Shown here: in pieces, positions 1 through 64,000 of the stretch
Numbering within the stretch: the first letter of the stretch is position 1
How the letters are laid out: each line of letters starts with the position of its first letter
Source of the DNA: a virus
Lineage: Duplodnaviria; Caudoviricetes
Strand: one strand, 5' to 3'
DNA: 64,000 nt
Virus record (IMG/VR): IMGVR_UViG_3300025934_000015
Location: 32,001-96,000 of that record
Notes under the pieces: generated by a model
The model's database searches: none
Seen by the model: the letters and a program-made list of their open reading frames with translations, nothing else
Told to the model about the DNA's origin: nothing
Made by a program: the position numbers and the translations under genes

Positions 1-48
1 TCAAGGCTTATTTCACAAAAAGTTTTGGGCGGTCAGCCAGACCGACGG

Positions 49-264
49 TTAATCGTCGTTCTCGGTCAGCCGTTTTCGGCACGTGTGGCAGCGGTAGCCG
101 GTGCCGTCGTAGTCCGGGTGGTCGGCGTGGTAGCTGAAACAGTTACCGCGACCATCGGGCCCGTCCCCGACGGACCCGTACCGGCGATCGGCCGTGACCT
201 CCGATGGAAAACAGCGGTTGCAAAAGTCCAGCGGGTCGTTGGCGCTCGTGTAGATGCGGGGCAT
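49..264 (-). CDS. small Cys/His-rich hypothetical protein (71 aa, probable Zn-binding)
   Basis: ATG at 264 with GGAG upstream; CNRC and CHTC motifs; follows 267-509 in the same orientation. Confidence 0.6.
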   Translation of the reverse strand: MPRIYTSANDPLDFCNRCFPSEVTADRRYGSVGDGPDGRGNCFSYHADHPDYDGTGYRCHTCRKRLTENDD

Positions 265-266
265 GA

Positions 267-509
267 TCACTCCGTGAAACACTGAAACGAACAATCGGGG
301 AGCGCGCGGTGTTCGGGTGTGCGGAAGTCGGGACGGCCAAACGCGCCACACTGCCACCACCCTGCTAAGGCCAGATTCCGCCGGAGCGCGGTGCCACACT
401 GCGGGCATTTGCCGGAGGCTACCACGCGTCCCGCTTCGGCCTTGGCGGCGATACGCTCCTGGGCGCTCTTCCGCAGATACGCGCGTGACAGTCGCTGTTG
501 TTTGGTCAT
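267..509 (-). CDS. small Zn-ribbon hypothetical protein (80 aa)
   Basis: ATG at 509 preceded by GGAG; CPQC...WWQC...C motif. Confidence 0.6.
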   Translation of the reverse strand: MTKQQRLSRAYLRKSAQERIAAKAEAGRVVASGKCPQCGTALRRNLALAGWWQCGAFGRPDFRTPEHRALPDCSFQCFTE

Positions 510-520
510 CGGTACTCCGG

Positions 521-556
521 AAAAAGGTGGGCCCGCTGCAATCGCCCGGCGGGCCC
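521..556 (-). terminator. possible intrinsic terminator/attenuator on the minus strand
   Basis: GGGCCCGC / GCGGGCCC 8-bp stem followed by ACC-TTTTT on the minus strand. Confidence 0.35.
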
Positions 557-674
557 GGTCTCCACGTCCGCTGACCGCGCCATGCGGCCTCTTGGTTCCC
601 GTCACGCTCGTAACGGTCTGTAGGGTTAGACGGATCACCGCGGTGAAATGTTCCCCCGCGGTGATCAAAAAGTG

Positions 675-1205
675 TTACGCCAGCGCGGCGCGCAGGGTCT
701 TCATGCGACCCGCGTGCGTGCGCGCTTCCGCCGCCTTGTGCAGCGTGGCCGGGATCGACACCATACGGCGGAAGTCCTGCTCGGCCAGATAGTTCCCGGC
801 AGCCTTCCGGGTCCGCAACACCGCCAGCGCGGCGCGCACGGCGTCCCTGGTGTCCATATACTCCTTGGCGGTGGCACGCGCCTTGCCCTCATCAACAAAT
901 TTCACTTTCGGCACGCCACCCATATCGATCGTCACCAACACGGTCCGGCCGGTGCCGTGGTTGACGCCGCCGCAGGCGCACTCGCAGAGCGGCCCACGCG
1001 CGCCCGTGCAGCGGCCATCGCAGGCGCAGCGCTCCTCGACGCGGACCAGCCGGTCGCCTTCGACGCGGCCCATATTCTCAATAGTCCCGTCGCAGATGTC
1101 GCAGCGCCAGTCGGCGGACGGCACGGTCTCGACGGACGCCACCGTCAGGCAGAGCGTGCAGCGGATAAACCAGCGATTCACCGTCGGTCCGTTGTGTGAT
1201 GTCAT
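675..1205 (-). CDS. Cys-rich metal-binding phage protein (176 aa)
   Basis: CTLC, CDIC and CACDGRCTGARGPLCECACGGVNHG motifs; directly downstream of a consensus-like promoter. Confidence 0.75.
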   Translation of the reverse strand: MTSHNGPTVNRWFIRCTLCLTVASVETVPSADWRCDICDGTIENMGRVEGDRLVRVEERCACDGRCTGARGPLCECACGGVNHGTGRTVLVTIDMGGVPKVKFVDEGKARATAKEYMDTRDAVRAALAVLRTRKAAGNYLAEQDFRRMVSIPATLHKAAEARTHAGRMKTLRAALA

Positions 1206-1248
1206 GACGCTAGACTATCGCGGTTTTAAACTGGTGTCAATAGACACC
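1206..1248 (-). promoter_or_regulatory. sigma70-type leftward promoter with overlapping palindrome; probable leaderless mRNA
   Basis: minus strand TTGACA (1240-1235), 17 nt, TAGTCT (1217-1212), 6 nt, ATG (1205); inverted repeat GGTGTC-aata-GACACC at 1233-1248. Confidence 0.7.
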
Positions 1249-1373
1249 GCGCTCGGTCACATGCCTATGGCGGAAGGACAGCGAAGCCGTGTCGGCTTGA
1301 CTTTGTGACGCAAAGTCGAGTGGGAAAAACGTTAGGAATGTGGCGGGTTTTTCCGTGCAGACCGTCTTCGGCC

Positions 1374-1401
1374 TTGACTTCTGGCGGACCGGGGGTATAG
1401 T
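1374..1401 (+). promoter_or_regulatory. sigma70-type rightward promoter for the replication operon
   Basis: TTGACT (1374-1379), 16 nt, TATAGT (1396-1401). Confidence 0.6.
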
Positions 1402-1531
1402 CGCGGTTTGGTCCGGACGGGCGGCCGCTCTTTACCGAAGGATTGATTAGACCCGATCTAACGGGTCCGGACCATTCACCTTCACATTTAACACGGGAGG
1501 TCTAAACCGTGCGCTCGCACTCAGACCACGC

Positions 1532-3631
1532 ATGAGTGGTCTCGACATCGTTCACGAATACGTCAATAGAGGGTGGCGATTCGTGACGTGGCCGCAAGTC
1601 GGGGACGACAAGGGCCCGAAAACTAAAGACTGGACGCAGCGGACATACGGGCTGCACGATTACCACGAGGGCCAACGTGTCGGTATCATGACCGGCACGC
1701 AGATCGCGCCTGGCTGCTATCTCCACGACGTTGATATCGACTGGACCGAAGGCGCCAACATCGCCCTGGCCTTTCTTCCGACCACCGACTTCGTCTTTGG
1801 TCGCGAGAGTAAACCGGTCTCGCACTGCTTCTACACGCTGCCCGAACCGATCCCTACGTTTAAATACGAGGATATTGATAAGACGTCGCTGATTGAAATC
1901 CGCGGGTCCAAGGCCAACGGCGAGATCGGTTTCCAGACCATGGTGCCGCCCTCCGAATGGACGAAGGCGGAGAGTGACGGTCACGGTACGGTCACGGTCC
2001 GTCGGGAACAACTCATCTTCCAAAAGAACGGCACGCCCGCCCACGTCAACACCACGACGGTCCTGCGTGAGAAGGTCTGCTACTCGGCTATTGGGATGAT
2101 TCTCGCCAAGCATTTGGGCGTCAATGGGTTTGGTCATGACCCGCGCATGGCCTGGGCCGGATTTCTGTTGCGTGCCGGAGTGTCGCCCGAAGATCTGATC
2201 ATTATGGGCGAGGCAATGTCCTGGTACTGCAATAACCGGGAAATCGACGACGTCCGGCGCGTGGTGGAGTCTACGGCGCAAGCGCTCCAGAACGCGGAGA
2301 AAAAGGTCAAAGGCGGACCGACCCTCGCACGCATCCTGGGCAGTAACGGGAAAGCGATTCTTGCGCAGATCAATAAGTGGTTAGGCCGCGACGTCGATTT
2401 CGTCCGCAACGCCGAAGGCCACATCCTCAAGGACCACCAGGAGAATATCCGTCGTGCACTGATCATGATGAACGTGGAACTCTCCTATGATGAGTTCTCC
2501 GAACGCGCGATGGTGGACCGCAAAGGCACGTTGGATGACGCCAAGTTCGATGACATTTGGCTGCGGATGGATGAAGAGTACAAACTTCGACCGACGTACG
2601 TTTTCTATGAAAAAGTGATTAAACGCATTTGTCGGGAAAACAGCTTTCATCCGGTCCGCGAGTACTTGAACACGCTGGAGTGGGATGGGATCAGTCGGCT
2701 AGATAGTTGGTTGATCGATCATGCGGGCGCGGAGGATACGCCGTACGTCCGCGCCGTGTCGTCCATTGTCCTCATCGCAGCCGTCCGTCGCATCCGGAAA
2801 CCGGGCTGCAAGTACGACGAAATGCTCATCCTCGAAGGTGAGCAGGGTCTGAACAAATCGTCCGCGCTCCGGGCGCTCTGCCCACGTCCGGAGTGGTTCT
2901 CTGATGACTTACCCCTCAATATCAGTAGCCAGCGCGTGATTGAGGGCACGCTGGGCAAGTGGATCATTGAAGCGGCGGATCTCGCCGGCAAACGCAAGGC
3001 GGAGATTGAACAGCTCAAGTCCACACTCTCGCGCGGCACCGATGGTCCGGCGCGCATGGCCTACGCGCATCAACCGGTAGAACGCGCACGACAATTCATC
3101 CTCATTGGCACCACGAACAGCGCGGCCTATCTGACCGATCCCACGGGCGCACGACGGTTCTGGCCGGTCGCCATCGGTCGATTTGATGTGGGCAAGTTGC
3201 TGACGGCGCGGGATCACATCTGGGCGGAAGCGGCAGCCCGGGAAGCGGCCAACGAATCGATCCGGTTAGCCGAGGAGTTGTGGCCAGACGCGGCGCAGCA
3301 ACAGGAAAAACGCCGGGAAATTGACCCGTGGGAAGCGTCGATCCGTGATGCCTTGTCCGCCATCATCCCCAATACCGACGGCAAGCGCAGAGTGGCGACC
3401 AACACCCTCTGGGAAGCGCTCGGCATTGAAAACTCCCGCCGGGACCGGCAAGGCGCGACCAGGGTGTCTGAGATCATGCAGCGGTTAGGGTTCCGTCGCA
3501 CCACCGTCCGTCTGGAAGGCGGCGTTGCGGTCGGCTACATCACCGACAATGAGGCCAAGTTGGAGAGCCTGACGCCGGAAGATGAGGAGACGGTGAAGCG
3601 GACCGCGAAGACCAAGGCTCCGGAGTTCTAA
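1532..3631 (+). CDS. bifunctional primase-polymerase fused to a VapE-family helicase
   Basis: N-terminal Prim-Pol motifs (KGP..W, VGIMTG, DVDID); C-terminal VapE motifs (FHPVREYL, WDGISRL, PGCKYD, GEQGLNKS, GTTN, DPTGARRFWPV). Confidence 0.9.
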   Translation: MSGLDIVHEYVNRGWRFVTWPQVGDDKGPKTKDWTQRTYGLHDYHEGQRVGIMTGTQIAPGCYLHDVDIDWTEGANIALAFLPTTDFVFGRESKPVSHCFYTLPEPIPTFKYEDIDKTSLIEIRGSKANGEIGFQTMVPPSEWTKAESDGHGTVTVRREQLIFQKNGTPAHVNTTTVLREKVCYSAIGMILAKHLGVNGFGHDPRMAWAGFLLRAGVSPEDLIIMGEAMSWYCNNREIDDVRRVVESTAQALQNAEKKVKGGPTLARILGSNGKAILAQINKWLGRDVDFVRNAEGHILKDHQENIRRALIMMNVELSYDEFSERAMVDRKGTLDDAKFDDIWLRMDEEYKLRPTYVFYEKVIKRICRENSFHPVREYLNTLEWDGISRLDSWLIDHAGAEDTPYVRAVSSIVLIAAVRRIRKPGCKYDEMLILEGEQGLNKSSALRALCPRPEWFSDDLPLNISSQRVIEGTLGKWIIEAADLAGKRKAEIEQLKSTLSRGTDGPARMAYAHQPVERARQFILIGTTNSAAYLTDPTGARRFWPVAIGRFDVGKLLTARDHIWAEAAAREAANESIRLAEELWPDAAQQQEKRREIDPWEASIRDALSAIIPNTDGKRRVATNTLWEALGIENSRRDRQGATRVSEIMQRLGFRRTTVRLEGGVAVGYITDNEAKLESLTPEDEETVKRTAKTKAPEF

Positions 3632-4338
3632 TGTTTCACTACTACGGCACGAAGCGGCAATTGGCAGCGGCGTATCCGCCCCCGGACTATCCCCTCATCA
3701 TTGAGCCGTTCGCGGGTTCAGCGGCATATGCCGTGCACCATCTCCGGCTGAATCCGTCGCTCCAGGTGTTGCTGTTTGAAAAGAACCCCCGGGTATTCAA
3801 CGTCTGGCACCGATTATTGTCCTTAACACCCGCGGAAGTGTTGGCGCTCCCGCGTCCGGCGGCGGGGGAGTGGACCAGGGACTTCCTCTACATGACCACC
3901 GAGTATAGCAATGCGATTGCGCATTGTACCGGCGTCACCGTGACGCCGAGGATGGAAGCATCGATCCCGCGCATGCTCGAAGATATCGCGTGGACACTCA
4001 CCTTCGTGCGCGGCCGGATTGACGTGGTGCTCGGGGACTACCGGGATGCGCCGGACACCGAGGCCACATGGTACATCGACCCGCCCTATCAGACGAACGA
4101 TAAGGAAGCGCGGACCGCGAAGGGCAACGGCTACGGCGATTACAGTGCCGATAAGTTAGACTTCCCGGCGCTCGGTGCGTGGTGTCAATCACGCCCGGGT
4201 CAGGTGATCGTCGCGGAACAGCTCGGCGCGGATTGGTTGCCGTTCGTGCCCTTGCGGAATATGCGGGATAGTCAGGGGCAGCGGAAACTTGAAGTATGGT
4301 GGACCAATCGTCCGCCGCGGACACTCTTTGATGAATGA
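3631..4338 (+). CDS. DNA N6-adenine methyltransferase (Dam/D12-like)
   Basis: YYGTK, EPFAGSA (motif I) and IDPPY (motif IV). Confidence 0.85.
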   Translation: MFHYYGTKRQLAAAYPPPDYPLIIEPFAGSAAYAVHHLRLNPSLQVLLFEKNPRVFNVWHRLLSLTPAEVLALPRPAAGEWTRDFLYMTTEYSNAIAHCTGVTVTPRMEASIPRMLEDIAWTLTFVRGRIDVVLGDYRDAPDTEATWYIDPPYQTNDKEARTAKGNGYGDYSADKLDFPALGAWCQSRPGQVIVAEQLGADWLPFVPLRNMRDSQGQRKLEVWWTNRPPRTLFDE

Positions 4339-4627
4339 AACGTCCTGGTTTGCCATGAATGGCGTGAAGGTGCCCGCCATCAGCGTGATTCCCACCATCA
4401 CGTTTGACATGCACACACAGGCGGAGCGGTGGAGTCTGCAAGTAGACCTTGACAGGGCGGAACTCGGGGAGTACCGTGCGTTAGTTCAAAACTTCGTGGT
4501 GATGGATCTCGTGTTTTTGGACGGGAATTTTCAGGTTCGGCGGGGCCGGGCGGTGCTGGCCTCGGCCTTGGCTATGGGTGGCGGCGTGGTCCGGCTGGCG
4601 TGGCTGGGCCGTGGGAGGCTCCGCTGA
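4331..4627 (+). CDS. hypothetical protein
   Basis: ATG overlaps the end of the methylase; same operon. Confidence 0.5.
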   Translation: MNETSWFAMNGVKVPAISVIPTITFDMHTQAERWSLQVDLDRAELGEYRALVQNFVVMDLVFLDGNFQVRRGRAVLASALAMGGGVVRLAWLGRGRLR

Positions 4628-4760
4628 TGCGCATCTATTACTGTGCTATCTGTCGCCGGTTTTTCCCGGCTGATGTTCTCGAACAAGGTCGTCATCGTAT
4701 CATCGTGATGTACGGTCCTGATATCTTCCATAGCGTGACGCTTGTTGATCCGGAGGCCTG

Positions 4761-4988
4761 ATGCACAGTAAACCGATGGCCGATTCTGACGGGACGTTTG
4801 CGGAGTGGAAGATCCATCCTGAGCGATGCACACGACCCATCGCCTCCGAGTCGACGTCCGGCGTTCAGCGCGAATGTGGGGCCGTGGTGCGCTACCGACT
4901 CTGGGAATCGAGCGATGGTGCGTACGAGGATTATCAGTTGCGCTGTGAGAACGGTCATATGTGGTGGGTGGAGGGCTCAGACGCGTGA
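4761..4988 (+). CDS. small hypothetical protein (possible Zn ribbon)
   Basis: GGAGG RBS; C...EC...CENGH pattern. Confidence 0.6.
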   Translation: MHSKPMADSDGTFAEWKIHPERCTRPIASESTSGVQRECGAVVRYRLWESSDGAYEDYQLRCENGHMWWVEGSDA

Positions 4989-5185
4989 TCTGTACACGAT
5001 GCAACAAAAATCTCTGGGATTGCCGCTGTCGCACGGATGCGGAGTTGCGCGAGATCACCGACGTCGTAGCAACCAAATGGTGTCGGGGCTGCGATAAACA
5101 CTACTCGCGATGTGTCTGTGCATCGCCGCAGTGGGTGGTCCTGCTCCATGGGGAGTTCTATCCGTTTCCTTTGTCGGAGTCGTGA
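4985..5185 (+). CDS. small Cys-rich protein with two CxxC-x6-CxC units
   Basis: GTGA overlap; CTRCNKNLWDCRC and CRGCDKHYSRCVC. Confidence 0.55.
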   Translation: MICTRCNKNLWDCRCRTDAELREITDVVATKWCRGCDKHYSRCVCASPQWVVLLHGEFYPFPLSES

Positions 5186-5187
5186 CC

Positions 5188-5385
5188 ATGGCTGAACTGC
5201 ATTTTTCGCGTGATGGCTATTTCAACGGGCCATCCCTCTGTCGGGGTGGCGATGCGAAACCCACGTACCCGAGGGATCTGCCGCTGCGGATGCGCGTCGA
5301 AGTGACGTGTCCAGAGTGCATTGAACGGGACAAAGACGAACCACGACCATCACCGTGGGAGACGGTCGATCGTGCCAAGCATTAA
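5188..5385 (+). CDS. small hypothetical protein
   Basis: GGAG RBS; H...LC...VTCPEC motif. Confidence 0.55.
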   Translation: MAELHFSRDGYFNGPSLCRGGDAKPTYPRDLPLRMRVEVTCPECIERDKDEPRPSPWETVDRAKH

Positions 5386-5701
5386 AGATCAGATCCACGA
5401 TCTCCATCGTGCGTTTAATGTGGCCATCCGTCGGGTCCATGGCACGCACATGCTTGCGTGTGACGGGGACGACTGCGCGGTCTGCGAGTACGTCCGGGCC
5501 AGGGAGGACGTGAAAGAGGACATGCGCAAAATGATCGGGGACGCGCGCCTCCGGTTTCTGCGGGATGCGCAGGACGTGGTCGGCAGTGACGATCGCCTCC
5601 GTGCGCTGGCGTGGGGCCTGCTGTTCGCGATTGGCGAGGTGTCACCCGAGGATGCGCTCCAAGTCCTCTACCGTGAGAAGTACCGTGAGGTGCCGTCGTG
5701 A
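5372..5701 (+). CDS. hypothetical protein
   Basis: GTG start with GGAG upstream; coupled to the next gene by GTGA. Confidence 0.55.
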   Translation: MPSIKDQIHDLHRAFNVAIRRVHGTHMLACDGDDCAVCEYVRAREDVKEDMRKMIGDARLRFLRDAQDVVGSDDRLRALAWGLLFAIGEVSPEDALQVLYREKYREVPS

Positions 5702-6066
5702 TCGTCGTCTACATCGCAGGGCCTTTTCGATCCGTCAATCCGGCGACTGGCAAATCCAATGCGTGGGGCGTGCAGCAAAACGTGATGCGTGCCATGGCAT
5801 TAGCCCTCGAAGTGTGGAAGCGGGGCGCGGTCGCGCTCTGTCCGCACAGCAATACCATGTTTTTTCAGGACGCCGACGGGGTCGAGGATACGGTGTGGCT
5901 CCAGGGAGATTTGGAGCTGTTGAGCCGCTGTGACGCCATGCTCCTCACCGAGAATTGGCAGGCCTCCAGTGGCGCACGGGCCGAAGTGCAGTGGTATGAG
6001 GAGCAGGGCGGTATCATTCTTCCTAATCTTGAGGCGTTAGATGCCTTTCTCGCCGGACGGACATGA
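5698..6066 (+). CDS. DUF4406/DUF1937-like protein (nucleoside deoxyribosyltransferase-like fold)
   Basis: VYIAGPF...CPH...LLSRCDA...WQASSGARAE signature. Confidence 0.8.
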   Translation: MIVVYIAGPFRSVNPATGKSNAWGVQQNVMRAMALALEVWKRGAVALCPHSNTMFFQDADGVEDTVWLQGDLELLSRCDAMLLTENWQASSGARAEVQWYEEQGGIILPNLEALDAFLAGRT

Positions 6067-6347
6067 TCATCTGCCCGGCGTGTCGGGGACGGGCGACGAA
6101 GTTAGTCAATATCAGTTGGGGCACCATCACGTGCCAGCAATGCGGTCATTCGTGGGAGTGTGTGATGCCTGAGCCTGTCGGGACATTGTCCAATGAGCGG
6201 CTGTTGAACATGATTCATCGGTGGGAGCGGGGCCGCTTGTACGCGGTCCAGCACGCCATGACCACGACGGATCCCATCACCATTCCGTGGCCGGAGGGCT
6301 ACGAGGAAGCGGTGATGGAGGCGCAGCGGCGGAAGTTGTGTCTGTAG
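6063..6347 (+). CDS. Zn-ribbon hypothetical protein
   Basis: ATGA overlap; CPAC...CQQCGHSW. Confidence 0.6.
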   Translation: MIICPACRGRATKLVNISWGTITCQQCGHSWECVMPEPVGTLSNERLLNMIHRWERGRLYAVQHAMTTTDPITIPWPEGYEEAVMEAQRRKLCL

Positions 6348-6607
6348 GCGAGGAGCGACCGCTTGGCATCTGTGGCCGCTGTTACGACGAAGGTGTGGAG
6401 ATCTTTCCGGCCACGTGCGTGGAGAAACCGGAGGCGTTGATCGGGGCACCTATCGGCATGTACCATTGCCCGGATTGTGGTGCCATGGTCTTAGCGGGAC
6501 TGCCGCATCCGGAGGTCTGCCGCCGGTGCCTTGAGGGCCGACGGCCTGGGTGGGATTGTCAATTTGAGGACGGTCGGGATGGACCCGAGATATCAGGCGT
6601 GGATTGA
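6338..6607 (+). CDS. Cys-rich hypothetical protein
   Basis: CGRC, CPDC, CRRC motifs; start uncertain. Confidence 0.5.
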   Translation: MSVGEERPLGICGRCYDEGVEIFPATCVEKPEALIGAPIGMYHCPDCGAMVLAGLPHPEVCRRCLEGRRPGWDCQFEDGRDGPEISGVD

Positions 6608-6968
6608 CGCGCAGGGCTTGCCGGACTATCCGGTGGGGCTGTGTTATACCGTGTCGACGAAGATGGCGGAGGCCTTTCCGGAGTTGGTCTTGACCCGCGG
6701 CCATGTGACGATGCCGTGTCCGGACCAGGGACTCAAGCGCTGGCCGCACTGGTGGCTGGTCGCGCCCGACGGATCGATTGTGGATCCGACGGCCGCGCAG
6801 TTTCCCGGGGCGACCCCGAAGGACTACGAGGAAGAACCTCCGAACGCCGAAGAACCCACCGGCAAGTGCCTCGAATGTGGGGCGTACACGTACCGTGGTG
6901 ATAGCTTCTGTAGCGTTGTGCATGAACGATCCTACATGGCCTACATCATGGACCCGCGGAGGTACTAA
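6579..6968 (+). CDS. transglutaminase/papain-like Cys-His-Asp domain protein with C-terminal Zn finger
   Basis: GLC...HWWL...IVDPTAAQF triad pattern; CLEC...FCS..H. Confidence 0.65.
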   Translation: MDPRYQAWIDAQGLPDYPVGLCYTVSTKMAEAFPELVLTRGHVTMPCPDQGLKRWPHWWLVAPDGSIVDPTAAQFPGATPKDYEEEPPNAEEPTGKCLECGAYTYRGDSFCSVVHERSYMAYIMDPRRY

Positions 6969-6969
6969 C

Positions 6970-7278
6970 ATGGCATCCCGGATGTATATCGAGAAAGTCG
7001 AAGCCTTCTTAGCGGATCTGGCGGGCGATGACAACCTGGGTGATCACGAGTACGTCGAAGTCTTGGACGAACTGATTGATCGGGCCGAGTCCGCACGCAC
7101 AGCCAAGCAACAGGAGATGTCGAAGGACGACACCGAGGAGGAATGGGGATGGCTAGTACGACGCACATGCTCTACCGCTGTGACCACTGCCAGCATGAGA
7201 GCCTCGTGCGGGCGGAGGCGCATCGTCCTCGCATGTGTCCGCAGACGAATTGCAATGGGACCCAGTCCCCGGTCGTGA
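6970..7278 (+). CDS. acidic hypothetical protein
   Basis: GGAGG RBS; 3' end overlaps the next ORF, so the end is uncertain. Confidence 0.5.
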   Translation: MASRMYIEKVEAFLADLAGDDNLGDHEYVEVLDELIDRAESARTAKQQEMSKDDTEEEWGWLVRRTCSTAVTTASMRASCGRRRIVLACVRRRIAMGPSPRS

Positions 7279-8072
7279 CGACCGACGATCAACAGCGGTT
7301 AGGGTGGCGTGCGGGCCCAGGGGCACCGACGCCTCCAGACCCGTCGGATCACGTCTGGCGCTGCTTTCACTGCGACGAGGTGTTTACCGATCATGGCTCG
7401 GCCAGGGAACACTTTGGTGAGTATGTGGACAGTACGCCTGCCTGTAAGCTAGCCGAGTCAGAGGGCGGACTGGTTCAGCGCATCCGAGATCTGGAGCGTG
7501 CGCTTGATGAGGCGCTGGCTGAGGTCTCCTCGTACGAGAATGACGCGCGGCTGTGGCACGATGCGGAAGCGGACCGCGTGCGACGGATTGGTCATGTGCA
7601 GTGGTGGCAGGAGCTGGACTCGAAACAGGGCGAGATTCTCGTACTCCAGGAAGAGGTCGCGCGGCTGAAGGCGGGGAAGTTCACCGCCGACGAAATTCAC
7701 GATATTTGTCATGACCTCCATGGTACGGTAGACGCCCAGGGCTTTGCCGACGGCTGCGCCATTGAACAGCAGCGGCTGTATGGGTGTGCGCCGGATCGGG
7801 ATCGCGTAGCGCGGTTGCGGGGCGTCCTGCAACGGGCCCTGGTATTCATGGACCATGCGCCGGGCTGTGGCACACGGAGGCGCGAGGATCTCCTCTCGCC
7901 GGCGTGCACGTGTGGGCTGATGGAAGTCGCTACGGCTATGGATGCCGAGCGACGGGGGCCACGCGTTCACGAACTCCGCTGTACCGCGTGTGGCGTGTCC
8001 ATCACGCCGGAGGCGTGGACTGGGGCGTGTCCAGGGTGTGGCAATGGCACGATGCGTGAGATGACATCATGA
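7149..8072 (+). CDS. multi-Zn-finger and coiled-coil phage protein
   Basis: CDHC, WRCFHC..HFG..PAC, H..C...CTC and CTAC..CPGC motifs separated by coiled coils. Confidence 0.7.
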   Translation: MASTTHMLYRCDHCQHESLVRAEAHRPRMCPQTNCNGTQSPVVTTDDQQRLGWRAGPGAPTPPDPSDHVWRCFHCDEVFTDHGSAREHFGEYVDSTPACKLAESEGGLVQRIRDLERALDEALAEVSSYENDARLWHDAEADRVRRIGHVQWWQELDSKQGEILVLQEEVARLKAGKFTADEIHDICHDLHGTVDAQGFADGCAIEQQRLYGCAPDRDRVARLRGVLQRALVFMDHAPGCGTRRREDLLSPACTCGLMEVATAMDAERRGPRVHELRCTACGVSITPEAWTGACPGCGNGTMREMTS

Positions 8073-8434
8073 GTGTAGACGAGCGGGATCACTATCGATT
8101 GGCGGTGGCGAGGAAGGCCATTCGGGAGCAGCCAAGTGCGCTCGCAGCCTCTGCCGTGTGGCGCGCGATCCGGGACACGGCACGCGCCCATGCCTTGGCG
8201 GACGGCTTCGTGGACTGGCGCACCCTGGAACCACTGTTTGAACGGGCCTTTGAGGACAGTCCCTCGCCAGAAACGGGACCGAGGCTCTCCCCGTCTGTCC
8301 GGGACTTAGCGGCGGAGATTGCGAAGGCGTTGTGGCCGACACCCGTTCGTCTGTTACGGTCGCAGGCTGAGCGGGACGTCCGCGAGGGGCGGGAACAGTT
8401 GATTGCGCATATTCTGGAACGGGTGTTGTCGTGA
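8069..8434 (+). CDS. hypothetical protein
   Basis: ATGA coupling. Confidence 0.6.
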   Translation: MSVDERDHYRLAVARKAIREQPSALAASAVWRAIRDTARAHALADGFVDWRTLEPLFERAFEDSPSPETGPRLSPSVRDLAAEIAKALWPTPVRLLRSQAERDVREGREQLIAHILERVLS

Positions 8435-8703
8435 GCGTCCTGCGTGATAGCGCGCTCCGGCAACTGGCCCGGTACCATGCGCTGCGGATCCTCGACGATC
8501 TGTCTCCGGCCTCCACCAAGGACTTTGAGACCCTGGTGCAGGCGCTCCTCGCGTTTCACCATGAAGCAGGATCGCGATGGGAGACCGATGCACCGTCGAT
8601 TACGTGTCCACGCTGTCGCAAAACGTCGTATCACATCAATGACGTGCGGCAGCGGTACTGCGGGAACTGTCATGTGTTTCTGCGAGAGGAAGAACTGGGA
8701 TGA
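8431..8703 (+). CDS. Zn-finger hypothetical protein
   Basis: SITCPRC..SYH.ND...YCGNCH motif; GTGA coupling. Confidence 0.65.
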   Translation: MSVLRDSALRQLARYHALRILDDLSPASTKDFETLVQALLAFHHEAGSRWETDAPSITCPRCRKTSYHINDVRQRYCGNCHVFLREEELG

Positions 8704-8939
8704 TCGACAAGCATGCTGTGGGCCTCTATGACAAGTTCAGCGTACGTCGTACGGACGGCAGTGATGCGCCCGGTGGCAAACACGACGGCTGTACCTACTT
8801 CGTGTTAGACGCTACGCACGATCCGCACGCGCTTCCGGCTTTGCGGGCGTATGCGAACTCCTGTCGTTCAGATTATCCATTGTTAGCGAGGGATCTCGAT
8901 GCACTCGCAGATCGGCATGCGCATAAGGAGCCTCGATGA
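8700..8939 (+). CDS. conserved phage hypothetical protein
   Basis: GLY.KF.VRRTDG...KH..C.YFVLD..HDPHA..AL.AYA pattern, recognisable from many phages. Confidence 0.75.
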   Translation: MIDKHAVGLYDKFSVRRTDGSDAPGGKHDGCTYFVLDATHDPHALPALRAYANSCRSDYPLLARDLDALADRHAHKEPR

Positions 8940-9151
8940 AGAATGACGAGACCGGCTGGATTGAGGCGGATATCACCATCAATGGGCAACCGCTCTCGTT
9001 TGCCGAATCACTCACGTTGCGCGTGGCCATTCAGAGTTTTCTGATGTTTCTGTCATCGGTCCAGGTGCAACAGGATCTGGGCGTCATTAGTGACGGGTAC
9101 AGCCGCGCGTGTCAGAGCATCAACGAGAAGCTGTTTCGGCCCAAGCCCTGA
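8936..9151 (+). CDS. hypothetical protein
   Basis: AGGAG RBS; ATGA coupling. Confidence 0.65.
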   Translation: MKNDETGWIEADITINGQPLSFAESLTLRVAIQSFLMFLSSVQVQQDLGVISDGYSRACQSINEKLFRPKP

Positions 9152-9157
9152 CACGCC

Positions 9158-9352
9158 ATGACACGCCCCAAAGTTCGCTGTCCGCGGTGTCTGCGTACGC
9201 TCGCACGTCGCAGCCGGGATCATCAGGATCCGCTGCCGGATCACTTCTGTCCGCATCGCATCTACTGCACTGCGGAATCGCCGTGCGTGGATTGCATCGA
9301 CCTCTCGTGGCAGCACGAGGTGGACCAGGGACAGTTTGATGGAGGGTCCTAG
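9158..9352 (+). CDS. small Cys-rich protein
   Basis: CPRC, HFCPH, CVDC. Confidence 0.5.
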   Translation: MTRPKVRCPRCLRTLARRSRDHQDPLPDHFCPHRIYCTAESPCVDCIDLSWQHEVDQGQFDGGS

Positions 9353-9354
9353 CT

Positions 9355-9600
9355 ATGCTCGTTGCCGTTCTCACCCTCTTCCTGATTATATTCATTGTGC
9401 TCGCGGTTGTGCTCTCCGCCGCACTCCGTGGACTAAGGCTGGCCTATGCGGAGTTGATTGCGGTGCGCAAGGCCATGCAGAGTCTCATCGATGTGCAGGC
9501 CGAGGCTATTAGTGCGCAGCGTGAAGCCATTGCGGCGCAGGACCGGCTGATGGCGGAAATGCGTAAGGTCGCCTGGGAGCAGGGAGTGACGTTGCCATGA
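9355..9600 (+). CDS. membrane-anchored coiled-coil protein
   Basis: N-terminal hydrophobic helix; GGAGG RBS. Confidence 0.6.
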   Translation: MLVAVLTLFLIIFIVLAVVLSAALRGLRLAYAELIAVRKAMQSLIDVQAEAISAQREAIAAQDRLMAEMRKVAWEQGVTLP

Positions 9601-9938
9601 CGCATCTACTAGCGAAGGCTGAGGAGATTGCCGGGAAGTTCGAGGGCAACGGGTGGGATCGGTTGTTACTGGTCAACATGATCCATGTGGCTCTGATGGA
9701 TGCGGTCAAGGATGCCAAAGCGGAGGCCAATGCCTTGGCGTACGACAAGACGTGCCTCCACGAGGATCTCGCGCAGGCGACAGCAGCCCTCAAAGCGTGC
9801 GAAGCCGTGTTCGTGCATGGCGACGGGTTTCCCGAGGAGAATGCCTCCCTCGTTGACTGGGCAGCGGAACGCCAACGGCTCTGGGAGGTCGCCAGGGCGG
9901 AGGTGAAAGCCGTACGCCAGAAGGTGTGCCGTGACTGA
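9597..9938 (+). CDS. hypothetical protein
   Basis: ATGA coupling. Confidence 0.6.
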   Translation: MTHLLAKAEEIAGKFEGNGWDRLLLVNMIHVALMDAVKDAKAEANALAYDKTCLHEDLAQATAALKACEAVFVHGDGFPEENASLVDWAAERQRLWEVARAEVKAVRQKVCRD

Positions 9939-10134
9939 TCGGGAATGGGTGGCTCGTGCGGGCCTCTTGCTGTTCATCAATGGCCTGGGTGCACTCAGCT
10001 TGGGCTCGCAGTCTGAGTGGGTAGGACTGGAGATGCCACTCCGGATTCGCTATGCCTTGATCCTGTGTGGTGGATTGGGGACCTTGTATGGGATCTATGT
10101 GGTGTATGCGTCGTATGGACCGGGTGTGTCGTGA
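9931..10134 (+). CDS. small two-TM membrane protein
   Basis: two hydrophobic segments. Confidence 0.55.
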   Translation: MTDREWVARAGLLLFINGLGALSLGSQSEWVGLEMPLRIRYALILCGGLGTLYGIYVVYASYGPGVS

Positions 10135-10298
10135 CGAATGAGGAGCGGGATTGGGTGCTGGCCAATAGCGCGTTCGAGAAGATGACGTTGGAGGAACGAC
10201 GGTTGGTGCTCATGATCTTTGCGAGACTTCAGTATCCGAGGGTTGAGGATCGCTTCTTCGAAGCGGTGTATCAGGTGGTGCGAGGGATGCCGTCATGA
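10131..10298 (+). CDS. hypothetical protein
   Basis: GTGA and ATGA coupling on both sides. Confidence 0.5.
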   Translation: MTNEERDWVLANSAFEKMTLEERRLVLMIFARLQYPRVEDRFFEAVYQVVRGMPS

Positions 10299-10573
10299 AG
10301 ATTCCGTATCCGGATTCCGAGGTAGGGACCATCGTCGCCATCCTATTCTTGATGGTGACTGCCGTGGTGGTCGTGTTTGTGCGCGTCGCGTACACCCTGC
10401 GGCTGCAATCGAAAGTGATCCGCCAGATGCAGAAGACTATGGACGCGCAGGATGATGCCATTCGTGTGTTGCACGAGGCACTGACGGCCGTGGATGCGAA
10501 CCTGTCGCCGGAACAATTGTCCGGAGTCATGCTCCGTGGATTGAAACGGCAGGGATTGTTGGACCGGGACTAA
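10295..10573 (+). CDS. membrane-anchored coiled-coil protein (similar layout to 9355-9600)
   Basis: TM helix, then VAY..R.Q...AQD coil. Confidence 0.6.
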   Translation: MKIPYPDSEVGTIVAILFLMVTAVVVVFVRVAYTLRLQSKVIRQMQKTMDAQDDAIRVLHEALTAVDANLSPEQLSGVMLRGLKRQGLLDRD

Positions 10574-10983
10574 TGGGTAGTGCCACCGCTGTCGTCATCA
10601 TCGTTCGGCATGGGTTGTCGGCCGAGCAGCTCCAGGAGCGTGCGAGGTTTGCCGGGTTCGACTTCCTCACGGATACCGGTGACGATAGGGGATTTGATAT
10701 CGTCGGGGTCCACAGGTTCTGTTTTCCGGCGGCGGGCGGCAGCGGCAGCTCTACGTCGTGAGTCCTTCCGAGGATCCTCGGGCAGAGACGGCAGTGACCA
10801 GTACCACTTGTGATCCTCGCCATAGATTGCCCGCACCTTGAGGGCATCTTTCGCACGACGGATCGTGCGCCATGAGATGGGTGTGTAAAACACCGCGGCC
10901 TGTATCTCGTCAATACGGACAGGTTCCTTTCCAAGTAGCATCTTCTTGAGAAACGTTTTGGCATCTGCAAGACGTGATGTCAT
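10570..10983 (-). CDS. winged-helix-like DNA-binding protein
   Basis: AKTFL..ML..EP...EI....ISWRTIRRAK.AL.V....WYWSLP resembles the wHTH at the C-terminus of phage RepA/AAA helicases. Confidence 0.6.
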   Translation of the reverse strand: MTSRLADAKTFLKKMLLGKEPVRIDEIQAAVFYTPISWRTIRRAKDALKVRAIYGEDHKWYWSLPSLPEDPRKDSRRRAAAAARRRKTEPVDPDDIKSPIVTGIREEVEPGKPRTLLELLGRQPMPNDDDDSGGTTH

Positions 10984-10985
10984 AG

Positions 10986-11183
10986 TTATTTTTGCCAGCA
11001 GCGGCGACCCACATCATAGTTGTGAATTGACGTGACCTGCAGGTCACGTCTGGCCTGTTCGACGCGGTGCCATGGAATGTGTTGACGTTGCGCGAGGTGA
11101 CGGATGTGCACGACGGGCACTGGTAATCCCTCCATGAGAAGATCATGAAGGAGGGATTTGGCGCGGTCCAGATCGTCGGCCAT
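10986..11183 (-). CDS. small paralog of the adjacent wHTH-like protein
   Basis: AKSLL.DLL...PV...I......IPWHRVEQARRDL.V.....CW aligns by eye with 10570-10983. Confidence 0.55.
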   Translation of the reverse strand: MADDLDRAKSLLHDLLMEGLPVPVVHIRHLAQRQHIPWHRVEQARRDLQVTSIHNYDVGRRCWQK

Positions 11184-11340
11184 GCTGGACCGTTCTATCA
11201 TAGGGACCGGCTGAGTTACAATCAAAATCTACACCATGAGTCAGCTTGCCCTGTGGCCAGATTGGTTGGTCATGCCTGACCACGATCTGTGTCACAAACC
11301 GGACGCAAACGCGCGGACTGTTGGATATCTGGACACGGAA

Positions 11341-11645
11341 CGTAAGCCGTGGGCCGTCAAAACGTGCCGTGTAAGCGCGTAAGCGCCCGTAAGCTGGATC
11401 CCCAGGAGGGTACAGGGTGTACCGAACTGAGGGACAAGCATGGCCAACTTTATTTTAGGATACCGCTGCTAACATGCATAGTTGCTGCCAAGAGTCAACT
11501 GACCATGGTCAGACTGACCAAGGCCCATTAAGTCCCAACTGTCACTTACATCTCTTACGAGACTTACAAGACTAATCAAGTCAAGAGAGTCAAGGGGTTA
11601 GCTGTAACCGTCGGTGTAACCGTCGCGTTCGGCCGTCACTTACAC
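11341..11645. repeat. cluster of short direct and inverted repeats upstream of the terminase (candidate pac/cos or origin)
   Basis: GTAAGC x4 (11342, 11371, 11379, 11389); CTTAC x4 (11545, 11554, 11563, 11639); palindrome CTGACCATGGTCAG (11499-11512); TGTAACCGTCG x2. Confidence 0.55.
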
Positions 11646-11677
11646 ATGCCAACTTTCTGCTATCTGAACCGCAGTTT

Positions 11678-11795
11678 CCGCTTGACACGCCCGGCGTCCT
11701 CGTGCACTCGCACAGTGTTCGTGCCGGTCTAGCACACTTTTTCTGGTTGGGCCAGCGGAAACCGCTTGACACAGCCGTCATGAACCGCTATCCGT
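11678..11795 (+). promoter_or_regulatory. tandem candidate late promoters
   Basis: CCGCTTGACAC at 11678 and 11762; the second has TTGACA, 17 nt, TATCCG, 10 nt before the ATG at 11805. Confidence 0.45.
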
Positions 11796-11804
11796 AGTGG
11801 TGCC

Positions 11805-12248
11805 ATGGCTGCGCCGCGCAACCTAGCCGAAGCACTCGGCATCAAGAATCCGCTGGTCGAGGAGGCCAAGGCCAAGGGCAGGCCAGAACCGGACCCGGTG
11901 CCGGTCGGGGAGTTGAACGGTCGCGATCTGGCGCGCTATGTCCTGAACTCCACGCAGTACCGCGAATCTATCCTGCGGCGCATTCTGTTTGACGAGCTGC
12001 CACCTGCCGTCGAAACGAAACTGATGGACTACGCGTGGGGTCGTCCGACCGAGCGCGTCGAGATCAACGACACTCGCTCGAACCTCGAAAACCTGACGAC
12101 CGAAGAACTGGAACAGAAGGCCCTGGTCCTGGCGACCTTGGCCCGGCAACTGCGCAATCGCGACGTCGCACGTATGAATGATGTATCCACTGATCGGCCG
12201 TCTGAAGATGAGGACGACCGGCCCCAGTCTGATCCATCGATTCATTGA
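11805..12248 (+). CDS. terS: probable terminase small subunit
   Basis: directly precedes TerL; LMDYAWGRP.E.VE...LENLTTEELE tail typical of TerS. Confidence 0.7.
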   Translation: MAAPRNLAEALGIKNPLVEEAKAKGRPEPDPVPVGELNGRDLARYVLNSTQYRESILRRILFDELPPAVETKLMDYAWGRPTERVEINDTRSNLENLTTEELEQKALVLATLARQLRNRDVARMNDVSTDRPSEDEDDRPQSDPSIH

Positions 12249-13879
12249 GTTATAGCGCCAGTTCCTCGCCTCCGGCGACCCTCCATCCTGCTAACGCTCC
12301 CGCAGCCATCACCTATCGACAGGTGGTGGATGAACTCGCGGAGATAGAAGCGGAGTTACAGCGCCGTCGCTGGGCCGAGGATCCCGAGGCCTGGGCGCGT
12401 GAACGACTCGGCGACGAACTCTGGTCCGGTCAAGTCCGCATCCTCCAATCCGTTCAACAGCATCGACGCACCGCGTGTCCCACTTGCCACGAGGTTGGGA
12501 AGTCGTACTCGGCTGGTGTGATCGTCGCATGGTGGTTGGACACGCATAAGCCGGGGGAAGCCTTCGTCGTGACCACCGCGCCGACGGCTCCCCAGGTCGA
12601 AGTCATCCTGTGGAAAGAAATCGGCCGCGCGCACAGCCGTGGGAAACTCGCCGGTCGTGTGAACCAGACCGAATGGAAGATGACGGTCGGGTCACGCACC
12701 GAGACCGTGGCCATGGGCCGCAAGCCGAACGACTATTCTCCGACGGCGTTCCAGGGCATTCACGCCGCGTTTGTCCTCATCATCGTCGACGAGGCCAATG
12801 GTGTGCGCGGTCCGCTATGGAATGCGCTCGACTCGTTGATGGCCAACGACAGCTCGAAGATCCTCGAAATCGGCAACCCTGACGAACCGTCGGGGGAGTT
12901 CTATCAGCACTGTCGCCCTGGCAGCGGCTATCATGTCGTCACGATCAGCGCCTTTGATTCTCCGAACCTGACGGGAGAACCGCTGTCCCAGCGGATCCGC
13001 CGGGAGCTGATTGGCCGCACGTACATCGAGGAGAAACGGAAGAAGTGGGCGCAGAATTGGTACTGGGTGGATGCCGAGGGCAACCCCAGTGACTGGCAAC
13101 ATGGCCTCAAGGTCGTGCCGCCCACCAAGCTGAATGAGGACGGCGACGTCGTCGAAGATACCACGCTGTCGTTGGCCAATCCCTACTGGTACTCCAAAGT
13201 TCTCGGGGAGTTTCCGGAGAACGCGGAAGCGGGTGGGCTCATTCCGCTCTCGTGGATCAAGGCGGCGCAACTGCGGAGCCTCGACGCGACATCGGACCGC
13301 AATGAGTTAGGCGTGGACGTCGGCGGTGGCGGGGATTCGACGGCAGTGTGTCATCGGCGTGGCAAGGTGTACCGCATCAAGCGCACCGACCATGACCCCA
13401 ACACCATGTCGCAGTGCGGCAAGATCATTCAAGACATCCGTGACACGAATGCCGTCGTTGCGAAAGTGGACAAGATCGGTATCGGCTGGGGCATTGTGGA
13501 CCGGGGCAAGGAACTCAATCAGCCGATCGTTGGCATCAATGTCGGAGAAGGCCCCACCGAACCACCGCCCGATAGCGACGATGCATCAGACGATGAGCGC
13601 TTCCTGAACAAGCGCGCCGAGTTGTGGTGGGCGGTGCGGGATACATTTGAATCCGGCAACATCGACATTGAGGATGATACGACGCCCTACGGCGAGGACT
13701 TAGCGGCGGAACTGTGTAGCATCCGCTACGAACGTAAGTCGAACGGTAAGATCAAGATTGCCGACAAGCGCAAGGATGCGCAGGGTCATGTGATTAACAG
13801 TCCAAACCTGGGCGAGTCCCTGATGCTGGCGCACGCGCCGGTGCCGCCGCCGAAGCCCGAGGAGTGGGTGACGTGGTAG
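12245..13879 (+). CDS. terL: terminase large subunit
   Basis: Walker A-like TCHEVGKS, TAPT, FQGIH, Walker B IIVDEA, IGNP; nuclease GVDVGGGGD; TTG start. Confidence 0.93.
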   Translation: MSYSASSSPPATLHPANAPAAITYRQVVDELAEIEAELQRRRWAEDPEAWARERLGDELWSGQVRILQSVQQHRRTACPTCHEVGKSYSAGVIVAWWLDTHKPGEAFVVTTAPTAPQVEVILWKEIGRAHSRGKLAGRVNQTEWKMTVGSRTETVAMGRKPNDYSPTAFQGIHAAFVLIIVDEANGVRGPLWNALDSLMANDSSKILEIGNPDEPSGEFYQHCRPGSGYHVVTISAFDSPNLTGEPLSQRIRRELIGRTYIEEKRKKWAQNWYWVDAEGNPSDWQHGLKVVPPTKLNEDGDVVEDTTLSLANPYWYSKVLGEFPENAEAGGLIPLSWIKAAQLRSLDATSDRNELGVDVGGGGDSTAVCHRRGKVYRIKRTDHDPNTMSQCGKIIQDIRDTNAVVAKVDKIGIGWGIVDRGKELNQPIVGINVGEGPTEPPPDSDDASDDERFLNKRAELWWAVRDTFESGNIDIEDDTTPYGEDLAAELCSIRYERKSNGKIKIADKRKDAQGHVINSPNLGESLMLAHAPVPPPKPEEWVTW

Positions 13880-14169
13880 ATGATCCCCATCACTGCGCGG
13901 CGTGTGGACATGCCTGGGCAGGGGTGGCCTCGCCGGTGGAGCTGTGTGGCGATTGCTGGCGCACGGTGCAAGAGGGTAAGGCCTTGCGCGTGTCTGCGCA
14001 GGCCCATCCGGCGATTTGGCTGCCGGATCACTACTATGTGCTGGGCGATCCAGAAGCCTACGCCCGGCGACTGTTTCGACGGGATGGGGAACAGATCATT
14101 CTGGTGGGTGTGATTTTCGACGCGGACGCGGCGCAGCAGATTCTTCGAGCGCTCTCGGGCGGTGAATAG
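13873..14169 (+). CDS. Zn-finger hypothetical protein
   Basis: CAAC...CGDC; start uncertain. Confidence 0.5.
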   Translation: MVDDPHHCAACGHAWAGVASPVELCGDCWRTVQEGKALRVSAQAHPAIWLPDHYYVLGDPEAYARRLFRRDGEQIILVGVIFDADAAQQILRALSGGE

Positions 14170-14383
14170 AGTTCAGATCGTCGTGATCTCCCTGGCGGTT
14201 GCCGTGGCGATACTCTGGGGAGTCGTGTTGGCGTACATCATTCTTCATGGCTAAGGTGTTTGTCGTGTATCCCCGGGGGAACGCCCAGCGGTCGCGCGTG
14301 TACGCCTCGCGCACGCGGGCGCGCCGCTATGTGCGACGGCAACTGTGGCCGAACACGTGGGTCATGCACCAGCGGACGATCCG

Positions 14384-14635
14384 ATGAAGCCATTAGCCCT
14401 GGCCGAACCCCACGATGTGCTCTGTGGGCCCTTTGATGTGGACCCCGAGTATTACATCGTGTTGTCGAACGTCGAGCGGTTCTATTGGAACCGTCCGCCG
14501 ATTCCGGCCGCAATCGCCAAGGACTTTGTGGACGTGCTCGTCGGCACAATCTTGACTGTCGAATGGCGCTGCTCGACGATGGCGCGCCTGCCGTCACTCG
14601 TGATTACAGGGACGCACGATGCAACCCGTCGTTGA
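14384..14635 (+). CDS. hypothetical protein
   Basis: ATGA overlap with the small ORF at 14247-14387. Confidence 0.45.
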   Translation: MKPLALAEPHDVLCGPFDVDPEYYIVLSNVERFYWNRPPIPAAIAKDFVDVLVGTILTVEWRCSTMARLPSLVITGTHDATRR

Positions 14636-15548
14636 CCTGATCATCTATCACGCCGGATGTCCGGACGGCTTTTGCGCCGCGGTGGTCGCGCATCGTCGCT
14701 GGCCGCAGGCCTCGCTGATGCCCATGACGCATGGACAGGCCGTCAACTTTGCGCAGTTGGCCGGGAAGCATCTACTTGTGGTCGACTTTTCGTGGAAGCG
14801 GCCACTCTGTGAAGAGATCTTTCATGCGTCGGCGTCCATGCGCATCCTCGATCACCACAAAACCGCCGAGCAAGAACTGGCGGGCCTCGACTACGTCACC
14901 TTCGACATGGCGCGAAGTGGGGCCACCCTTGCCTGGGATCTCCTCATTGGCGGGTCACGCCCGTGGTGGGTCAGCTACGTCGAGGACCGGGACCTCGCGC
15001 GCTACGCCTTGCCGGACTCGAAAGCCGTGTCCGCCTACATCATGAGTCTGCCGCAGACGCTGGAGGCGTGGGCAAGGCTGCAAGCCCTGTCCCTGGACTA
15101 CGTCAAGTCCATGGGCGCGGCCATTCGTCTGCACGTCGAACACTACGTCGACGAGGTTTGCGCCGAACGGCGGATCGGCATGCTCGCTGGACACCGGACC
15201 GCGATCGTCAATGCGCCCTTCCAGAATATTGGCGACATCTGCATGGCCTTGACCCAGTACGCGGACATTGGCTGCGGCTGGTTTGAACGCGCGGACAGTC
15301 AGGTGCAATTCAGTCTGCGCTCGACGGGTGATGTGGACGTCAGTGCGATTGCGCAACTCTACGGAGGCGGCGGACATAAAAATGCGGCCGGCTTCCAGTT
15401 GCCCTACCGTCAAGGCTACGCGGTCGTGCACCACATGCTCGGGCGGCTCAGTGACTTCGACCGAAACGCGCTCCACATTGACCGCATCGTGAACCGTGAG
15501 CGTCCGGTGCCCTCCGGCGTGCAGGAATTGCTGGAGTATCAACCATGA
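14619..15548 (+). CDS. DHH/DHHA1-family phosphoesterase
   Basis: YH..CPDG, VDFS, LDHHKT, EDRDL, SLRS, GGGHKNAAGF. Confidence 0.92.
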   Translation: MQPVVDLIIYHAGCPDGFCAAVVAHRRWPQASLMPMTHGQAVNFAQLAGKHLLVVDFSWKRPLCEEIFHASASMRILDHHKTAEQELAGLDYVTFDMARSGATLAWDLLIGGSRPWWVSYVEDRDLARYALPDSKAVSAYIMSLPQTLEAWARLQALSLDYVKSMGAAIRLHVEHYVDEVCAERRIGMLAGHRTAIVNAPFQNIGDICMALTQYADIGCGWFERADSQVQFSLRSTGDVDVSAIAQLYGGGGHKNAAGFQLPYRQGYAVVHHMLGRLSDFDRNALHIDRIVNRERPVPSGVQELLEYQP

Positions 15549-15745
15549 TCATCGTTCCCACGAGTACCGACTTGTGCCGGGCCCTGGAGGCGGAAGGCTT
15601 TCCGCTGCCGGACGAATGCGCGGACGTTTCCCTGCGCATGCCCGCCGACGGGGTCTTTCAACTGGTCTACACCGTGAACGTGAGCGGGACACGGCTTCAG
15701 CAACTCGGTCGCGCCCTGGAGCGCGTCGGCAAGACTCATGAGTAA
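15545..15745 (+). CDS. hypothetical protein
   Basis: GGAG RBS; ATGA coupling. Confidence 0.55.
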   Translation: MIIVPTSTDLCRALEAEGFPLPDECADVSLRMPADGVFQLVYTVNVSGTRLQQLGRALERVGKTHE

Positions 15746-17561
15746 CGTCGTGGTCCACGCGGACTTTCAGCCGACACCATCGCAGATGCCTGCGTCGATG
15801 AAGACGGCGGAACTCCGTGCGGCCACCTCGGTCCTCCTGGAGCGCATGCAGTTTCTGCGCGCCGCGGGCATGTCCTTCAATGGCCTGCGGGATCTCTACA
15901 ACATCCTCGGCTATCCCCGTGTCATTTCCCCGGCCCAATACCGGGACCGCTACGCACGCGGCGGCATTGCCGGGCGCGTGGTGGACGCTATGCCCAAGGC
16001 GACATGGCGCGGCGGCGTCGAGATCATTGAGGACGAAGATCCGGAAGTCTCGACGACCTTCGAGGAAACCTGCGCCGCGTTGATGACCCGGTTGAAACTG
16101 ACGCAGGTCTTTCAGCGGCTCGACATCCTCGCCCAGCAGTGCCGCTATGGCGTACTGCTTCTCGGCGCGCCCGGCGATTTCAATCAGGAACTGCCGAAGG
16201 GTAAACCGGAACAGTTGGTCTATGTGACGCCGTTTGCCGAAGAAGATGCGCGCGTCATGGAGTGGGAGCTGGACGAACACAACCCCCGCTTCGGCCAACC
16301 CACGCACTACCAACTCAGTCGTCTGACCGCGAACTCTCTGGCCAACATCGGATCGTGGGGCGTGCCTGCGTTTAGTCCGGCTGCGTTGCAACAGCCCGTC
16401 CACTGGAGTCGCGTCATTCACGTCCCGGCTGAGGGAATTCTCGACAACGAGGTGTTTGGTCCGCCCGCCCTGGAACGTGTGTGGAACCTGCTCGATGACC
16501 TCGACAAGGTCATTGGTGGTGGTGCCGAGGCCTTTTGGCTGCGCGCCAATCAGGGCCTGCATCTGAACATCGACAAGGATACGGCCAACGTCAAGCCGGA
16601 GGACCTGAAGGACCTGAAAGATCAGGCCGACGAATACCAGCATCAGATCCGCCGCATCCTCCGGACGCGTGGCGTAGACGTCAATGAGCTGGGGTCGGAT
16701 GTGGCCAACTTCAGTAACCCGGCGGATGCGGTGGTGACGCAGATTGCGGGATCCAAGGCGATTCCGAAGCGCATCCTGACCGGCAGTGAGATGGGCGAGT
16801 TAGCGTCGAGCCAGGACCGTGAGAACTTTCGCGACCAAGTGAACGGTCGCCAACTATCGTACGCCGAGCCCACGATCCTTCGGCAGTTCTTCGATCGACT
16901 GATTACCTACAAATACATCGTCGCGCCGAAGAAGGGCGCGGAAGCCTATCAGATCAAGTGGGCACATGTGCAAGTGCTCACCGAGCAGGAGAAGGCGGAA
17001 GGGGCGAGTAAGTGGGCGTCGGTCAATAACACGCAGGGTGCGCCCGTCTTCTTGAATCGCGAGATCCGCGATAAGTGGTACGCGATGCCGCCGCTCACGC
17101 CCGAGGAGATCCAGAAGGAAAAGGAATTGGCCAAGCCCCTGGAGCCGCCTGCGCCACCGCCGGGCGCGCCGGGCACGGTCGACGAAAACGGCAACCCCGT
17201 GGAACCGGGCAAGACGTTGCCGGGCAAGAATCCGCAGTCGCAGGGGCCGCGCGCGAAGGCCGAGGACGACACGGCGGACACGCCCGCAAAGGCCCGTGCC
17301 GCCGCGGACGCGGCGCAACTGGAACCGATCATTACGCTGTTAGAGCGCGCGTTGCGTGAGGGCAATACTGCGCTCCTTGATCAAGTGCTGGGCATCCGCC
17401 ATGAGACACAGCAAACGATCGTCTTACCAGACGTTACAATCCAGCCGCCTCCAGCAACCACGACCACCGTCCGCAAAGTCATCGAGTACGGCGACGTCCA
17501 CGGCACCGTCCGACCGATCGCGATCACCGAAACCACCGATAGTGGCGGCGACGCCGATTAA
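15738..17561 (+). CDS. portal protein (DUF1073-like) with long low-complexity C-terminal extension
   Basis: RYARGGIAGRVVD.....WR, RFGQP..YQ, VHWSRVIH, IPKRILTG.E.GELASSQD. Confidence 0.88.
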   Translation: MSNVVVHADFQPTPSQMPASMKTAELRAATSVLLERMQFLRAAGMSFNGLRDLYNILGYPRVISPAQYRDRYARGGIAGRVVDAMPKATWRGGVEIIEDEDPEVSTTFEETCAALMTRLKLTQVFQRLDILAQQCRYGVLLLGAPGDFNQELPKGKPEQLVYVTPFAEEDARVMEWELDEHNPRFGQPTHYQLSRLTANSLANIGSWGVPAFSPAALQQPVHWSRVIHVPAEGILDNEVFGPPALERVWNLLDDLDKVIGGGAEAFWLRANQGLHLNIDKDTANVKPEDLKDLKDQADEYQHQIRRILRTRGVDVNELGSDVANFSNPADAVVTQIAGSKAIPKRILTGSEMGELASSQDRENFRDQVNGRQLSYAEPTILRQFFDRLITYKYIVAPKKGAEAYQIKWAHVQVLTEQEKAEGASKWASVNNTQGAPVFLNREIRDKWYAMPPLTPEEIQKEKELAKPLEPPAPPPGAPGTVDENGNPVEPGKTLPGKNPQSQGPRAKAEDDTADTPAKARAAADAAQLEPIITLLERALREGNTALLDQVLGIRHETQQTIVLPDVTIQPPPATTTTVRKVIEYGDVHGTVRPIAITETTDSGGDAD

Positions 17562-17889
17562 GTGTCGTCTGGTCGAAGTCGATTGGGAACATGCGCAACC
17601 GGGAGATATGTTTTGGGTCACGTTTGCGGGCGGACACTGTGACACGCACGAGCCGCCCTGTGAGCGGCACTTATATGTGGTTACGCCTGACGGAAACTGG
17701 TGGGACATCGATGGACGTGCAGGCAATTGCACGATGAAGGACGATAAGGTGCACCATTGTTGGGTGCGGCACGGCGAGCCGCCCGCTATCACCGTGGACA
17801 AACAGGGCGTGACCTGTGCCGTTGGCGCAGGTTCTATTCAATCGTCCAACTGGCATGGGTTTTTGCGGAACGGGGAGCTAGTGCCGTGA
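17542..17889 (+). CDS. Cys/His-rich protein, DUF6527-like
   Basis: W...GEPP.IT...SI....WHGFLRNGEL C-terminal signature. Confidence 0.55.
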   Translation: MAATPIKCRLVEVDWEHAQPGDMFWVTFAGGHCDTHEPPCERHLYVVTPDGNWWDIDGRAGNCTMKDDKVHHCWVRHGEPPAITVDKQGVTCAVGAGSIQSSNWHGFLRNGELVP

Positions 17890-18314
17890 TCGCGGATCTG
17901 ACGAAAGTCGATGTCTATGTCCGTGACCTTGCGGCCGGACTCCATAATGGCGCGATCAACGCCGATACGGATACGTTGGCGGTGTTTCTCACCAACGATG
18001 TGATCGACAAAGCCCTCGTCGCGGTCAAGAGTGACGTTACGGAAATTGCGACCGGCAATGGCTACGATGGTCCTGTCGATACGCATAACTCCGCCGCCCG
18101 CATTGATGGCGTGATCTATGTCGGCGCGATCGACATCCTGCTGATTGGCACCGGTCCAGGGGCGTTTGGTCCGTTCCGCAACGCCGTGCTGTGTAACCTG
18201 ACGGCACCAGGGCAACCGATCATTGGTTACTGGGACTATGGCGCGTCCATTAGCGTTTCGATGGGCGAACAGTTTGCGCTGACCTTCGGGGATGCGCTGT
18301 TGGTGGTGGGCTGA
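17886..18314 (+). CDS. putative virion structural protein
   Basis: EIATGNGY...GPFRNAVL.N...IGYWDYGASIS...GE.F pattern of phage structural beta-proteins. Confidence 0.65.
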   Translation: MIADLTKVDVYVRDLAAGLHNGAINADTDTLAVFLTNDVIDKALVAVKSDVTEIATGNGYDGPVDTHNSAARIDGVIYVGAIDILLIGTGPGAFGPFRNAVLCNLTAPGQPIIGYWDYGASISVSMGEQFALTFGDALLVVG

Positions 18315-18532
18315 TGTATCTGACCGTGCGCACGCAGACGGGCGGCGAAGTGCTCTGTAACTCGGACCACATCGTCGCCGTGCAGATTCCGAGTGTCGTC
18401 GACAATGACCCGCAGTGCAAAGTGTTTCTCTACGGACCCGTCATGCTCGGCGTGACGCATGCGGAAGCCGAACGGGTGCGAGATATTCTTGTGTCGTATC
18501 AAGCGACGCCCATGATGAAACCTGGGAACTAA
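18314..18532 (+). CDS. hypothetical protein
   Basis: TGATG coupling. Confidence 0.55.
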   Translation: MYLTVRTQTGGEVLCNSDHIVAVQIPSVVDNDPQCKVFLYGPVMLGVTHAEAERVRDILVSYQATPMMKPGN

Positions 18533-18534
18533 CG

Positions 18535-19566
18535 ATGTCCCTGCGCTACGACGAACCCGCCACCGGCCAGGACGTCGAGACCGACGTCGTCGGCGGCAAA
18601 AACGTGCAGGTCATGAAGATGGCGTTCGGGCTGTCGGCGGAGAGCCAGCGTGTCGACGAGACCGCGCCTCTGCCGGTCACGACCTCCCCGGCAGGCAGTA
18701 CGTCGTGGGGACAGGCCACGTACACGGGCGGTTTCGGAGAAGTGATTCGTTTTGCGGTTCCAGCGGCTACACAATGGCTCCTCTTGTCCATCGAGAGCGC
18801 GTCGATGGACGCCGCACTGCAAGCCCAGTTCTCGATCGACGGGGGCACGACGTTCGGTGTTGTCGGGATTGCGATGTTGCGTGAGGTCACGCAACAATTC
18901 GGCTATGCCTTCATTGACTGGCGGACCGGCTATGATGGTGGGGCGAAGCCCTCTCGATGGACCGTCATTGGCCCAATGCCGCCATGGATCACACACTTCC
19001 GCATCAATGTGACTGGTGGTGCTGGGAGTGGGTCGTCGGTCTTCCGGATCGCGGCCATGGACAAGTCGTGGGATATCTCCTCGCTTGCCGTGGGTGCGCC
19101 GACCTCCGGGGCACTTGGGGGCGTGCAGATCTCCGGCTACGACGCAGGCAGCTCACAGAGCAAGTTCATTCCGACGTTCGACAAGTTCAACATCGATGAT
19201 ACAGGCTCGAACGGCCTTGCGGTGGCGTTGGTGACGATGTCCTCAGGACTGACCTTCCGTACCCGGTCCGCGCCGGTCACAACGCTGTTCGATTCGGAGC
19301 TACTCGATATTCCCGTGGGATCTCCGGCGACTGTGGTGACGGGCACGGTGTACGCGGATGTGGTCGTGTTGGTCAACACGACGACGGAGTTGCAAGACTT
19401 TACGCTCACGGATATTTCTGGTCCGCCGCGTGACTATGGCGGGGAGGATCTGCGGCCAAACGAGTGTCGTGTGCTGCCACTCTACGGACTCAAATTCAAC
19501 GGTGGGATCAAGGCCGGAGCGCTGAACGCGGGACTCAAGATTCAGGTCAAGGGGTGGCAGGCATGA
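18535..19566 (+). CDS. putative virion beta-sandwich protein
   Basis: N-terminal QVMKMAFG motif; beta-rich composition. Confidence 0.6.
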   Translation: MSLRYDEPATGQDVETDVVGGKNVQVMKMAFGLSAESQRVDETAPLPVTTSPAGSTSWGQATYTGGFGEVIRFAVPAATQWLLLSIESASMDAALQAQFSIDGGTTFGVVGIAMLREVTQQFGYAFIDWRTGYDGGAKPSRWTVIGPMPPWITHFRINVTGGAGSGSSVFRIAAMDKSWDISSLAVGAPTSGALGGVQISGYDAGSSQSKFIPTFDKFNIDDTGSNGLAVALVTMSSGLTFRTRSAPVTTLFDSELLDIPVGSPATVVTGTVYADVVVLVNTTTELQDFTLTDISGPPRDYGGEDLRPNECRVLPLYGLKFNGGIKAGALNAGLKIQVKGWQA

Positions 19567-22247
19567 GCGTGCGCCCTGCCAAGATCGTCTTCTGTGCGAT
19601 TGTGATTTTGTTCGTCATTCTGCTTCTGGCCTTGCGCGCGGACGCACAAGTAGGCCGGGCGAATGGATCGTTGGCGGCGGAAAACGCGGCGGTGACGATT
19701 GGCAACACCGGCCACGCTGCGCAAATCAGTATCTCCGTCGAGGGTACGTACGACGCCACAATCTGGTTTGAAGGCAAGGTCGATCTCGTCAACACGTTCT
19801 GGCGTCCGATGCAATGCTTCCGGCCAGACTCCCTGCCGCCGAATTCCAACAGTGGCACGATTCAAAACATCGCCGGCGAGCAGGGTGCGTATCTGTGCAG
19901 TGGCAGCGGGTTCCAGACCGTGCGAGCCCGCATGGAAAGCTACGTCAGTGGTACGGCCACGGTGATCGTGAAAGCGCTCGGGACCGCCTCCAGTGTAGCG
20001 GTCATGCCGAACATGTTGACCGTGCAGGTCTCGGGGCGTGTGCCGTCCTATCTCGTGACGTCGGCTGGGAGTAGCTTGGCGGTCAAGAATACGACCCCCA
20101 GCGCCGGCGACTTAGCGTTAGTCGTGCGGAATCTTCCCTCAGGCACACAGGACGTGAACGTCACGAATTTTCCAGCGACGCAAGCGGTCACTGGAACGTT
20201 CTGGCAGGCGACCCAACCGATTTCTGGTACGGTGACGGCCAATGCAGGCACCAATCTTAACACGTCAGCCTTAGCCCTCGATGCGACACTCACAGGCGGC
20301 ACGCAAACGACACGGGTTACTGACGGCACCAACACAGCCACCGTTAAGCCTGCGAGCACAGGTGCAGTGGCTACGGATAAGGCTCTCGTCGTTGCAATAC
20401 ATCCGTCAACGACTGTTGGTGTTACAGGCACATTCTGGCAAGCCACGCAGCCTATCAGTGGATCAGTTAGCGTCTCTAATTTCCCAGCGACCCAAGCCGT
20501 GTCCGGCACCTTCTGGCAGGCGACACAGCCGGTCTCGGGGACGTTCTGGCAGGCGACACAGCCGGTCTCTGGTGGCACGGCGACGAACACGGGACTGACG
20601 ACGGGCCTGCCAGTCCTGGCGGGCCGTGCGCAGACCAGTGCGCCGACGTTCACCGATGGCAACCTCGGGTATCTCTCCATGGATACCGCAGGGAGCCTGC
20701 GGACGGCCGTGCAAAACTTCCCCTCGTCGCAGACCATCAATGGGACAGTGACGATTGCCGGGAGTGGCGGCACGCCCGATGTGGTGACGTGTTGCGGGGG
20801 TCTCGGACGCGCCCTGGTCGTGGATGGCCACAACTTTACGCAACCGGTGTCGGGCACGTTCTGGCAGGCGACGCAACCGGTCTCTGGGACGTTCTGGCAG
20901 GCGACGCAGCCGGTGTCGATTGCGTCCATGCCATCGACCCCCGTCACCGGCACGTTCTGGCAAGCGACGCAGCCGGTCTCACTGACCACCCTTCCGGCGC
21001 TCACCGCAGGCACGGCGGTTATTGGGCACGTCATTAGTGATAGTGGATCGACCACCGCCGTGACCGGCAATGTGACAGCCGTGCAATCCACGGGGTCGAA
21101 TCTGCATGTCGTCGTGGATACTGCGCCGACGACTGCGGTGACATTGGCCTCGACAACGCTGACCGCGAATGCGGTTGTGTCCACGGTCAACAGTAGCACG
21201 GCGACCCTGGGCATCGGTGGGGTGTTCACCGGCACCAGCGAGGACATGACGGAGTACGCGGACATCCGCGTGACGGTGTTTGCCGATCAAGCCTCCGCGA
21301 CGGACGGTCTGTCAATCCAGCAATCCTCGAACGGCACAAATTGGGACGTCACCGACGTCTTTACGATTGCGGCTGGAGCTGGACGCACCTTTGCGATTGG
21401 CAGCTCTGCGAAGTTCTTCCGTGTGGTGTATACGAATGGCGGCGTGGCGCAGGGCGCATTCCGTCTCCAAACTATCTTCCACAAAACGTTTCATAAGCCT
21501 TCCACGAATCGTCCAGCCGACGCCCGTACGAATGAGACAGACACAGAGGAAAATACCTCGTTTCTCATGGGCTACAACGGTACGACGTGGGACCGTCTGC
21601 GCTCCACGACGGCCAATGGGTTGGCGGTGGATGTCACGCGCGTCCCCGCCAATCAATCCAGTAACCAGACCCAGATCAATGGCGTGGCCGTCTCTGTCGA
21701 TCGTGGTACGACGGATACCGGGACGCAGCGCGTGACGACTGCGCAGGATGCGACGTATGCGGCTTCGACGGCGGCGAAGACTGCTACCGCCGCAGGCACG
21801 GCGGCGTTTTTCGAGATTTGCGGCAGTGCCTCGAAGACCATTCGAATTCAGCGCATTGTGGTAAGCGGTACGGTTGCCACCGCAGCCATCTATGGCGATG
21901 TGCAGATTCGCAAGACCAGTAGTGCCGGAACGGGTGCGACCTCGACGACGTTAACGGCGGTGCCCTACGACAGTAACTCGGCGGCGGCAACGGCCACGGC
22001 GAAATTCAATACGGTCCTCCCGACTGGCGGGAATACCCTGGTCGGTAATATCTTTAGCCAGACGCTCTTTTTTCCGATTACAGGGACGGTGACATCTTTT
22101 CAGCCACAACTGCTGTACGTGTGGCGTGATTTGGATGCGGAGTCGCCGGTACTTCGTGGAACGGCGCAGTGCTTGACTGCCGGGTTTGGCACGACGCCGA
22201 CCAACGCGCCCACACTCTCGGTCAGTGTGGCGTGGACGGAGAAGTGA
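19563..22247 (+). CDS. Thr/Ala/Gly-rich fibre-like protein with predicted Sec signal peptide and GTFWQATQP repeats
   Basis: ATG 19563 overlaps the previous stop; MSVRPAK-hydrophobic-ADA|Q; seven GTFWQATQP copies. Confidence 0.75.
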   Translation: MSVRPAKIVFCAIVILFVILLLALRADAQVGRANGSLAAENAAVTIGNTGHAAQISISVEGTYDATIWFEGKVDLVNTFWRPMQCFRPDSLPPNSNSGTIQNIAGEQGAYLCSGSGFQTVRARMESYVSGTATVIVKALGTASSVAVMPNMLTVQVSGRVPSYLVTSAGSSLAVKNTTPSAGDLALVVRNLPSGTQDVNVTNFPATQAVTGTFWQATQPISGTVTANAGTNLNTSALALDATLTGGTQTTRVTDGTNTATVKPASTGAVATDKALVVAIHPSTTVGVTGTFWQATQPISGSVSVSNFPATQAVSGTFWQATQPVSGTFWQATQPVSGGTATNTGLTTGLPVLAGRAQTSAPTFTDGNLGYLSMDTAGSLRTAVQNFPSSQTINGTVTIAGSGGTPDVVTCCGGLGRALVVDGHNFTQPVSGTFWQATQPVSGTFWQATQPVSIASMPSTPVTGTFWQATQPVSLTTLPALTAGTAVIGHVISDSGSTTAVTGNVTAVQSTGSNLHVVVDTAPTTAVTLASTTLTANAVVSTVNSSTATLGIGGVFTGTSEDMTEYADIRVTVFADQASATDGLSIQQSSNGTNWDVTDVFTIAAGAGRTFAIGSSAKFFRVVYTNGGVAQGAFRLQTIFHKTFHKPSTNRPADARTNETDTEENTSFLMGYNGTTWDRLRSTTANGLAVDVTRVPANQSSNQTQINGVAVSVDRGTTDTGTQRVTTAQDATYAASTAAKTATAAGTAAFFEICGSASKTIRIQRIVVSGTVATAAIYGDVQIRKTSSAGTGATSTTLTAVPYDSNSAAATATAKFNTVLPTGGNTLVGNIFSQTLFFPITGTVTSFQPQLLYVWRDLDAESPVLRGTAQCLTAGFGTTPTNAPTLSVSVAWTEK
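20190..20980 (+). repeat. seven GTFWQATQP[VI]S peptide repeats, partly tandem 33-nt units
   Basis: copies near 20193, 20427, 20505, 20538, 20853, 20886, 20949. Confidence 0.85.
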
Positions 22248-22687
22248 TGACGGACATTCAAGCCGGGCAAATTCTGCTGTTGATGACGACCGTGGGAGGA
22301 TTTATCGCGCAGGCATGGCGTGAGTCGCGCAATCGGCAGTGGGCCATTGCGGATCGGCGGGCTGAGTTGGATGCGCAGACCACGAAGATCATTGCGGAAG
22401 CCAACGCGCGGGCTAAGGCCCTGCTCATTGAAACCGAAACGAAGGCTAAGATTCTGCACTTGGAGCAACTGGCCAGGGCTGAGGAGATTCGGGTGCGCTT
22501 GGATACCCACGATGAATGGGAGCGTCAGGAACGACAGACGTCCGCCGATACGACCGCGCACGTGGTGGGTCTCATTCAAGACGCCAAGTCCGCGGCGCAG
22601 GGCGCGTTTACCGAAGCCAATCACGTGAACCTGAAAATTGCCGATCTCAATCGGCGGCTGCTTCATGAGGAGGAAAAGGGCTCGTGA
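22247..22687 (+). CDS. membrane-anchored coiled-coil protein
   Basis: N-terminal TM helix, then coiled coil. Confidence 0.6.
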   Translation: MTDIQAGQILLLMTTVGGFIAQAWRESRNRQWAIADRRAELDAQTTKIIAEANARAKALLIETETKAKILHLEQLARAEEIRVRLDTHDEWERQERQTSADTTAHVVGLIQDAKSAAQGAFTEANHVNLKIADLNRRLLHEEEKGS

Positions 22688-23541
22688 GTCTCCTCCTTTT
22701 CTGGTCGCCACGCGCGGCAACAGGTGTTTACACCTATGACGGCGAGATTGCGTGTCAGTCGAGCGTCACGGCCCTCGTTGTCGCCCTGGTGGAACCCGTC
22801 ACGGCGATCGCCGCGCAGTCCACCGTCTCGTCACCGGTATCGTTTACAGCCGTTCCCGACGCGGTGATCGCGGCGCAGTTTGGTGTCGTCTCACCATACA
22901 GCTTCACGCACGAATTCGTCACGGCAGGCGAGATTGCGGCGCAGTCTACGGTGGAATCGGCGTACAGCTTTACGCCCTCGAACACGATTGAACTGATCGC
23001 GCGTCCCGGTATCATTTTGACGACGGGACAGGCAGGTCTGACGTATACGCCCGTGGCACGGCCGGACACGGGTGGTGGGGGCATGGCGTGGCCCACGCCG
23101 CAGCGTGTACGTCGCGTACGCCCGCGCGAGCGTGTACCCGTCCTCGTGCATCGGACAATCGTCGCGCGCCCCGCGCGCGTACGCGTGCATGGCTCGGTCT
23201 GCGCATTCTACTTCCGGCGGTCGATCGTCGCCGGACCAGGGACCGTGACGGTTCGGGGCGGGGCCGTCACGGGCACGCTGGTCCGCGCCATCGTGGCCGC
23301 GCGCCCAGCCGGTCGCCAGCCGGTCCCGGCGGTCCGTGGGACGTTCCAGCGGACCATCCTGGCCCGTCCGGTCATGGTCCTCAGCCGCGCGTCTGGGACG
23401 GTCCAGTACCAGTCCGGGGTTATGGCCCAGGTTGGCCGGGTCTTGACCAGTGGCGCGCCTGCAACGCTCACCATCTCCAAACACCCGCGCTACGAAACGA
23501 TGTTCGCTGACGAGGAGTGGCTGCTCATGGAGGTCGCATGA
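22684..23541 (+). CDS. putative virion protein (acidic N-half, Arg-rich C-half)
   Basis: MSLLLFW start; IAAQS repeats; IVA[RG]P repeats; DEEWLL end. Confidence 0.6.
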   Translation: MSLLLFWSPRAATGVYTYDGEIACQSSVTALVVALVEPVTAIAAQSTVSSPVSFTAVPDAVIAAQFGVVSPYSFTHEFVTAGEIAAQSTVESAYSFTPSNTIELIARPGIILTTGQAGLTYTPVARPDTGGGGMAWPTPQRVRRVRPRERVPVLVHRTIVARPARVRVHGSVCAFYFRRSIVAGPGTVTVRGGAVTGTLVRAIVAARPAGRQPVPAVRGTFQRTILARPVMVLSRASGTVQYQSGVMAQVGRVLTSGAPATLTISKHPRYETMFADEEWLLMEVA

Positions 23542-25679
23542 CCCTCGAGCGTTTGGCCCATCTCCGCGCGTTCGCGCGCGTGCGCGCCTTGCAGGCGCAC
23601 GAGGTGCTCCGCACGCTCCAGAATGGTGACGTCCATACGTTCTCATCCACACAGGTGGACTTGCCGGACTCCTTAGCCGATGCCGTGCGGAGTCTCCAGG
23701 TCCTCATTCCGCCTGACCATCTGACGGCAGACGGCTACGAAAAGCGTCCGCATGTGACGGTCAAGTACGGCATCCACGACACGTCCCCGAAGGCGGCATC
23801 GGCCCTGGTCTCCAACACGGGACCCATCACGATGACGTTAGGGCCGACGGGTGTGTTTGAGGCCGATGACTACGACGTCGTCTATGTGTCGGTGGACTCG
23901 GACGCCCTGCGCCAGCTCAATGCGAAGATTTCGGCGGGTGTGCCCGTGACCGACACGCATCCCGAGTACACGCCGCATGCGACGGTGGCGTACGTGGAGA
24001 AAGGCCTCGGGAAGATCTACGACGGCAATCCCACGTTGAATGGGATGACTGCCACGGTAGACGCGTTGCGGTTTATCTCGAAGGACGGGACCGAGACACT
24101 GATTCGGACGGCGGGTGGTCCAGGCTCGGGCAACTTCGGCCATGGTGGACGTCCAGGACAGATTGGTGGATCGTCGAGCGACGAGGGTGTCGTTCATAAA
24201 ATTACAGGTCCCGGCATTGGCGCAGGCATGGCGTCTTATGATCCTGCACGACCTGTTACCGTCCATCACACAGATAAGCGCGATCAGAATTTCGAGATCA
24301 CTGGTCCGACGACCGGCAAAGTGCTTGTGCATAAGGATGATCGGGGATTTGTCGTAACGGATGCCCGTGGAAAACATCCGGACGAAGGCGGACGTCGATT
24401 CACACGTGTGCACCACGCGTATGCCACGAAGGATGAAGCCCTGGCCGTAGCGATCAAGCTGGCCAAAACGCGTGTCAATGATCTCGAAAATGCACATGAG
24501 TGGCCCGACGATGACGACCTCGAAACATTGGGTGGTCCCGGTTCCGGCAACTTCGGCCATGCCGGACGTCCCGGCGAAGTCGGCGGATCGTCCTCCGAAG
24601 ACGGATCCTCATGGAAGGACCCGGGTGGACAGAACCACTCGGGCGTCACGTGGAAGCAGCCGACCGATCCGAAGACCGGCCGTCCCATTCCGATCAAAGT
24701 GGACACGGTGGAGGACGCGGTCAAGCTAGTCTCGGAAGGGAAAGTCGTCGAGGTCAAGGACGTCAAGTCCGCCTACACCCTGATCGATAAACTGGCCGAA
24801 CTGTCACAGCAGGCCAAGGCCAACACCGGCAAGGAAATCGATTACGACCTCTGTCAGGTGACGGTCGCCGGGACCAACATGTTTTGTACCGAGTCCTTGC
24901 GTGAGGCTAAGGTCGGGACGAAGGAGTATAAGGAAGGCGTCCCCCGGATCGAGATGCCACAGTTGGCCGGTCTGCCCGAACCCGGATCCGAAGCCGACAA
25001 CCTGCCGAAAAATGCCAAGGGTGAAGTGGACGCCAGCGCGCACTTTATCCACTTCCTCCAAGGCATCGGCATGAAGACGACCCACGAAGAAGTGCCTGCG
25101 GAAAAACTCCGCGCGTCACAGCGCGAGTTAGTGGGCCAGAACGTGGGCGGCATGATGCGGAACAAGGACTTCGATCCCGCCAAGGATCCGATCTTCATCT
25201 CCAGTGATAACTACGTGGTGGACGGCCACCACCGCTGGGCCGCAACCGTCGGGCGTGACGCGGAAGATGGCCACCTCGGGGACTCCACGATGAAGGTCCG
25301 CCGCATCAACGCGCCGATCTCTGAAGTGCTGCATCTGGCGAATGAGTATTCGAAGCGCTTCGGCATTAAACAGAAGGGTGTTGGCGCAGGCGCGCGGCAC
25401 GCGGGTGGTTCTGGCTCAGGGAACTTCGGTCATAGCGGACGCCCTGGAGAAGTGGGCGGATCGGCCAATAAGGACTTCGAGTCCTACATGACTGCCAATC
25501 CCCACAAGAGCACGTTCGAGATTGGCATCGAAATTCCGCTCGAACGCAAGGGCAAGCCACAGATGGCGAAGTTAGTCCGCAAGGAACATCACGGCGAGGA
25601 GTGGCGCATTCATAACGAACGAGGCCAATACGTCTATTCCGAAGGCTTCCGCTACGTGACTGAGCATCGCAAGAAATGA
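23538..25679 (+). CDS. polyvalent head-module protein A: Acb1-like 2H phosphoesterase, unknown domain, ParB/Srx-like domain, small domain; 3 tag copies
   Basis: GGAGG-N4-ATG overlapping the previous stop; HVT and HAT motifs; SQRE...DGHHRW; tags at 24114, 24531, 25404. Confidence 0.85.
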   Translation: MTLERLAHLRAFARVRALQAHEVLRTLQNGDVHTFSSTQVDLPDSLADAVRSLQVLIPPDHLTADGYEKRPHVTVKYGIHDTSPKAASALVSNTGPITMTLGPTGVFEADDYDVVYVSVDSDALRQLNAKISAGVPVTDTHPEYTPHATVAYVEKGLGKIYDGNPTLNGMTATVDALRFISKDGTETLIRTAGGPGSGNFGHGGRPGQIGGSSSDEGVVHKITGPGIGAGMASYDPARPVTVHHTDKRDQNFEITGPTTGKVLVHKDDRGFVVTDARGKHPDEGGRRFTRVHHAYATKDEALAVAIKLAKTRVNDLENAHEWPDDDDLETLGGPGSGNFGHAGRPGEVGGSSSEDGSSWKDPGGQNHSGVTWKQPTDPKTGRPIPIKVDTVEDAVKLVSEGKVVEVKDVKSAYTLIDKLAELSQQAKANTGKEIDYDLCQVTVAGTNMFCTESLREAKVGTKEYKEGVPRIEMPQLAGLPEPGSEADNLPKNAKGEVDASAHFIHFLQGIGMKTTHEEVPAEKLRASQRELVGQNVGGMMRNKDFDPAKDPIFISSDNYVVDGHHRWAATVGRDAEDGHLGDSTMKVRRINAPISEVLHLANEYSKRFGIKQKGVGAGARHAGGSGSGNFGHSGRPGEVGGSANKDFESYMTANPHKSTFEIGIEIPLERKGKPQMAKLVRKEHHGEEWRIHNERGQYVYSEGFRYVTEHRKK

Positions 25680-28600
25680 TTCAACTGCCACTGTCCCCAG
25701 ACGTCGGCGCGCGGGTGCTTACCCAGGCACTCCTGCGGCTTCGTCTGCTCGGCGGTCCCGGCAGTGGTAACTTCGGGCACAGTGGACGCCCGGGCGAAGT
25801 GGGCGGCTCCAGTGGTGAGCGACAACCCCAGGGCGATGAGGAAGACAACGATCTCAAGGCGCGTACCTTCTTCCATGGCACGCACTCGCTGAGTGTGCAG
25901 GACATTCTCCAACAGGGACTGTTAGTCGGCCATGCGGGGAAGATGTGGCCGAGTTTCTCCTCGCGCGAACATACATACATCACGACCGACCACGACAACG
26001 CGGAACACTGGGCCGAGTCGGCGGTGCAGAAAATGAAGATTGATCACCGGGATGCGGAGATCTATCCGGTGATTTTGACTGTGCGCGTGCCGCCCGAGTA
26101 CGCGCGACGTGTGGTGCAGGATTCCCACTTCCCTGAGCCCGGATCCCCGGCGCGGCAATTCAAAGGCAACATCCACCCCTCGTGGATCATCGGCGCGAAG
26201 ATGGGTGCGTGGGACGATGATGCGGACGGCATTGTATGGAAGGACGTATCGCGGTCGTCCCCGATGCCACGCGCCGCGGCGGACGCCGACACGATTATCC
26301 ACATTGTCCTGTTGCTGACGTCGAAGAAGTTGCGGACAGCCGGTGGTCCTGGCTCGGGCAACTTCGGCCACAGTGGACGCCCAGGACAGGTGGGCGGTTC
26401 TAGTAGCGCATTGACGGATAGCACAACGCATCCGGCCGACATGTCCTTCGAGCAGTTCCAAAAGCCTGTGCCGTTGCCTCCCGTTCCGGAGGGCCATATT
26501 CGGCTGTCGCATGTGACGTCCGCCGAGAATGTGCCGAACATTCTGCGCGAAGGGTTAAAGCAGTCCAAGTCGAAGGGGGCGTCCTACGGCGAGCCGAGTG
26601 TAGTCTGGGCCACGACGCATGGTGAGACGTGGGGCGGCGCACTGGACGCCAACGCCCGCGAAATCATTTTTGACATGCCGACGAAGGACGTCAGCAGTGC
26701 GGGCACACTGCATCGCATGGCGGATGTGCCGCCAGAGGCGATTGTCTCGGTGGAGCGCGCGGGATTTAGCGATGTGTCCACCGGCGCGTTGACCCTCCGG
26801 CAGGAACGGAAACACGAGGATCTGAACACGCGACGCCAGTACTGGGAAGCCTACCAGCGCGAGAAGCCCAAGTCGCCCCTGCCGTTCCGTCCGCCCGGCG
26901 TCTACGACGAGAAGGGGCGGTTGATTGCGCCGGTACAGTCGCAGCCGCACGCGCGGCCGTCCGGCCCGTGGGACATGAACCGTGCCGCCGGAGGTCCTGG
27001 CTCGGGAAACTTCGGCCACAGCGGACGTCCCGGACAAGTCGGCGGATCGACGTCTGGCGACGATGCGCGTATTGATAACCTCGAATCCTTCGACAAAATT
27101 CAGGTAGGCGACTACACGGTCCGTCGGGACATGTATGGCATGTGGGTCGTGTACAACGACCACAGTCACGCCGCGTTTGAGGATGCGCAGGGTGCCAAGC
27201 TGTACCTGCGGTCCAAACAGACGGCCGTGAACGCCGACCCGCATACGCTCGACGTGCCCGTGTCCATCTACCACAATTCGCCAGACCAGTTTGCGGAAAA
27301 TAAACCCACGTTTGGTGCGTACTTCGGGGATGAGCATTTCCTTAAGGCGTTTCCGAATGAATGGGGCGAGCACACGTATAAGGTCACACTGCCGAAGGGC
27401 AGTAAGGTGTTAGACCTGGGTAAGGATACGCCTGAGGCCCGGGAGTTTATGGCGACCGTGGCCGGGATTGCGTATCCGAAGGATCCTGGCATTGCGGACT
27501 GGCAAGCGCGACTTCGACAGGGCGATCCTGCGGCCAGTAGCTACGATGAATTCTACGAAGCGTGGACAGATAAGAAAAACATCCTCGGTGCGTTGAAACA
27601 GCACAAGGGCTACGATGCGGTCCGCTATCAGTCAGAGTACGTGTTGCCACCAGAGACCCTGAAGAAACTCAAGGGCACGAAACTGAAGACGGCGGAAGTG
27701 TTCAGGACGCTCGGTGGATCGGGGTCCGGTAATTTCGGCCACGCGGGACGGCCGGGTGAAGTTGGGGGATCGGTAACAGAGGGTGGACCTAACGGGGAAT
27801 CGGAGCCATTACACGCGGGCCCGCGTATTGGATTTGTAACCCCGACAGGTCAAGAACGTGTCGCTAGTAAAACCAGTGGCGGTATTGGTGGTTACGGTGA
27901 AGACCATACGGATCTTGCACGACGGTTGATGGACGATGAGAACGGCGGCGTACAACCGGCATTGAAACAGGGGTACTTACGCTATTGGGTGCGTAATGGC
28001 GAGATTGCACTCAACTTTAAGTCTGGTCAACCAAATACCGCATCTAACGCTCTTCGATTCATCAAGGAAAACGTTCAGGACGGCGATCGCATTTACCTCG
28101 ACATTGAACATCCCCATGGCGATAACGTTACGCTTGGAGGATTCTTCGACAACCCTCGTGAAGCCAATCAGGCGATCCGTCGTGCAGGTGGACTGAAAAC
28201 ACTTGGGGGCCCTGGCTCCGGTAACTTCGGCCACACCGGACGGCCCGGCGAAGTCGGCGGCTCCTCGGGTGGTGAACTGGGTCCGCGTCCAACGCCCATC
28301 AAGGTGTCGAAGGTCAAGGACGCCATCCCGCTCATCCTCCAGGGCAAAGTCGTCGAGCTGCCGAACGTCCGCAAGGTCAATGTGCTGATGCAGCGATTGG
28401 CCAAGATCGCGAAGGACGCCAAGCGACAGGGTAAGGACGCGCCCTCGTATGATGCGTGTCAGATCGTGGTGCCGGGGTCCAATATCTTCTGTGGTCAGCA
28501 CCTTGTGACCAAGGAATACCCTAACGGCATGCCCCGCATTGTCATGCCGCAGTTTGCTAGTGAACCGATTCCTGGAACGCCTGCCGATAAACTGCCGCGC

Positions 28601-31600
28601 GATGCGAAGGGAGTGGTCGATGCGGGTCCGGAATTTATTGATCATCTGGCATCACGCGGTATCACGAGTACACGTGTGGACGTCCCCTCGGCGTCCCTGC
28701 GGCCCAGTCAGGCGCAACTCGACGGTCCCAAAATCGCCAAGCGCATGGTCCAGAAGGACTACCGGCCCAGTAGTCCGATCTTTATCTCACGTGACGGTTA
28801 CATCGTGGATGGCCACCACCGTTGGGCAGCCGTGGTCGGCCGCGACGCCGAAGACGGACACTTAGGCGACTCCACGATCCGCGCCTACAAGATTGACGCG
28901 CCGATCAGCGAGATCCTGAACATTGCGAAGACCTGGACTAAGACCTTTGGGCTCGAACAGAAGGGGATTGGGCGCGCGGCTGGTGGACCCGGGAGCGGGA
29001 ATTTCGGCCATAGCGGACGGCCGGGTGAAGTCGGTGGATCGTCCAGTGAGGGCGGATCAGCCGTCACGAAAAGTACGCCGTTCAAACGATGGTTCAAACA
29101 ATCCAAAGTCGTCGACGCGGAAGGCAAACCGCTGGTCGTCTACCACGGTACGACGCATGACTTCGACACGTTTGAACCGGCGGGCTCGGATAAGTACAAC
29201 ATCGAATCCGACTTCGGCGCAGCCGCCTATTTCTCCAACTCCGCGTCGGATGTATCCGAAAACTACGCAGGTGTAGGGCCGGATCTCACGAGCCGTCTGG
29301 AACAGCGTGCCGACCAACTGACGAGCGAGAACGACGAGCTGGATCATGAGGCCGCACTGAAGCAGGCGCGCGAGGAGTTAGTGGGCCGGAGCGGCGCGCT
29401 GGGCGTGCCCGTCTATCTGTCGATGCAAAACCCCTTTGTGCTGGGGGACGCGTACGACGAGGATCATCCGGTCAAGGAAACCTACCTCACGCACGAGTAT
29501 GTCTACGACGATCCCAATGACCCCGATTCTGACATCGTGGGTGAGGAAGGCACGCTCGTCGACTTTATCACCGCGTTGAAGGATGAGGCTGGGCAGTTCC
29601 ACGATACCGAAGGCGTTGATGACTTCCTGACGAAGTTAGCGGATAACAGCTTTGATGGCATGCACGCCAGTGAACTCGACAAACTGTGGCGCACCACGGA
29701 AACGACTGCCTATGTGACCGACGATCAGGGGCGGCTGGCAGGCAACGAACTCTATCGACGTGCGCTGGAGCGCGCAGGGTTCGATGGCGTGATTGACCGC
29801 TCGGTCGATACGAAGTTTGGCTCGGCACGGCGCATTGGTAAGCAGATGATCGGTGTGACTGCCGATACCGAACATTACATCGTCTTCAAACCCCAGCAGA
29901 TTAAGTCCGCTATCGGGAATCGGAAGTTTAACCCGAAGAGTCCCGTGATCACGCTCGGTGGTCCGGGCTCCGGCAACTTCGGTCACGCCGGACGGCCCGG
30001 TGAAGTCGGGGGCTCTGGCGTAGGCGACAGTACCGCGCACTTACCGGAATCGGTCGCGTATGTCCTGCGGGCGCGCGAACAGAAATTAAAGGAACTTGAC
30101 TACGAAGCCGCCGCTATTCTCTCACCTACGGGCGAGGTGGTGAATTATATCTCCAGTTACGCGAAGGACTACATCACGATCGATGAAAAGTTGAAGCCAA
30201 GTTTGGCCGATACCATCTTTACCCACAATCATCCGGGCAGTAACGGTCTGAGTCTGGCGGACGGCGACGTGGCGGTTAACCTGAATATCCGCGAGATACG
30301 AGCGATTGGCGCGGATGGGCGTGTGCATAGTCTGCGACGCGAGGGCGACCGTTGGCCGGACAATTTTATGGCCCTGGTGCGTGTGGCGGACTATGAAACG
30401 CAAAAGACCTTTTCTGAGGAGATCCGCGCCGGACACATGACGATGCAGGAGGCCAATGCGAAGCACTACGATCATGTGTACGCAACGGCTGTAGCAAAAA
30501 TCCCTGGTGTCGCGTTCGTGATGGCTCCCAGTCTGCCGGTGGTCTCGGAGGTCCATGTCTGAGATCATTTTGATTGACGATCGTGAGTTCCGGATCCCGG
30601 TCTACACCGAGGAGAGTGTCCGCACACTCGGCGGTCCCGGCTCGGGCAACTTCGGCCACAGCGGACGCCCTGGCGAGGTGGGGGGCTCCGCGCCCGAGGA
30701 CGGACCGGCCATCGGTGGCAGCATCCGCGCGCAAAAAGAGGAAGGCGTGCGCCGCGTCGAAGCGCTCCTCGACAAGGCGGTCAAGTCGGCGGACTTTACG
30801 GTCGCGGGTGACGAGAGTTATACCGAAGACGATTTGACCTGGAGTGATTTCTCCAGTACGCAGCAGGATCGCGCATTTGAAAATTTCCGTGACCAGTCCT
30901 ATAACGAAGGCGTGGAGGTTGATGATAGCGAGATCATCAGTGACCTCTACAAGGACTTATACCGCGATAACGAGAAGGTCGTCGAGGAGGCTTCACAGAA
31001 GTTAATCGACGACATCAATAATCCGGAGTCCACGGTTCAGGCGTTTCAGCAGACGACCGAACTGCCGTTTACCACGGAGAGTGGCGAGCCCGCGCCGGTG
31101 GTGCAGCGGTTCTATCTCGATCCCGACACGATCGAAGCGGAAGAAGATACGGGCGATGGCGCGCCCCTCAATGAGGACGCCCTGCGTCTGACCAATGGTG
31201 AGGAGCTGACGCCCCAACAAAAAGAAGCCGTGGACATGCTCTGGTCCCATCACTACGAAGCGGAGATGGACAAGGCCAAGGAGCGGGTGACCGAGAGTGA
31301 CGAATACTCCGAGCGCCGCAATGAGTTAGAGTCTGAGGAGATCGATAGTCAGTGGAATAACATGTCCGACTCGAAGAAGATCGACTATCTCGATCAAAAC
31401 GACAAGGACGCTGCACTCGAAGAGAAGGCTGGTACCGGAACTGAAACCTTAGACAACTCCGAACCCGATAACTGGATTGTCGATACGGAAGTCGAGGAAT
31501 CCACCGGCCGCGCCACGGATGAGAGCAAGCGGGAGGACTACGACAAGACCCGCATTCTCGCGCGGAAGCTGGCCGAACTGCGCACATCGGAGATCCTAAC

Positions 31601-33584
31601 TGAACGCGGGTTAAGTACGACGGGCGCGGCGGACATTCCCCGCAGTGTGTGGGAGGCGTGGAAAGGATCGTCGACGAGCGACTTAGGATTGGCATTGCAG
31701 TTAGCCGCCGCGGAAGAACTCGGTGGACACCATCGGCTGAATGAGCGGGAAGTGAGTCACGCACGACAAATCGCGGATCAGCAATTTGGTATTCAGGTGC
31801 CGTTTGCAGATTTACCCAAGGCAACACAAGATCAGGCGCATGAACGCTACGTACGTGAATTTGCGGACTACGAGGTGCAGAGTTTCAAAACGCAAAACGA
31901 TAACGCAAAAGTGCCCTACACCGAAGCCGATGTCCAAGCCTACCGTCAGAAGGCGGAGGATCGGTGGGAAAAAGGGTGGGAGTCACTGTCTGGATATGGT
32001 AAGACGCAGTACGCGAAGGAAAAAGGTCTGGACCAGAATCAGTCCGGCATGGAGCGCCTGAAAGCCTACACCCGCGCGCAGTGGGAGACTACGCAATTCC
32101 TGATGGAGAAGGCCGAAAAGCCCTACGCGGAAGTCTATCGCGGTATCATTCTCCCCAAGGACGATCTCGACAAGACCACCAATCTGACGGTCCCGCATCC
32201 TGATCGACCGACATTCGCGACCGACGCCGATCGTGAGAAGTACGAAAAGTATTACAAGCAGAATCTGCCGGACTATGTGCAGCTCCCGGATATCGAGATC
32301 AAACGCAATGGTGCATCATCCACGTCATCGAATGCTGACGTGTCGAATAATTGGGGCGGCGCGGGTGGGTGGAAGGAACAGCCTCGGGGATCACAGCGCG
32401 TGGTCCTGCGCTTCCAGGCTCCGGCCACCTCGCTGATTTCGATTCCGGTGTTTGGCCAGAACCTGCACAACGAATCCGAGTACGTGCTGATCGGCACGAA
32501 GGACAAATGGAACTGGGACGCGTGGCGCGGCAAGGCCCCCACGTTCGAGCAGCATCCGATTGGCGGACGAAAGGTGTCTGGCGTGAAAGCGGCGGAAGAA
32601 AAGAAAATGCTCGTCATCGACATGGCCGAGCACGACAAGGGCCCGCACTGGTTGACCGAGTACCGGGACCAGCGCGCGAAACCCCGCTATGCCAAACGTC
32701 GGCCCGAGACGGCTGTCCACGCCGCGGCCGATGCGCATGTCGAAGTGATGCGGTCCGCGGCGGTCAAGGCCTTCAAGGCTGGACGCGCGGCGTTGAACGT
32801 GCCGCTCTTGCGGTCGGCACTGACCTCAGGCAATCGGACCAGGGCAGTCAAGGCCGTGGCTGCTGTCCCTGGTGCGATCCGCGCGAGCCTCCTGAAATCG
32901 TTGCCGGGTCTGCTGTTGAAGATGGCCGCGAAGGGCGGACAGGCGAGCCTCAACACCTTGCGCGTGCGTACGCGCACGATCCGGCATGCCGAACGACGCG
33001 CCGCGCGTGCGGCCGGTCTCGCAGAACCCCGCTACGCCGCCATCGAGTTTGACTGGGGCTTCGATGACAGTAATCCGCGCGCCCAGAAGTGGGCCCGTGA
33101 GCACGCCGCGGAGTTGGCTAAGGGCATTTCCGACACCACGCGGGACGATATTGCGGATGCCCTGGTCGCCGCGTTCGACGAAGGCGGCGATACCAATACG
33201 TTGATTGAATCCATTAGTGAAGCTGTAGGCGACGAGGATCGAGGCGAGTTGATTGCCGTGACGGAACCGATGATCGCTGTGCACGAAGGTCAACGCGAGG
33301 CATGGCGACAGGCAGTTGACGAAGGGGGACTGCCCCCGGACGCCCAGCGCGAATGGATCACGACCGGCGACATGAAGGTCTGTCCTGAGTGTGAGTCGTT
33401 AGAGGGCACGACCGCTGACGTGGACGGGCTCTATCCGGATCCTGGCGGCGAAGGCCCACCACTTCACCCTCGGTGCCGCTGCACGGAAGGTATTGCGGCC
33501 CCGCGTGCGCGCGGGCGCGGACTCGGCGGTCCCGGCAGTGGCAACTTCGGTCACGGCGGACGCCCTGGACAGATTGGTGGGTCA
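24114..33584 (+). repeat. 12 dispersed in-frame copies of the 20-aa tag GG[PS]GSGNFGHxGRPG[EQ][VI]GGS
   Basis: 60-nt copies start at 24114, 24531, 25404, 25751, 26342, 26990, 27713, 28205, 28982, 29957, 30630, 33525; third codon positions vary freely. Confidence 0.97.
25676..30562 (+). CDS. polyvalent head-module protein B: four ART-like domains, one ParB/Srx-like, one JAB-like, one unknown; 7 tag copies
   Basis: FHGT..I..GL; HVT..N..I..EGL; YHNS..GAYF..GYD..EY; VYHGT..YF..GFDG..VF.P.QIKS; DGHHRW; E..THNHP..S..D. Confidence 0.85.
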   Translation: MIQLPLSPDVGARVLTQALLRLRLLGGPGSGNFGHSGRPGEVGGSSGERQPQGDEEDNDLKARTFFHGTHSLSVQDILQQGLLVGHAGKMWPSFSSREHTYITTDHDNAEHWAESAVQKMKIDHRDAEIYPVILTVRVPPEYARRVVQDSHFPEPGSPARQFKGNIHPSWIIGAKMGAWDDDADGIVWKDVSRSSPMPRAAADADTIIHIVLLLTSKKLRTAGGPGSGNFGHSGRPGQVGGSSSALTDSTTHPADMSFEQFQKPVPLPPVPEGHIRLSHVTSAENVPNILREGLKQSKSKGASYGEPSVVWATTHGETWGGALDANAREIIFDMPTKDVSSAGTLHRMADVPPEAIVSVERAGFSDVSTGALTLRQERKHEDLNTRRQYWEAYQREKPKSPLPFRPPGVYDEKGRLIAPVQSQPHARPSGPWDMNRAAGGPGSGNFGHSGRPGQVGGSTSGDDARIDNLESFDKIQVGDYTVRRDMYGMWVVYNDHSHAAFEDAQGAKLYLRSKQTAVNADPHTLDVPVSIYHNSPDQFAENKPTFGAYFGDEHFLKAFPNEWGEHTYKVTLPKGSKVLDLGKDTPEAREFMATVAGIAYPKDPGIADWQARLRQGDPAASSYDEFYEAWTDKKNILGALKQHKGYDAVRYQSEYVLPPETLKKLKGTKLKTAEVFRTLGGSGSGNFGHAGRPGEVGGSVTEGGPNGESEPLHAGPRIGFVTPTGQERVASKTSGGIGGYGEDHTDLARRLMDDENGGVQPALKQGYLRYWVRNGEIALNFKSGQPNTASNALRFIKENVQDGDRIYLDIEHPHGDNVTLGGFFDNPREANQAIRRAGGLKTLGGPGSGNFGHTGRPGEVGGSSGGELGPRPTPIKVSKVKDAIPLILQGKVVELPNVRKVNVLMQRLAKIAKDAKRQGKDAPSYDACQIVVPGSNIFCGQHLVTKEYPNGMPRIVMPQFASEPIPGTPADKLPRDAKGVVDAGPEFIDHLASRGITSTRVDVPSASLRPSQAQLDGPKIAKRMVQKDYRPSSPIFISRDGYIVDGHHRWAAVVGRDAEDGHLGDSTIRAYKIDAPISEILNIAKTWTKTFGLEQKGIGRAAGGPGSGNFGHSGRPGEVGGSSSEGGSAVTKSTPFKRWFKQSKVVDAEGKPLVVYHGTTHDFDTFEPAGSDKYNIESDFGAAAYFSNSASDVSENYAGVGPDLTSRLEQRADQLTSENDELDHEAALKQAREELVGRSGALGVPVYLSMQNPFVLGDAYDEDHPVKETYLTHEYVYDDPNDPDSDIVGEEGTLVDFITALKDEAGQFHDTEGVDDFLTKLADNSFDGMHASELDKLWRTTETTAYVTDDQGRLAGNELYRRALERAGFDGVIDRSVDTKFGSARRIGKQMIGVTADTEHYIVFKPQQIKSAIGNRKFNPKSPVITLGGPGSGNFGHAGRPGEVGGSGVGDSTAHLPESVAYVLRAREQKLKELDYEAAAILSPTGEVVNYISSYAKDYITIDEKLKPSLADTIFTHNHPGSNGLSLADGDVAVNLNIREIRAIGADGRVHSLRREGDRWPDNFMALVRVADYETQKTFSEEIRAGHMTMQEANAKHYDHVYATAVAKIPGVAFVMAPSLPVVSEVHV

Positions 33585-34028
33585 TCTAGCGATGATGAAG
33601 GGGATGACGAAACGCCCGCCACGACCATTAGTGGGAAAGACCTTAAGGAAAACATGACCGGCGATCTGGCAGCCGTGGCCCAAAAGGTCTACGACGAGTG
33701 GCAGGTCGATCCGAATCAGCCGGAGAACGATGACCTCTGTGGTGGTGGGATTTGTCATCTGATTGCCGATGAAATGGTTGGCCATCTGTCAGACAAAGGC
33801 ATCGAGGCAACCACCGTCAGCTCGCAGATTGGGGAACAGCATGTCTGGGTCGTCGCGAAGTTAGCAGATGGTGTGTACTCCATCGACATCCCGCCCGGCA
33901 CGTACGAAACGGGCGGCGGTTATTCGTGGCAGAAAATTCCTGACGTGACGATCGATAAGCGGGACGTCGTGGTGGATCTCGTCTCTCCGAATCCCGAGAA
34001 GTTCACCGAGTTCACCGACGAGGGTTAA
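30555..34028 (+). CDS. MuF (SPP1 gp7-like) minor head protein C fused to an R-S-E ADP-ribosyltransferase and a C-terminal Cys-His-Asp domain; 2 tag copies
   Basis: YRG...SSTS...ESEY; WITTGD.KVCPEC..LEG...PPLHPRCRC; GICH...HVWV...ID. Confidence 0.88.
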   Translation: MSEIILIDDREFRIPVYTEESVRTLGGPGSGNFGHSGRPGEVGGSAPEDGPAIGGSIRAQKEEGVRRVEALLDKAVKSADFTVAGDESYTEDDLTWSDFSSTQQDRAFENFRDQSYNEGVEVDDSEIISDLYKDLYRDNEKVVEEASQKLIDDINNPESTVQAFQQTTELPFTTESGEPAPVVQRFYLDPDTIEAEEDTGDGAPLNEDALRLTNGEELTPQQKEAVDMLWSHHYEAEMDKAKERVTESDEYSERRNELESEEIDSQWNNMSDSKKIDYLDQNDKDAALEEKAGTGTETLDNSEPDNWIVDTEVEESTGRATDESKREDYDKTRILARKLAELRTSEILTERGLSTTGAADIPRSVWEAWKGSSTSDLGLALQLAAAEELGGHHRLNEREVSHARQIADQQFGIQVPFADLPKATQDQAHERYVREFADYEVQSFKTQNDNAKVPYTEADVQAYRQKAEDRWEKGWESLSGYGKTQYAKEKGLDQNQSGMERLKAYTRAQWETTQFLMEKAEKPYAEVYRGIILPKDDLDKTTNLTVPHPDRPTFATDADREKYEKYYKQNLPDYVQLPDIEIKRNGASSTSSNADVSNNWGGAGGWKEQPRGSQRVVLRFQAPATSLISIPVFGQNLHNESEYVLIGTKDKWNWDAWRGKAPTFEQHPIGGRKVSGVKAAEEKKMLVIDMAEHDKGPHWLTEYRDQRAKPRYAKRRPETAVHAAADAHVEVMRSAAVKAFKAGRAALNVPLLRSALTSGNRTRAVKAVAAVPGAIRASLLKSLPGLLLKMAAKGGQASLNTLRVRTRTIRHAERRAARAAGLAEPRYAAIEFDWGFDDSNPRAQKWAREHAAELAKGISDTTRDDIADALVAAFDEGGDTNTLIESISEAVGDEDRGELIAVTEPMIAVHEGQREAWRQAVDEGGLPPDAQREWITTGDMKVCPECESLEGTTADVDGLYPDPGGEGPPLHPRCRCTEGIAAPRARGRGLGGPGSGNFGHGGRPGQIGGSSSDDEGDDETPATTISGKDLKENMTGDLAAVAQKVYDEWQVDPNQPENDDLCGGGICHLIADEMVGHLSDKGIEATTVSSQIGEQHVWVVAKLADGVYSIDIPPGTYETGGGYSWQKIPDVTIDKRDVVVDLVSPNPEKFTEFTDEG

Positions 34029-34181
34029 ATGGACATTACCATCAACGGCCAACACGGTATCGTCACGTACTGGGATAGTAAGTGGCATCTGGCCGATCAG
34101 CCACAGGCGGTCATGGCCCAAGTACGGTTCGACGATGGCCGTGTGGTGTTGTATCACGTGAACGCGCTTCCACACAAGTGA
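34029..34181 (+). CDS. small hypothetical protein (50 aa)
   Basis: GAGGG RBS; abuts both neighbours; not in the ORF track. Confidence 0.5.
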   Translation: MDITINGQHGIVTYWDSKWHLADQPQAVMAQVRFDDGRVVLYHVNALPHK

Positions 34182-34435
34182 TGCACGTGGAACAGTGGTT
34201 TGCGGACCCGACAAAAGTTGGAGTCACCGTCTTATTGTTGATGGCGGTCGTAGCCTATTCACGCGAGTGGGTCGTCTCCGGCGTGACCTACACGAAGCAG
34301 ATCGCGGAGAAGGATAAACAAATTGCTGCCCTAACAGCCGAACGTGATGAATTCAAACAGATGGTCATCACAAGTCTTAATATAACTGAGCGGACGCAGC
34401 GAGTCCGGGGTGGCGCATTACTCCCGAAGCAATAA
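34181..34435 (+). CDS. small membrane protein, holin-like
   Basis: TM helix, WVV motif, coiled coil. Confidence 0.55.
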   Translation: MHVEQWFADPTKVGVTVLLLMAVVAYSREWVVSGVTYTKQIAEKDKQIAALTAERDEFKQMVITSLNITERTQRVRGGALLPKQ

Positions 34436-34436
34436 C

Positions 34437-34643
34437 ATGAACGAATGGATCCGGACCCTGCGAACCTGGCTCCACAAGGGACAGCCTATGCCAGATACTC
34501 CGACCCGATCGGACCCGGACAAGGAAGACTTGGCGCGACGCATTCAAGATGCGCAGTCGCGTTTACACCGATTGGAATGGGAGGCGGATGTCATGCGCCG
34601 GCGACAGATACCGCCCGATCAGAAAGAAAACGAACAATGTTAG
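34437..34643 (+). CDS. hypothetical protein
   Basis: fills the gap between coupled genes. Confidence 0.5.
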   Translation: MNEWIRTLRTWLHKGQPMPDTPTRSDPDKEDLARRIQDAQSRLHRLEWEADVMRRRQIPPDQKENEQC

Positions 34644-35209
34644 ATCGAATTTTCGCTCATGCGACACCAGTGGAAGGGATCTTTACGGTCGTGTCGATCG
34701 CATCGGCGGCGGTGTCGTGGTACGCACTTCGGAACGCGATGATTGATGCAGCCGTGCAGACGGCCGCAAAGATCAATGGCCCTCGTCGATTGGTGGCAGA
34801 GAATAACATTCATCAGGAGCAACTGCGATTGGCGGTCTCGGTCGTCATGGTGTTGGCATCGATTTCGTTCTTATTTCTCGAGCCACCGCCGCCGCAGTAT
34901 TGGCTCCTGCCGCAGTCCCTGGTGGGACTGATTGCGTGGATTCTGGTCGCGACCATTATCATGCTGTCCTCCTTAGTCGATAAGTCGATTCGCCATAAGC
35001 TGCAAAAGTACGCGCCTATTGAAGTGACCACGAAGTCAGTCACGGTTCCGCCTCCGCTCAATGAGTTTGGCGAGCCGGGATCCCCCAAGGATCTCATGGA
35101 CGTGTCGATGGCCATCCGTGCGGATTCGGCGCGTGCCGTCGAGGGTCGCCGGTCCGATGATTCCGTCGGACGACGCGCCACGGATAAACCCGCTATCGAG
35201 GAGAAATAA
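34637..35209 (+). CDS. three-TM membrane protein with GRRSDD/GRRATD tail
   Basis: three hydrophobic helices; ATG 34637 overlaps the previous gene. Confidence 0.65.
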   Translation: MLDRIFAHATPVEGIFTVVSIASAAVSWYALRNAMIDAAVQTAAKINGPRRLVAENNIHQEQLRLAVSVVMVLASISFLFLEPPPPQYWLLPQSLVGLIAWILVATIIMLSSLVDKSIRHKLQKYAPIEVTTKSVTVPPPLNEFGEPGSPKDLMDVSMAIRADSARAVEGRRSDDSVGRRATDKPAIEEK

Positions 35210-35210
35210 C

Positions 35211-35363
35211 ATGGGATTACTTGAAGTGTTGATCCTTGTGATCTTCCTGCTATGGCTGGCAGGCTTTGGATTCGGCGTGGCCGGATCCTTGATCCACGTC
35301 CTGCTGATCCTTCTAATCATTCTCGTCATTGTGCGATTACTTCAAGGACGGAACGTACTATGA
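35211..35363 (+). CDS. lmo0937/DUF5670-like small membrane protein
   Basis: LLWLAGF....GSLIHVLL.......RLLQGR signature; GAGGAG RBS. Confidence 0.75.
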   Translation: MGLLEVLILVIFLLWLAGFGFGVAGSLIHVLLILLIILVIVRLLQGRNVL

Positions 35364-37579
35364 TCAAAAAAGAGGGCGAGAAGTGGATCCTCTATACCAA
35401 AGACGGATCCAAGAAACTCGGCACGCACGATTCCGAAGGCGACGCGAAGAAACAAGAAGCCGCCATCGAAGCCAGTAAGCATCGTGCGGCAGCGGACGCT
35501 GAGCACTTTCGCGCGTTGGTGGCGAATCTCGATGTGACCACCCTGGCGCGGAAGCCGAACAAGGACGAACACCCCTTCACGTACTGCATGCAGGTCGTGG
35601 TTCCGGCCATCGAAGAGAAACAGGGCGCGATGGACAATCCGGAGGCGTTCTGTGGCTGGTGGAAGGGCGAGCACGCATACGAAGCCGCGCAGGCCAAGAC
35701 CCTGGAGGGTAAGGAGTCTCGCACGGTCCATCTGATGGGCGCGACCGGTCAGATTCGCACGGCGACGTTTGAAAACAAGGATTACATGGTGGTCCCGGTC
35801 GTGGCCCTCATGGAGGGCGTGATTCACGCCATCAACGCCGAAACGCCGGAGTACGTGCCGCTGGCGTGTCTCGCGTGCGCGCCGCAGGGATGGGACGGTC
35901 GCCCGGTGGTCCTTGGCCATCCCGTGAGAGACGGTCATCAGATTTCCGCCAATTCACCAGAAGTCCTCGAATCGCAGTCCTTTGGTCGAATCTTCGGTGC
36001 GCGCCTCGACGGCAAGAAGTTGATGCTGGAGGCGTGGATCGATCCGGTCAAGGCGGAGCGCATCGGCGCGCAGGAGATTGTCACCAAGCTGCGCGAAAAC
36101 AAGATGTGCGAAGTGTCCGTCGGAGCCTTCGTGGTGACGGACAAAACCGCAGGCATGTATGGCGACAAGCCCTACAAAGCAGTCTGGCGGGACATCGTGC
36201 CGGACCACTTGGCCTTTCTCCCCAAGGGCATTGGTGCGTGCAGCAACGAAATGGGCTGCGGATCCCCGCGGACGGCCATGGCCCATCTGATTACCGCCGA
36301 GGGCTTCGAGACCTTGGCGTTTCCCTTCCAGAAAAAGGAGGACACCGCGGACACCGATTGGGCCGCGAAAGCCGATGCCGCTGAAGCGGCCGCGACGAAA
36401 GCGGAGAAGGCGGGAGATACCACCGAAGCGGCTAAGCAACAGAAGTTGGCCAAGGAGTATCGAACGAAGGCCAAGGCCATGAAGGCTGCACAGTACGGCG
36501 ATACGCCAAATGAAGCAGCCTCCGAGGAGAAGGCGGAGCTGATTGCCTACCAGACCATGCGCACGCTGTGCGACCAGATTGGCGAGTCGTACGATGCCAT
36601 TTCCGAAATCGTCGACGAGCTGATTGCCGACGAAGCCGACAACCCAACGCAGACTCCCGCCGAGGAGGCTGCGGAAACCGAAGTGGAGACCGCTCGGCTG
36701 GAGTCGCTACAAGTGCTGTGCATGTCCCAGTACAGCACGCTCAACGCCCTCATGAGTCTCACCACGGATTGTCTGCGGCCGGAACCGGCACCAGACGTGG
36801 CTCCGCGGTACATGGCGGGAGCACGCCACTCCGCCACCGATCGACAAATCATCCAGCGCGTTCACGACCACGCGGTGTCGTTGGGCGCAGAGTGTAGCGG
36901 CATGGAGGCCCGAGCCGCTGAAACACCGCGTGCCGATTCATCCACGCAACAGCCGGTCCCCGTACCGGCGGAGGTACGAGACATGGCTTGCACATGCGGA
37001 AAAACCACAAAAGGAGAGGCGATGAACAAGGAGCAGCGTACGGAACTCATCAAGACGCTATGCGCCGACAAGCATAGTGGGTTCACCGAAGCCGATTCCA
37101 AGATGTTGGAAGCGGCTCCCGACGAACGACTCGAATCCTTCCGTGTCGCTGCTGCGGCGCGGGCCAAGGAGGTCGAGGAGAAGACCAAGCCCGCGACCGA
37201 ACCGGCACCGAAAGTCGCGGAATCGAAGCCCCTCACCGAGGACGACTTCATGAAGGTCGCCCCGGATTCGCTCAAGTCGCTCATCGCCCGCGCGCAGGCG
37301 CAGGATGCCGCCCACAAGACCACGCTCGTCGCGGACCTCAAGACCGCGCAGAGCGAGTACTCGGAATCGGAACTCGCGGCTATGTCCATCGACGCCCTGG
37401 AGCGTCTGAGCCGCGCGATCGGCCGTCAGGTCGAGCAGCCGACGTCGTACGCCGGGCGTGGTGTGCCGCGCGCCGCTGCCGCGCCGGAGAAGGACGTGTA
37501 CACGAATCCGCCGAACCCCTACGAAGAGGGGCTGAAGAAGCTGCGCGCCTCCAGCGGGTTCGCGGAACAGACCGCGTAA
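35360..37579 (+). CDS. DUF2213-like prohead protease/scaffold
   Basis: PVV..MEGV, PVVLGHP, EVSVG, PDHLAFLP..IGACS...GCG; acidic helical scaffold C-terminus; upstream of decoration and capsid genes. Confidence 0.85.
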   Translation: MIKKEGEKWILYTKDGSKKLGTHDSEGDAKKQEAAIEASKHRAAADAEHFRALVANLDVTTLARKPNKDEHPFTYCMQVVVPAIEEKQGAMDNPEAFCGWWKGEHAYEAAQAKTLEGKESRTVHLMGATGQIRTATFENKDYMVVPVVALMEGVIHAINAETPEYVPLACLACAPQGWDGRPVVLGHPVRDGHQISANSPEVLESQSFGRIFGARLDGKKLMLEAWIDPVKAERIGAQEIVTKLRENKMCEVSVGAFVVTDKTAGMYGDKPYKAVWRDIVPDHLAFLPKGIGACSNEMGCGSPRTAMAHLITAEGFETLAFPFQKKEDTADTDWAAKADAAEAAATKAEKAGDTTEAAKQQKLAKEYRTKAKAMKAAQYGDTPNEAASEEKAELIAYQTMRTLCDQIGESYDAISEIVDELIADEADNPTQTPAEEAAETEVETARLESLQVLCMSQYSTLNALMSLTTDCLRPEPAPDVAPRYMAGARHSATDRQIIQRVHDHAVSLGAECSGMEARAAETPRADSSTQQPVPVPAEVRDMACTCGKTTKGEAMNKEQRTELIKTLCADKHSGFTEADSKMLEAAPDERLESFRVAAAARAKEVEEKTKPATEPAPKVAESKPLTEDDFMKVAPDSLKSLIARAQAQDAAHKTTLVADLKTAQSEYSESELAAMSIDALERLSRAIGRQVEQPTSYAGRGVPRAAAAPEKDVYTNPPNPYEEGLKKLRASSGFAEQTA

Positions 37580-37622
37580 GTTCACACGAAGTCGTCAACA
37601 TCTCACGAGAGGACACTGACAC

Positions 37623-38060
37623 ATGGCTATTGTGAAGTATCCGCCCAACACCATCTGGCTCGGTGGCGGCATGACGGTCGTCAACGACGTCGCCGCGGGC
37701 GCGGCGTTCAATCCGGGCCATCTCATCGAGCGCTACAACTCGTCGGGCACGCCGCTGTTCCGCAAGCACTCCACCGCAGGCGGCGCGGCAGCGGCGATCT
37801 TCGGCCTGAACCAGTCCATGCTGAACAAAGGCGTGGATGACGCGTACGCAATCGGTGACCTCGTCGAAGCGGGCATCATGGCCAAGGGCGCGCTGGTCTG
37901 GGCGCTCATCGGCGTGCTGACGGTCGTGCAGGGCGACAAGCTGGAGTCAGCGGGCAATGGCACGCTGCGTCTGCTGGCCGCGGGTATTGCCATCGCCATC
38001 GCGGCGGAAGGCAAGGTTGGCGCCTCGGGTGAAACCCGCGTGCGCGTCGAGATCCTCTAA
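37623..38060 (+). CDS. head decoration/cement protein
   Basis: Ala/Gly-rich; PGHLIE, AYAIGD, GDKLESAGNGTL; between scaffold and MCP. Confidence 0.75.
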   Translation: MAIVKYPPNTIWLGGGMTVVNDVAAGAAFNPGHLIERYNSSGTPLFRKHSTAGGAAAAIFGLNQSMLNKGVDDAYAIGDLVEAGIMAKGALVWALIGVLTVVQGDKLESAGNGTLRLLAAGIAIAIAAEGKVGASGETRVRVEIL

Positions 38061-38090
38061 CCTCTCACGCTGCGAAAGGACACATACGTT

Positions 38091-39077
38091 ATGAGGTTTC
38101 AAGTCAACGATCACGATCATCCGCTCCAGACCGCGCTCCTGCGGGCAGCGGAACAGACAGGCGAGCTGTCCATCGCATCGCTTCGGTCACTGTCACCGCT
38201 TTCCGATAAGGCCCAGGTACTCGTCGACCGTGCGGTCGTCAGCGTGGGCCTTCAGCGCCTCGTCGTCGCGGCCGACGTCATGGCGGCAGGCCTGACCTAT
38301 CCGCTCACCGATCCGTTGTCGGTGACACAGCTCGAATGGGAATCCATCTCGAAGACCGGCGGGGCACAGCGCACCATGAACCCGTCGGCGCGTGGTGAAT
38401 TCCAATTGCCCAACCGTTCGATCAATCGGCTGCCGATTTATCTGACGACCGACGACTTCAGCCTTGGCATTCGCACGCTGAAGATGTCGCAGCGCGTCGG
38501 TCAGCCGCTCGACACGACCCTGGTGGAACAGGCGACGCGCCGCGTCAACGAGGCCATCGAGGACGCGATGATCAACGGCTCGGGTCTTGTCGTGGGTGGC
38601 TACGGTGCGCCTGGCATCTTGAACGCGCCGAATGCGAACACGTACGACATCACGGTGAACTGGAACGCGGGCGCGACCGGCGACCAGATCCGAGTGGATA
38701 CTATGGCGATGATCAGCCTGTTGCAGGCCGATCTGAAGTTCGGCCCGTACAACTTGTACGTCGGCACGGCGTATGGCAACGCGCTTACGGCCGACTTCAA
38801 GGCCAATGGCGATAAGTCCATCATTGCCCGCCTGCAGGAAATTCAGGCCGGTGGTCGTGGTCTTCAGATCAAGGTGGCGGACCAGATGCCGACGACGACG
38901 GTCGCGCTGATCCAGATGACCAGCGACACGATCGAAATGGTCGTGGGTCAGCCGCCCACGGTCATTCCATGGACCAGCCTTGACGGGTTCACCCTCTTCT
39001 GGTTGGTCATGGCCATCATGGTCCAGCGCGTGCGCTCGGATTACGACGGCAACTCCGGCATCGTTATCGCCACGTAA
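38091..39077 (+). CDS. major capsid protein (HK97 fold, encapsulin/linocin-related phage family)
   Basis: VDRAVV.V...RL..AAD....GL; LP......F.LGIR.L..S; FGPY.LYV; RSDYDGNSGI; AAGGA RBS. Confidence 0.88.
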   Translation: MRFQVNDHDHPLQTALLRAAEQTGELSIASLRSLSPLSDKAQVLVDRAVVSVGLQRLVVAADVMAAGLTYPLTDPLSVTQLEWESISKTGGAQRTMNPSARGEFQLPNRSINRLPIYLTTDDFSLGIRTLKMSQRVGQPLDTTLVEQATRRVNEAIEDAMINGSGLVVGGYGAPGILNAPNANTYDITVNWNAGATGDQIRVDTMAMISLLQADLKFGPYNLYVGTAYGNALTADFKANGDKSIIARLQEIQAGGRGLQIKVADQMPTTTVALIQMTSDTIEMVVGQPPTVIPWTSLDGFTLFWLVMAIMVQRVRSDYDGNSGIVIAT

Positions 39078-39082
39078 TAGGG

Positions 39083-39126
39083 GACGACGGTCTGACGACC
39101 GTCGCCTTCCGTCACCGTTTCTTTTT
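39083..39126 (+). terminator. hairpin after the MCP, possible leaky terminator
   Basis: CGACGGTC-tgac-GACCGTCG stem; T-rich tract about 10 nt downstream. Confidence 0.4.
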
Positions 39127-39143
39127 CAAAGGGAGTAGCACAC

Positions 39144-39908
39144 ATGGCCGATCAGAATCAGGGCCAGACTCAGGGCAAGCCCGGCGACAAGCCGAAGGCC
39201 ACGTCACCGGAAGATCGTCAGAAGGCGCAGAAGGAAGTCCAGGATCTGCGTCAAAAACTCCAAGAGGCCGAGACGCGTCTGGCCGAAACCGGCGACACGC
39301 GACAGACGACGGCTGAGGAAGACCTGAAAATGTTGCAGGACCGCGCGCAGTCCCAGCAGGTACGCGTGGTCGGCAAGCCGGGCGGACCGTTCACGATCAA
39401 CGGTCAGGGCTTTGGCAATTCGTCCGGGCAGGCTCCGTGGCCGGGTCAGGTGATCATCGCTGGTCGGGCCGTGCCGATCACGTCGTGGCGTGACGGCAGC
39501 ATCAAGGGCACGTTGCCGCCGGATCTGCCCGAGAAGGGCGACGTCGAAGTCACCATCAACTCCGGCGCAGCCACCGGCAAGGAACAGAAGATCAAGGGGC
39601 AGTGGCCTGCGCCACGGCCGGTCCTGAACGCGCAGGGACAGGTCCAGATCAAGCTGGCCAACGGCCAGATTGTGTCGGGCGAACTCGTGCGCGGCGATCT
39701 GTCGGCACAGCCGGGCGCGGCCCCGCCGTATCTGCCGGGCGCGCAGGGCGTCCAGGGCGGCGGACCCGACATGAATCCGCCGCCGGGATCCACGGGCACC
39801 ATGGCCGGACAGACGGTCGGCAGCGCGCCGTCCACGGCCACGGGTGGACCGGCGACGGGCGGTGCCGCAGGCGCGTCGCAGCCTCAGCACAAGACCGAAA
39901 ACAAGTAG
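39144..39908 (+). CDS. Gln/Gly/Pro-rich protein with central IPT/TIG-like domain
   Basis: FTINGQGFG...ITSW.D.SI...P....G.VEVT. Confidence 0.7.
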   Translation: MADQNQGQTQGKPGDKPKATSPEDRQKAQKEVQDLRQKLQEAETRLAETGDTRQTTAEEDLKMLQDRAQSQQVRVVGKPGGPFTINGQGFGNSSGQAPWPGQVIIAGRAVPITSWRDGSIKGTLPPDLPEKGDVEVTINSGAATGKEQKIKGQWPAPRPVLNAQGQVQIKLANGQIVSGELVRGDLSAQPGAAPPYLPGAQGVQGGGPDMNPPPGSTGTMAGQTVGSAPSTATGGPATGGAAGASQPQHKTENK

Positions 39909-39952
39909 ATCCCGCGCATGTACGCGCGTGATGACACGAAGGGAGACGAACC

Positions 39953-40129
39953 ATGAAAGCAGGAGACGATCCCCGGACTGATCAGTCCGGCTCGAAGAAC
40001 GTGCCCGATCCGCCGCCGAACAGCGATCCGGTGAAGGCTCCGGGAGGCGTGACCGAAAGCAATCCGCAGGGCACGCCGCCCGGACCGGGATCGCATCCCG
40101 GCACGCATCCCGGCGGCGACAAGCGGTAG
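39953..40129 (+). CDS. 58-aa Pro/Gly-rich disordered peptide
   Basis: GGGAG RBS; MKAGDDPRTDQ...HPGGDKR; not in the ORF track. Confidence 0.5.
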   Translation: MKAGDDPRTDQSGSKNVPDPPPNSDPVKAPGGVTESNPQGTPPGPGSHPGTHPGGDKR

Positions 40130-40205
40130 GAGAACGACAGCCCCGTGAGGCTACAGACGTTTGAGGGACCGGTCACGGCTCGGTCCCAACCATTTGAGGT
40201 GTGTC

Positions 40206-40940
40206 ATGAGGCGGATGATCGTAATTTTTCTGAGCGTCTGGCTGCTTGCGACAAGTGCACTGGCTCAGACGAGTCTATCGACGACCGCCTGTCCCGGTGC
40301 TGGATGCCTGCCGATTCTCCTCTCTGGAGATACCGGAACCGTCGGCATTCAAATTACCGGCACGTTCGTCGGCACCCTGGAGTTTGAAAAAACCATCGAC
40401 AACACCAACTGGGTGTCGTGGTGGGTGTTGGCCAACGGCACGACCACCCCAGTCGTTAACACGACGACCACCGGATTTTTTGCAGGACCGGCAGCGGACG
40501 CCAAGTCGGTGCGCCTGCGGTTCTCCGCATTCACGTCAGGCTCGGCGGTCATTTCGTTCGATTTGACCAGCGGGATTATCGATGCGCCCACAGGTCCACT
40601 GACCGCCGGGTCGGCCCTGGTGCCAGACTCCAAGGCGACCTTGACGGCGTCGGTCAACGTGAAAGCGACGGCGGGAAATGTCTATGGCGTGTTCGCGCTC
40701 AATGGGGCTGCATCTACCTGTTGGGTGCAGTTTATCAATAGCGCCACGGCAGGCACGTTGGGCACAGGCGTAATTTTCTCGGTGCCGCTTCCGGCCTCCA
40801 CGACGACGCCGGTCTATCTGCCGCCGACCTCCTTTCCGCTGGCGCAGTTTACGACGGGCATTGCCGTCGGCATTGCCACGACGCCCACCGGCTCGGCGGC
40901 GTGCGGTACCGGCGGAAACGTGGTGACGTTTTACAAGTGA
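40206..40940 (+). CDS. beta-sandwich protein with predicted Sec signal peptide
   Basis: GAGGT RBS; MRRM-hydrophobic-ALA|Q; first domain resembles that of 19563-22247. Confidence 0.7.
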   Translation: MRRMIVIFLSVWLLATSALAQTSLSTTACPGAGCLPILLSGDTGTVGIQITGTFVGTLEFEKTIDNTNWVSWWVLANGTTTPVVNTTTTGFFAGPAADAKSVRLRFSAFTSGSAVISFDLTSGIIDAPTGPLTAGSALVPDSKATLTASVNVKATAGNVYGVFALNGAASTCWVQFINSATAGTLGTGVIFSVPLPASTTTPVYLPPTSFPLAQFTTGIAVGIATTPTGSAACGTGGNVVTFYK

Positions 40941-40946
40941 GCCATC

Positions 40947-41522
40947 ATGCCGACACTTGATGCAACCGCGGGCGGCGCAAACGCCAATAGCTACGAGACC
41001 CTGGAGGAAGCGGCCGAGTACTTCGATAACCGCTTGCCCATTGTGCCGCCTTGGGCTCCTACGGGGGATGCGAGTGAACGTCTCCTAATCACTGCGACGC
41101 GGACACTCAATAACATGTTCCGGGGCGGTCGCACGTTAGTGAAGAAGGGTACGGACTCGTATTACATCATCAATCGTAAGTGGAAGGGTCAGCGGGCGAC
41201 CACGACCCAACGGCTGGACTTCCCTCGGATCGGATTGGTAGATGCTGATGGGAACGCCGTACCATCGGACAGCGTGCCGCAGGAAATCAAGGATGCGACA
41301 TCGGAGTTAGCCGGGCAACTCGGAGCGGGCGACCGCACGCTGGATAGTGATGTAGTCGTGCAGGGCATCAAAAGCGTGTCGGCCGGAAGTGTCTCCGTGT
41401 CCTTCAAGGACGATGTGTCCGCGCAAGTGCTGCCGGATGCGGTTGTGAATAACATTCCACCCTGGTGGTACGACGACGAACAGATTGAATTGACCAACAC
41501 CTTCGAGTTTGAGGTGGTGTAA
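40947..41522 (+). CDS. head-tail adaptor
   Basis: ANSY.TLEEA..YF..R, WKG.R....Q.L.FPR, VP.EIK.A..ELA, AGSVSVSF. Confidence 0.8.
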   Translation: MPTLDATAGGANANSYETLEEAAEYFDNRLPIVPPWAPTGDASERLLITATRTLNNMFRGGRTLVKKGTDSYYIINRKWKGQRATTTQRLDFPRIGLVDADGNAVPSDSVPQEIKDATSELAGQLGAGDRTLDSDVVVQGIKSVSAGSVSVSFKDDVSAQVLPDAVVNNIPPWWYDDEQIELTNTFEFEVV

Positions 41523-41905
41523 TGGGACTTGCGAGTGTCATCCGGAACGCTGTTGCCGTGGCCGATAAGGTCACGCAGGACCTCCAGCCGCTGGTGAGAT
41601 TACAGCATGTCCTCTCGTCGAATAGCTCCGGCGACATTACGTGGGGCGACCCTGTGGACATTCATGCCATTGTCGATTGGAAACAGAAGCACCTGCGGAC
41701 GCAGGGTGGCGAGTTGACGGTCAGCCGTGCCAGTGTGCTCTTTCTCGATGTGAACGAGTTGAAGGCCGCGACCAATAACGAAGGCATTGACGACAACGAC
41801 ATTATCACGTTGCCGGATGGGACTACAGGTCCCATCATCGACATGGCCGGATTCATTGACGCCGGAACGGGACGGCCGTTCGCGACCGAGGTCTTCCTTG
41901 GCTGA
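41522..41905 (+). CDS. head closure/stopper protein
   Basis: position after the adaptor; beta-rich; D.ITLPDG. Confidence 0.65.
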   Translation: MGLASVIRNAVAVADKVTQDLQPLVRLQHVLSSNSSGDITWGDPVDIHAIVDWKQKHLRTQGGELTVSRASVLFLDVNELKAATNNEGIDDNDIITLPDGTTGPIIDMAGFIDAGTGRPFATEVFLG

Positions 41906-42308
41906 TTTCGTGCGGCTGCTCGGTGTCCCGGAAATGATCAAGAAAATTCGGGAGATCCAGAAGCAGTTTCCCGATCGTGTGATCAACGCATTGCGCTACG
42001 AAGCCGAGATTGAAGTGACAGAGGCCAAAAAACGCACGCCGGTCTACACCGGCCCTACGGGTCCCGGCAAACCCATCCCTGGTCTCCTGCGGGCATCCGT
42101 GCATCAGGACGGACCCTATCGGGAGGGTTCGCGCATCTATACGCGCATCGTGGCGGGAGGCGCGGCCGGAGCCTACGCCATCCCGCAGCATGAGAATTTA
42201 GAGTACTTCCATGAGGTGGGGCAGGCGAAGTACATCGAGTCCGTCATCATGGAATCGCGGCCGTTCATGGCCGCGCGCTTAGTGGCGCGCCTGCGCGCGA
42301 TGGGGTAA
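41898..42308 (+). CDS. HK97 gp10-like neck/tail completion protein
   Basis: AKKRTPV..G.LRAS, YA..QHE.L...H..GQAKYIE; TTG start inferred. Confidence 0.75.
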   Translation: MADFVRLLGVPEMIKKIREIQKQFPDRVINALRYEAEIEVTEAKKRTPVYTGPTGPGKPIPGLLRASVHQDGPYREGSRIYTRIVAGGAAGAYAIPQHENLEYFHEVGQAKYIESVIMESRPFMAARLVARLRAMG

Positions 42309-42311
42309 CGC

Positions 42312-42716
42312 ATGCCTGGACTGTTGGTCAATCAAGGCGAACGCATTATGCTAGAGGCGCTGGTCAATAAGACCGCGCCGCAAACGCTGGTGCTCCGGCT
42401 GTTCAAAAACAATTGGACGCCGGTGGAAACCGATACCGAAGCCGCCGCAACGGAAGCCACGTTTACCGGTTATGGATCGATTGTCCTGACGGGTGGAACA
42501 TGGGTCACGACCGAAGGCGCACCATCCTCCATCGACTATCCTCAGCAAGCGTTTGCCAGTAGCGCCGCGCAGGCGCCACAGGACGTGTACGGATACTACA
42601 TCACACAGCAGACCAGCGGCAAACTGGTGGCGGCGGAACGGTTCACCGACGGGCCGTACACCATTTCGAATAATGGCGACACCATCAAGGTGACGCCGAA
42701 AATTACACAAGACTAA
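42312..42716 (+). CDS. virion structural protein (related in pattern to 17886-18314)
   Basis: LRLFKNN.TP...EATFTGY...VYGYY...ERF..GP....NGD.I.VTP. Confidence 0.7.
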   Translation: MPGLLVNQGERIMLEALVNKTAPQTLVLRLFKNNWTPVETDTEAAATEATFTGYGSIVLTGGTWVTTEGAPSSIDYPQQAFASSAAQAPQDVYGYYITQQTSGKLVAAERFTDGPYTISNNGDTIKVTPKITQD

Positions 42717-43222
42717 TGGCTGACTTCGTGTATCAAGGCCGTATTGACGCGCACGTCATACTCGTGGGCTACCCGTACGTTCTGGCGGGTGATACCGACC
42801 TGCTGGATAACGTCGTCGCAATTCTCGAGCGCGCGGGCGTCGGCATTGATAATCAAACGATCTTTCGAACCTCGAAGGCCCAGATTCCCACCGGTGCGGG
42901 TCCGTACTTGACGGTCACTGAAACTGGCGGCTCCGGACCAGAAGGGACCCACAATGCGGTGGGACTACCAGCGTACCAGCGGCCGAATGTGTCGATGATT
43001 GTGCGTGGTACTTCGACATCCGCGACACGGAACATGATCAAAAAGGCCTATGCGGCACTCGTCGCGTTTGGACAAAAGTCGCAGGCTATCCAGGGCGTGT
43101 GGTATCGGTCTGTGATACCGCTTCAAGAGCCGTTTGATACCGGCGTCGATGGCAATGGACGATTCACGATGACCGTCAATTTTGCGTTTGTCAAACGGCC
43201 AAACGCAGCGATGAGTCGGTAA
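42716..43222 (+). CDS. tail terminator protein
   Basis: ETGG.G.....Y.RP...IVRG, QEPF..G.D..GR. Confidence 0.75.
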   Translation: MADFVYQGRIDAHVILVGYPYVLAGDTDLLDNVVAILERAGVGIDNQTIFRTSKAQIPTGAGPYLTVTETGGSGPEGTHNAVGLPAYQRPNVSMIVRGTSTSATRNMIKKAYAALVAFGQKSQAIQGVWYRSVIPLQEPFDTGVDGNGRFTMTVNFAFVKRPNAAMSR

Positions 43223-43234
43223 AAGGAGAGACAC

Positions 43235-43870
43235 ATGAGTCAAGCACAGACCTCAACAGGAATCCTCGTCCGGCGTGCGTCGCTGGTTGCGCCGCCAACG
43301 GTCGCGATCACCAGCAACTCCGTCGCCAACCCGACGCATGTGACTACCACTGCGCCACATCTGCTGGCTACAGGGGATCTGGTGACGATTGCAGGCGTCA
43401 CAGGATCAACCCCGACCATCAATGGTCAGCACAAAGTGACCGTCCTCGATGCGACGCATTTCACGATTCCGGTAGCCGTGACGGTCGGCGGCACCGGCGG
43501 CACCGTCCTACAGGACTTCGCGACGATTGCGGAGCTGACTGAGGTCACGCCCGGCGGCAAAACCCGGAACAAGATCGAAACATCCACACACAACGAAGGC
43601 ACCGAGTCGCACGTCCTGGGCATTCTGCGGCAGGCCGATCCAGGGTTCAAGGCGAACCTTGTCGGCACCGATCAGAGTCATCAGGACGTGAACGATGACA
43701 TCGATCTGAACCGGAAGGCGGTCTGGCAGGTTGCGTTTCCGTCAGGGATCACGCGTACAGGTGAGGGCTACGTGCAGACCTTTACCTTTGACGGCGCGCC
43801 CGTGGACGGCAAGCAGGGCGTGACCGTGGCGTGGACCTGGGCCGGTCCGGTCGACGAAGTCTTCGAGTAA
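43235..43870 (+). CDS. major tail tube protein with an inserted beta-domain
   Basis: IAEL..VTPGG.TR..IE...H, LGILR, W.V.FP; insert of NP..VTT..PH.L.TGD.VTI.GV type. Confidence 0.8.
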   Translation: MSQAQTSTGILVRRASLVAPPTVAITSNSVANPTHVTTTAPHLLATGDLVTIAGVTGSTPTINGQHKVTVLDATHFTIPVAVTVGGTGGTVLQDFATIAELTEVTPGGKTRNKIETSTHNEGTESHVLGILRQADPGFKANLVGTDQSHQDVNDDIDLNRKAVWQVAFPSGITRTGEGYVQTFTFDGAPVDGKQGVTVAWTWAGPVDEVFE

Positions 43871-43879
43871 GGAGGAACC

Positions 43880-44296
43880 GTGGACGAATTCCTGTCACTC
43901 GACGCCATTGCAGATGCGAAGGACGTCGATTATGTCGTGGTGGATCTCCCTGAATGGGGTGGATCCCTGCGGTTAGGATCCGTGAGTGGCGAGTCTGTCA
44001 CGCTATTCAGGGAAATGCTGGAGCGCGACCCCAACGCCTCGAACGATGCGGTGTGGAACATGGTTGCGCAATGTCTGGTGGACGGCCAGGGCAATCGACT
44101 GGTGCGCACGGATGAGGATCGTCGTCGTACGATTACCGTCCTCAAGCGCAAGGACGTGCGCGTCACGGACCGGATCATCGATGCCATGTACGAACTCCTC
44201 GGCATCCGGCTCAAAGGAGCGGCACCAAAAAACGTCTCCGGCGAGGAGGCATCCGCTTCCTCGCCCACTCCGTCGCCCGAAACCGTGGGCGTGTAG
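43880..44296 (+). CDS. tail assembly chaperone (gpG-like)
   Basis: V.LPEWGG.LR, CLVD..GNR; ends after the slippery site (PKN). Confidence 0.85.
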   Translation: MDEFLSLDAIADAKDVDYVVVDLPEWGGSLRLGSVSGESVTLFREMLERDPNASNDAVWNMVAQCLVDGQGNRLVRTDEDRRRTITVLKRKDVRVTDRIIDAMYELLGIRLKGAAPKNVSGEEASASSPTPSPETVGV

Positions 44297-44712
44297 ATGT
44301 AGATCCCATGCTTCGCAGTCTGACTGCGAAGCAGTTTCATGAACTGGTCGATTTCGATCAGATGGAGTCGCCGGAATTACGCATGGACCTGCGCTTTGCC
44401 ATCCTCGCGTCATTGGTCGCCATTGCCGGTCATGTGCAATCCGTGGACGGCACCGCGTACTCACCCGCTCACTTCCTGCAACAGCTCCACAATTCCCTGG
44501 AACGTCATGATGAGTTTGTCCGCGGTGAACGAGAGCCACAGCCGGTCGCGACTGGACCCGATATGAAAACGATGACAATGCATCTGCGCAACTGGTTCAG
44601 CGGGGTGAACTCACGCGCACGTGAAGGACAGGGAAAGATCGCTATTTCCAATCTCACGCCCGGGGCCTCCCGGTCTTGGCTCGCCCGGCTACGGGCAAGG
44701 AGTTCGGCATGA
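44227..44712 (+). CDS. gpT-like extension reached by -1 frameshift (gpGT = 43880-44712)
   Basis: A AAA AAC at 44227-44233 in the correct phase; the -1 frame is open and in frame with ORF 44308-44712. Confidence 0.8.
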   Translation, partial: KKRLRRGGIRFLAHSVARNRGRVDVDPMLRSLTAKQFHELVDFDQMESPELRMDLRFAILASLVAIAGHVQSVDGTAYSPAHFLQQLHNSLERHDEFVRGEREPQPVATGPDMKTMTMHLRNWFSGVNSRAREGQGKIAISNLTPGASRSWLARLRARSSA

Positions 44713-45113
44713 TCGACACAGAGATCAACGGCAATACCGTGGTGGAGGCGACGACGTCAGGAAATGTCCTCACGTTGGACCAGATCGAACAGTCCCGCGA
44801 TGCAGAATATGCGGTCGTAGACGTACCGGAGTGGGGTGGAAAGCTACGGATGGCTTCTGCGACGACCGATATGGTCGTCGAGTTGGCCAAACGATCGGAA
44901 ACCGGCAACGTCGTCGATGGCATCATGGAACTGCTCGTCAAGAGTTTCGTAGATGAACAGGGCAATCGGTCGGTAACTGATCCCACGCAGGTCATCCGTA
45001 CGGTTGCGGCCCTGAAACAAAAAGAGGCCAAGGTCATCGAACGGCTGATCAATACGCTACTCAAGCTGAACAACATTCGAATCAAAGCCCCCGGTTTCAC
45101 CAGCGAGGTGTAA
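44709..45113 (+). CDS. second gpG-like tail chaperone paralog
   Basis: LTLDQI....D.EY.VVDVPEWGG.LR..S, VDEQGNR, LK.K...V..R.I aligns with 43880-44296. Confidence 0.75.
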   Translation: MIDTEINGNTVVEATTSGNVLTLDQIEQSRDAEYAVVDVPEWGGKLRMASATTDMVVELAKRSETGNVVDGIMELLVKSFVDEQGNRSVTDPTQVIRTVAALKQKEAKVIERLINTLLKLNNIRIKAPGFTSEV

Positions 45114-45116
45114 GGC

Positions 45117-48100
45117 GTGGCTGAAGGTGGATTCCTCGACATCGGCACCCTAACCGGCACCATTGAACTGGATGACCGTCTCACCGGCACGTTTGAGACG
45201 GTCATCCATAGTATCGAGAAGTTCGGAGAGGACTTTCTCGGATCGTTCAAGGGGATCGCGTTAGGACTCGGCCTTGTGACCACGGCCTTGACAGGCATGG
45301 CCGCAACGATTAGCACGTTGGCGGTCAAGGGGTCCGAGATCAACGATGTCAAGGAAGGCTTCGACCGGTTGTCTGGTGGCGTAGAGCAGGCGGATGCCTT
45401 GATGCAGGCCATGCGTCAGGGCGTGGTCGGAACGATTAACGATCTCAATCTCATGCGAGACGCCAATCGTCTGCTCTCCGCGGGCGTGAAGGCGAACGCC
45501 TCGGATTTTCAAACGTTGACGACAGCCGCGCATGTGCTGGCCAATGAAGGCTATGGCAGCATTGAAAACGTGCTCGGATCCCTGAACCGGGCTATGATTA
45601 CCGGATCCACCTTCCGGATCAAACAGCTTGGCGTCTCCATCGACGCGACAAAGGTGGAACGGGAATACGCCGCCTCCTTGGGACTTTCGGCGCAGCAACT
45701 GACACGCGAGCAGACCCTGGAGGCCATGCGTGGAGCGATCCTCGAAGAATTGAACAAAAAAGTACAGGCCGCGGGAGAACTGCACCTGTCCTTTGCGGAA
45801 AAGTTAGATGCGGCCCTGACGTCCCTCACCAATTGGTCGCATGAGTTAGAGTCCTTGATTGCCGCCTCGCCCAACGTCAATGCGGCGTTCGATGCGATTG
45901 CTGAGGCGATCAAGGATGCGTTTGGCACCGAAGGTCAAACGCTCATGCAGACCATTGTGGGCTGGGTCAACACGTTTGCCGACGTTGTGCGGACGTGGGC
46001 CCCACCAATCATTCGCTTCTTCGGAGAAATCAAGGATACGATCAAAACGCTGTGGAACACTATCGACGCCGCCTGGGACTCGCTGCCGGACTGGTTGAAA
46101 ACGGTGGTCAAGGACGCCACGGTTGCGGCGGGTGCGCTGTGGCTCACCGAGAAGGCGCTGGATAGTCTACTCGGTAAGGTCGCCAGTGCAAAAAATCTGG
46201 GCATGGGCGGGGAAGGCGGCGGAGGTGGTGATGCACTCGGTAAAGTCTCCAACATTGGCACCATTACATCTGCCCTGATTGATAGTGGCAATGTACTCCA
46301 ACGCATTGGTACCCGGTTAGGCGGGCTGACCGGAGCCGTAGCGACGATGGGCGAGTCGTTCTCCAAGGCGCGCACGTGGGTCAACAGTCTCGATGAACCT
46401 CTGTCGATGGTTGCGGCACGTGCGAAAGGCGCAGAAGGTACCCTGAGTTTATTCCGGAACTCCACGGTATTGACGGGCGTAGCGACTGGGAGTCTCGCTG
46501 TGCCACTGGCACTGGTCGCGACGACGATTGCGTCCTCCATTGCGGTCTATAAGGCGGCATCGGAAGCGATTGGATTGTATCATGATAAACAGGCGCGGTT
46601 AGCGGCCGACGAACGGCAGGCGCAGACCGACCGCGATAACATCAATAAGATCACCGCTCTGACGGGCAAGACCTACACCAATCTTGCGGACGCGGTGAAG
46701 GACGCCAACAAATACATCGAGGAGCATAAGGGTAAGTGGACGGCTGCCCAAAAGGCGGAAGAGGCTGCGAAGGCCATTGCGGAAGCGCATACCAAGTCGG
46801 TGGATCAGATTGTCATGTCCCTGGCCGCGCAGGCCACGCACATAGACGAAACGGTGGACGTCTTCAACAAACTGACGACGACCCAGAAGTTGAATCGTGA
46901 TGTGCAAGACGATTTGCTCAAGCGCATGGAAGCGCAGATGGAACACGGTCAGCGGTTGACCGTGGAGCAACAGCAGTACTACGAAATGATCACGCGCAGT
47001 CGCGCCGCCGACGTGGCGTATGCTGCCGGGAAGTTAGTCCTGGATGACGTCACGAAACAGTCAATTGTTAACCTCCGCGAGCTGAATAAGTCAGAGGCCG
47101 AGATCGCACAGGCCCTGGGCCTGACCACCGAACAGGTTCGCAACGCGCAAAAGCCTTTGTTGGAGCGCATTGCCGCCCTGGAACGGGAAGGTCTCAGCGA
47201 AGCGGCCATCAACGAACGGCTGGGCGTGAATGCGGCCACGCGCGCGAAGGTGACTGAGGAGATCAAACGTCAGCAGGACGCACAGGACATGCTGACGACC
47301 TCGACGGATAACTACAATCTCGCCTTGAGCCACGGTAGTTTTACCGCGTGGAAAAAAGATCAAGACGACAAGATGGCAATTGAAATCCGCAACCTTCGGC
47401 AGTCCAAGGAGTGGACGCAGGAAAAAGAGGACGCCATCCAACAGAAGTACCGCCAGACCACCGATGTCAAGAAGATGCAGGACCGCGAGGCCATTGAGGG
47501 GTCGAAAGACGCGGCAGTAAAGGAACGCGACTTCGCCAAAAACAAACTCGACACGATGTTAGACGATATTACCAATTTCCACGCGGAGGACGTACAGGCC
47601 GCGCAACAGGATTACAACGAGAAAGCACGGGCGGTCGAGCACTGGTCGGCCTCGGCCTCGGAGGCCGAAAAGAAAGCGGCGGAAGCGGCCAAGCAGGCGT
47701 CCGACGAACGGATTGCCGCCCTCAAGAAGGAAATGGACGCGCAGCAGGAATGGGCGGATCATTGGCATAGTCTGACCGTCACGATGACACGCGAACAGGC
47801 GGAAGCGATTGCCAATACCAGCGGCGGTGATATGTGGGCCGAGTTCTTCCGAGCCGTAGCTCGTGCCTCGATCAAGGCGCTGGACGAAGCGGAATTGAAG
47901 GCCAGCATGGCGCAGTTCCGGACCCGTCAGGAACTCCAGAAGACTGCCGAGTTAGCGAAGAAAACCTACGATGCAATGTTGGCCGCTGGTAAGTACACCG
48001 CGGAAACCCTGCAAGAGGCGTGGAAGCGGTACACCGATGCCCAGCAGGCCGCACTGGGACAGGCCAAAAAGACCGCCGAAGAAACGATGGCGGAGTTAGC

Positions 48101-48533
48101 GGAGTCCGCCGGATTCAAAACGCGCGACGAGCTAGCGAAGTTAGCCGACCAAGCTAAACGGACATACGACTTTATGCTGGCCTCCGGGAAGTACACCGCC
48201 AAGGAACTGGAGGATGCGTGGAAGCGCTACACCGATGCGCAGAATGAAGCACTCGGGGCCACAGCGGAGACAGTTGCGCAACTGACGGGCGGCACGCCGT
48301 CTGCGCCTCGTCGACCGGGCAGTGGCGGCACACGCGGCGAGTTTCTTCCAGGGATTCTCGGCACGTCCCCGATTGCGCGCTCGGGTAAAGTGGTAAACGT
48401 GGGACCGGAGCCCACAGTGCAACAGATCAATAACTTTAACGTCAACGGCACCGACGAGCAGAGCGTACGGAAGATGAGCGAGATGGTTATGAAGAACCTA
48501 CGCGTGGCTCGTTTCCTGCCGAGTCACGGCTAA
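45117..48533 (+). CDS. tape measure protein
   Basis: 1138 aa, Ala-rich and helical; follows the chaperones; DIGTL.G.IELDD N-terminus. Confidence 0.9.
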   Translation: MAEGGFLDIGTLTGTIELDDRLTGTFETVIHSIEKFGEDFLGSFKGIALGLGLVTTALTGMAATISTLAVKGSEINDVKEGFDRLSGGVEQADALMQAMRQGVVGTINDLNLMRDANRLLSAGVKANASDFQTLTTAAHVLANEGYGSIENVLGSLNRAMITGSTFRIKQLGVSIDATKVEREYAASLGLSAQQLTREQTLEAMRGAILEELNKKVQAAGELHLSFAEKLDAALTSLTNWSHELESLIAASPNVNAAFDAIAEAIKDAFGTEGQTLMQTIVGWVNTFADVVRTWAPPIIRFFGEIKDTIKTLWNTIDAAWDSLPDWLKTVVKDATVAAGALWLTEKALDSLLGKVASAKNLGMGGEGGGGGDALGKVSNIGTITSALIDSGNVLQRIGTRLGGLTGAVATMGESFSKARTWVNSLDEPLSMVAARAKGAEGTLSLFRNSTVLTGVATGSLAVPLALVATTIASSIAVYKAASEAIGLYHDKQARLAADERQAQTDRDNINKITALTGKTYTNLADAVKDANKYIEEHKGKWTAAQKAEEAAKAIAEAHTKSVDQIVMSLAAQATHIDETVDVFNKLTTTQKLNRDVQDDLLKRMEAQMEHGQRLTVEQQQYYEMITRSRAADVAYAAGKLVLDDVTKQSIVNLRELNKSEAEIAQALGLTTEQVRNAQKPLLERIAALEREGLSEAAINERLGVNAATRAKVTEEIKRQQDAQDMLTTSTDNYNLALSHGSFTAWKKDQDDKMAIEIRNLRQSKEWTQEKEDAIQQKYRQTTDVKKMQDREAIEGSKDAAVKERDFAKNKLDTMLDDITNFHAEDVQAAQQDYNEKARAVEHWSASASEAEKKAAEAAKQASDERIAALKKEMDAQQEWADHWHSLTVTMTREQAEAIANTSGGDMWAEFFRAVARASIKALDEAELKASMAQFRTRQELQKTAELAKKTYDAMLAAGKYTAETLQEAWKRYTDAQQAALGQAKKTAEETMAELAESAGFKTRDELAKLADQAKRTYDFMLASGKYTAKELEDAWKRYTDAQNEALGATAETVAQLTGGTPSAPRRPGSGGTRGEFLPGILGTSPIARSGKVVNVGPEPTVQQINNFNVNGTDEQSVRKMSEMVMKNLRVARFLPSHG

Positions 48534-51500
48534 TGCCCATTACGTCTGTTTCTCCTAACATTGGAGGACCGGCCGGAGGTACGTCTGTCATCATTTCCGG
48601 CTCTGGGTTTACCGGGGCAACTGGGGTCACGTTCGGGGGTGTCGCCGGGACCGGATTCTTTTTCATCAGTGACACGCTGGTTGCAGTCGGTACGCCTGCG
48701 CATGCCGTGGGAGCTGTCGATGTCACGGTCGATGTCGGCGGTACCCTGGTGGGTGGCTTCACCTATACGCTGTCCGTCGATAGTGTGGATCCGTCTGGCG
48801 CGGGTAATTTAGGCGGTCAACCCGTCACAATTTTTGGGAATGGCTTTACCGGCGCGACACAGGTGAATATCGGCGGTGTGGCCGCGACATCGGTAGTCGT
48901 GGTGGACGATAATACAATCACCTGTACGACCCCCGCGCACGCGTCTGGAGCCGTCAGTGTTGAGGTTGTGGGTGTCGCTACACTGGCGGCAGCCCTGACC
49001 TATAGCCGTTTTAATTTCCAATTTCGATCGCTGCCGTCTCCCGCCGGAGGCATTCTCTCCGATGTCATTCAAACGGAGGCGAATGGATTTTGCGCGGTCG
49101 GCAGTTCAGGGCTGGTCTATACCTCGTCGGATGGTCTGACGTGGACGAAGCGCACGGCGTCCGCTTCCAACGGCTGGCGCGGATTAGCGTTCTCCCCCAC
49201 GCTCGGCAGTGGTAATGGACGGATCGTCGCCGTGGCGTCCAGCGGCACGGACCGTGTAATGACGTCCGACGATGGCGGTGTCACCTGGACCGCGCGCACG
49301 GCCGCAACGGCGGTCGGGTGGCAGAGCGTGGTCTGGTCCTCGGCGTTGACCCTGTTTGTCGCCGTGGCGTCCACTGGGACCGCTGGCGTGTCGCGCGTCA
49401 TGACGTCGCCAGACGGCATCACGTGGACCTCCCGTACCGCGTCCTCAGAAACGACGTGGACGGGTCTGGCATGGTCGGCGGATCTGACGCTCTTCGCGGC
49501 CGTGTCTGCCGGTGGGGCCATTATGACGTCGCCCGACGGTATCACGTGGACCGCGCGCACGTCGGCGGCGGGCTGTGTGCCGGGCGGCAGCGCGGCCGGA
49601 TCTAGCGTGATTGTCTGGTCGCCTGTGGCTGTGGTGTTTGCGTGGGGATCACGCAACGGCTCCACACGCGGCATCGTTACATCCCCAGACGGCATTACCT
49701 GGACCGAGCGGACGATTCCTGACAATTCGCAGGCGATTGGTGGAACGGTGGCGTGGCGGAATGGTTTGCTCCTTGCGCGGCAAGGCGGAACCCTCCGCAT
49801 CAATCGATCCGTAGACGGCACGACCTGGGTGGCGGAACACGCCCAAGTTAGTGGTGGTACCTTGTCGTGGGATGCGTGGTCCGAATCGCTTTCCACGTTT
49901 GTGGCGTGGCACGATGCAGGTACACCACAAGTCCTCTACGGACTGTATGCCGATGATCCGGTCGTCGGACTGACGCTGACCGATGTCGATCCGCCCACAG
50001 GCTTGACCATCGGCGGCACGGCCGTGACGTTGACCGGCACCGGGTTTGTGGACGGCATCCTTGTGAACTTTGACAATATCTCGGCTACGGATATTGTCGT
50101 CGTGTCGCCCACTGAAATTACCTGCGTGACGCCCGCGCATGCGCTCGGGCTCGTCGACGTGACCGTCACGCTCCCGGATACGGGGGAGTTTGCCACACTG
50201 GCAGACGGCTTTGAGTATGTGAACGCCGGGATCTCCAGTCTCGATCCCAACCACGGACCGATGGAAGGCGGTACGGCTGTCACCATTCACGGCGCAGGGT
50301 TTGTGCCAGGCTCGACGATTACGTTTGACGGCACGACGGCAACGGATATTACCTTTGTCAATTCGAGTACATACACGTGCACCTCACCGCCGCATCCAGC
50401 CGGTCCGGTGGAGGTGCTTCTTGACGACTTCTCAGGCACCTTCACCTATGATCCGATCACGGTCGCGCCCTGGGAGCCTCCGGGCGGCACTGGTGGGACC
50501 GGCGATGATAATACGGGTATCCGTCGAAGTCCGGAGGTCACGATCTCCCGGACCAAGAATCAACCAGGGACATCTACGTTTGAAGTGGGGAAGGCCGGTA
50601 CACCACCACTAGCAGGTCAGATCATCACCGTCGATTTAACGGAAGGTCCGATCTTCGAAGGTCCGGCCTTGATGGTGGCGACAACATACGAGGAGGAAAC
50701 GACGCACCTGAAACGTCACATTGATGTGGCGGATGATACGTGGATCTTGAATGCGAAGCGGCCTTTTGGGAGTTGGAAGGACGTCTCGGCTACTGTCATC
50801 ATATTGGAAATCATGGCGAATTTCGCACCGCCAGGGTTTACCGTGACTCATGTTGCAGCCGGAATGCCGGCGATTACTGGCGAGTTGGTATTTGACGGCT
50901 CGCAGAATTTCAGTGAGTGCTTTGACGCCATTGCGGCGTTGGCTGAGGATCCCATTCACTGGTACTTAGACGGGTTTGATCTGCATTATTTCGCCACAGA
51001 ACCGTCTACCGATCCAGATTTGATCGAGGATGATACCCCGACGTTATTGAAGGATCCTCCGGTCACGATCACCGAGGACGTCTCGCAGATTCGGAATCGG
51101 ATCTTTGGCAAAGGTGCGGGTTCGACAGTTGCGGTGGGAGCGGCCCCTGGTAACACGGTTCTTGAAGTCAATGATCTGAAACCGTTTGAACCGGGACCGG
51201 GGCTGGCAATTGCGTACGGACAGATTTTTTATTACACCGGCGTCCGTCGTCAGGTCCAGCCCGTCAATCGTCAAAACTCCCCCGGCTTGGCCGTCGGAAC
51301 GACCGCCAATATCATCGAACCCAATGCCATTGTCGATGGACCTATCCGTGACAAAGTGCAGTATAAAATTTCGTATGTCGATGGCACAGGTCAGGAGTCA
51401 GAACTCAGTGAGCCCTTTGGAGCGGCTGGGGCGAACGACTTTACGGCTTCTCCACAGGCTTCCAATGATAGTGGGGGATCCGAAGCGGTCACGACCGGAT

Positions 51501-53359
51501 TTGCGGCCACGGTTGATGATGTTGTCGCCGGAGCGGGCGCGGTGGCCATTGGTGATTATATCTATAGCATTACGTTCAAGACCGATGGTGGAGGCGAGAC
51601 CGCGGGATTGCGCATAGGTGTGGCGGTCGGCAATCCGAATTCCAAAGTCGTCTGGAAAGTGCAGATGCCCAACCAGGGTGGCAGCGGCTGGACGGAGTGG
51701 CCGAACCCGAATCAACGGATCACCTCGATCAATTTTCATCGAACAAAGATTGGTGATGGTACTGGAAGTCGATTCTTTCAAGTGGGCAGTATCAATGTCT
51801 CGGCTACACCGGATCCTTTTACTACCGAAGGCGGACCGGGCGGGCCGGTCACGTGGCTGTTTGAGGACGTGCTCAATGATGCGTCGCTCTCTAATGAAAA
51901 TGAACATATCAGCGAGCGGACGGGTTTGAATCCACAGGACGGGACGAGTTATCGCATTCCGCCGACGAATACCACGGGCGCGTCCGTTCGACTCACGAAC
52001 ATCCCGACTATTCCGAACATCGTATCGTCCTCGTTACCTGCGGGAGCTATGCAGATTTCCGCCGGTGGTGCCGCGTTTGGCGAGACCGTCATTTCCGTTG
52101 AGAAAACCGGGGCAGATGCGACCATTGGCGCGAACACGTTGATTGAGATTGAAGGTGTTGGCACGTATACGGTCGTAAATACCGCAACGGTGACGTCAGG
52201 CGGAAATAGTGTGGTCATTCGTCCAGGGTTACGTGCGGATCTCATCGGTGCCGAAGCCGTGACCGTTCACCCGCCCGCGCGGAAAATTTACCGCACGCAG
52301 TATCACACGCCCAATGTGTGGTCGTTGATTACCACCCTGGAAGACAACACTACCACGACGTATGTGGATAGTACCGCCACGCAGCCGCCTGGGTGGTATG
52401 ACGAACCTGCGTACGAGGACACCCTCAATCCGACCACTGGCACGCCTCCGCCGGGTGCGCTGCCGCCAATCATCCACTTACTGCTGGTTGGCATTCCTGC
52501 CAGTGGCGTGCACTCGATCAAGAAGGCCATTCCTGCGGATGTGGACGTCAACATCTGGGAGCAGTACGACGATCTGGATGCGCAAATATTCTTAGCCGGT
52601 CGTCAGGGTGGTGACGGGGTTCGAGAGATTACCATCAGTGACTCGCAACTGAAGCGACCTGCCTTGCGTGACCGCATCCGTGCGGAAGCGGCGTTATTCT
52701 CGATGCCGATCAAAACGGTGAATTACGGCACGCGCGATCCCAAGACGCGTGAAGGACGCACCGCGACATTTAATCTGATCAATCCACCCGTGGTGGGTGC
52801 ATTTATCATTCAAAGTGTGACGGAATCGGAGATCCACGCCGAGCCGGGCACGGGACCACGGCTGACGCCCAAGTTAGCTGTGACCGCCTCTAGTGTGCGA
52901 TTTACCCTCGAGGATTTGTTAAATCGTGCACTGTTACGGGAGGATGATCGTCTGGGCGGCAGTGGTGGAGGCAGTGCAGTATCCGTCGATCGTACGAATG
53001 TGAGCCCCCATCCTCTCACAGTATCGGTGGACGATAACATCACCCTGACCTTAACCGGTGCGCCACAAGTGGCACTCTTAGCCGATACGCAAATTGCCGT
53101 GCGGTGGACAGGTCAACTTGCGCCCGCGCGTGGCGGTACAGGGACGGATACGTCAGGTGTCGTTGACGGTGACGTCTTGATTGGGCGGACCAGCGACCAT
53201 ACATGGCAGCGCGGGAAAATTACCCGTGCCCACCTCGACCCGGCAGTCGATTTTGCGTTTGGCTACGATGCGCCGCTGACCAACGGGAATCCGGACGCGC
53301 CAGAAATCGTGTTCGACAGCTTTGGTGACGTGGTGATGGTGATAGGAATTCCCCTATGA
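48533..53359 (+). CDS. large tail-tip/baseplate hub fusion with IPT/TIG domains and a BNR-repeat beta-propeller
   Basis: four S..P..G...GGT.V.I.G.GF IPT repeats; about six TSxDGxTWT Asp-boxes; hub-like WYLD..DLHYF and SQIRNRIFGKG. Confidence 0.8.
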   Translation: MPITSVSPNIGGPAGGTSVIISGSGFTGATGVTFGGVAGTGFFFISDTLVAVGTPAHAVGAVDVTVDVGGTLVGGFTYTLSVDSVDPSGAGNLGGQPVTIFGNGFTGATQVNIGGVAATSVVVVDDNTITCTTPAHASGAVSVEVVGVATLAAALTYSRFNFQFRSLPSPAGGILSDVIQTEANGFCAVGSSGLVYTSSDGLTWTKRTASASNGWRGLAFSPTLGSGNGRIVAVASSGTDRVMTSDDGGVTWTARTAATAVGWQSVVWSSALTLFVAVASTGTAGVSRVMTSPDGITWTSRTASSETTWTGLAWSADLTLFAAVSAGGAIMTSPDGITWTARTSAAGCVPGGSAAGSSVIVWSPVAVVFAWGSRNGSTRGIVTSPDGITWTERTIPDNSQAIGGTVAWRNGLLLARQGGTLRINRSVDGTTWVAEHAQVSGGTLSWDAWSESLSTFVAWHDAGTPQVLYGLYADDPVVGLTLTDVDPPTGLTIGGTAVTLTGTGFVDGILVNFDNISATDIVVVSPTEITCVTPAHALGLVDVTVTLPDTGEFATLADGFEYVNAGISSLDPNHGPMEGGTAVTIHGAGFVPGSTITFDGTTATDITFVNSSTYTCTSPPHPAGPVEVLLDDFSGTFTYDPITVAPWEPPGGTGGTGDDNTGIRRSPEVTISRTKNQPGTSTFEVGKAGTPPLAGQIITVDLTEGPIFEGPALMVATTYEEETTHLKRHIDVADDTWILNAKRPFGSWKDVSATVIILEIMANFAPPGFTVTHVAAGMPAITGELVFDGSQNFSECFDAIAALAEDPIHWYLDGFDLHYFATEPSTDPDLIEDDTPTLLKDPPVTITEDVSQIRNRIFGKGAGSTVAVGAAPGNTVLEVNDLKPFEPGPGLAIAYGQIFYYTGVRRQVQPVNRQNSPGLAVGTTANIIEPNAIVDGPIRDKVQYKISYVDGTGQESELSEPFGAAGANDFTASPQASNDSGGSEAVTTGFAATVDDVVAGAGAVAIGDYIYSITFKTDGGGETAGLRIGVAVGNPNSKVVWKVQMPNQGGSGWTEWPNPNQRITSINFHRTKIGDGTGSRFFQVGSINVSATPDPFTTEGGPGGPVTWLFEDVLNDASLSNENEHISERTGLNPQDGTSYRIPPTNTTGASVRLTNIPTIPNIVSSSLPAGAMQISAGGAAFGETVISVEKTGADATIGANTLIEIEGVGTYTVVNTATVTSGGNSVVIRPGLRADLIGAEAVTVHPPARKIYRTQYHTPNVWSLITTLEDNTTTTYVDSTATQPPGWYDEPAYEDTLNPTTGTPPPGALPPIIHLLLVGIPASGVHSIKKAIPADVDVNIWEQYDDLDAQIFLAGRQGGDGVREITISDSQLKRPALRDRIRAEAALFSMPIKTVNYGTRDPKTREGRTATFNLINPPVVGAFIIQSVTESEIHAEPGTGPRLTPKLAVTASSVRFTLEDLLNRALLREDDRLGGSGGGSAVSVDRTNVSPHPLTVSVDDNITLTLTGAPQVALLADTQIAVRWTGQLAPARGGTGTDTSGVVDGDVLIGRTSDHTWQRGKITRAHLDPAVDFAFGYDAPLTNGNPDAPEIVFDSFGDVVMVIGIPL

Positions 53360-54609
53360 GTGCATTCAAGGATTTGATTACGCGTGGGCTACGTTCAGCC
53401 CAGCCTGCCGCGACGACCGTGCCGGAAGGTACGTTGTACTTTGTAACGGATGAAGGGGTCACCGAGCGATCGAACGGCACGGTGTGGCAGTCCTATTCTG
53501 CGAGTTCGGCCGGATTTGTCAACACCTCAGGTACGCCCGCGACTGGCAACCTCGCCAAGTTCACCGATGCGGACACGATTACCAATGCCGATTTGACTGG
53601 TGATGTGACGACGTCTGGCGGTGTGGCGGCGACGATTCCGAATAATACGGTCAATTACGCCAAGATGCAGGATGTGTCGGCAGCATCCAAACTCCTGGGC
53701 CGTGGGTCTGCCGCGGGTGCGGGCGATCCGCAGGAAATCACGGTCGGCACGGGACTGGCCATGACCGGAACCACGCTGTCGGCCTCTGGCGGGACCGGCA
53801 CAGTGGACACGTCCGGCACGCCTGCGGCGGGCAACCTTACCAAGTTCACTGATGCCGATACGATTACCAATGCCAATTTAACAGGCGATGTGACCACCTC
53901 CGGCGGCGTCGCCACGACCATCGCGAATGATGCGGTCACGTATGCCAAAATGCAAAACGTGTCTGCGGCCTCGAAGTTACTCGGCCGTGGATCCGCGGGT
54001 GGCGCAGGGGATCCCGAAGAAATCACCGTAGGGACTGGCCTGTCCATGACCGGAACCACGCTAGCTGCGACGGGCGGTGGTGGCAGTGGAGCCCTGGTGC
54101 TTCTTGAACAACATACCGCTTCTGGGTCCGCCTCCCTCGACTTTACGACCGGCATCAGTGGCACGTATGACGAATACATGGTGGAGTTCGTGGATATCGT
54201 TCCGGCCACGAACAACGTAGACCTGTTAATGCTCATGTCCACGAACGGGGGATCCTCGTACGATTCGGGCGCGAACTACGCACGCCAGACACGGCTGGAT
54301 CAGTCCACCTTCAACACCGTGGCGGGCGGCAATAGCGGTCTGACATCCCTGATTGCCATCACGAACGTCGTGAATACTTCGACGTATAGTGTGAATTTGT
54401 CTGGTAAGTTGTGGACGCCCGGATCCACGGCACACTACAAGACCTTCACCTTCCAGGGGGTCTATCGTAACAATGACGGATCGTTCTACTCATTCGTGGG
54501 CGCGGGCACATACATCAGTACGACGGCGGTCAATGCGTTCCAAGTAAAGTTCTCCTCGGGCAATATCGCCAGCGGCACGGTGCGTCTCTACGGAATTGCG
54601 AAGACGTAA
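53356..54609 (+). CDS. tail fibre protein with ~90-aa internal duplication
   Basis: two copies of SGTPA.GNL.KFTDADTITNA.LTGDVTTSGGV...YAKMQ.VSAASKLLGRGS; C-terminal SGNIASGTVRLYG. Confidence 0.8.
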   Translation: MSAFKDLITRGLRSAQPAATTVPEGTLYFVTDEGVTERSNGTVWQSYSASSAGFVNTSGTPATGNLAKFTDADTITNADLTGDVTTSGGVAATIPNNTVNYAKMQDVSAASKLLGRGSAAGAGDPQEITVGTGLAMTGTTLSASGGTGTVDTSGTPAAGNLTKFTDADTITNANLTGDVTTSGGVATTIANDAVTYAKMQNVSAASKLLGRGSAGGAGDPEEITVGTGLSMTGTTLAATGGGGSGALVLLEQHTASGSASLDFTTGISGTYDEYMVEFVDIVPATNNVDLLMLMSTNGGSSYDSGANYARQTRLDQSTFNTVAGGNSGLTSLIAITNVVNTSTYSVNLSGKLWTPGSTAHYKTFTFQGVYRNNDGSFYSFVGAGTYISTTAVNAFQVKFSSGNIASGTVRLYGIAKT

Positions 54610-54612
54610 CGC

Positions 54613-56709
54613 ATGAAAACCTATAACTATCAAACCGCAGGCGATTTCTCAGTCACGGCGACTGGGAATATCGACAACCTTGACTTTAAGGCCTGTAGTT
54701 TGATCCTGATGAATAACGCCTCTGCGGCTACCCTGCGTGGTCTGAAGGCGGGATTTCCGGGACAGCGTGTTGTCATCGTTTCAATGGGCGCAGGGTCGGT
54801 CAGTCTGGCGCACGAGGATACTGGATCCGTGGCCGCAAACCGGTTGACCAACATTGTCACGACGGTCGCAACTGCCTTGATCACCGGCGGGGGCGCGACG
54901 TATCAGTACGATTCCACCACGGCCCGCTGGCGGCTCCTCGGCACGAGCGGTGTGGAAGTCCTCGGCAATGGTACGAAGACCGCCCCGGCGTTTGCGTTTG
55001 CCGGAGCACCGGATACAGGTTGGTACTGGCGCAGTGGATCCCTGGAGGCCTCCATTGCCAGCTCACCTCTACTTCAGATCAATAGCACGGGTCTGGTGAA
55101 TGGTGGCAGTAACGGGTACGCATTTGCAGCGGGCGATGTCCAAGTCAACACGCCGGATCTCTATCTGCGACGTGAAGCTGCGAATACCCTTGCGCTACGA
55201 AACCTGACGAACAATCAGGTGTTCCGGATCTATAACACCTTTACGGATGCCAGTAACTACGAACGCGGGTTCGTGCGCTGGAACCTCAACGTCTTCGATC
55301 TTGGCACGGAGTTCGCGGGAACTGGCACGGCACGCTCGATTGGGCTCTACACAGGTGGCACACGTCGATGGATCATTGATGGAAACGGTCACTTCATTGC
55401 GTCGCTCGATAACAGCGTAGACATTGGACAGAGCGGAGCGAACCGTCCACGTCACTACTACGGCGCAGGAAATATCACGGTGGCCGGGGCCATTACGTCC
55501 TCCAATGTGATTTCTGCGACACGTGGTTTACAAGGGGGCTTTGCACCATCAATCACGGATCCGATGACGTCGTACAGCTCTGGTATGTGGTTTCCACGTA
55601 CCAGCGATCTGAACGGCGGCTATATGATCGATTATCAAGACGAGTACGCGCTCGTCGATAAGCGGACCGGCACGGTTGTGACATTGACGGCTGGAGCAGG
55701 TTTGAGTTCCGGCGTTGTCAGCTCCTTGTTTGTGGATGACTCCTCAAACATCGTGTGGAATACCGGTACCTCTCCGTTTCCCGTAGTTCTCGAAATCGAT
55801 ACGACCACGACGCCCATTCTGGCCGCTGGCAACGGGTTCTATAACCTAGGCATTACGTATCGCTACACCGGCACCGGTGCGAAACCAACCAACATCAAGA
55901 TCGAAGTGTGGGACTCGGGAGCCTACGTGACGCGCTACGACGCGCCGATGTCTATCGATCCTATTGGTGGGGCATGGCTCTCGCCACGATTTCTTGGGGA
56001 TCCGACGTCCGGTCTGTTCAACATGAACAAACTCAAGGTCACGTTGAGTGGAACAAATCCACTCGCGGGCTCGGACGTCTTCCGTCTCCAGCGGTTGATG
56101 CTCTATCATCCGACGGCCGTCTGGGATCCTTGGCATTTGCCAAAAATGGGAGGCACGCTCTATGGTGCCCTGACGGTTCAAAGTACGATTGCTGCAACAG
56201 GGGCTATCAGTGGAACAGCCGGAGCGACCGTCTCACTTGCGGATGCAGGCGTGGGCACAAAGGCCCTGGTTACGACGCTAGGACGCACCGGCGGTAGTAA
56301 TGCAACGACAACCGAGCGGATGTTAGGGCTAGCATTTTCTGACGGTCTCAACACCACACTGACCTCCGGCATTACCGGTATCCGTGAAAATCCGAATGCC
56401 TCGTACTTGGGCGGTATCGGTTTCTTCGTCCATGCGACCAGCGGTACTCCGGCAACGACGTTTGCGGATCTCGTTGAGGCCGCACGATTCAATTCGACCG
56501 GCGATCTGGTTATCAATACCACGACAGACGCATCCTCCTCGGTGACGGGATCACTGCGGACCGCGGGCGGTTTGGGTGTGGCGAAAAAAGCCTTCATCGG
56601 TACGGACTTGACTGTTGGGGGCAACGTCAATTTTACGGCGCTGCCGACCAGTAACCCGGGCGTGGCGGGCCGTCTCTGGAACAATGGCGGTGTGGTGCAA
56701 ATCTCGTAG
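54613..56709 (+). CDS. tail fibre/receptor-binding protein
   Basis: AP.FAF...PDTGWY, SSSVTGSLRTAGGLGVAK, LPTSNPGVAGRLWNNGGV fibre motifs. Confidence 0.75.
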   Translation: MKTYNYQTAGDFSVTATGNIDNLDFKACSLILMNNASAATLRGLKAGFPGQRVVIVSMGAGSVSLAHEDTGSVAANRLTNIVTTVATALITGGGATYQYDSTTARWRLLGTSGVEVLGNGTKTAPAFAFAGAPDTGWYWRSGSLEASIASSPLLQINSTGLVNGGSNGYAFAAGDVQVNTPDLYLRREAANTLALRNLTNNQVFRIYNTFTDASNYERGFVRWNLNVFDLGTEFAGTGTARSIGLYTGGTRRWIIDGNGHFIASLDNSVDIGQSGANRPRHYYGAGNITVAGAITSSNVISATRGLQGGFAPSITDPMTSYSSGMWFPRTSDLNGGYMIDYQDEYALVDKRTGTVVTLTAGAGLSSGVVSSLFVDDSSNIVWNTGTSPFPVVLEIDTTTTPILAAGNGFYNLGITYRYTGTGAKPTNIKIEVWDSGAYVTRYDAPMSIDPIGGAWLSPRFLGDPTSGLFNMNKLKVTLSGTNPLAGSDVFRLQRLMLYHPTAVWDPWHLPKMGGTLYGALTVQSTIAATGAISGTAGATVSLADAGVGTKALVTTLGRTGGSNATTTERMLGLAFSDGLNTTLTSGITGIRENPNASYLGGIGFFVHATSGTPATTFADLVEAARFNSTGDLVINTTTDASSSVTGSLRTAGGLGVAKKAFIGTDLTVGGNVNFTALPTSNPGVAGRLWNNGGVVQIS

Positions 56710-56718
56710 GAGTGCGAT

Positions 56719-57054
56719 ATGGCGAATAGTTCATATACCCAACAGGCACTCGCGGCCGACGAATCGTTTCGTCTGCGCATCAAGAACGCGCTCGCGAGCG
56801 TTGCGTGGCAGGTGCTCACCGAACAAACCAGCGTTGAGCACCATCAGGCCCGCGCCGACTTCGCGCGCAGTGTGACGGCGAACCTCGACGGACACGCGGC
56901 GACAATTGCGCCATGGTTGGTGACTCGTCCGAACCTAATCGGGTTCGCAACCTCGTACGACTTCGAGCGCCGTGCCATTGTCACAGCCTCCGGCGACCCC
57001 GACATCGAATCACAGATTGCCACGGACTGGAACATCATTGCAGGGTTGGCATGA
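56719..57054 (+). CDS. hypothetical protein (possible fibre chaperone)
   Basis: AGGAG RBS; D.DIE.QI...WN..AG motif. Confidence 0.7.
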   Translation: MANSSYTQQALAADESFRLRIKNALASVAWQVLTEQTSVEHHQARADFARSVTANLDGHAATIAPWLVTRPNLIGFATSYDFERRAIVTASGDPDIESQIATDWNIIAGLA

Positions 57055-57437
57055 TTCAAACAACCCTCGGACGAATCTTTGAAGCGGAACCGGCATTGAC
57101 GCGGTTACTCGCGATCAAGTTTGACAAGCCGAATGGTGCAAAGCTGCGGTACCATGTGGTCAAACTCGCGCAGCTTGCCCAGGTGGAACTAGCGCATTTT
57201 TACGAGGAGCGCAATGCTCTGGTGGAGAAATTTGGCGAGGGCGACCCAAAGATTGTGACTCCGACGTGCGCCCACTGGTCCGAATACCTTGTAGCAGTGA
57301 ATCAGTTAGGGGCCGTGCCGGTGAGCCTTTTTGTGGACCCCATTACAAATTGTATGGTTGAACCGTACCCCGAGATAATGGGCACGGATCTCATCGCCTT
57401 AGGTCCGTTATTTCTTCTGGAGGAACCTGCCGTATGA
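57051..57437 (+). CDS. hypothetical protein (DUF1617-like, fibre-associated)
   Basis: ATGA coupling; EERNALVEKFGE. Confidence 0.6.
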   Translation: MIQTTLGRIFEAEPALTRLLAIKFDKPNGAKLRYHVVKLAQLAQVELAHFYEERNALVEKFGEGDPKIVTPTCAHWSEYLVAVNQLGAVPVSLFVDPITNCMVEPYPEIMGTDLIALGPLFLLEEPAV

Positions 57438-57751
57438 ACGCGCATGAGCAGCGAACCCATCGATCAGTCACGCAGGCGCTGGATAAGCGCGTGGGTGATG
57501 CAGAAACGCTCATCACGGCCCTTGACGCCCGGCTCATGGACCTTACTGCGGCTGTGGAAAAAGACCTGTTGGTGTTAAAGAGCGCCAACGAAAATAGTTA
57601 CTTCGAGGAGCGCAATGAACGTCAAAGCGCGGTGTTGATGCTCAGTGCCCAAATTGCCGACATACAGGCATGGCGGGCGCGCACGTATCGTCAACGGGTG
57701 CGGGACTTTTTCAAAACCCTCACGACATGGCGTGTCAATGACGTTCAATGA
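57434..57751 (+). CDS. coiled-coil hypothetical protein
   Basis: GGAGG RBS; ATGA coupling. Confidence 0.6.
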   Translation: MNAHEQRTHRSVTQALDKRVGDAETLITALDARLMDLTAAVEKDLLVLKSANENSYFEERNERQSAVLMLSAQIADIQAWRARTYRQRVRDFFKTLTTWRVNDVQ

Positions 57752-58217
57752 CGCCTTTGATCGTCTGCTTGGCAACGAGGGTGGATACGTCAATAACCCT
57801 GCGGACCCTGGTGGTGAGACGAACTGGGGGATATCGAAGCGTGCGTATCCGAATGTCGATATTCTGCATCTGACAAAGGATCAGGCCAAAGGGATTTATC
57901 TGCGAGACTTCTGGACGCGCATTCATGCCGATGAGTTATGGGACGGCGTGGCATTTCAGACATTCGACTTTGCAGTCAACTCTAGTATCGAGACCGCTAT
58001 CCGTTATCTCCAGCGCGCTATAGGGGTGGCGGATGATGGTCATTGGGGGCCGGTCAGTCGAAAGGCGGCGGCGACGTGGAGTGAATCCGACATCATCCTG
58101 CGACTCAATGCGGAACGTCTGGAGTTTATGACGAAACTGAGTAACTGGCCCAATGCCGGTCGTGGGTGGGCGCGTCGGATCGCGGCCAACTTACGATGGG
58201 GCGCTGAGGACTCGTAA
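57738..58217 (+). CDS. endolysin, glycoside hydrolase family 108 with PG-binding tail
   Basis: EGGYVNNPADPGGETNWGIS, FDFAVNS, DG..GP, GWARR. Confidence 0.93.
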   Translation: MTFNDAFDRLLGNEGGYVNNPADPGGETNWGISKRAYPNVDILHLTKDQAKGIYLRDFWTRIHADELWDGVAFQTFDFAVNSSIETAIRYLQRAIGVADDGHWGPVSRKAAATWSESDIILRLNAERLEFMTKLSNWPNAGRGWARRIAANLRWGAEDS

Positions 58218-58403
58218 ATGATCACTGAGGAATGCCCGACACCATTAGAGGATCGATTACTGCAATACGTCGAATCCCGCATAGAGTTTTTAGAGAGAAG
58301 CAATACACTATGTAAAACCTGTAGGGAATGTCAAATTATGGAGTTACGGCGAATCATCGACGTGCTTCCAAAACGGTCCATTGCAAAGGACAACGATGCC
58401 TAA
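58218..58403 (+). CDS. small hypothetical protein
   Basis: GAGGA RBS; CKTCREC. Confidence 0.45.
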   Translation: MITEECPTPLEDRLLQYVESRIEFLERSNTLCKTCRECQIMELRRIIDVLPKRSIAKDNDA

Positions 58404-61400
58404 GTTGAACTACGTCGAAGACGTGCTTGGGGCTATCGCTGGCGTTCCAGGGTGGTTGAACCAACGCATGTTTCCATTTCCCTCATATGGCGGAGGCGCG
58501 TGGAAGAATGATACGACGGCGATTGAAGCCGTGGCGTCCGAAGGGGGTCATGTCAAGTTCTGGAAGCCCTTCGAGGATCCAGCCGGGACAGCCCTGGTCA
58601 ATGCGTGGGACCCGCCGACGGGCGTGTTCGAAATTTCTGGCGGCGGCGACCGCTGGATTGCCATCACGGAAGGCGAGCAACGTGAATCGCTGTTGATCGG
58701 ATCGTTAGGTGCGATCCCACGTGCCGGTTTTGGTCACGTCGCCGCCGATGGCACCATCGCCTTCAAGACGATTTATCAATCTGATCGCGGCGTGACCATT
58801 GTGCCGCCCTGGGCTGTTGGCCGTTGGCCTCCGAAGCCTAACGCGGTCTGGCCGACGGACGTCCCGGACGGCTGGATCATGGTGCCGGATGCATTTCCCG
58901 TCGATATCCAAGCCCTTCCGGGAGGACGCGCTATTTGGCGCGGGGGCGCGTACGGACGTGCGGCCGTGCACCCCTATTACAGTGACGCGATGGGCGTGCA
59001 GCTCGTGCGCGTGGGGTCTGAGGATTTCCTGCTCTACTGGTCTAACGCTCGCGCGGCGCTGGTCTTTCAACCAGACGGGGCGATGGAGGGCTACATCCTA
59101 GAAACCGATGGACAAGGGTTCAATTCCCACGTCATCGGCGGTACGCAGTACGCCACAATTGTGTGGTCCAAAACGCAGGGCGAGGCTCCGCAGGATCTGG
59201 TTAAACTCCACGTCAATCGCCAGGGCGTGCAGTTTTTGATCGACTGGCATCCGGCACGACCGGTGCCGACCTGGGGACCGTTGACTATACCACTGCCGGT
59301 CCTCACGCGTGCGACCTGGATCACGTGGTTCGAGTTTGCGCAAGGCCCGACCGCACCCGGCAACGGCCATCTACTCGTACGCGGCTTCAGCGGCCCGATC
59401 GCCAAACCGTTTATCCTCGCGCCGGAATTGGAAGGGAAGGTCAGCGGCCAAGTGCTTGGCGCGTTCTGTGGTGGATCGACGGTCGAGGAGATTGAAACGC
59501 ACGCGCGGGAGGTCGCCGCTGCCGGATACCGGCCGGTCGCCTACTGGGATAGCCGGGTGTGGCCCCGCTGGCCGTCCTTGCCGCCCGGGTCATGGCTGTG
59601 CCTCCAAGCCTACTGTCGGAACGGCGAACCGCCTGCGGCCTTTGAGGCCAGTCTGCGTGGCATTCTCCGTGACGCACCCGACCTGCCGATTGTGCTGGTG
59701 TGTCAACAGTACACTTCGAATGCGTCCTTGACGTCCGATATCAAGCCTTTGATTCCGGTCTTTCTCACACTAGCGAACGAATTCGCCCGCATTGTCGCGT
59801 TGGCCCCCTTCTCCGGGTACGGCCGTGCCACAGGATACAACGATCATCCAGAAATTTACGGCGATTGGGAGACGATCCGCACGACGACCAGAACGCCGCC
59901 ATTCATTCCCTATACGGGAGGTTCTGTGGTTCCACCGAAGATTACCATCACGTCGTACGATCCGACGACCGGCACTGCCCCACTTGTCGTGACGGCTGTA
60001 TATGCGAAGGAAGCGGGCAGCGGTCCGATTGATCAGGTCAAGTGGTGGACTCGACAGCTTGGCACGTCCACGTGGACGCTTGTCGCCACCAATCCGCCTG
60101 ACGATCCGGATCATCATTATCACTTCGATACGGCTGGAACCTACGAGATCAAGCTGACCGCTATTGGCCCTGGTGGCGAAGGATCCACCGGCGTGCAGCG
60201 CCTCGTGACCGTCTACGCGGACACCCCACAGCCACAGCCTCCGCCATCTGGCAAGATCCCGCCGATCAGCGACGACCAGATTGTCGAGCTGACCACCATC
60301 TACGACGGCACCGCCCCGGCGCAGCGGAAGAACGATCACGACTATCTGCGCGATGGCTGTTACTATGGGCTCGGCTATGCGCGCAATCGGACGATCGCGG
60401 ATCACCCACGTGCGACCAGTTGGTACAAAACCTCGGCGGAAGCAGACGCATACTACAGTGCGACACCTCCTGGCATGTTTACGGACGGTGAAGTGCAGGA
60501 CGTCTCGAGCCGCTTCACATCACGTTATCAAGCCCTCGGCCGCTATCAACAGCAGTCGCGGAGGGATAACAATCGGGACCAGACGTACTGGGCTATCGTC
60601 TACGCGCGACAGCGGGAACAGGGCCAACCGCACGAAGCCGCCCTCCAGGAGATGGAGCGGCAGATGGCGGCGGAAGCGGGACAGCCGGATCCGTATCCAC
60701 CACCGCCTGCTGGTCCCGTGTCCGACATCCGGATCGAGAATCGTCGCTTCAAAAGCGATAACCAGTGGTGGGCGTGGCGGGGCGTGTCGGACTTCAATAC
60801 CACCGCATATGTGCTCCAGAGTAACTATGCGGCCATGGATGCCCGCTTCGACGTCTACCAGCGCGCTAAGCGAACGATCGTCCGAACCATGGCCATGCTC
60901 AATTGGAATGGTTACGCCTTCAGTCCGCGATCGGTGGGTTACTGGTCGGCACTCGATACCGTCTATCATGCCGCGATTGACCGTGGCATGAACCTGGAGC
61001 TGTGCCTGTTTGCGGACGCCCAGCAGATTGTGCCGGACGTGGAGTTGCGGAAAGCGTGGCTCCAGCAATTCGCGGACTTTATCATCGGCCGACCCGGCAT
61101 CGTGCCACAACTCGCCAATGAGCCATTCAAGAATGGCTGGACCGGCGCGACCGATCCTGCGCTGTTGGAACTGGCCGACCTATTGGCAGAGCGACTGGGC
61201 CATCGGCATTTTTCCATTGGCGACCCGCAAGACGGCGATGACCCGGATGCCTCCGCCGAGACCACTGCGGCACTGGTGGAACTCTCACACCACTCGCTGT
61301 GTACAGTCATGCACCCCTCGCGCGCGGAAGGCGACAGTAGCCGCTGGCGGCGATGGGTGGACCACCTCGAAGGCTTCACCGATGTGATCCACCAACAGGC

Positions 61401-61836
61401 TCCAGGGACGGCATTATCACTCGACGAACCGATGGGCGCGGCGCTGACATATCAGTCTGGTCGTCGCGACAACGATCCGGATGCACATATTGCCGCCGAG
61501 ATGGTCGCCAAGTGCTGCGGCTTCGGCTACACCTATCACTATCTCTGCGAGGAAGTGCCAGACGCCGCGCAGCTTCCGGGCTTACTGGCCATGGCTCCGT
61601 TCATCGACCAAGTCCCCGTGGACCCTGGCTGGTCGTACCGCAACGATAGCTGGGACGGCAGTCCCACGCACGGGTACCGCGTGACCGGCAAGGACGGGAA
61701 GGTCCGGAGTATGGTCAACGGATCGTCGTTCTGGACCGTCGCGTATGGCGAGCTGGACTTCGGATCGATCAACTGGGTGCGTCCACCACAGGAAACGGTC
61801 TACGATGGTGCACGCTGCAAAATCTATAGGGGGTAG
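58396..61836 (+). CDS. multidomain protein with PKD domain and C-terminal GH-A clan (GH5-like) TIM barrel
   Basis: P.TG.APL.V...AGTY.IKLT..GPGG (PKD); WRGVSDF, IVR, LANEP (acid/base), LDEP (nucleophile), TYH. Confidence 0.7.
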   Translation: MPKLNYVEDVLGAIAGVPGWLNQRMFPFPSYGGGAWKNDTTAIEAVASEGGHVKFWKPFEDPAGTALVNAWDPPTGVFEISGGGDRWIAITEGEQRESLLIGSLGAIPRAGFGHVAADGTIAFKTIYQSDRGVTIVPPWAVGRWPPKPNAVWPTDVPDGWIMVPDAFPVDIQALPGGRAIWRGGAYGRAAVHPYYSDAMGVQLVRVGSEDFLLYWSNARAALVFQPDGAMEGYILETDGQGFNSHVIGGTQYATIVWSKTQGEAPQDLVKLHVNRQGVQFLIDWHPARPVPTWGPLTIPLPVLTRATWITWFEFAQGPTAPGNGHLLVRGFSGPIAKPFILAPELEGKVSGQVLGAFCGGSTVEEIETHAREVAAAGYRPVAYWDSRVWPRWPSLPPGSWLCLQAYCRNGEPPAAFEASLRGILRDAPDLPIVLVCQQYTSNASLTSDIKPLIPVFLTLANEFARIVALAPFSGYGRATGYNDHPEIYGDWETIRTTTRTPPFIPYTGGSVVPPKITITSYDPTTGTAPLVVTAVYAKEAGSGPIDQVKWWTRQLGTSTWTLVATNPPDDPDHHYHFDTAGTYEIKLTAIGPGGEGSTGVQRLVTVYADTPQPQPPPSGKIPPISDDQIVELTTIYDGTAPAQRKNDHDYLRDGCYYGLGYARNRTIADHPRATSWYKTSAEADAYYSATPPGMFTDGEVQDVSSRFTSRYQALGRYQQQSRRDNNRDQTYWAIVYARQREQGQPHEAALQEMERQMAAEAGQPDPYPPPPAGPVSDIRIENRRFKSDNQWWAWRGVSDFNTTAYVLQSNYAAMDARFDVYQRAKRTIVRTMAMLNWNGYAFSPRSVGYWSALDTVYHAAIDRGMNLELCLFADAQQIVPDVELRKAWLQQFADFIIGRPGIVPQLANEPFKNGWTGATDPALLELADLLAERLGHRHFSIGDPQDGDDPDASAETTAALVELSHHSLCTVMHPSRAEGDSSRWRRWVDHLEGFTDVIHQQAPGTALSLDEPMGAALTYQSGRRDNDPDAHIAAEMVAKCCGFGYTYHYLCEEVPDAAQLPGLLAMAPFIDQVPVDPGWSYRNDSWDGSPTHGYRVTGKDGKVRSMVNGSSFWTVAYGELDFGSINWVRPPQETVYDGARCKIYRG

Positions 61837-62102
61837 TGATGGGAGAGACACCAACACCGAGTGTCACGTACTTCGCGCAGTCGATCCTTGTCAGTAAAAC
61901 GTTCTGGATCAACGTCGGGATTACCATCCTTGCGATCGCAGAGGCCAAGGATGTGATCAACGTGCTCCCGCCGGGGGTGATGAAGTACGTGCCGTCCGTC
62001 GTGGCGGTGATCAATATCCTGCTTCGTCGTACGACCTCCCGTCCAGTACGGTTCATGTTGAAGCCGGGCAATTCGCAACCCGTCCTCGTGAAAAAACTCT
62101 AA
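61836..62102 (+). CDS. holin-like two-TM protein
   Basis: SKTFWIN...NILLR..T..PV pattern. Confidence 0.65.
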   Translation: MMGETPTPSVTYFAQSILVSKTFWINVGITILAIAEAKDVINVLPPGVMKYVPSVVAVINILLRRTTSRPVRFMLKPGNSQPVLVKKL

Positions 62103-62126
62103 CTCGCACCCTGCTAAGGAGTGTCC

Positions 62127-62585
62127 ATGTCTCGACAGAAGCGATTTATTCCCATTGTGCTTGTGGCCGTGCTCCTGGGATGTGCACGGAACAATCCACC
62201 CGAGGTCACTGTGCTTCAGACCGGCAGCACGGTCTTGGATGCGGCGACCCGCCTGCAAAAAGGCATCACGCAACTGACGGATAACAAGACCATTCCGGTC
62301 GCCACGGCTCAGAAGCTGACCGGCTACGTGCAGCAGGTCTACGACAAAAGCGGACCGCTGGGCGACGCCGTGCAGGCGTACAAGGCCATGACCGATCTGA
62401 ATCTGCGGAAGCAAAAGGCATCGGAGATCGTGCAGATGATTGCCGATATCAACTCGCCGCTGTCGCAGATCCTCAAGGAGGCTGTCCCTGAGGGCGCGCT
62501 CAAGGAGTTGTCCACCCTGGCTGGAAACGTGGTGGCGACCGTGGCACAAGTGCAGGCCTCGATCGCGCAGGCACTGGCCAAGTAG
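62127..62585 (+). CDS. lipoprotein
   Basis: MSRQKR-hydrophobic-LLG|C lipobox; AAGGAG RBS. Confidence 0.75.
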   Translation: MSRQKRFIPIVLVAVLLGCARNNPPEVTVLQTGSTVLDAATRLQKGITQLTDNKTIPVATAQKLTGYVQQVYDKSGPLGDAVQAYKAMTDLNLRKQKASEIVQMIADINSPLSQILKEAVPEGALKELSTLAGNVVATVAQVQASIAQALAK

Positions 62586-62596
62586 AGGAGATCATC

Positions 62597-62848
62597 ATGC
62601 CCGACATCAATAAGATCGAACAGGAACTGGCTGCGGCCAATCGCATCATTGTCTCGCTGAACCCGCTGGTGATTGCGTTCGAGGGGCTGGCGGCGCTGGT
62701 GATTCAGATTGCGCACCGGACCGGTACGCCGGTGCAGACCTTCGAACAAGCGTATGCGGATTTCTCTGCGAAGCGTGACGGACTCAAGGCGGCGCTCGAC
62801 GAGTTCCACACCAAGTATCCCACGGAGCCGCAGCCGCCGACGATGTAG
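62597..62848 (+). CDS. small helical protein
   Basis: GAGGAG RBS. Confidence 0.65.
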   Translation: MPDINKIEQELAAANRIIVSLNPLVIAFEGLAALVIQIAHRTGTPVQTFEQAYADFSAKRDGLKAALDEFHTKYPTEPQPPTM

Positions 62849-63000
62849 TGGGTTTGCGGGAGGGTCAGGCCGTGTCCCAGAAGCCGGAAATTTATCGCCC
62901 GAAGGATGAGGGAACTAGGTATTTGGCCAAGTAGGGATCCTTGGATTGGCGTTGCTGCCCCTAGATTGCTCATCCCCCGCATTTTCTTCGTGAGGACGTC

Positions 63001-63837
63001 ATGGAAAACTTCGAGGTCTCTGCGTTCAAACAGGTTCGGCTCGGACGGAAACCGCTCAAGTCTACGATGCGCGCACTGTCCTTCGTCGATTTTTTCAAGT
63101 TCGTGCAGATACCGATCGCACAGACATATTGGAAGCACAAGCAACCGCTGCCACATCGATCGTTCGGCAATCTCATGTACGGCGATTGCACGCGCGCTAA
63201 GCAGGCCGTCGCGATCGAACGCATGGAGCGGCTCGAGCAACGCCGTCTCGTCACCATCACTGATGAGGAAGTCATCCGCGTCTACAAGAGCATGTCAGAC
63301 CGGCTCTATGGTGGGGGTGATAATGGCGCGTACGAGGATGATGCGCTCAATGAGTGGCGCAATCCCGATTTGACCATTCGCGACACCAGCGGTCATCCCT
63401 ACACCATTGACGCGTATCTTCGCATCGACGCGAAGAATCCGGATCAGATCCGTGCCGGTCTAGCCTTGGCTGGCGCGAAGGGGATTGCCATTTGCATCAA
63501 TCTGCCGATGGCGTTCTCCACCATCAATCCGCCTGCGGTGTGGGATGTGCCGGAGGGCCAGCCCCTGACGGGTCCGTGGGAGCCCGGGTCGTGGGGTGGA
63601 CATTCGATGTGGGCGCAGGGGTACGACAGTGATGTGCTCTACGTGGACAGCACTTGGGAGATGGATACGCATCTGATTTCGTGGCGAGCCGTGGCCGCGT
63701 ATGTGGATGAAGCCCACCTCGTGATTGACTCGGTGGATGCGTGGCGGAAGCGCTCACCCAAGGCAGCCGATCGCCAGGGACTCGGCAATGTCATCGATGC
63801 GGTCAACGCCGTCAGCTCGATTAAGATTGCCGCCTGA
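63001..63837 (+). CDS. papain-like (C1-related) cysteine peptidase
   Basis: GN..YGDCT.A (Cys), WGGHSM...GYD (His), STW. Confidence 0.75.
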   Translation: MENFEVSAFKQVRLGRKPLKSTMRALSFVDFFKFVQIPIAQTYWKHKQPLPHRSFGNLMYGDCTRAKQAVAIERMERLEQRRLVTITDEEVIRVYKSMSDRLYGGGDNGAYEDDALNEWRNPDLTIRDTSGHPYTIDAYLRIDAKNPDQIRAGLALAGAKGIAICINLPMAFSTINPPAVWDVPEGQPLTGPWEPGSWGGHSMWAQGYDSDVLYVDSTWEMDTHLISWRAVAAYVDEAHLVIDSVDAWRKRSPKAADRQGLGNVIDAVNAVSSIKIAA

Positions 63838-64000
63838 TCATTCGCAGCCGACACCAGACGGGAGTGCGGTCTTGGGTACCGCGGCCAATGCTGGATTTCC
63901 CTTGTCGGTGATACTCCAGTAGAGGCACACGCCGGTGGTCTCAATCACGTAGATCGTATTGGTGTTGGTCAGCTTCCAGACCCGGGTGGTGGGGCCCGGG
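63838..64000 (-). CDS. 3' end of a convergent gene, truncated by the window edge
   Basis: open minus-strand frame ...RVWKLTNTNTIYVIETTGVCLYWS...GVGCE* ending at 63838. Confidence 0.5.
   Translation of the reverse strand, partial: PGPTTRVWKLTNTNTIYVIETTGVCLYWSITDKGNPALAAVPKTALPSGVGCE

Follow-up and report, generated by a model that had tools for sequence, protein, structure and literature searches.

The closest described counterparts of the locus analysed here are the polyvalent proteins, for which Iyer et al. 2017 proposed delivery together with DNA and cutting into units, with an embedded Zn-metallopeptidase (MPTase), frequent but not obligatory, as the processing enzyme (PMC5512222). No shared inter-domain peptide is mentioned in the text of that study, where the words "linker" and "glycine" have 0 occurrences each (PMC5512222). 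Processing of packaged proteins is known from T4, whose internal proteins and Alt carry a capsid-targeting sequence and are cut by gp21 in the prohead (PMC3012670, PMC9958956), and from the phiKZ-like giant phage SPN3US, in which gp245 processes many packaged proteins at a short motif and also cuts itself (PMC10052503). The propeptides that this prohead protease removes from the N-termini of SPN3US ejection/inner-body proteins are either short, at 20 and 24 aa, or long (PMC10052503). The MuF polymorphic toxins of temperate phages were described by Jamet et al. 2017 without a conserved junction peptide ("linker", "glycine" and "cleavage" have 0 occurrences each; PMC5576092).

The window, i.e. 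the whole 64,000-nucleotide stretch that we analysed from the 120,838-bp genome of an uncultured phage, contains a head module with the order portal, genes A-B-C, protease-scaffold, decoration protein, and major capsid protein (MCP); all features given here lie on the + strand. Family matches identify the portal protein (Phage_portal_3, 15738..17561), the head decoration protein (37623..38060) and the MCP (DUF6260 / encapsulin-like HK97 fold, 38091..39077). The original prediction had placed A, B and C between the portal and the prohead protease, which holds for their order, with ~6 kb of other ORFs separating the portal from gene A; the ORFs after C (34082-35209) match no informative family. 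In line with the translational coupling claimed for the three genes, start and stop codons overlap at each boundary: ATGA joins the upstream ORF to A and likewise A to B, and ATGTCTGA joins B to C. Gene A (23538..25679) encodes 713 aa, also in the collection's own gene call (P0006), and comprises an untagged 2H phosphoesterase module and three modules preceded by a 20-residue peptide, termed here the tag. Gene B (25676..30562, 1628 aa) comprises seven tagged modules, and gene C (30555..34028, 1157 aa) a tagged 945-aa module (C1), which ends in a MuF domain, and a tagged module of 147 aa. Thus, the three chains carry 13 modules, 12 of them behind a tag, and the modules between or after tags span 71 to 945 aa, the upper limit (C1) lying well above the 70-640 aa given originally. 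In both B and C the first tag is preceded by a 25-aa leader, a feature absent from the earlier description.

Analysis of the individual modules reveals several families. Module A1 (23538..24113), the only untagged one, is a 2H phosphoesterase of the 2'-5' RNA ligase superfamily (PF13563, E 1.8e-13); its match to Acb1 is weak (PF23474, E 0.002, under the cut-off of that family). Module A3 (24591..25403) is ParB/sulfiredoxin-like, with a DGHHRW motif (phrog_2859), and shares 65% identity with the final module of P0038, a protein of another phage that is fused to a portal, and 50% with its paralogue B5 (28265..28981). Module B6 (29042..29956) is a polyvalent-protein ADP-ribosyltransferase (ART-PolyVal; PF18760, E 2.3e-18). 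Module B7 (30017..30559) has no match in Pfam and is termed JAB/RadC-like from its motif alone (HNHPGSNGLSLAD), with atlas leads at 0.77-0.89 only. The SPP1 gp7-type MuF head-morphogenesis domain (33147..33485; PF04233, E 6e-9) occupies residues 865-977 of protein C and is followed by a tag at residue 991 and the 147-aa module. Most of the modules of A-C have no recognisable family in Pfam, and therefore the "12 effectors" of the original prediction are an assumption; likewise, a role in "first-minute takeover" of the host was deduced solely from the kinds of domains present.

As in phage-type polyvalent proteins, several unrelated effector-type domains are joined on each chain, the hallmark ART-PolyVal, MuF, 2H, and ParB-like domains (the ParB of the described type being DdrB-like) are present, and the genes are flanked by those of virion proteins (portal, protease-scaffold, decoration protein, MCP). 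A, B and C are phage-type polyvalent proteins with 2H phosphoesterase, ART-PolyVal, MuF and ParB-like modules, and both the Pfam/PHROG domains and the flanking head genes agree with the earlier view of them as capsid-cargo polyproteins of the head module. Protein C resembles the MuF toxins in having a variable C-terminal module after MuF, but here MuF ends a 945-aa module, and most of the cargo resides on chains without MuF. A further trait of MuF toxins is a neighbouring cognate immunity gene, a position occupied here by the ORFs after C that match no informative family. Polyvalent proteins with such modules are already known; the recurrent inter-domain tag appears to be undescribed.

The pattern GG[PS]GSGNFGH.GRPG[EQ][VI]GGS matches twelve times, exactly as originally claimed (three times in A, seven in B and two in C), and neither a six-frame scan of the window nor a pattern scan of the whole genome returned further copies. 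The tags of A are located at 24114..24173, 24531..24590 and 25404..25463 (tags 1 to 3), preceded by IRTA, LETL and ARHA, respectively. Those of B (tags 4 to 10) are located at 25751..25810 (preceded by LRLL, after the leader), 26342..26401 (LRTA), 26990..27049 (NRAA), 27713..27772 (FRTL), 28205..28264 (LKTL), 28982..29041 (GRAA) and 29957..30016 (VITL), and those of C (tags 11 and 12) at 30630..30689 (VRTL, after the leader) and 33525..33584 (GRGL, immediately 3' of the MuF domain). The amino-acid identity among the twelve tags is 91% vs an identity of 0.45 (expected 0.29) at third codon positions; their Ser codons switch between TCN and AGY, and all Gly and Arg codons are in use among 218 tags of other phages. 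This scrambling of third codon positions points to selection on the peptide; the tag is a conserved peptide under selection and not a DNA repeat. We found no model matching it in Pfam, NCBIfam or PHROG, and no description of it in the searchable literature.

The tag is widespread, occurring in thousands of phages and in 4,159 protein clusters, and is nearly confined to viral DNA (>114 IMG/VR stretches vs 41 stretches in 185,579 cellular genomes). As was to be checked according to the original prediction, its carriers are almost all portal, MuF or protease-scaffold proteins or free cargo, and it precedes very diverse domains. Among ten tag-bearing proteins from cellular genomes that were scanned, six are fusions of a portal to NUDIX and toxin domains. 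We found no cultured phage that carries the tag. In a set of 185 proteins with 523 tags, the tag is never C-terminal (the shortest tail is 22 aa, the 10th percentile 161 aa), and the typical protein has a short leader followed by a tag, the first tag starting at a median position of residue 48. The tag-bearing phages differ in their MCP, portal and protease families. Of its 20 residues, 16 do not vary between phages whose head proteins are unrelated, and cleavage alone leaves this unexplained.

The residues that precede the tag agree with the triplets listed in the original prediction: P1 is A or L in all twelve copies (chance about 2e-10 from composition), P3 is R or K in ten (2e-8; the exceptions are ETL and ITL), and P2 is T in seven (1e-6). 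The motif [RK]x[AL] itself carries little information and has ~70 further occurrences in A-C. At the first Gly of the tag the information rises from 1.7 to 4.3 bits, which defines a sharp N-terminal boundary. Five classes of preceding residues are seen across lineages, namely [RK]x[AL], K, N, D and ER, and the residue before the tag is identical in 73% of within-protein pairs vs 27% expected (the same 185 proteins and 523 tags).

A candidate for the enzyme acting at these sites is the protease-scaffold protein (35360..37579, 739 aa), which consists of a small N-terminal domain, a DUF2213 protease fold, and a long acidic helical tail; the ORF opens at 35252 (775 aa), and the true start is probably the ATG at 35360. 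The earlier assignment of a prohead protease at this position is supported by an AF2 model of the DUF2213 domain (pLDDT 78.6). At E <= 0.001 this model matches nothing in the PDB but the T4 gp21 prohead protease, 5JBL, in three of its chains (E 6.5e-6, prob 1.0, TM 0.54-0.64). H74, S140 and H170, invariant in an alignment of six sequences, are the candidate catalytic residues. Just past the protease fold, in a tail modelled with pLDDT < 50, lies the candidate self-release site R-T-A (36269..36277), which reads R-[TA]-A in all seven proteins of the [RK]x[AL] class. A candidate maturation site, R-A-A (37469..37477, context GRGxPRAA), is located near the C-terminal end of the scaffold part, ~33 aa before it, and is present as [R]-x-A in 5 of 7 homologues. 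The MCP has a conserved R-[AS]-[ALM] near residues 17-20. The precursor of herpesvirus assemblin has the order protease-linker-scaffold, with release and maturation sites that have Ala at P1. The likeness, i.e. a protease fold first, a small-residue site after it, another near the C-terminus, and Ala at P1, is limited to fold and layout, and the sites of the phage protein are putative; to our knowledge, herpesviruses have no cargo modules or tags.

The original prediction had also proposed a check of whether the residues before the tag co-vary with the capsid cleavage site of each phage, and a match was found in two lineages: directly past the protease fold, all 7 proteins examined from the [RK]x[AL] class have R-[TA]-A, and all 12 from the D class have [IL]-x-D with G/S/T behind it. 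Canonical DUF2213 was detected in 14/15 D-class phages and divergent DUF2213 in 5/7 [RK]x[AL]-class phages; in K- and N-class phages DUF2213 was detected in 0/8 and no protease was found in either class. The match between the residue before the tag and the protease junction of the same lineage supports cleavage by the head protease, and the tag probably marks the sites at which this enzyme frees each packaged module. The comparison spans two lineages, in which protease, portal and MCP types all shift together with the P1 class, and therefore common descent could account for part of the covariation.

This match bears on two alternatives in which the head protease does not cut. The tag may be just a conserved flexible spacer on whole polyvalent chains that are packaged and injected uncut; transfer without processing has precedents in the N4 vRNAP and in some conjugative polyvalent proteins (PMC5512222), and the tag's Gly-rich sequence and pLDDT of ~30, in a low-confidence model, would fit. 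We regard this as quite improbable, since a spacer needs neither the invariant N, F, H, R and P nor a sharp N-terminal boundary, nor, in front of it, a residue that is specific to the lineage and agrees with the protease junction, nor the leaders of B and C. Still more doubtful, and in our estimate highly improbable, is processing by autocatalysis (Asn-dependent, N-x-x-H) or by a cargo-embedded peptidase (the JAB-like B7, or an MPTase). N7 and H10 of the tag are invariant, and their spacing is that of NPTH, the autocleavage site of FlhB/EscU. However, a cut within the tag would leave the lineage-specific match of P1 and protease junction unexplained, and a peptide of 20 residues with predicted disorder offers no folded structure that could put strain on a bond. 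As for an embedded peptidase, the HxHx6SxxD motif of B7 speaks for it, but JAB modules are not a general feature of tagged proteins, a motif scan of the three proteins found no HExxH, and none of them matches a peptidase family in Pfam. In this, A-C are unlike the phage-type polyvalent proteins with MPTase, and their sites match the prohead protease instead.

The protease-scaffold homologues bear on whether the tag assists cutting. In one of them (G012) a tag directly follows the conserved junction R-A-A, and in P0028 and G026 it lies 6 to 17 residues past the junction. It is thus conceivable that the tag is a prime-side docking element, which the head protease needs for cargo unheld by the scaffold and which has no later role; the first residue of the tag invariably falls on P1', and, being Gly-rich and possibly disordered (pLDDT ~30 in a poor model with a mean of 54), it could suit a narrow groove. 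We consider this explanation unlikely. Five of the seven homologous protease-scaffold junctions have the P-side motif without a tag, and should these junctions be cut, cutting does not require the tag; moreover, 20 conserved residues far exceed the subsite use of a protease, and the tag stays the same between lineages whose protease families differ or escape detection.

Alternatively, the tag may be a cargo-loading peptide, comparable to encapsulin targeting peptides or to the capsid-targeting sequence of T4, that binds the inner face of the HK97-fold shell, the scaffold or the portal and brings A and B into the prohead, cleavage being secondary. The loading peptides of encapsulins are attached to unrelated cargo enzymes; short and rich in Gly, they are conserved although the HK97-fold shells themselves diverge. 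They provide a precedent that the tag resembles in length, Gly content and occurrence on unrelated modules (binding to the shell being hypothetical here), but they are usually C-terminal, one per protein, and different in sequence. A and B, although encoded within the head module, have no MuF or portal domain, the tag lies ahead of the protease domain in P0028, P0058 and G026, and the MCP of the phage with A-B-C also matches the encapsulin family. Against this, portal-fused cargo keeps its tag, where a targeting signal would be redundant, and the MCP, portal and protease families vary among tagged phages, leaving no evident conserved partner; we find loading improbable. Protease-scaffold junctions without downstream cargo are also without a tag, and together with the tagged portal-fused cargo this argues for a function of the tag on the cargo and against one in cutting or targeting. 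Since it occurs only ahead of cargo, we favour a role after cleavage.

The reading we prefer, with modest confidence and from sequence comparison, is that A, B and C are capsid-cargo polyproteins cut by the head protease at [RK]x[AL] before each tag, and that the tag acts after cleavage. The polyproteins would be made along with the head and carried in the capsid, where the assemblin/gp21-like protease (the N-terminal half of the 35360-37579 protein) would cut them inside the prohead at hydrophobic-[RK]-x-[AL] | GG, the same kind of site as that of its own release from the scaffold. The predicted products are the leader peptides of B and C (25 aa each) and some 13 individual modules, 12 of the modules retaining GGxGSGNFGHxGRPGxxGGS and a short Gly/Ser/acidic spacer as a new disordered N-terminus. 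This proposed cleavage resembles that in T4, where the prohead protease trims packaged cargo including an ADP-ribosyltransferase and anti-defence proteins. The T4 signal, however, is N-terminal of the cut, discarded, ends in L/I-x-E, and is limited to T4-like phages, whereas the tag lies after the proposed cut (with A/L rather than E at P1), would remain with the cargo, recurs within polyproteins, and is common to unrelated head lineages. In SPN3US the motif likewise ends in Glu and the substrates are separate paralogous proteins whose products have no common tag, unlike the bead-on-string polyproteins A-C.

In our interpretation the P-side residues would be the lineage-specific signal for the protease, and the 20-mer a lineage-independent label moving with the cargo cassette. 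Its likeliest job after cleavage, a guess among a few options, would be to hold the freed module in place or to lead it out with the DNA at infection. A broader possibility, which we put forward tentatively and hold to be rather doubtful, is that the tag is a universal portable cargo label, common to thousands of phages whose portals, proteases and capsid proteins are unrelated and whose hosts span many bacterial phyla and perhaps archaea. The N-terminus exposed by the head protease would then decide the fate of the freed module, i.e. retention on DNA or shell, or exit via portal and tail into the host, and any domain placed behind a local protease site and the tag would become an injected protein.

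Three long ORFs of 713, 1628 and 1157 aa, termed here genes A, B and C (23538-25679, 25676-30562 and 30555-34028, respectively), occupy positions 23538-34028 of the + strand, and the start codon of each overlaps the stop codon of the preceding ORF (ATGA at 23538 for A, ATGA at 25676 for B and ATGTCTGA at 30555 for C, all on the + strand). A regular-expression scan recovered in them the 12 copies of the 20-aa peptide GG[PS]GSGNFGHxGRPG[EQ][VI]GGS (the "tag") described in the original prediction, of which A carries three, B seven and C two; no further copy turned up in a six-frame scan of the window or in a pattern scan of the whole source record, a 120,838-bp IMG/VR virus with CheckV completeness of 100%. 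The tags divide the three chains into 13 modules of 71-945 aa and two 25-aa leaders, at the start of B and at the start of C. The residues preceding each tag, counted backwards from its first Gly as P1, P2 and P3, were likewise reproduced: P1 is Ala or Leu in 12/12 cases (approximately 2e-10 by composition), P3 is Arg or Lys in 10/12 (2e-8), and P2 is Thr in seven of the 12.

The 12 tags exhibit 91% identity at the peptide level, but only 45% identity at third codon positions (29% expected), and their Ser codons alternate between TCN and AGY. Because the third positions are scrambled while the peptide is preserved, the tag must be maintained by selection on the peptide; for the same reason both a recent DNA duplication as the source of the repeats and a DNA-level recombination joint at the tags are ruled out. 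Gly12 of the tag is encoded by GGA in all 12 copies (e.g. 24147-24149), with GGA making up only 16% of the Gly codons in A-C. A nucleotide-level signal at this position was considered and rejected, since GGA accounts for only 29% of the codons there in 218 tags of other phages, and hence we regard it as a quirk of this genome.

The neighborhood of A-C is a head module, comprising a portal protein (Phage_portal_3, 15738-17561), a 775-aa ORF with a DUF2213 domain (35252-37579, with the true start probably at 35360), referred to here as the protease-scaffold protein, a decoration protein, and a major capsid protein (MCP) of the encapsulin-like/DUF6260 type (38091-39077). Pfam searches identified a 2H phosphoesterase at the start of gene A (with a sub-threshold match to Acb1), ART-PolyVal in gene B, and a MuF domain that ends the 945-aa module of gene C. 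Two ParB-like paralogues, the modules A3 and B5, which exhibit 50% identity, share one PHROGs family and a DGHHRW motif. For ten other modules Pfam returned no family at E <= 1, only noise matches; among the modules of gene B, B7 (30017-30559) possesses a JAB-like HxHx6SxxD motif and weak atlas leads. The leader of B (25676-25756) ends with LLRLRLL-GG, resembling the ubiquitin tail LRLRGG, and B7 is JAB-like by motif; the likeness of the leader to ubiquitin is probably a coincidence. By domain content and context, A-C belong to the phage-type polyvalent proteins named by Iyer et al. 2017 (PMC5512222), who proposed an embedded metallopeptidase as the processing enzyme and did not mention a shared inter-domain peptide; in contrast to that proposal, A-C contain no HExxH motif. 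Between the portal and the cargo genes there are two further repetitive ORFs on the + strand. A 927-aa ORF (19464-22247), without any Pfam or PHROG family, contains about nine irregularly spaced copies of GTFWQATQP[VI]SG and a 33-nt tandem repeat (20838-20918), and a 285-aa ORF (22684-23541), for which no family was found, contains repeated units of the "IAAQSTVxSxxSFT" and "IVARPxxV" types. The latter is probably co-translated with the cargo genes, as its stop codon overlaps the ATG of gene A.

The tag is widespread. A search with the back-translated GNFGHxGRPG pattern found at least 114 IMG/VR stretches with at least 185 copies, up to nine per contig among the matches listed, and searching 1.84 billion cluster representatives with a profile built from the window's 12 tags retrieved 4,159 proteins (E <= 1e-3), 769 of them at E <= 1e-10, with up to nine tags in some. 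In metagenomic proteins the tag is accompanied by a wide range of domains (ARTs, Zeta-toxin kinases, GNATs, Fic, RelA/SpoT, ParB, 2H/Acb1, topoisomerase-like, MuF, portal, DUF2213, Mu gpI-like and S78_2 protease), which bears out the expectation that it precedes diverse domains. In line with its predicted restriction to head modules, the tag is nearly confined to viruses: one genome each of 185,579 prokaryotic species yielded only 41 stretches matching the pattern, including ones from Lachnospiraceae, Oscillibacter, Chitinophagaceae, Sphingomonas, Chloroflexi, CPR and a few archaeal MAGs, and six of the ten tagged proteins scanned from cellular genomes are portals extended by NUDIX, the tag and a toxin domain (Ntox50 or DUF4258), the same ten including one MuF protein and one ART. 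Portal fusions with the tag also occur on prophage-like contigs from cultured or isolate genomes, such as those of Candidatus Desulfosporosinus nitrosoreducens PR (L130) and Lachnospiraceae isolate B55_55_CC_H (L152). In a Terriglobus MAG contig (L145, 1751-4600, - strand) we found a tagged MuF protein with an apparent intein splicing domain after MuF (PF14890, E 8e-7, below the cut-off of that family). No model in Pfam, NCBIfam or PHROG covers the tag, and none of the papers searched by motif or by descriptive words mentions it. A megablast search with 21 kb of sequence found no near relative among 50,697 phage records; tblastn with a 30-aa tag window against the same records gave no match, a result uninformative on cultured phages, with the low-complexity filter as the likely cause. 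The best cultured matches of module B6 are from Myxococcus phage Mx1 and a Tunturiibacter phage; Mx1 has no tag even with two mismatches allowed, and cluster look-ups of tagged proteins sourced from NCBI led to MAG records only.

Comparison of 716 unique tags, limited to positions not fixed by the search pattern, shows that G1, S5, G18, G19 and S20 are conserved in about 100%, P14 in 94% and F8 in 92%; the information content is 1.7 bits at the position immediately preceding the tag and jumps to 4.3 bits at G1, and the tag is followed by five or six Gly, Ser, Pro or acidic residues. In 185 proteins the first tag begins at residue 48 and the inter-tag spacing is 200 aa (medians), and the tag is never C-terminal (shortest tail 22 aa, 10th percentile 161 aa); the tag therefore goes with the domain downstream of it. 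Sequence identity shows one cargo cassette moving from carrier to carrier: A3 shares 65% identity with the final module of P0038, which sits behind a tag on a portal protein, and is thus closer to it than to its own paralogue B5. In a complete 74-kb phage (G016, the record behind contigs L022 and L040), several separate small genes open with M-K-L-x-[ILM]-R-F-K directly followed by the tag (tagged genes e.g. at 7474-8625, 16847-19535 and 72111-72779), and internal tags are preceded by [VA]-I-R-L-K; in this phage the cargo is distributed over genes of one module each, headed by a leader of 8 residues. Two other proteins (P0054, ~518-533, and P0058, ~303-317) contain a degenerate tag-like motif, G-D-[RK]-x-G-H-x-F-H-G-N-Q-[WY], after a [T]-L site behind a portal or protease domain; this motif may be a further junction peptide related to the tag.

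The residue before the tag is lineage-specific: in 73% of within-protein pairs the two tags are preceded by the same residue (27% expected), and tagged phages fall into the classes [RK]x[AL] (which includes the phage studied here), K, N, D and ER, G016 belonging to class K. Among 32 long tag-bearing viral records, a canonical DUF2213 is present in 14/15 phages of the D class and a divergent one in 5/7 of the [RK]x[AL] class, and DUF2213 was found in 0/8 of the K and N classes. In the latter two, a search for Peptidase_S78 gave one weak match in 16, a search for S78_2 gave none, and two complete genomes scanned with PHROG yielded the terminase but no protease.

An alignment of the protease-scaffold protein with six homologs of the [RK]x[AL] class revealed R-[TA]-A directly after the fold (GACSxEMGCG) in 7/7 sequences, with P-R-T-A | M in this phage. 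In one homolog (G012) the tag follows directly after the junction R-A-A; the junction and tag are separated by six residues in P0028 and by about 17 in G026, another homolog, and the protease and scaffold parts of P0028 are separated by three cargo modules, all preceded by a tag. Approximately 33 residues from the C-terminus, 5/7 sequences have a second R-x-A (GRGxPRAA); P0028 has K-H-A-R-A-A followed by the tag, and this phage has K-H-R-A-A at the same place without the tag. The protease-scaffold protein shares the layout of assemblin-type precursors, in which the protease is followed by a release site and the scaffold has a maturation site close to its end. In the D class, 12/12 protease-scaffolds have [IL]-x-D at the junction after the protease fold, the next residue being G, S or T. 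The P1 and P3 residues at the junctions are those found before the tags of the same lineage, and the anticipated co-variation of P1-P3 with the cleavage site is seen in two lineages, on which the match is based, with no protease found in the K and N classes. Taken by itself, the motif [RK]x[AL] is weak, and common descent contributes to the match, because the P1 class varies in concert with the families of portal, MCP and protease. In 5/5 MCPs of the [RK]x[AL] class, residues ~14-21 comprise two hydrophobic residues and R-[AS]-[ALM] (at residues 17-20) followed by E/Q, which as weaker evidence would be consistent with loss of a propeptide of approximately 20 aa.

No match to the protease-scaffold protein was obtained by sequence search of the PDB. 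The AF2 model of its residues 150-348 (6-sequence alignment, pLDDT 78.6) has a single significant fold match in the PDB, the prohead protease gp21 of T4 (5JBL, E 6.5e-6, probability 1.0, TM 0.54-0.64); a His, a Ser (within an EVSVG motif) and another His are invariant in the DUF2213 alignment, and the tail carrying P-R-T-A is disordered in the model.

We propose that the head protease would cut the cargo, leaving the tag as the new N-terminus of each freed module, where it would serve in retention or as a flexible leader for exit with DNA. We consider this mechanism as a whole, which draws on sequence comparisons, slightly better than an even bet: confidence is high in the architecture, moderate in the predicted cleavage, and low in the role of the tag. 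The tag may instead be a prime-side docking element for the protease, but the junctions of cargo-less protease-scaffolds carry the P-side motif without it, so that cleavage, should it occur there, does not require the tag. It may also be a cargo-loading peptide, but it is retained on portal-fused cargo, which argues against a simple entry ticket. Our favored guess is that the tag acts after cleavage; its partner must be generic, such as DNA, the exit channel, a fold that head parts have in common or the chemistry of the tag itself, because the same tag occurs in phages with different portal, protease and capsid families. In an AF2 model of A3 flanked by two tags, poor overall (mean pLDDT 54), the tags have pLDDT of about 30, and a complex prediction for the protease domain (1-180) with a tag window scored 0.02, which counts neither way.

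The proposed mechanism resembles the processing of T4 internal proteins, of phiKZ/SPN3US ejection proteins, which are processed by the prohead protease (PMC10052503), and of assemblin precursors. The novelty lies in a peptide with sharp boundaries and almost no variation that stands in front of cargo modules in thousands of phages of different head lineages, and in its pairing with a lineage-specific site that, at the level of sequence, matches the head protease junction. To our knowledge, how phages load, hold and inject proteins is largely unknown outside T4 internal proteins, P1 Dar, N4 vRNAP and P22 ejection proteins, and the dismantling of polyvalent proteins has so far been conjecture only. 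The peptide at the start of each cargo module, together with the lineage-specific protease site, would offer a concrete hypothesis of polyprotein processing in capsids, testable by mass spectrometry, and a simple sequence rule by which injected effectors and anti-defense enzymes could be recognized in metagenomes, including modules without a known family. If the label suffices by itself, laboratory systems would gain a candidate handle for packing proteins of choice into phage heads.

Follow-up and report, generated by a model that had tools for sequence, protein, structure and literature searches.

A scaffold-fused head-maturation protease predicted in a phage genome, and a short motif at which it may cut scaffold, packaged cargo and portal

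The window analysed here, 64,000 nucleotides of a viral genome of 120.8 kb, encodes in its head module a predicted head-maturation protease of the T4 gp21/assemblin fold that is fused to a scaffold. We put at about one in two the probability that this enzyme cuts the scaffold, the cargo polyproteins, the portal and perhaps the major capsid protein (MCP) by a single motif. The preferred site would consist of a hydrophobic residue, Arg or Lys (sometimes Glu), a small residue and Ala or Leu, with the cut falling after the Ala or Leu. The genes and candidate sites are collected in Table 1.

Table 1. Genes and candidate processing sites of the head module, in window positions
Feature	Coordinates	Strand	Basis
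Portal protein	15738..17561	+	Phage_portal_3, E 7.7e-32
Portal LRAA followed by TS, residues 26-29	15813-15824	+	Homologue alignment
Three cargo polyprotein genes (720, 1628, 1157 aa), 12 tag copies	23517..34028	+	Self-BLAST, copy listing
Protease-scaffold fusion gene	35360..37579	+	Pfam DUF2213, phrog_760, homologue alignment
Protease core, ORF residues 165-327	35744..36232	+	AlphaFold2 model, fold matches, invariant columns
PRTA, release-site-like	36266..36277	+	13 residues beyond protease fold; family alignment
FETL, end of conserved HL(V/I)TAEGFE(T/A)L unit	36305..36316	+	Homologue comparison
PRAA, maturation-site-like	37466..37477	+	33 residues from C-terminus; tail consensus
C-terminal 33 residues with conserved PPNPY motif	37478..37576	+	Conserved across relatives
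Head decoration protein	37623..38060	+	phrog_766, E 1.6e-07
MCP, encapsulin-like HK97 fold	38091..39077	+	DUF6260 4.1e-15, Linocin_M18 3.2e-07
MCP LRAA, residues 17-20, then EQ	38139..38150	+	Homologue alignment, extension beyond encapsulin
MCP LRSL, residues 31-34, then SPL	38181..38192	+	Homologue and encapsulin alignment

The DUF2213 protein has the fold of a head protease

The longest open reading frame of the protease-scaffold gene opens at 35252, with a probable start at Met37 (35360), a residue kept in the related locus L001. The product exceeds the gathering score of Pfam DUF2213 (PF09979; 25.1 bits, threshold 22; E 1.9e-05 over residues 222-326) and matched no NCBIfam model; a sequence search of the PDB gave no match, and its relation to known structures was seen by fold search only. 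The AlphaFold2 model has a pLDDT above 95 over the core, and its best structural match was T4 gp21 (5jbl; Z 12.0, rmsd 3.2, 140 of 164 residues, Foldseek probability 1.00), with the herpesvirus proteases ranking beneath it at Z 7-8.7. Four residues, His223, Ser289, Asp318 and His319, do not vary among 87 sequences, and the putative catalytic ones follow the order His-Ser-His.

This domain is the sole protease candidate found in the 120.8-kb genome, the whole of which gave no match to Peptidase_S78 or ClpP. Its neighbourhood is that of a head module, running MuF (30555-34028), protease, decoration protein and MCP, an order also present in L001-L009, PB1 and T1, and in every related locus the decoration gene separates the protease gene from that of the MCP. 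Relatives of the domain form 6353 representative clusters at E up to 0.001; RefSeq names those of PB1 and T1 'head maturation protease', and our literature search found no paper on the function of DUF2213. The model supports the assignment as a predicted head-maturation protease with a fused scaffold.

Candidate sites just past the fold and towards the scaffold C-terminus

The first-pass annotation had listed [RK]-x-[AL] motifs in the scaffold, capsid and portal proteins, all of which we found where it had placed them. Nine of them, said to mark domain edges, belong to the DUF2213 protein and are, numbered from the ORF start at 35252, HRAA 77, FRAL 86, AKTL 148, PRTA 339, FETL 352, MKAA 410, ARAA 553, LKTA 696 and PRAA 739. 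Homologue comparison bore out an edge position for PRTA, FETL and PRAA, but placed LKTA within a conserved helix and gave no demonstrable edge for AKTL, MKAA and ARAA; most of the nine are not supported as sites by the aligned sequences.

The first of the three lies just past the protease fold. Of 146 family representatives, 145 have an Arg no more than 7 residues from MGCG, with Ala as the P1 residue in 137 of the 145, and in P0265 the post-fold R-A-A runs in register straight into a tag. We take the post-fold R-x-A to be a candidate cut site. At the second, FETL, a cargo tag starts directly after the corresponding position in P0122, P0123, P0166, P0194, P0250, P0172 and P0256. Against a cut at the R-x-A, the conserved HLVTAEGFE unit comes after it, and the R-x-A might then belong to the fold rather than to a cut site.

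The third, PRAA, fits a consensus of the scaffold tails, G-R-G-x-P-R-x-[A/L] followed by a spacer and PPDPY. Among 70 anchored tails, 61 have the Arg, 34 carry Ala and 12 carry Leu at P1, and a median of 27 residues lies beyond; R-x-[A/L] is found about 27 residues from the scaffold C-terminus in 46 of the 70. The final 33 residues may be the part of the scaffold that binds the capsid, as the C-terminus does in the herpesvirus scaffold (PMC4498786).

Background frequency of the loose motif and enrichment of a stricter form

Counted loosely, [RK]-x-[AL] takes up 2.15% of positions in the 59 ORFs of the window and 2.29% in the 152 ORFs of the genome. Within-protein shuffles gave 25 observed against 21.1 expected in the DUF2213 protein (P 0.18), 5 against 5.0 in the MCP (P 0.59) and 17 against 12.5 in the portal (P 0.10). 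An ORF of 1138 aa in the tail region (45117-48533) is as dense in it as the scaffold (3.25% and 3.23%). The count of the loose form does not support the original proposal, which had itself warned that position and not count would have to carry the argument.

A stricter form, [LIVMFA]-[RK]-[TASG]-[AL], which was derived from the tags and set after the data were seen, occurs 16 times in the portal, DUF2213 protein and MCP together against 4.85 expected, a count reached by none of 2000 shuffles in 25-residue blocks. In the other 143 ORFs it occurs 81 times against 71.3 expected, which makes the enrichment 3.3-fold in these three proteins versus 1.14-fold elsewhere; an unrelated ORF of 714 aa is likewise enriched (7 against 1.5).

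Portal and capsid copies as sites or as structure

The leading alternative, which we consider unlikely, holds that only the copies linked to tags and to the protease are functional, and that those of the MCP and portal are ordinary structure such as helix starts and salt-bridge arginines. The background frequency of the loose motif fits this explanation, and the portal and capsid speak to it in different ways.

In the portal, MKTA (residues 21-24) precedes LRAA|TS, and a further copy, ARAA followed by AD, lies at residues 519-522. Of 36 distinct homologues, about 33 have a motif h-[RK]-x-[LA] at the aligned N-terminal position, at the border of the variable N-terminus and the conserved core, which argues against mere structure and upholds this copy, as far as alignment can, as a candidate maturation site. 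In several portals the motif begins just 3-6 residues from the start, a placement that suits a structural helix as well as a propeptide, and a second copy, F-L-R-A-A-G (39-44), sits within a conserved core helix, as the structural explanation would have it. The portal gene itself falls outside the interval, 35360-38200, to which the first-pass finding had been assigned.

The model of the MCP matches encapsulin shells with Z 20-24 across 250-265 residues. We rejected its classification as a Family 1 encapsulin shell protein, its score against NCBIfam NF041155 being 36.6 bits, below the cut-off of 100, and the gene being a phage capsid gene within a head module. Two cut sites had been predicted in it, and they fared differently. 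LRAA|EQ is the more plausible: it sits in an extension, residues 1-27, that encapsulins do not have, and 114 of 120 homologues keep its Arg18, although the motif is degenerate in a distant clade. LRSL|SPL is confounded. Leu31, Arg32 and Pro36 are present in all 120 homologues, but the motif aligns with RNAAPL, residues 6-11 at the extreme N-terminus of the encapsulin 9i8e, residues 2-12 of the encapsulin superpose on residues 28-37 of the MCP model, and Arg-x-x-[SA]-P-L is common to encapsulin shell proteins, which are protease-free. Moreover, at least 10 related loci have Asn as P1 of this second site while keeping Ala or Leu at their protease and portal sites; no co-variation with those sites was found, which counts against it. 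LRSL is therefore probably a conserved motif of structural nature rather than a cut site, and trimming of the MCP, whose sites are much less certain than the others, would perhaps be likelier at LRAA|EQ.

Two further observations oppose a purely structural reading of the capsid and portal copies. The MCP holds two of them in an extension of 35 residues, where about 0.1 strict copies are expected, and structures of phages with the DUF2213 family suggest N-terminal trimming of the MCP or portal. The model of the T1 MCP begins at Ala27, directly behind K-Q-D, while residues 1-65 are not visible in the E217 MCP and residues 1-93 are not visible in the Pa193 portal.

The motif precedes every tag of the cargo polyproteins

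The three cargo polyproteins contain 2H/Acb1-like, ART-PolyVal and MuF domains, and each of their 12 tag copies is preceded by x-[RK]-x-[AL]; ETL stands directly before the second copy, as had been noticed earlier. We surveyed 75 distinct copies from the window and 91 loci, and in all of them (100%) the residue before the tag, P1, is Leu (49) or Ala (26), with Arg or Lys at P3 in 83% and a hydrophobic residue at P4 in 80%. Glu, Thr and Val are also found at P3 across the wider family. The same motif precedes a second, unrelated tag type (NPEGxNQYT / IGNGNNQYT), and a full-text literature search yielded nothing relevant on tag strings of the GSGNFGH or GNQYT type. The idea that the motif reflects the specificity of the protease and backs cleavage of the cargo may thus keep its basis in the conserved unit before the tags, while it loses the one in loose-motif counts.

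Motif and tag could instead form an uncut docking or capsid-targeting peptide for the scaffold, the portal or the shell interior, the polyproteins being packaged and ejected whole. Full-length delivery has been noted for some polyvalent proteins (Iyer et al. 2017, PMC5512222), and here motif and tag always form one unit, even 7 residues from the N-terminus (MSTMKTL-GG in P0210). A docking role, however, does not sit well with the finding that in most family members tagless copies of the motif close the protease fold and recur close to the scaffold C-terminus, nor with the motif's being common to two unrelated tag types, and a chain of 1628 aa with seven unrelated modules would be hard to use uncut; we judge it distinctly improbable.

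The last alternative places processing at another bond, for example within the glycine-rich tag, or assigns it to a host or cargo peptidase, with [RK]-x-[AL] as a neighbouring recognition element. In its favour, the tag is far better conserved than the motif, the closing module of the 1628-aa protein carries H-N-H-P-G-S, which resembles the motifs of JAB/RadC metallopeptidases, and DUF2213 relatives seem to cleave behind Asp, as at K-Q-D|A of the T1 MCP. We nevertheless consider it the least probable of the three, given that no peptidase family was detected in 10 cargo modules at E up to 0.5, that Leu or Ala at P1 in 75 of 75 copies is the strictness expected of a scissile bond, and that Ala is the residue after which the herpesvirus enzymes of this fold cleave.

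A proposed scheme of five cuts

Under the preferred reading, cleavage by the scaffold-fused protease at one motif, five cuts can be proposed, which we give in order of support. The best supported would fall after the enzyme's own fold, at PRTA and/or FETL, and free the protease. The second, at PRAA, would cut 33 residues short of the C-terminus and so release the scaffold from its attachment to the shell. The third, before each of the 12 tags in the three polyproteins, would split these within the head into single enzyme modules; the conserved tag follows the proposed cut and would stay on the cargo. A fourth would probably trim the portal N-terminus at LRAA|TS, and the fifth, with least support, perhaps the N-terminal extension of the MCP, at LRAA|EQ (20|21) over LRSL|SPL (34|35). 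The P1' residue differs widely among these sites, being Gly, Ser, Thr, Glu, Met or Ala. Were the rule correct, the sequence would suffice to read off mature protein ends and released cargo modules across the 6353 clusters, and the site layout and Ala at P1 would tie the DUF2213 proteases closer to herpesvirus assemblin. Taken alone, this predicts the specificity of an enzyme of known kind and offers no new mechanism; the tagged cargo array is the more unusual feature.

Relation to known phage and herpesvirus systems

The cargo polyproteins resemble the phage-type polyvalent proteins described by Iyer, Burroughs, Anand, de Souza and Aravind in 2017 (PMC5512222), long head-associated chains of ART, 2H, ParB-like and MuF domains that are predicted to be injected and to need processing. 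There, processing was assigned to metallopeptidase domains of the proteins themselves, whereas none was found in the cargo modules here, and a term search of that paper found no mention of linkers or glycine-rich motifs.

T1 gp50, PB1 gp22 and Pa193 gp24 belong to the same Pfam family as the protease described here and lie in the same order of portal, MuF, protease, decoration protein and MCP, but no cultured DUF2213 phage has a tagged cargo array, and in the papers on Pa193 and E217 the protein figures as a putative scaffold, with no mention of a protease. The domains of PB1 and T1 differ in not ending in GACSxxMGCG-x-x-R-x-A; cultured relatives whose domain is of the GACSxxMGCG type include the Brevundimonas phages StAshley and MaInes and Klebsiella phage KpV2811. 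T1 gp50 has K-N-D-A-A 16 residues from its end; together with K-Q-D of the MCP, this indicates a basic P3 and an M-like site in T1 too, with P1 apparently Asp as against Ala or Leu here. PB1 was set aside as a test of the capsid site, being too distant; residues 60-66 of its MCP hold no motif of the A/L type ahead of the first visible residue of the E217 homologue.

It is conceivable, and we put this forward tentatively, that this DUF2213 branch switched its P1 preference from the T1-like Asp to Ala or Leu while keeping the basic P3, so that one rule would govern the cuts in protease, scaffold, portal, MCP and cargo. Were this so, the three tagged polyproteins would give rise to about a dozen separate anti-defence enzymes within the head, and the 'cut here' code would let mature virion proteomes be predicted for uncultured phages in their thousands.

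The herpesvirus assemblin precursor (pUL26 type) is cut at release (R) and maturation (M) sites, YLQA-T and VQA-S (PMC4498786). With it the phage protein shares the fold class and the order His-Ser-His reported above, a single chain with the protease N-terminal and the scaffold C-terminal, conserved sites just past the protease and 20-40 residues from the C-terminus, where its own predicted sites lie, and within these sites Ala at P1 and a hydrophobic P4. Sequence identity, however, is only 10-17%, and the phage sites differ in their basic P3, in accepting Leu at P1, in a P1' that goes beyond Ser and Thr, and in also punctuating cargo polyproteins.

In T4, capsid protein, scaffold and packaged internal proteins, among them the ADP-ribosyltransferase Alt, are all trimmed by one protease that recognises a single short consensus. 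T4 gp21 is the closest match in fold, but it is not fused to a scaffold, and its sites, (L/I)-x-E in gp23, core proteins and capsid-targeted internal proteins, are cut after Glu, unlike those proposed here. The T4 targeting peptide, furthermore, precedes the cut and is discarded, whereas in the present phage the tag lies beyond the proposed cut.

Head module and predicted prohead protease

The window belongs to a 120.8-kb uncultured virus record, and its head module has two small ORFs between the cargo genes and the DUF2213 ORF. The first-pass annotation had read [RK]-x-[AL] as the specificity of a prohead protease cutting scaffold, capsid and portal, and this interpretation proved partly right: the protease, the motif ahead of the cargo tags and two positions in the protease's own chain stand, the portal site is plausible, and the capsid site LRSL/SPL (slash, proposed cut) is disfavoured. 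What results is a testable prediction of specificity for a known kind of enzyme.

Head-module features and neighbouring genes (window coordinates)
Feature	Position	Match or remark
DHH/DHHA1 phosphoesterase gene	14619-15548	Immediately ahead of portal gene
Portal	15738-17561	Phage_portal_3, E 7.7e-32
Three large cargo genes	23517-34028	Domains 2H/Acb1-like, ART-PolyVal, MuF
Last module of 1628-aa cargo protein	30041-30559	
DUF2213-match ORF, 775 codons	35252-37579	Probable start Met37 at 35360
phrog_3684 module	35360-35500	Opens protease protein
FTYCM, FCGWW	35580-35660	Conserved cysteines
GACSxEMGCG	36239-36259	Cys330, Cys336
Scaffold C-terminus	37478-37576	N-P-P-(D/N)-P-Y
Decoration protein	37623-38060	
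Major capsid protein (MCP)	38091-39077	DUF6260 / Linocin_M18-like
IPT/TIG-domain protein	39144-39908	After MCP gene; low-complexity tail; perhaps a second surface protein

Of the 6353 representative relatives of the DUF2213 domain, 87 went into a structure prediction (core pLDDT above 95), which matched the T4 prohead protease gp21 best (Foldseek probability 1.00; Z 12.0, rmsd 3.2 over 140/164 residues), with herpesvirus proteases next in the fold ranking (Z 7-8.7). His223, Ser289, Asp318 and His319 are invariant in the 87 sequences, the His-Ser-His of the DUF2213 protein following the order of the herpesvirus Ser-His-His triad (PMC4498786). This modelled fold and the invariant residues argue that the claimed prohead protease is present. 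Peptidase_S78 and ClpP had no match in the whole genome, and none of 10 cargo modules matched a peptidase family. In RefSeq, PB1 and T1 have DUF2213 proteins named 'head maturation protease'; in the cryo-EM studies of E217 and Pa193 the protein is described as a putative scaffold and the word protease never appears.

Cys330 and Cys336 are also invariant and, with the conserved cysteines upstream and those downstream in a CxC ahead of the scaffold part, may form a metal site or disulphide. A small module, (E/G)G-K-W-x-L-Y-(T/S)-K-D-G-S-(K/R)-K-L-G-x-H, opens the protein; in other family members (P0179, P0193, P0212, P0252, P0260, P0264) it is C-terminal instead, preceded by E-L-R-A-A or I-R-T-A. 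These sequences suggest that the module is mobile and has the same motif at its boundary.

Frequency of the motif

All the motifs that had been listed were found in place, and the accompanying caveat, that counting carries nothing, was correct. As a tripeptide, [RK]-x-[AL] is common, occupying 2.15% of positions in window ORFs and 2.29% genome-wide against 1.86% predicted by composition alone. Compared with shuffles of each protein it is no better than chance in the DUF2213 protein (25 vs 21.1), portal (17 vs 12.5) or MCP (5 vs 5.0), none being significant, and its density in a tail-region ORF of 1138 aa equals that of the scaffold. A strict form, [LIVMFA]-[RK]-[TASG]-[AL], chosen after seeing the data and omitting the best-conserved sites, where P4 is Pro, occurred 16 times in these three proteins against 4.85 expected from shuffling in 25-residue blocks that kept local composition (DUF2213 protein, 9 vs 2.72; portal, 4 vs 1.37; MCP, 3 vs 0.76), a total reached in 0 of 2000 shuffles; the remaining 143 ORFs gave 81 vs 71.3. 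A 714-aa ORF that has no relation to the head (genome 15181-17325, minus strand, ~14.7 kb ahead of the window) gave 7 vs 1.5, so proteins other than those of the head can be enriched too, and the excess is supportive only.

A strict motif precedes the cargo tags

The three cargo proteins carry 12 copies of a ~20-residue tag, GGPGSGNFGHxGRPGxxGGS, whose preceding P4-P1 residues are IRTA, LETL, ARHA, LRLL, LRTA, NRAA, FRTL, LKTL, GRAA, VITL, VRTL and GRGL. Among 75 distinct tag contexts from 91 related loci on viral contigs, P1 is without exception Leu (49) or Ala (26); 83% have Arg (42) or Lys (20) at P3 and 80% a hydrophobic residue at P4, and P2 is mainly Thr or Ala. In relatives, an unrelated second type of tag (SNPEGxNQYT or IGNGNNQYT) has the same kind of tetrapeptide in front, so the motif is an element in its own right, beyond the start of one tag, and its strictness ahead of tags is real.

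The second tag type flags inserted modules in relatives (locus L008, 6743-9355; locus L007, 7473-8795; homologues P0122-P0266), some being small SH3-like inserts between protease and scaffold; our literature search found no paper containing either string. The tail of a related portal (locus L006, 2170-4263) holds R-A-L-G-G-P-G-S-G, a degenerate tag, with an additional C-terminal domain behind it, so cargo can be fused to the portal too. The string H-N-H-P-G-S-x-x-L-S-x-x-D, which resembles JAB/RadC metallopeptidase motifs, occurs in the last module of the 1628-aa cargo protein, a module with no Pfam match at E up to 0.5.

Candidate sites in the protease-scaffold chain

Judged by sequence comparison, the strongest support for the motif as a cut site comes from the protease's own chain, where it marks two positions at which a protease of this fold would be expected to cut. 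Straight after the fold, the family has GACSxxMGCG-x-x-R-x-A, with Arg in 145 of 146 representatives and Ala at P1 in 137; the window copy, PRTA (339-342), lies 13 residues past the last residue aligned to gp21. In homologue P0265 the post-fold R-A-A runs directly into a tag, which in P0213, P0221 and P0183 begins a few residues beyond R-x-A. The conserved unit usually next, HL(V/I)TAEGFE(T/A)L, ends in the window as FETL (352-355), and in at least 7 homologues a tag starts exactly behind its last Leu/Ala. Near the C-terminus, most family members have G-R-G-x-P-R-x-[A/L], a short spacer and PPDPY, with a median of 27 residues past P1; the window copy is PRAA (739-742), followed by 33 residues. 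This layout is shared with herpesviruses, where the release (R) site lies right after the protease and the maturation (M) site 20-40 residues from the scaffold C-terminal end, both cut after Ala (YLQA-T and VQA-S in pseudorabies virus; PMC4498786).

PRTA, FETL and PRAA are thus backed by homologues. Comparison gives little or no support to the other proposed scaffold sites: the one close relative sharing that region retains HRAA and FRAL but not AKTL or ARAA, and LKTA lies inside a conserved helix in the alignment. Given the encapsulin-like MCP, the widely conserved N-P-P-(D/N)-P-Y beyond PR-x-[A/L] (tails of P0121-P0270) may bind the shell much as cargo-loading peptides do in encapsulins.

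Proposed capsid and portal sites

LRSL/SPL had been placed just before the conserved MCP core as a cut site, a reading that three results weaken. In 120 MCP homologues (>=60% identity), a set whose entire N-terminus is well conserved, Leu31, Arg32 and Pro36 never change and 114 keep Arg18. Encapsulins are not known to have a maturation protease. Profile alignment of this region places Arg32-x-x-x-Pro-Leu on RNAAPL, residues 6-11 of an encapsulin of known structure (9i8e; E 0.018), and is collinear with the full-length match (E 0.0013). The MCP model, of low confidence at residues 1-10 and 26-36 and with its first confident helix from Pro36, superposes on encapsulin shells (Z 20-24) with residues 28-37 on encapsulin residues 2-12, so that Arg32 is already part of the fold and the extension comprises residues 1-27 only. 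Finally, P1 is Asn (L-R-T-N or F-R-A-N) in a distant MCP clade as well as in Brevundimonas phage StAshley and Halorubrum phage Hardycor1, and at least 10 fetched loci have this Asn while their protease R-like site and portal motif keep Ala/Leu. Together, these results mark Arg32 as ancient and probably structural, inherited from an encapsulin-like fold, with P1 free of the constraint seen at tags. LRAA/EQ (17-20), within the extension, is the better candidate; it is retained as h-R-x-[AL] in 11/11 close loci and degenerates in the distant clade.

In the portal, h-[RK]-x-[LA] plus small residues recurs in about 33 of 36 distinct homologues (40-55% identical), 22-25 residues ahead of the conserved F-x-G-x-R-D-x-Y-x-x-L-G-Y. 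A conserved motif preceded by a part free to vary in length and sequence fits a trimming site, which is plausible for this N-terminal copy. A structural role is the alternative, favoured by several portals with the motif just 3-6 residues from the start and by a second copy, FLRAAG (39-44), within the conserved core helix. The proposed tail site ARAA/AD is not conserved.

Cultured phages with the same protease family

The published model of the T1 MCP starts at residue 27 (PMC11945409), an A preceded by K-Q-D, and T1 gp50 has K-N-D-A-A 16 residues from its end; T1 thus shares a basic P3 and an M-like site with this phage but differs in having Asp at P1, which suggests that P1 differs between branches of the family. 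The E217 MCP is invisible over its first 65 residues and the Pa193 portal over its first 93, the latter residues being absent from mass-spectrometry data as well. On these precedents, it is plausible that phages with a DUF2213-family protease trim the N-termini of MCP and portal.
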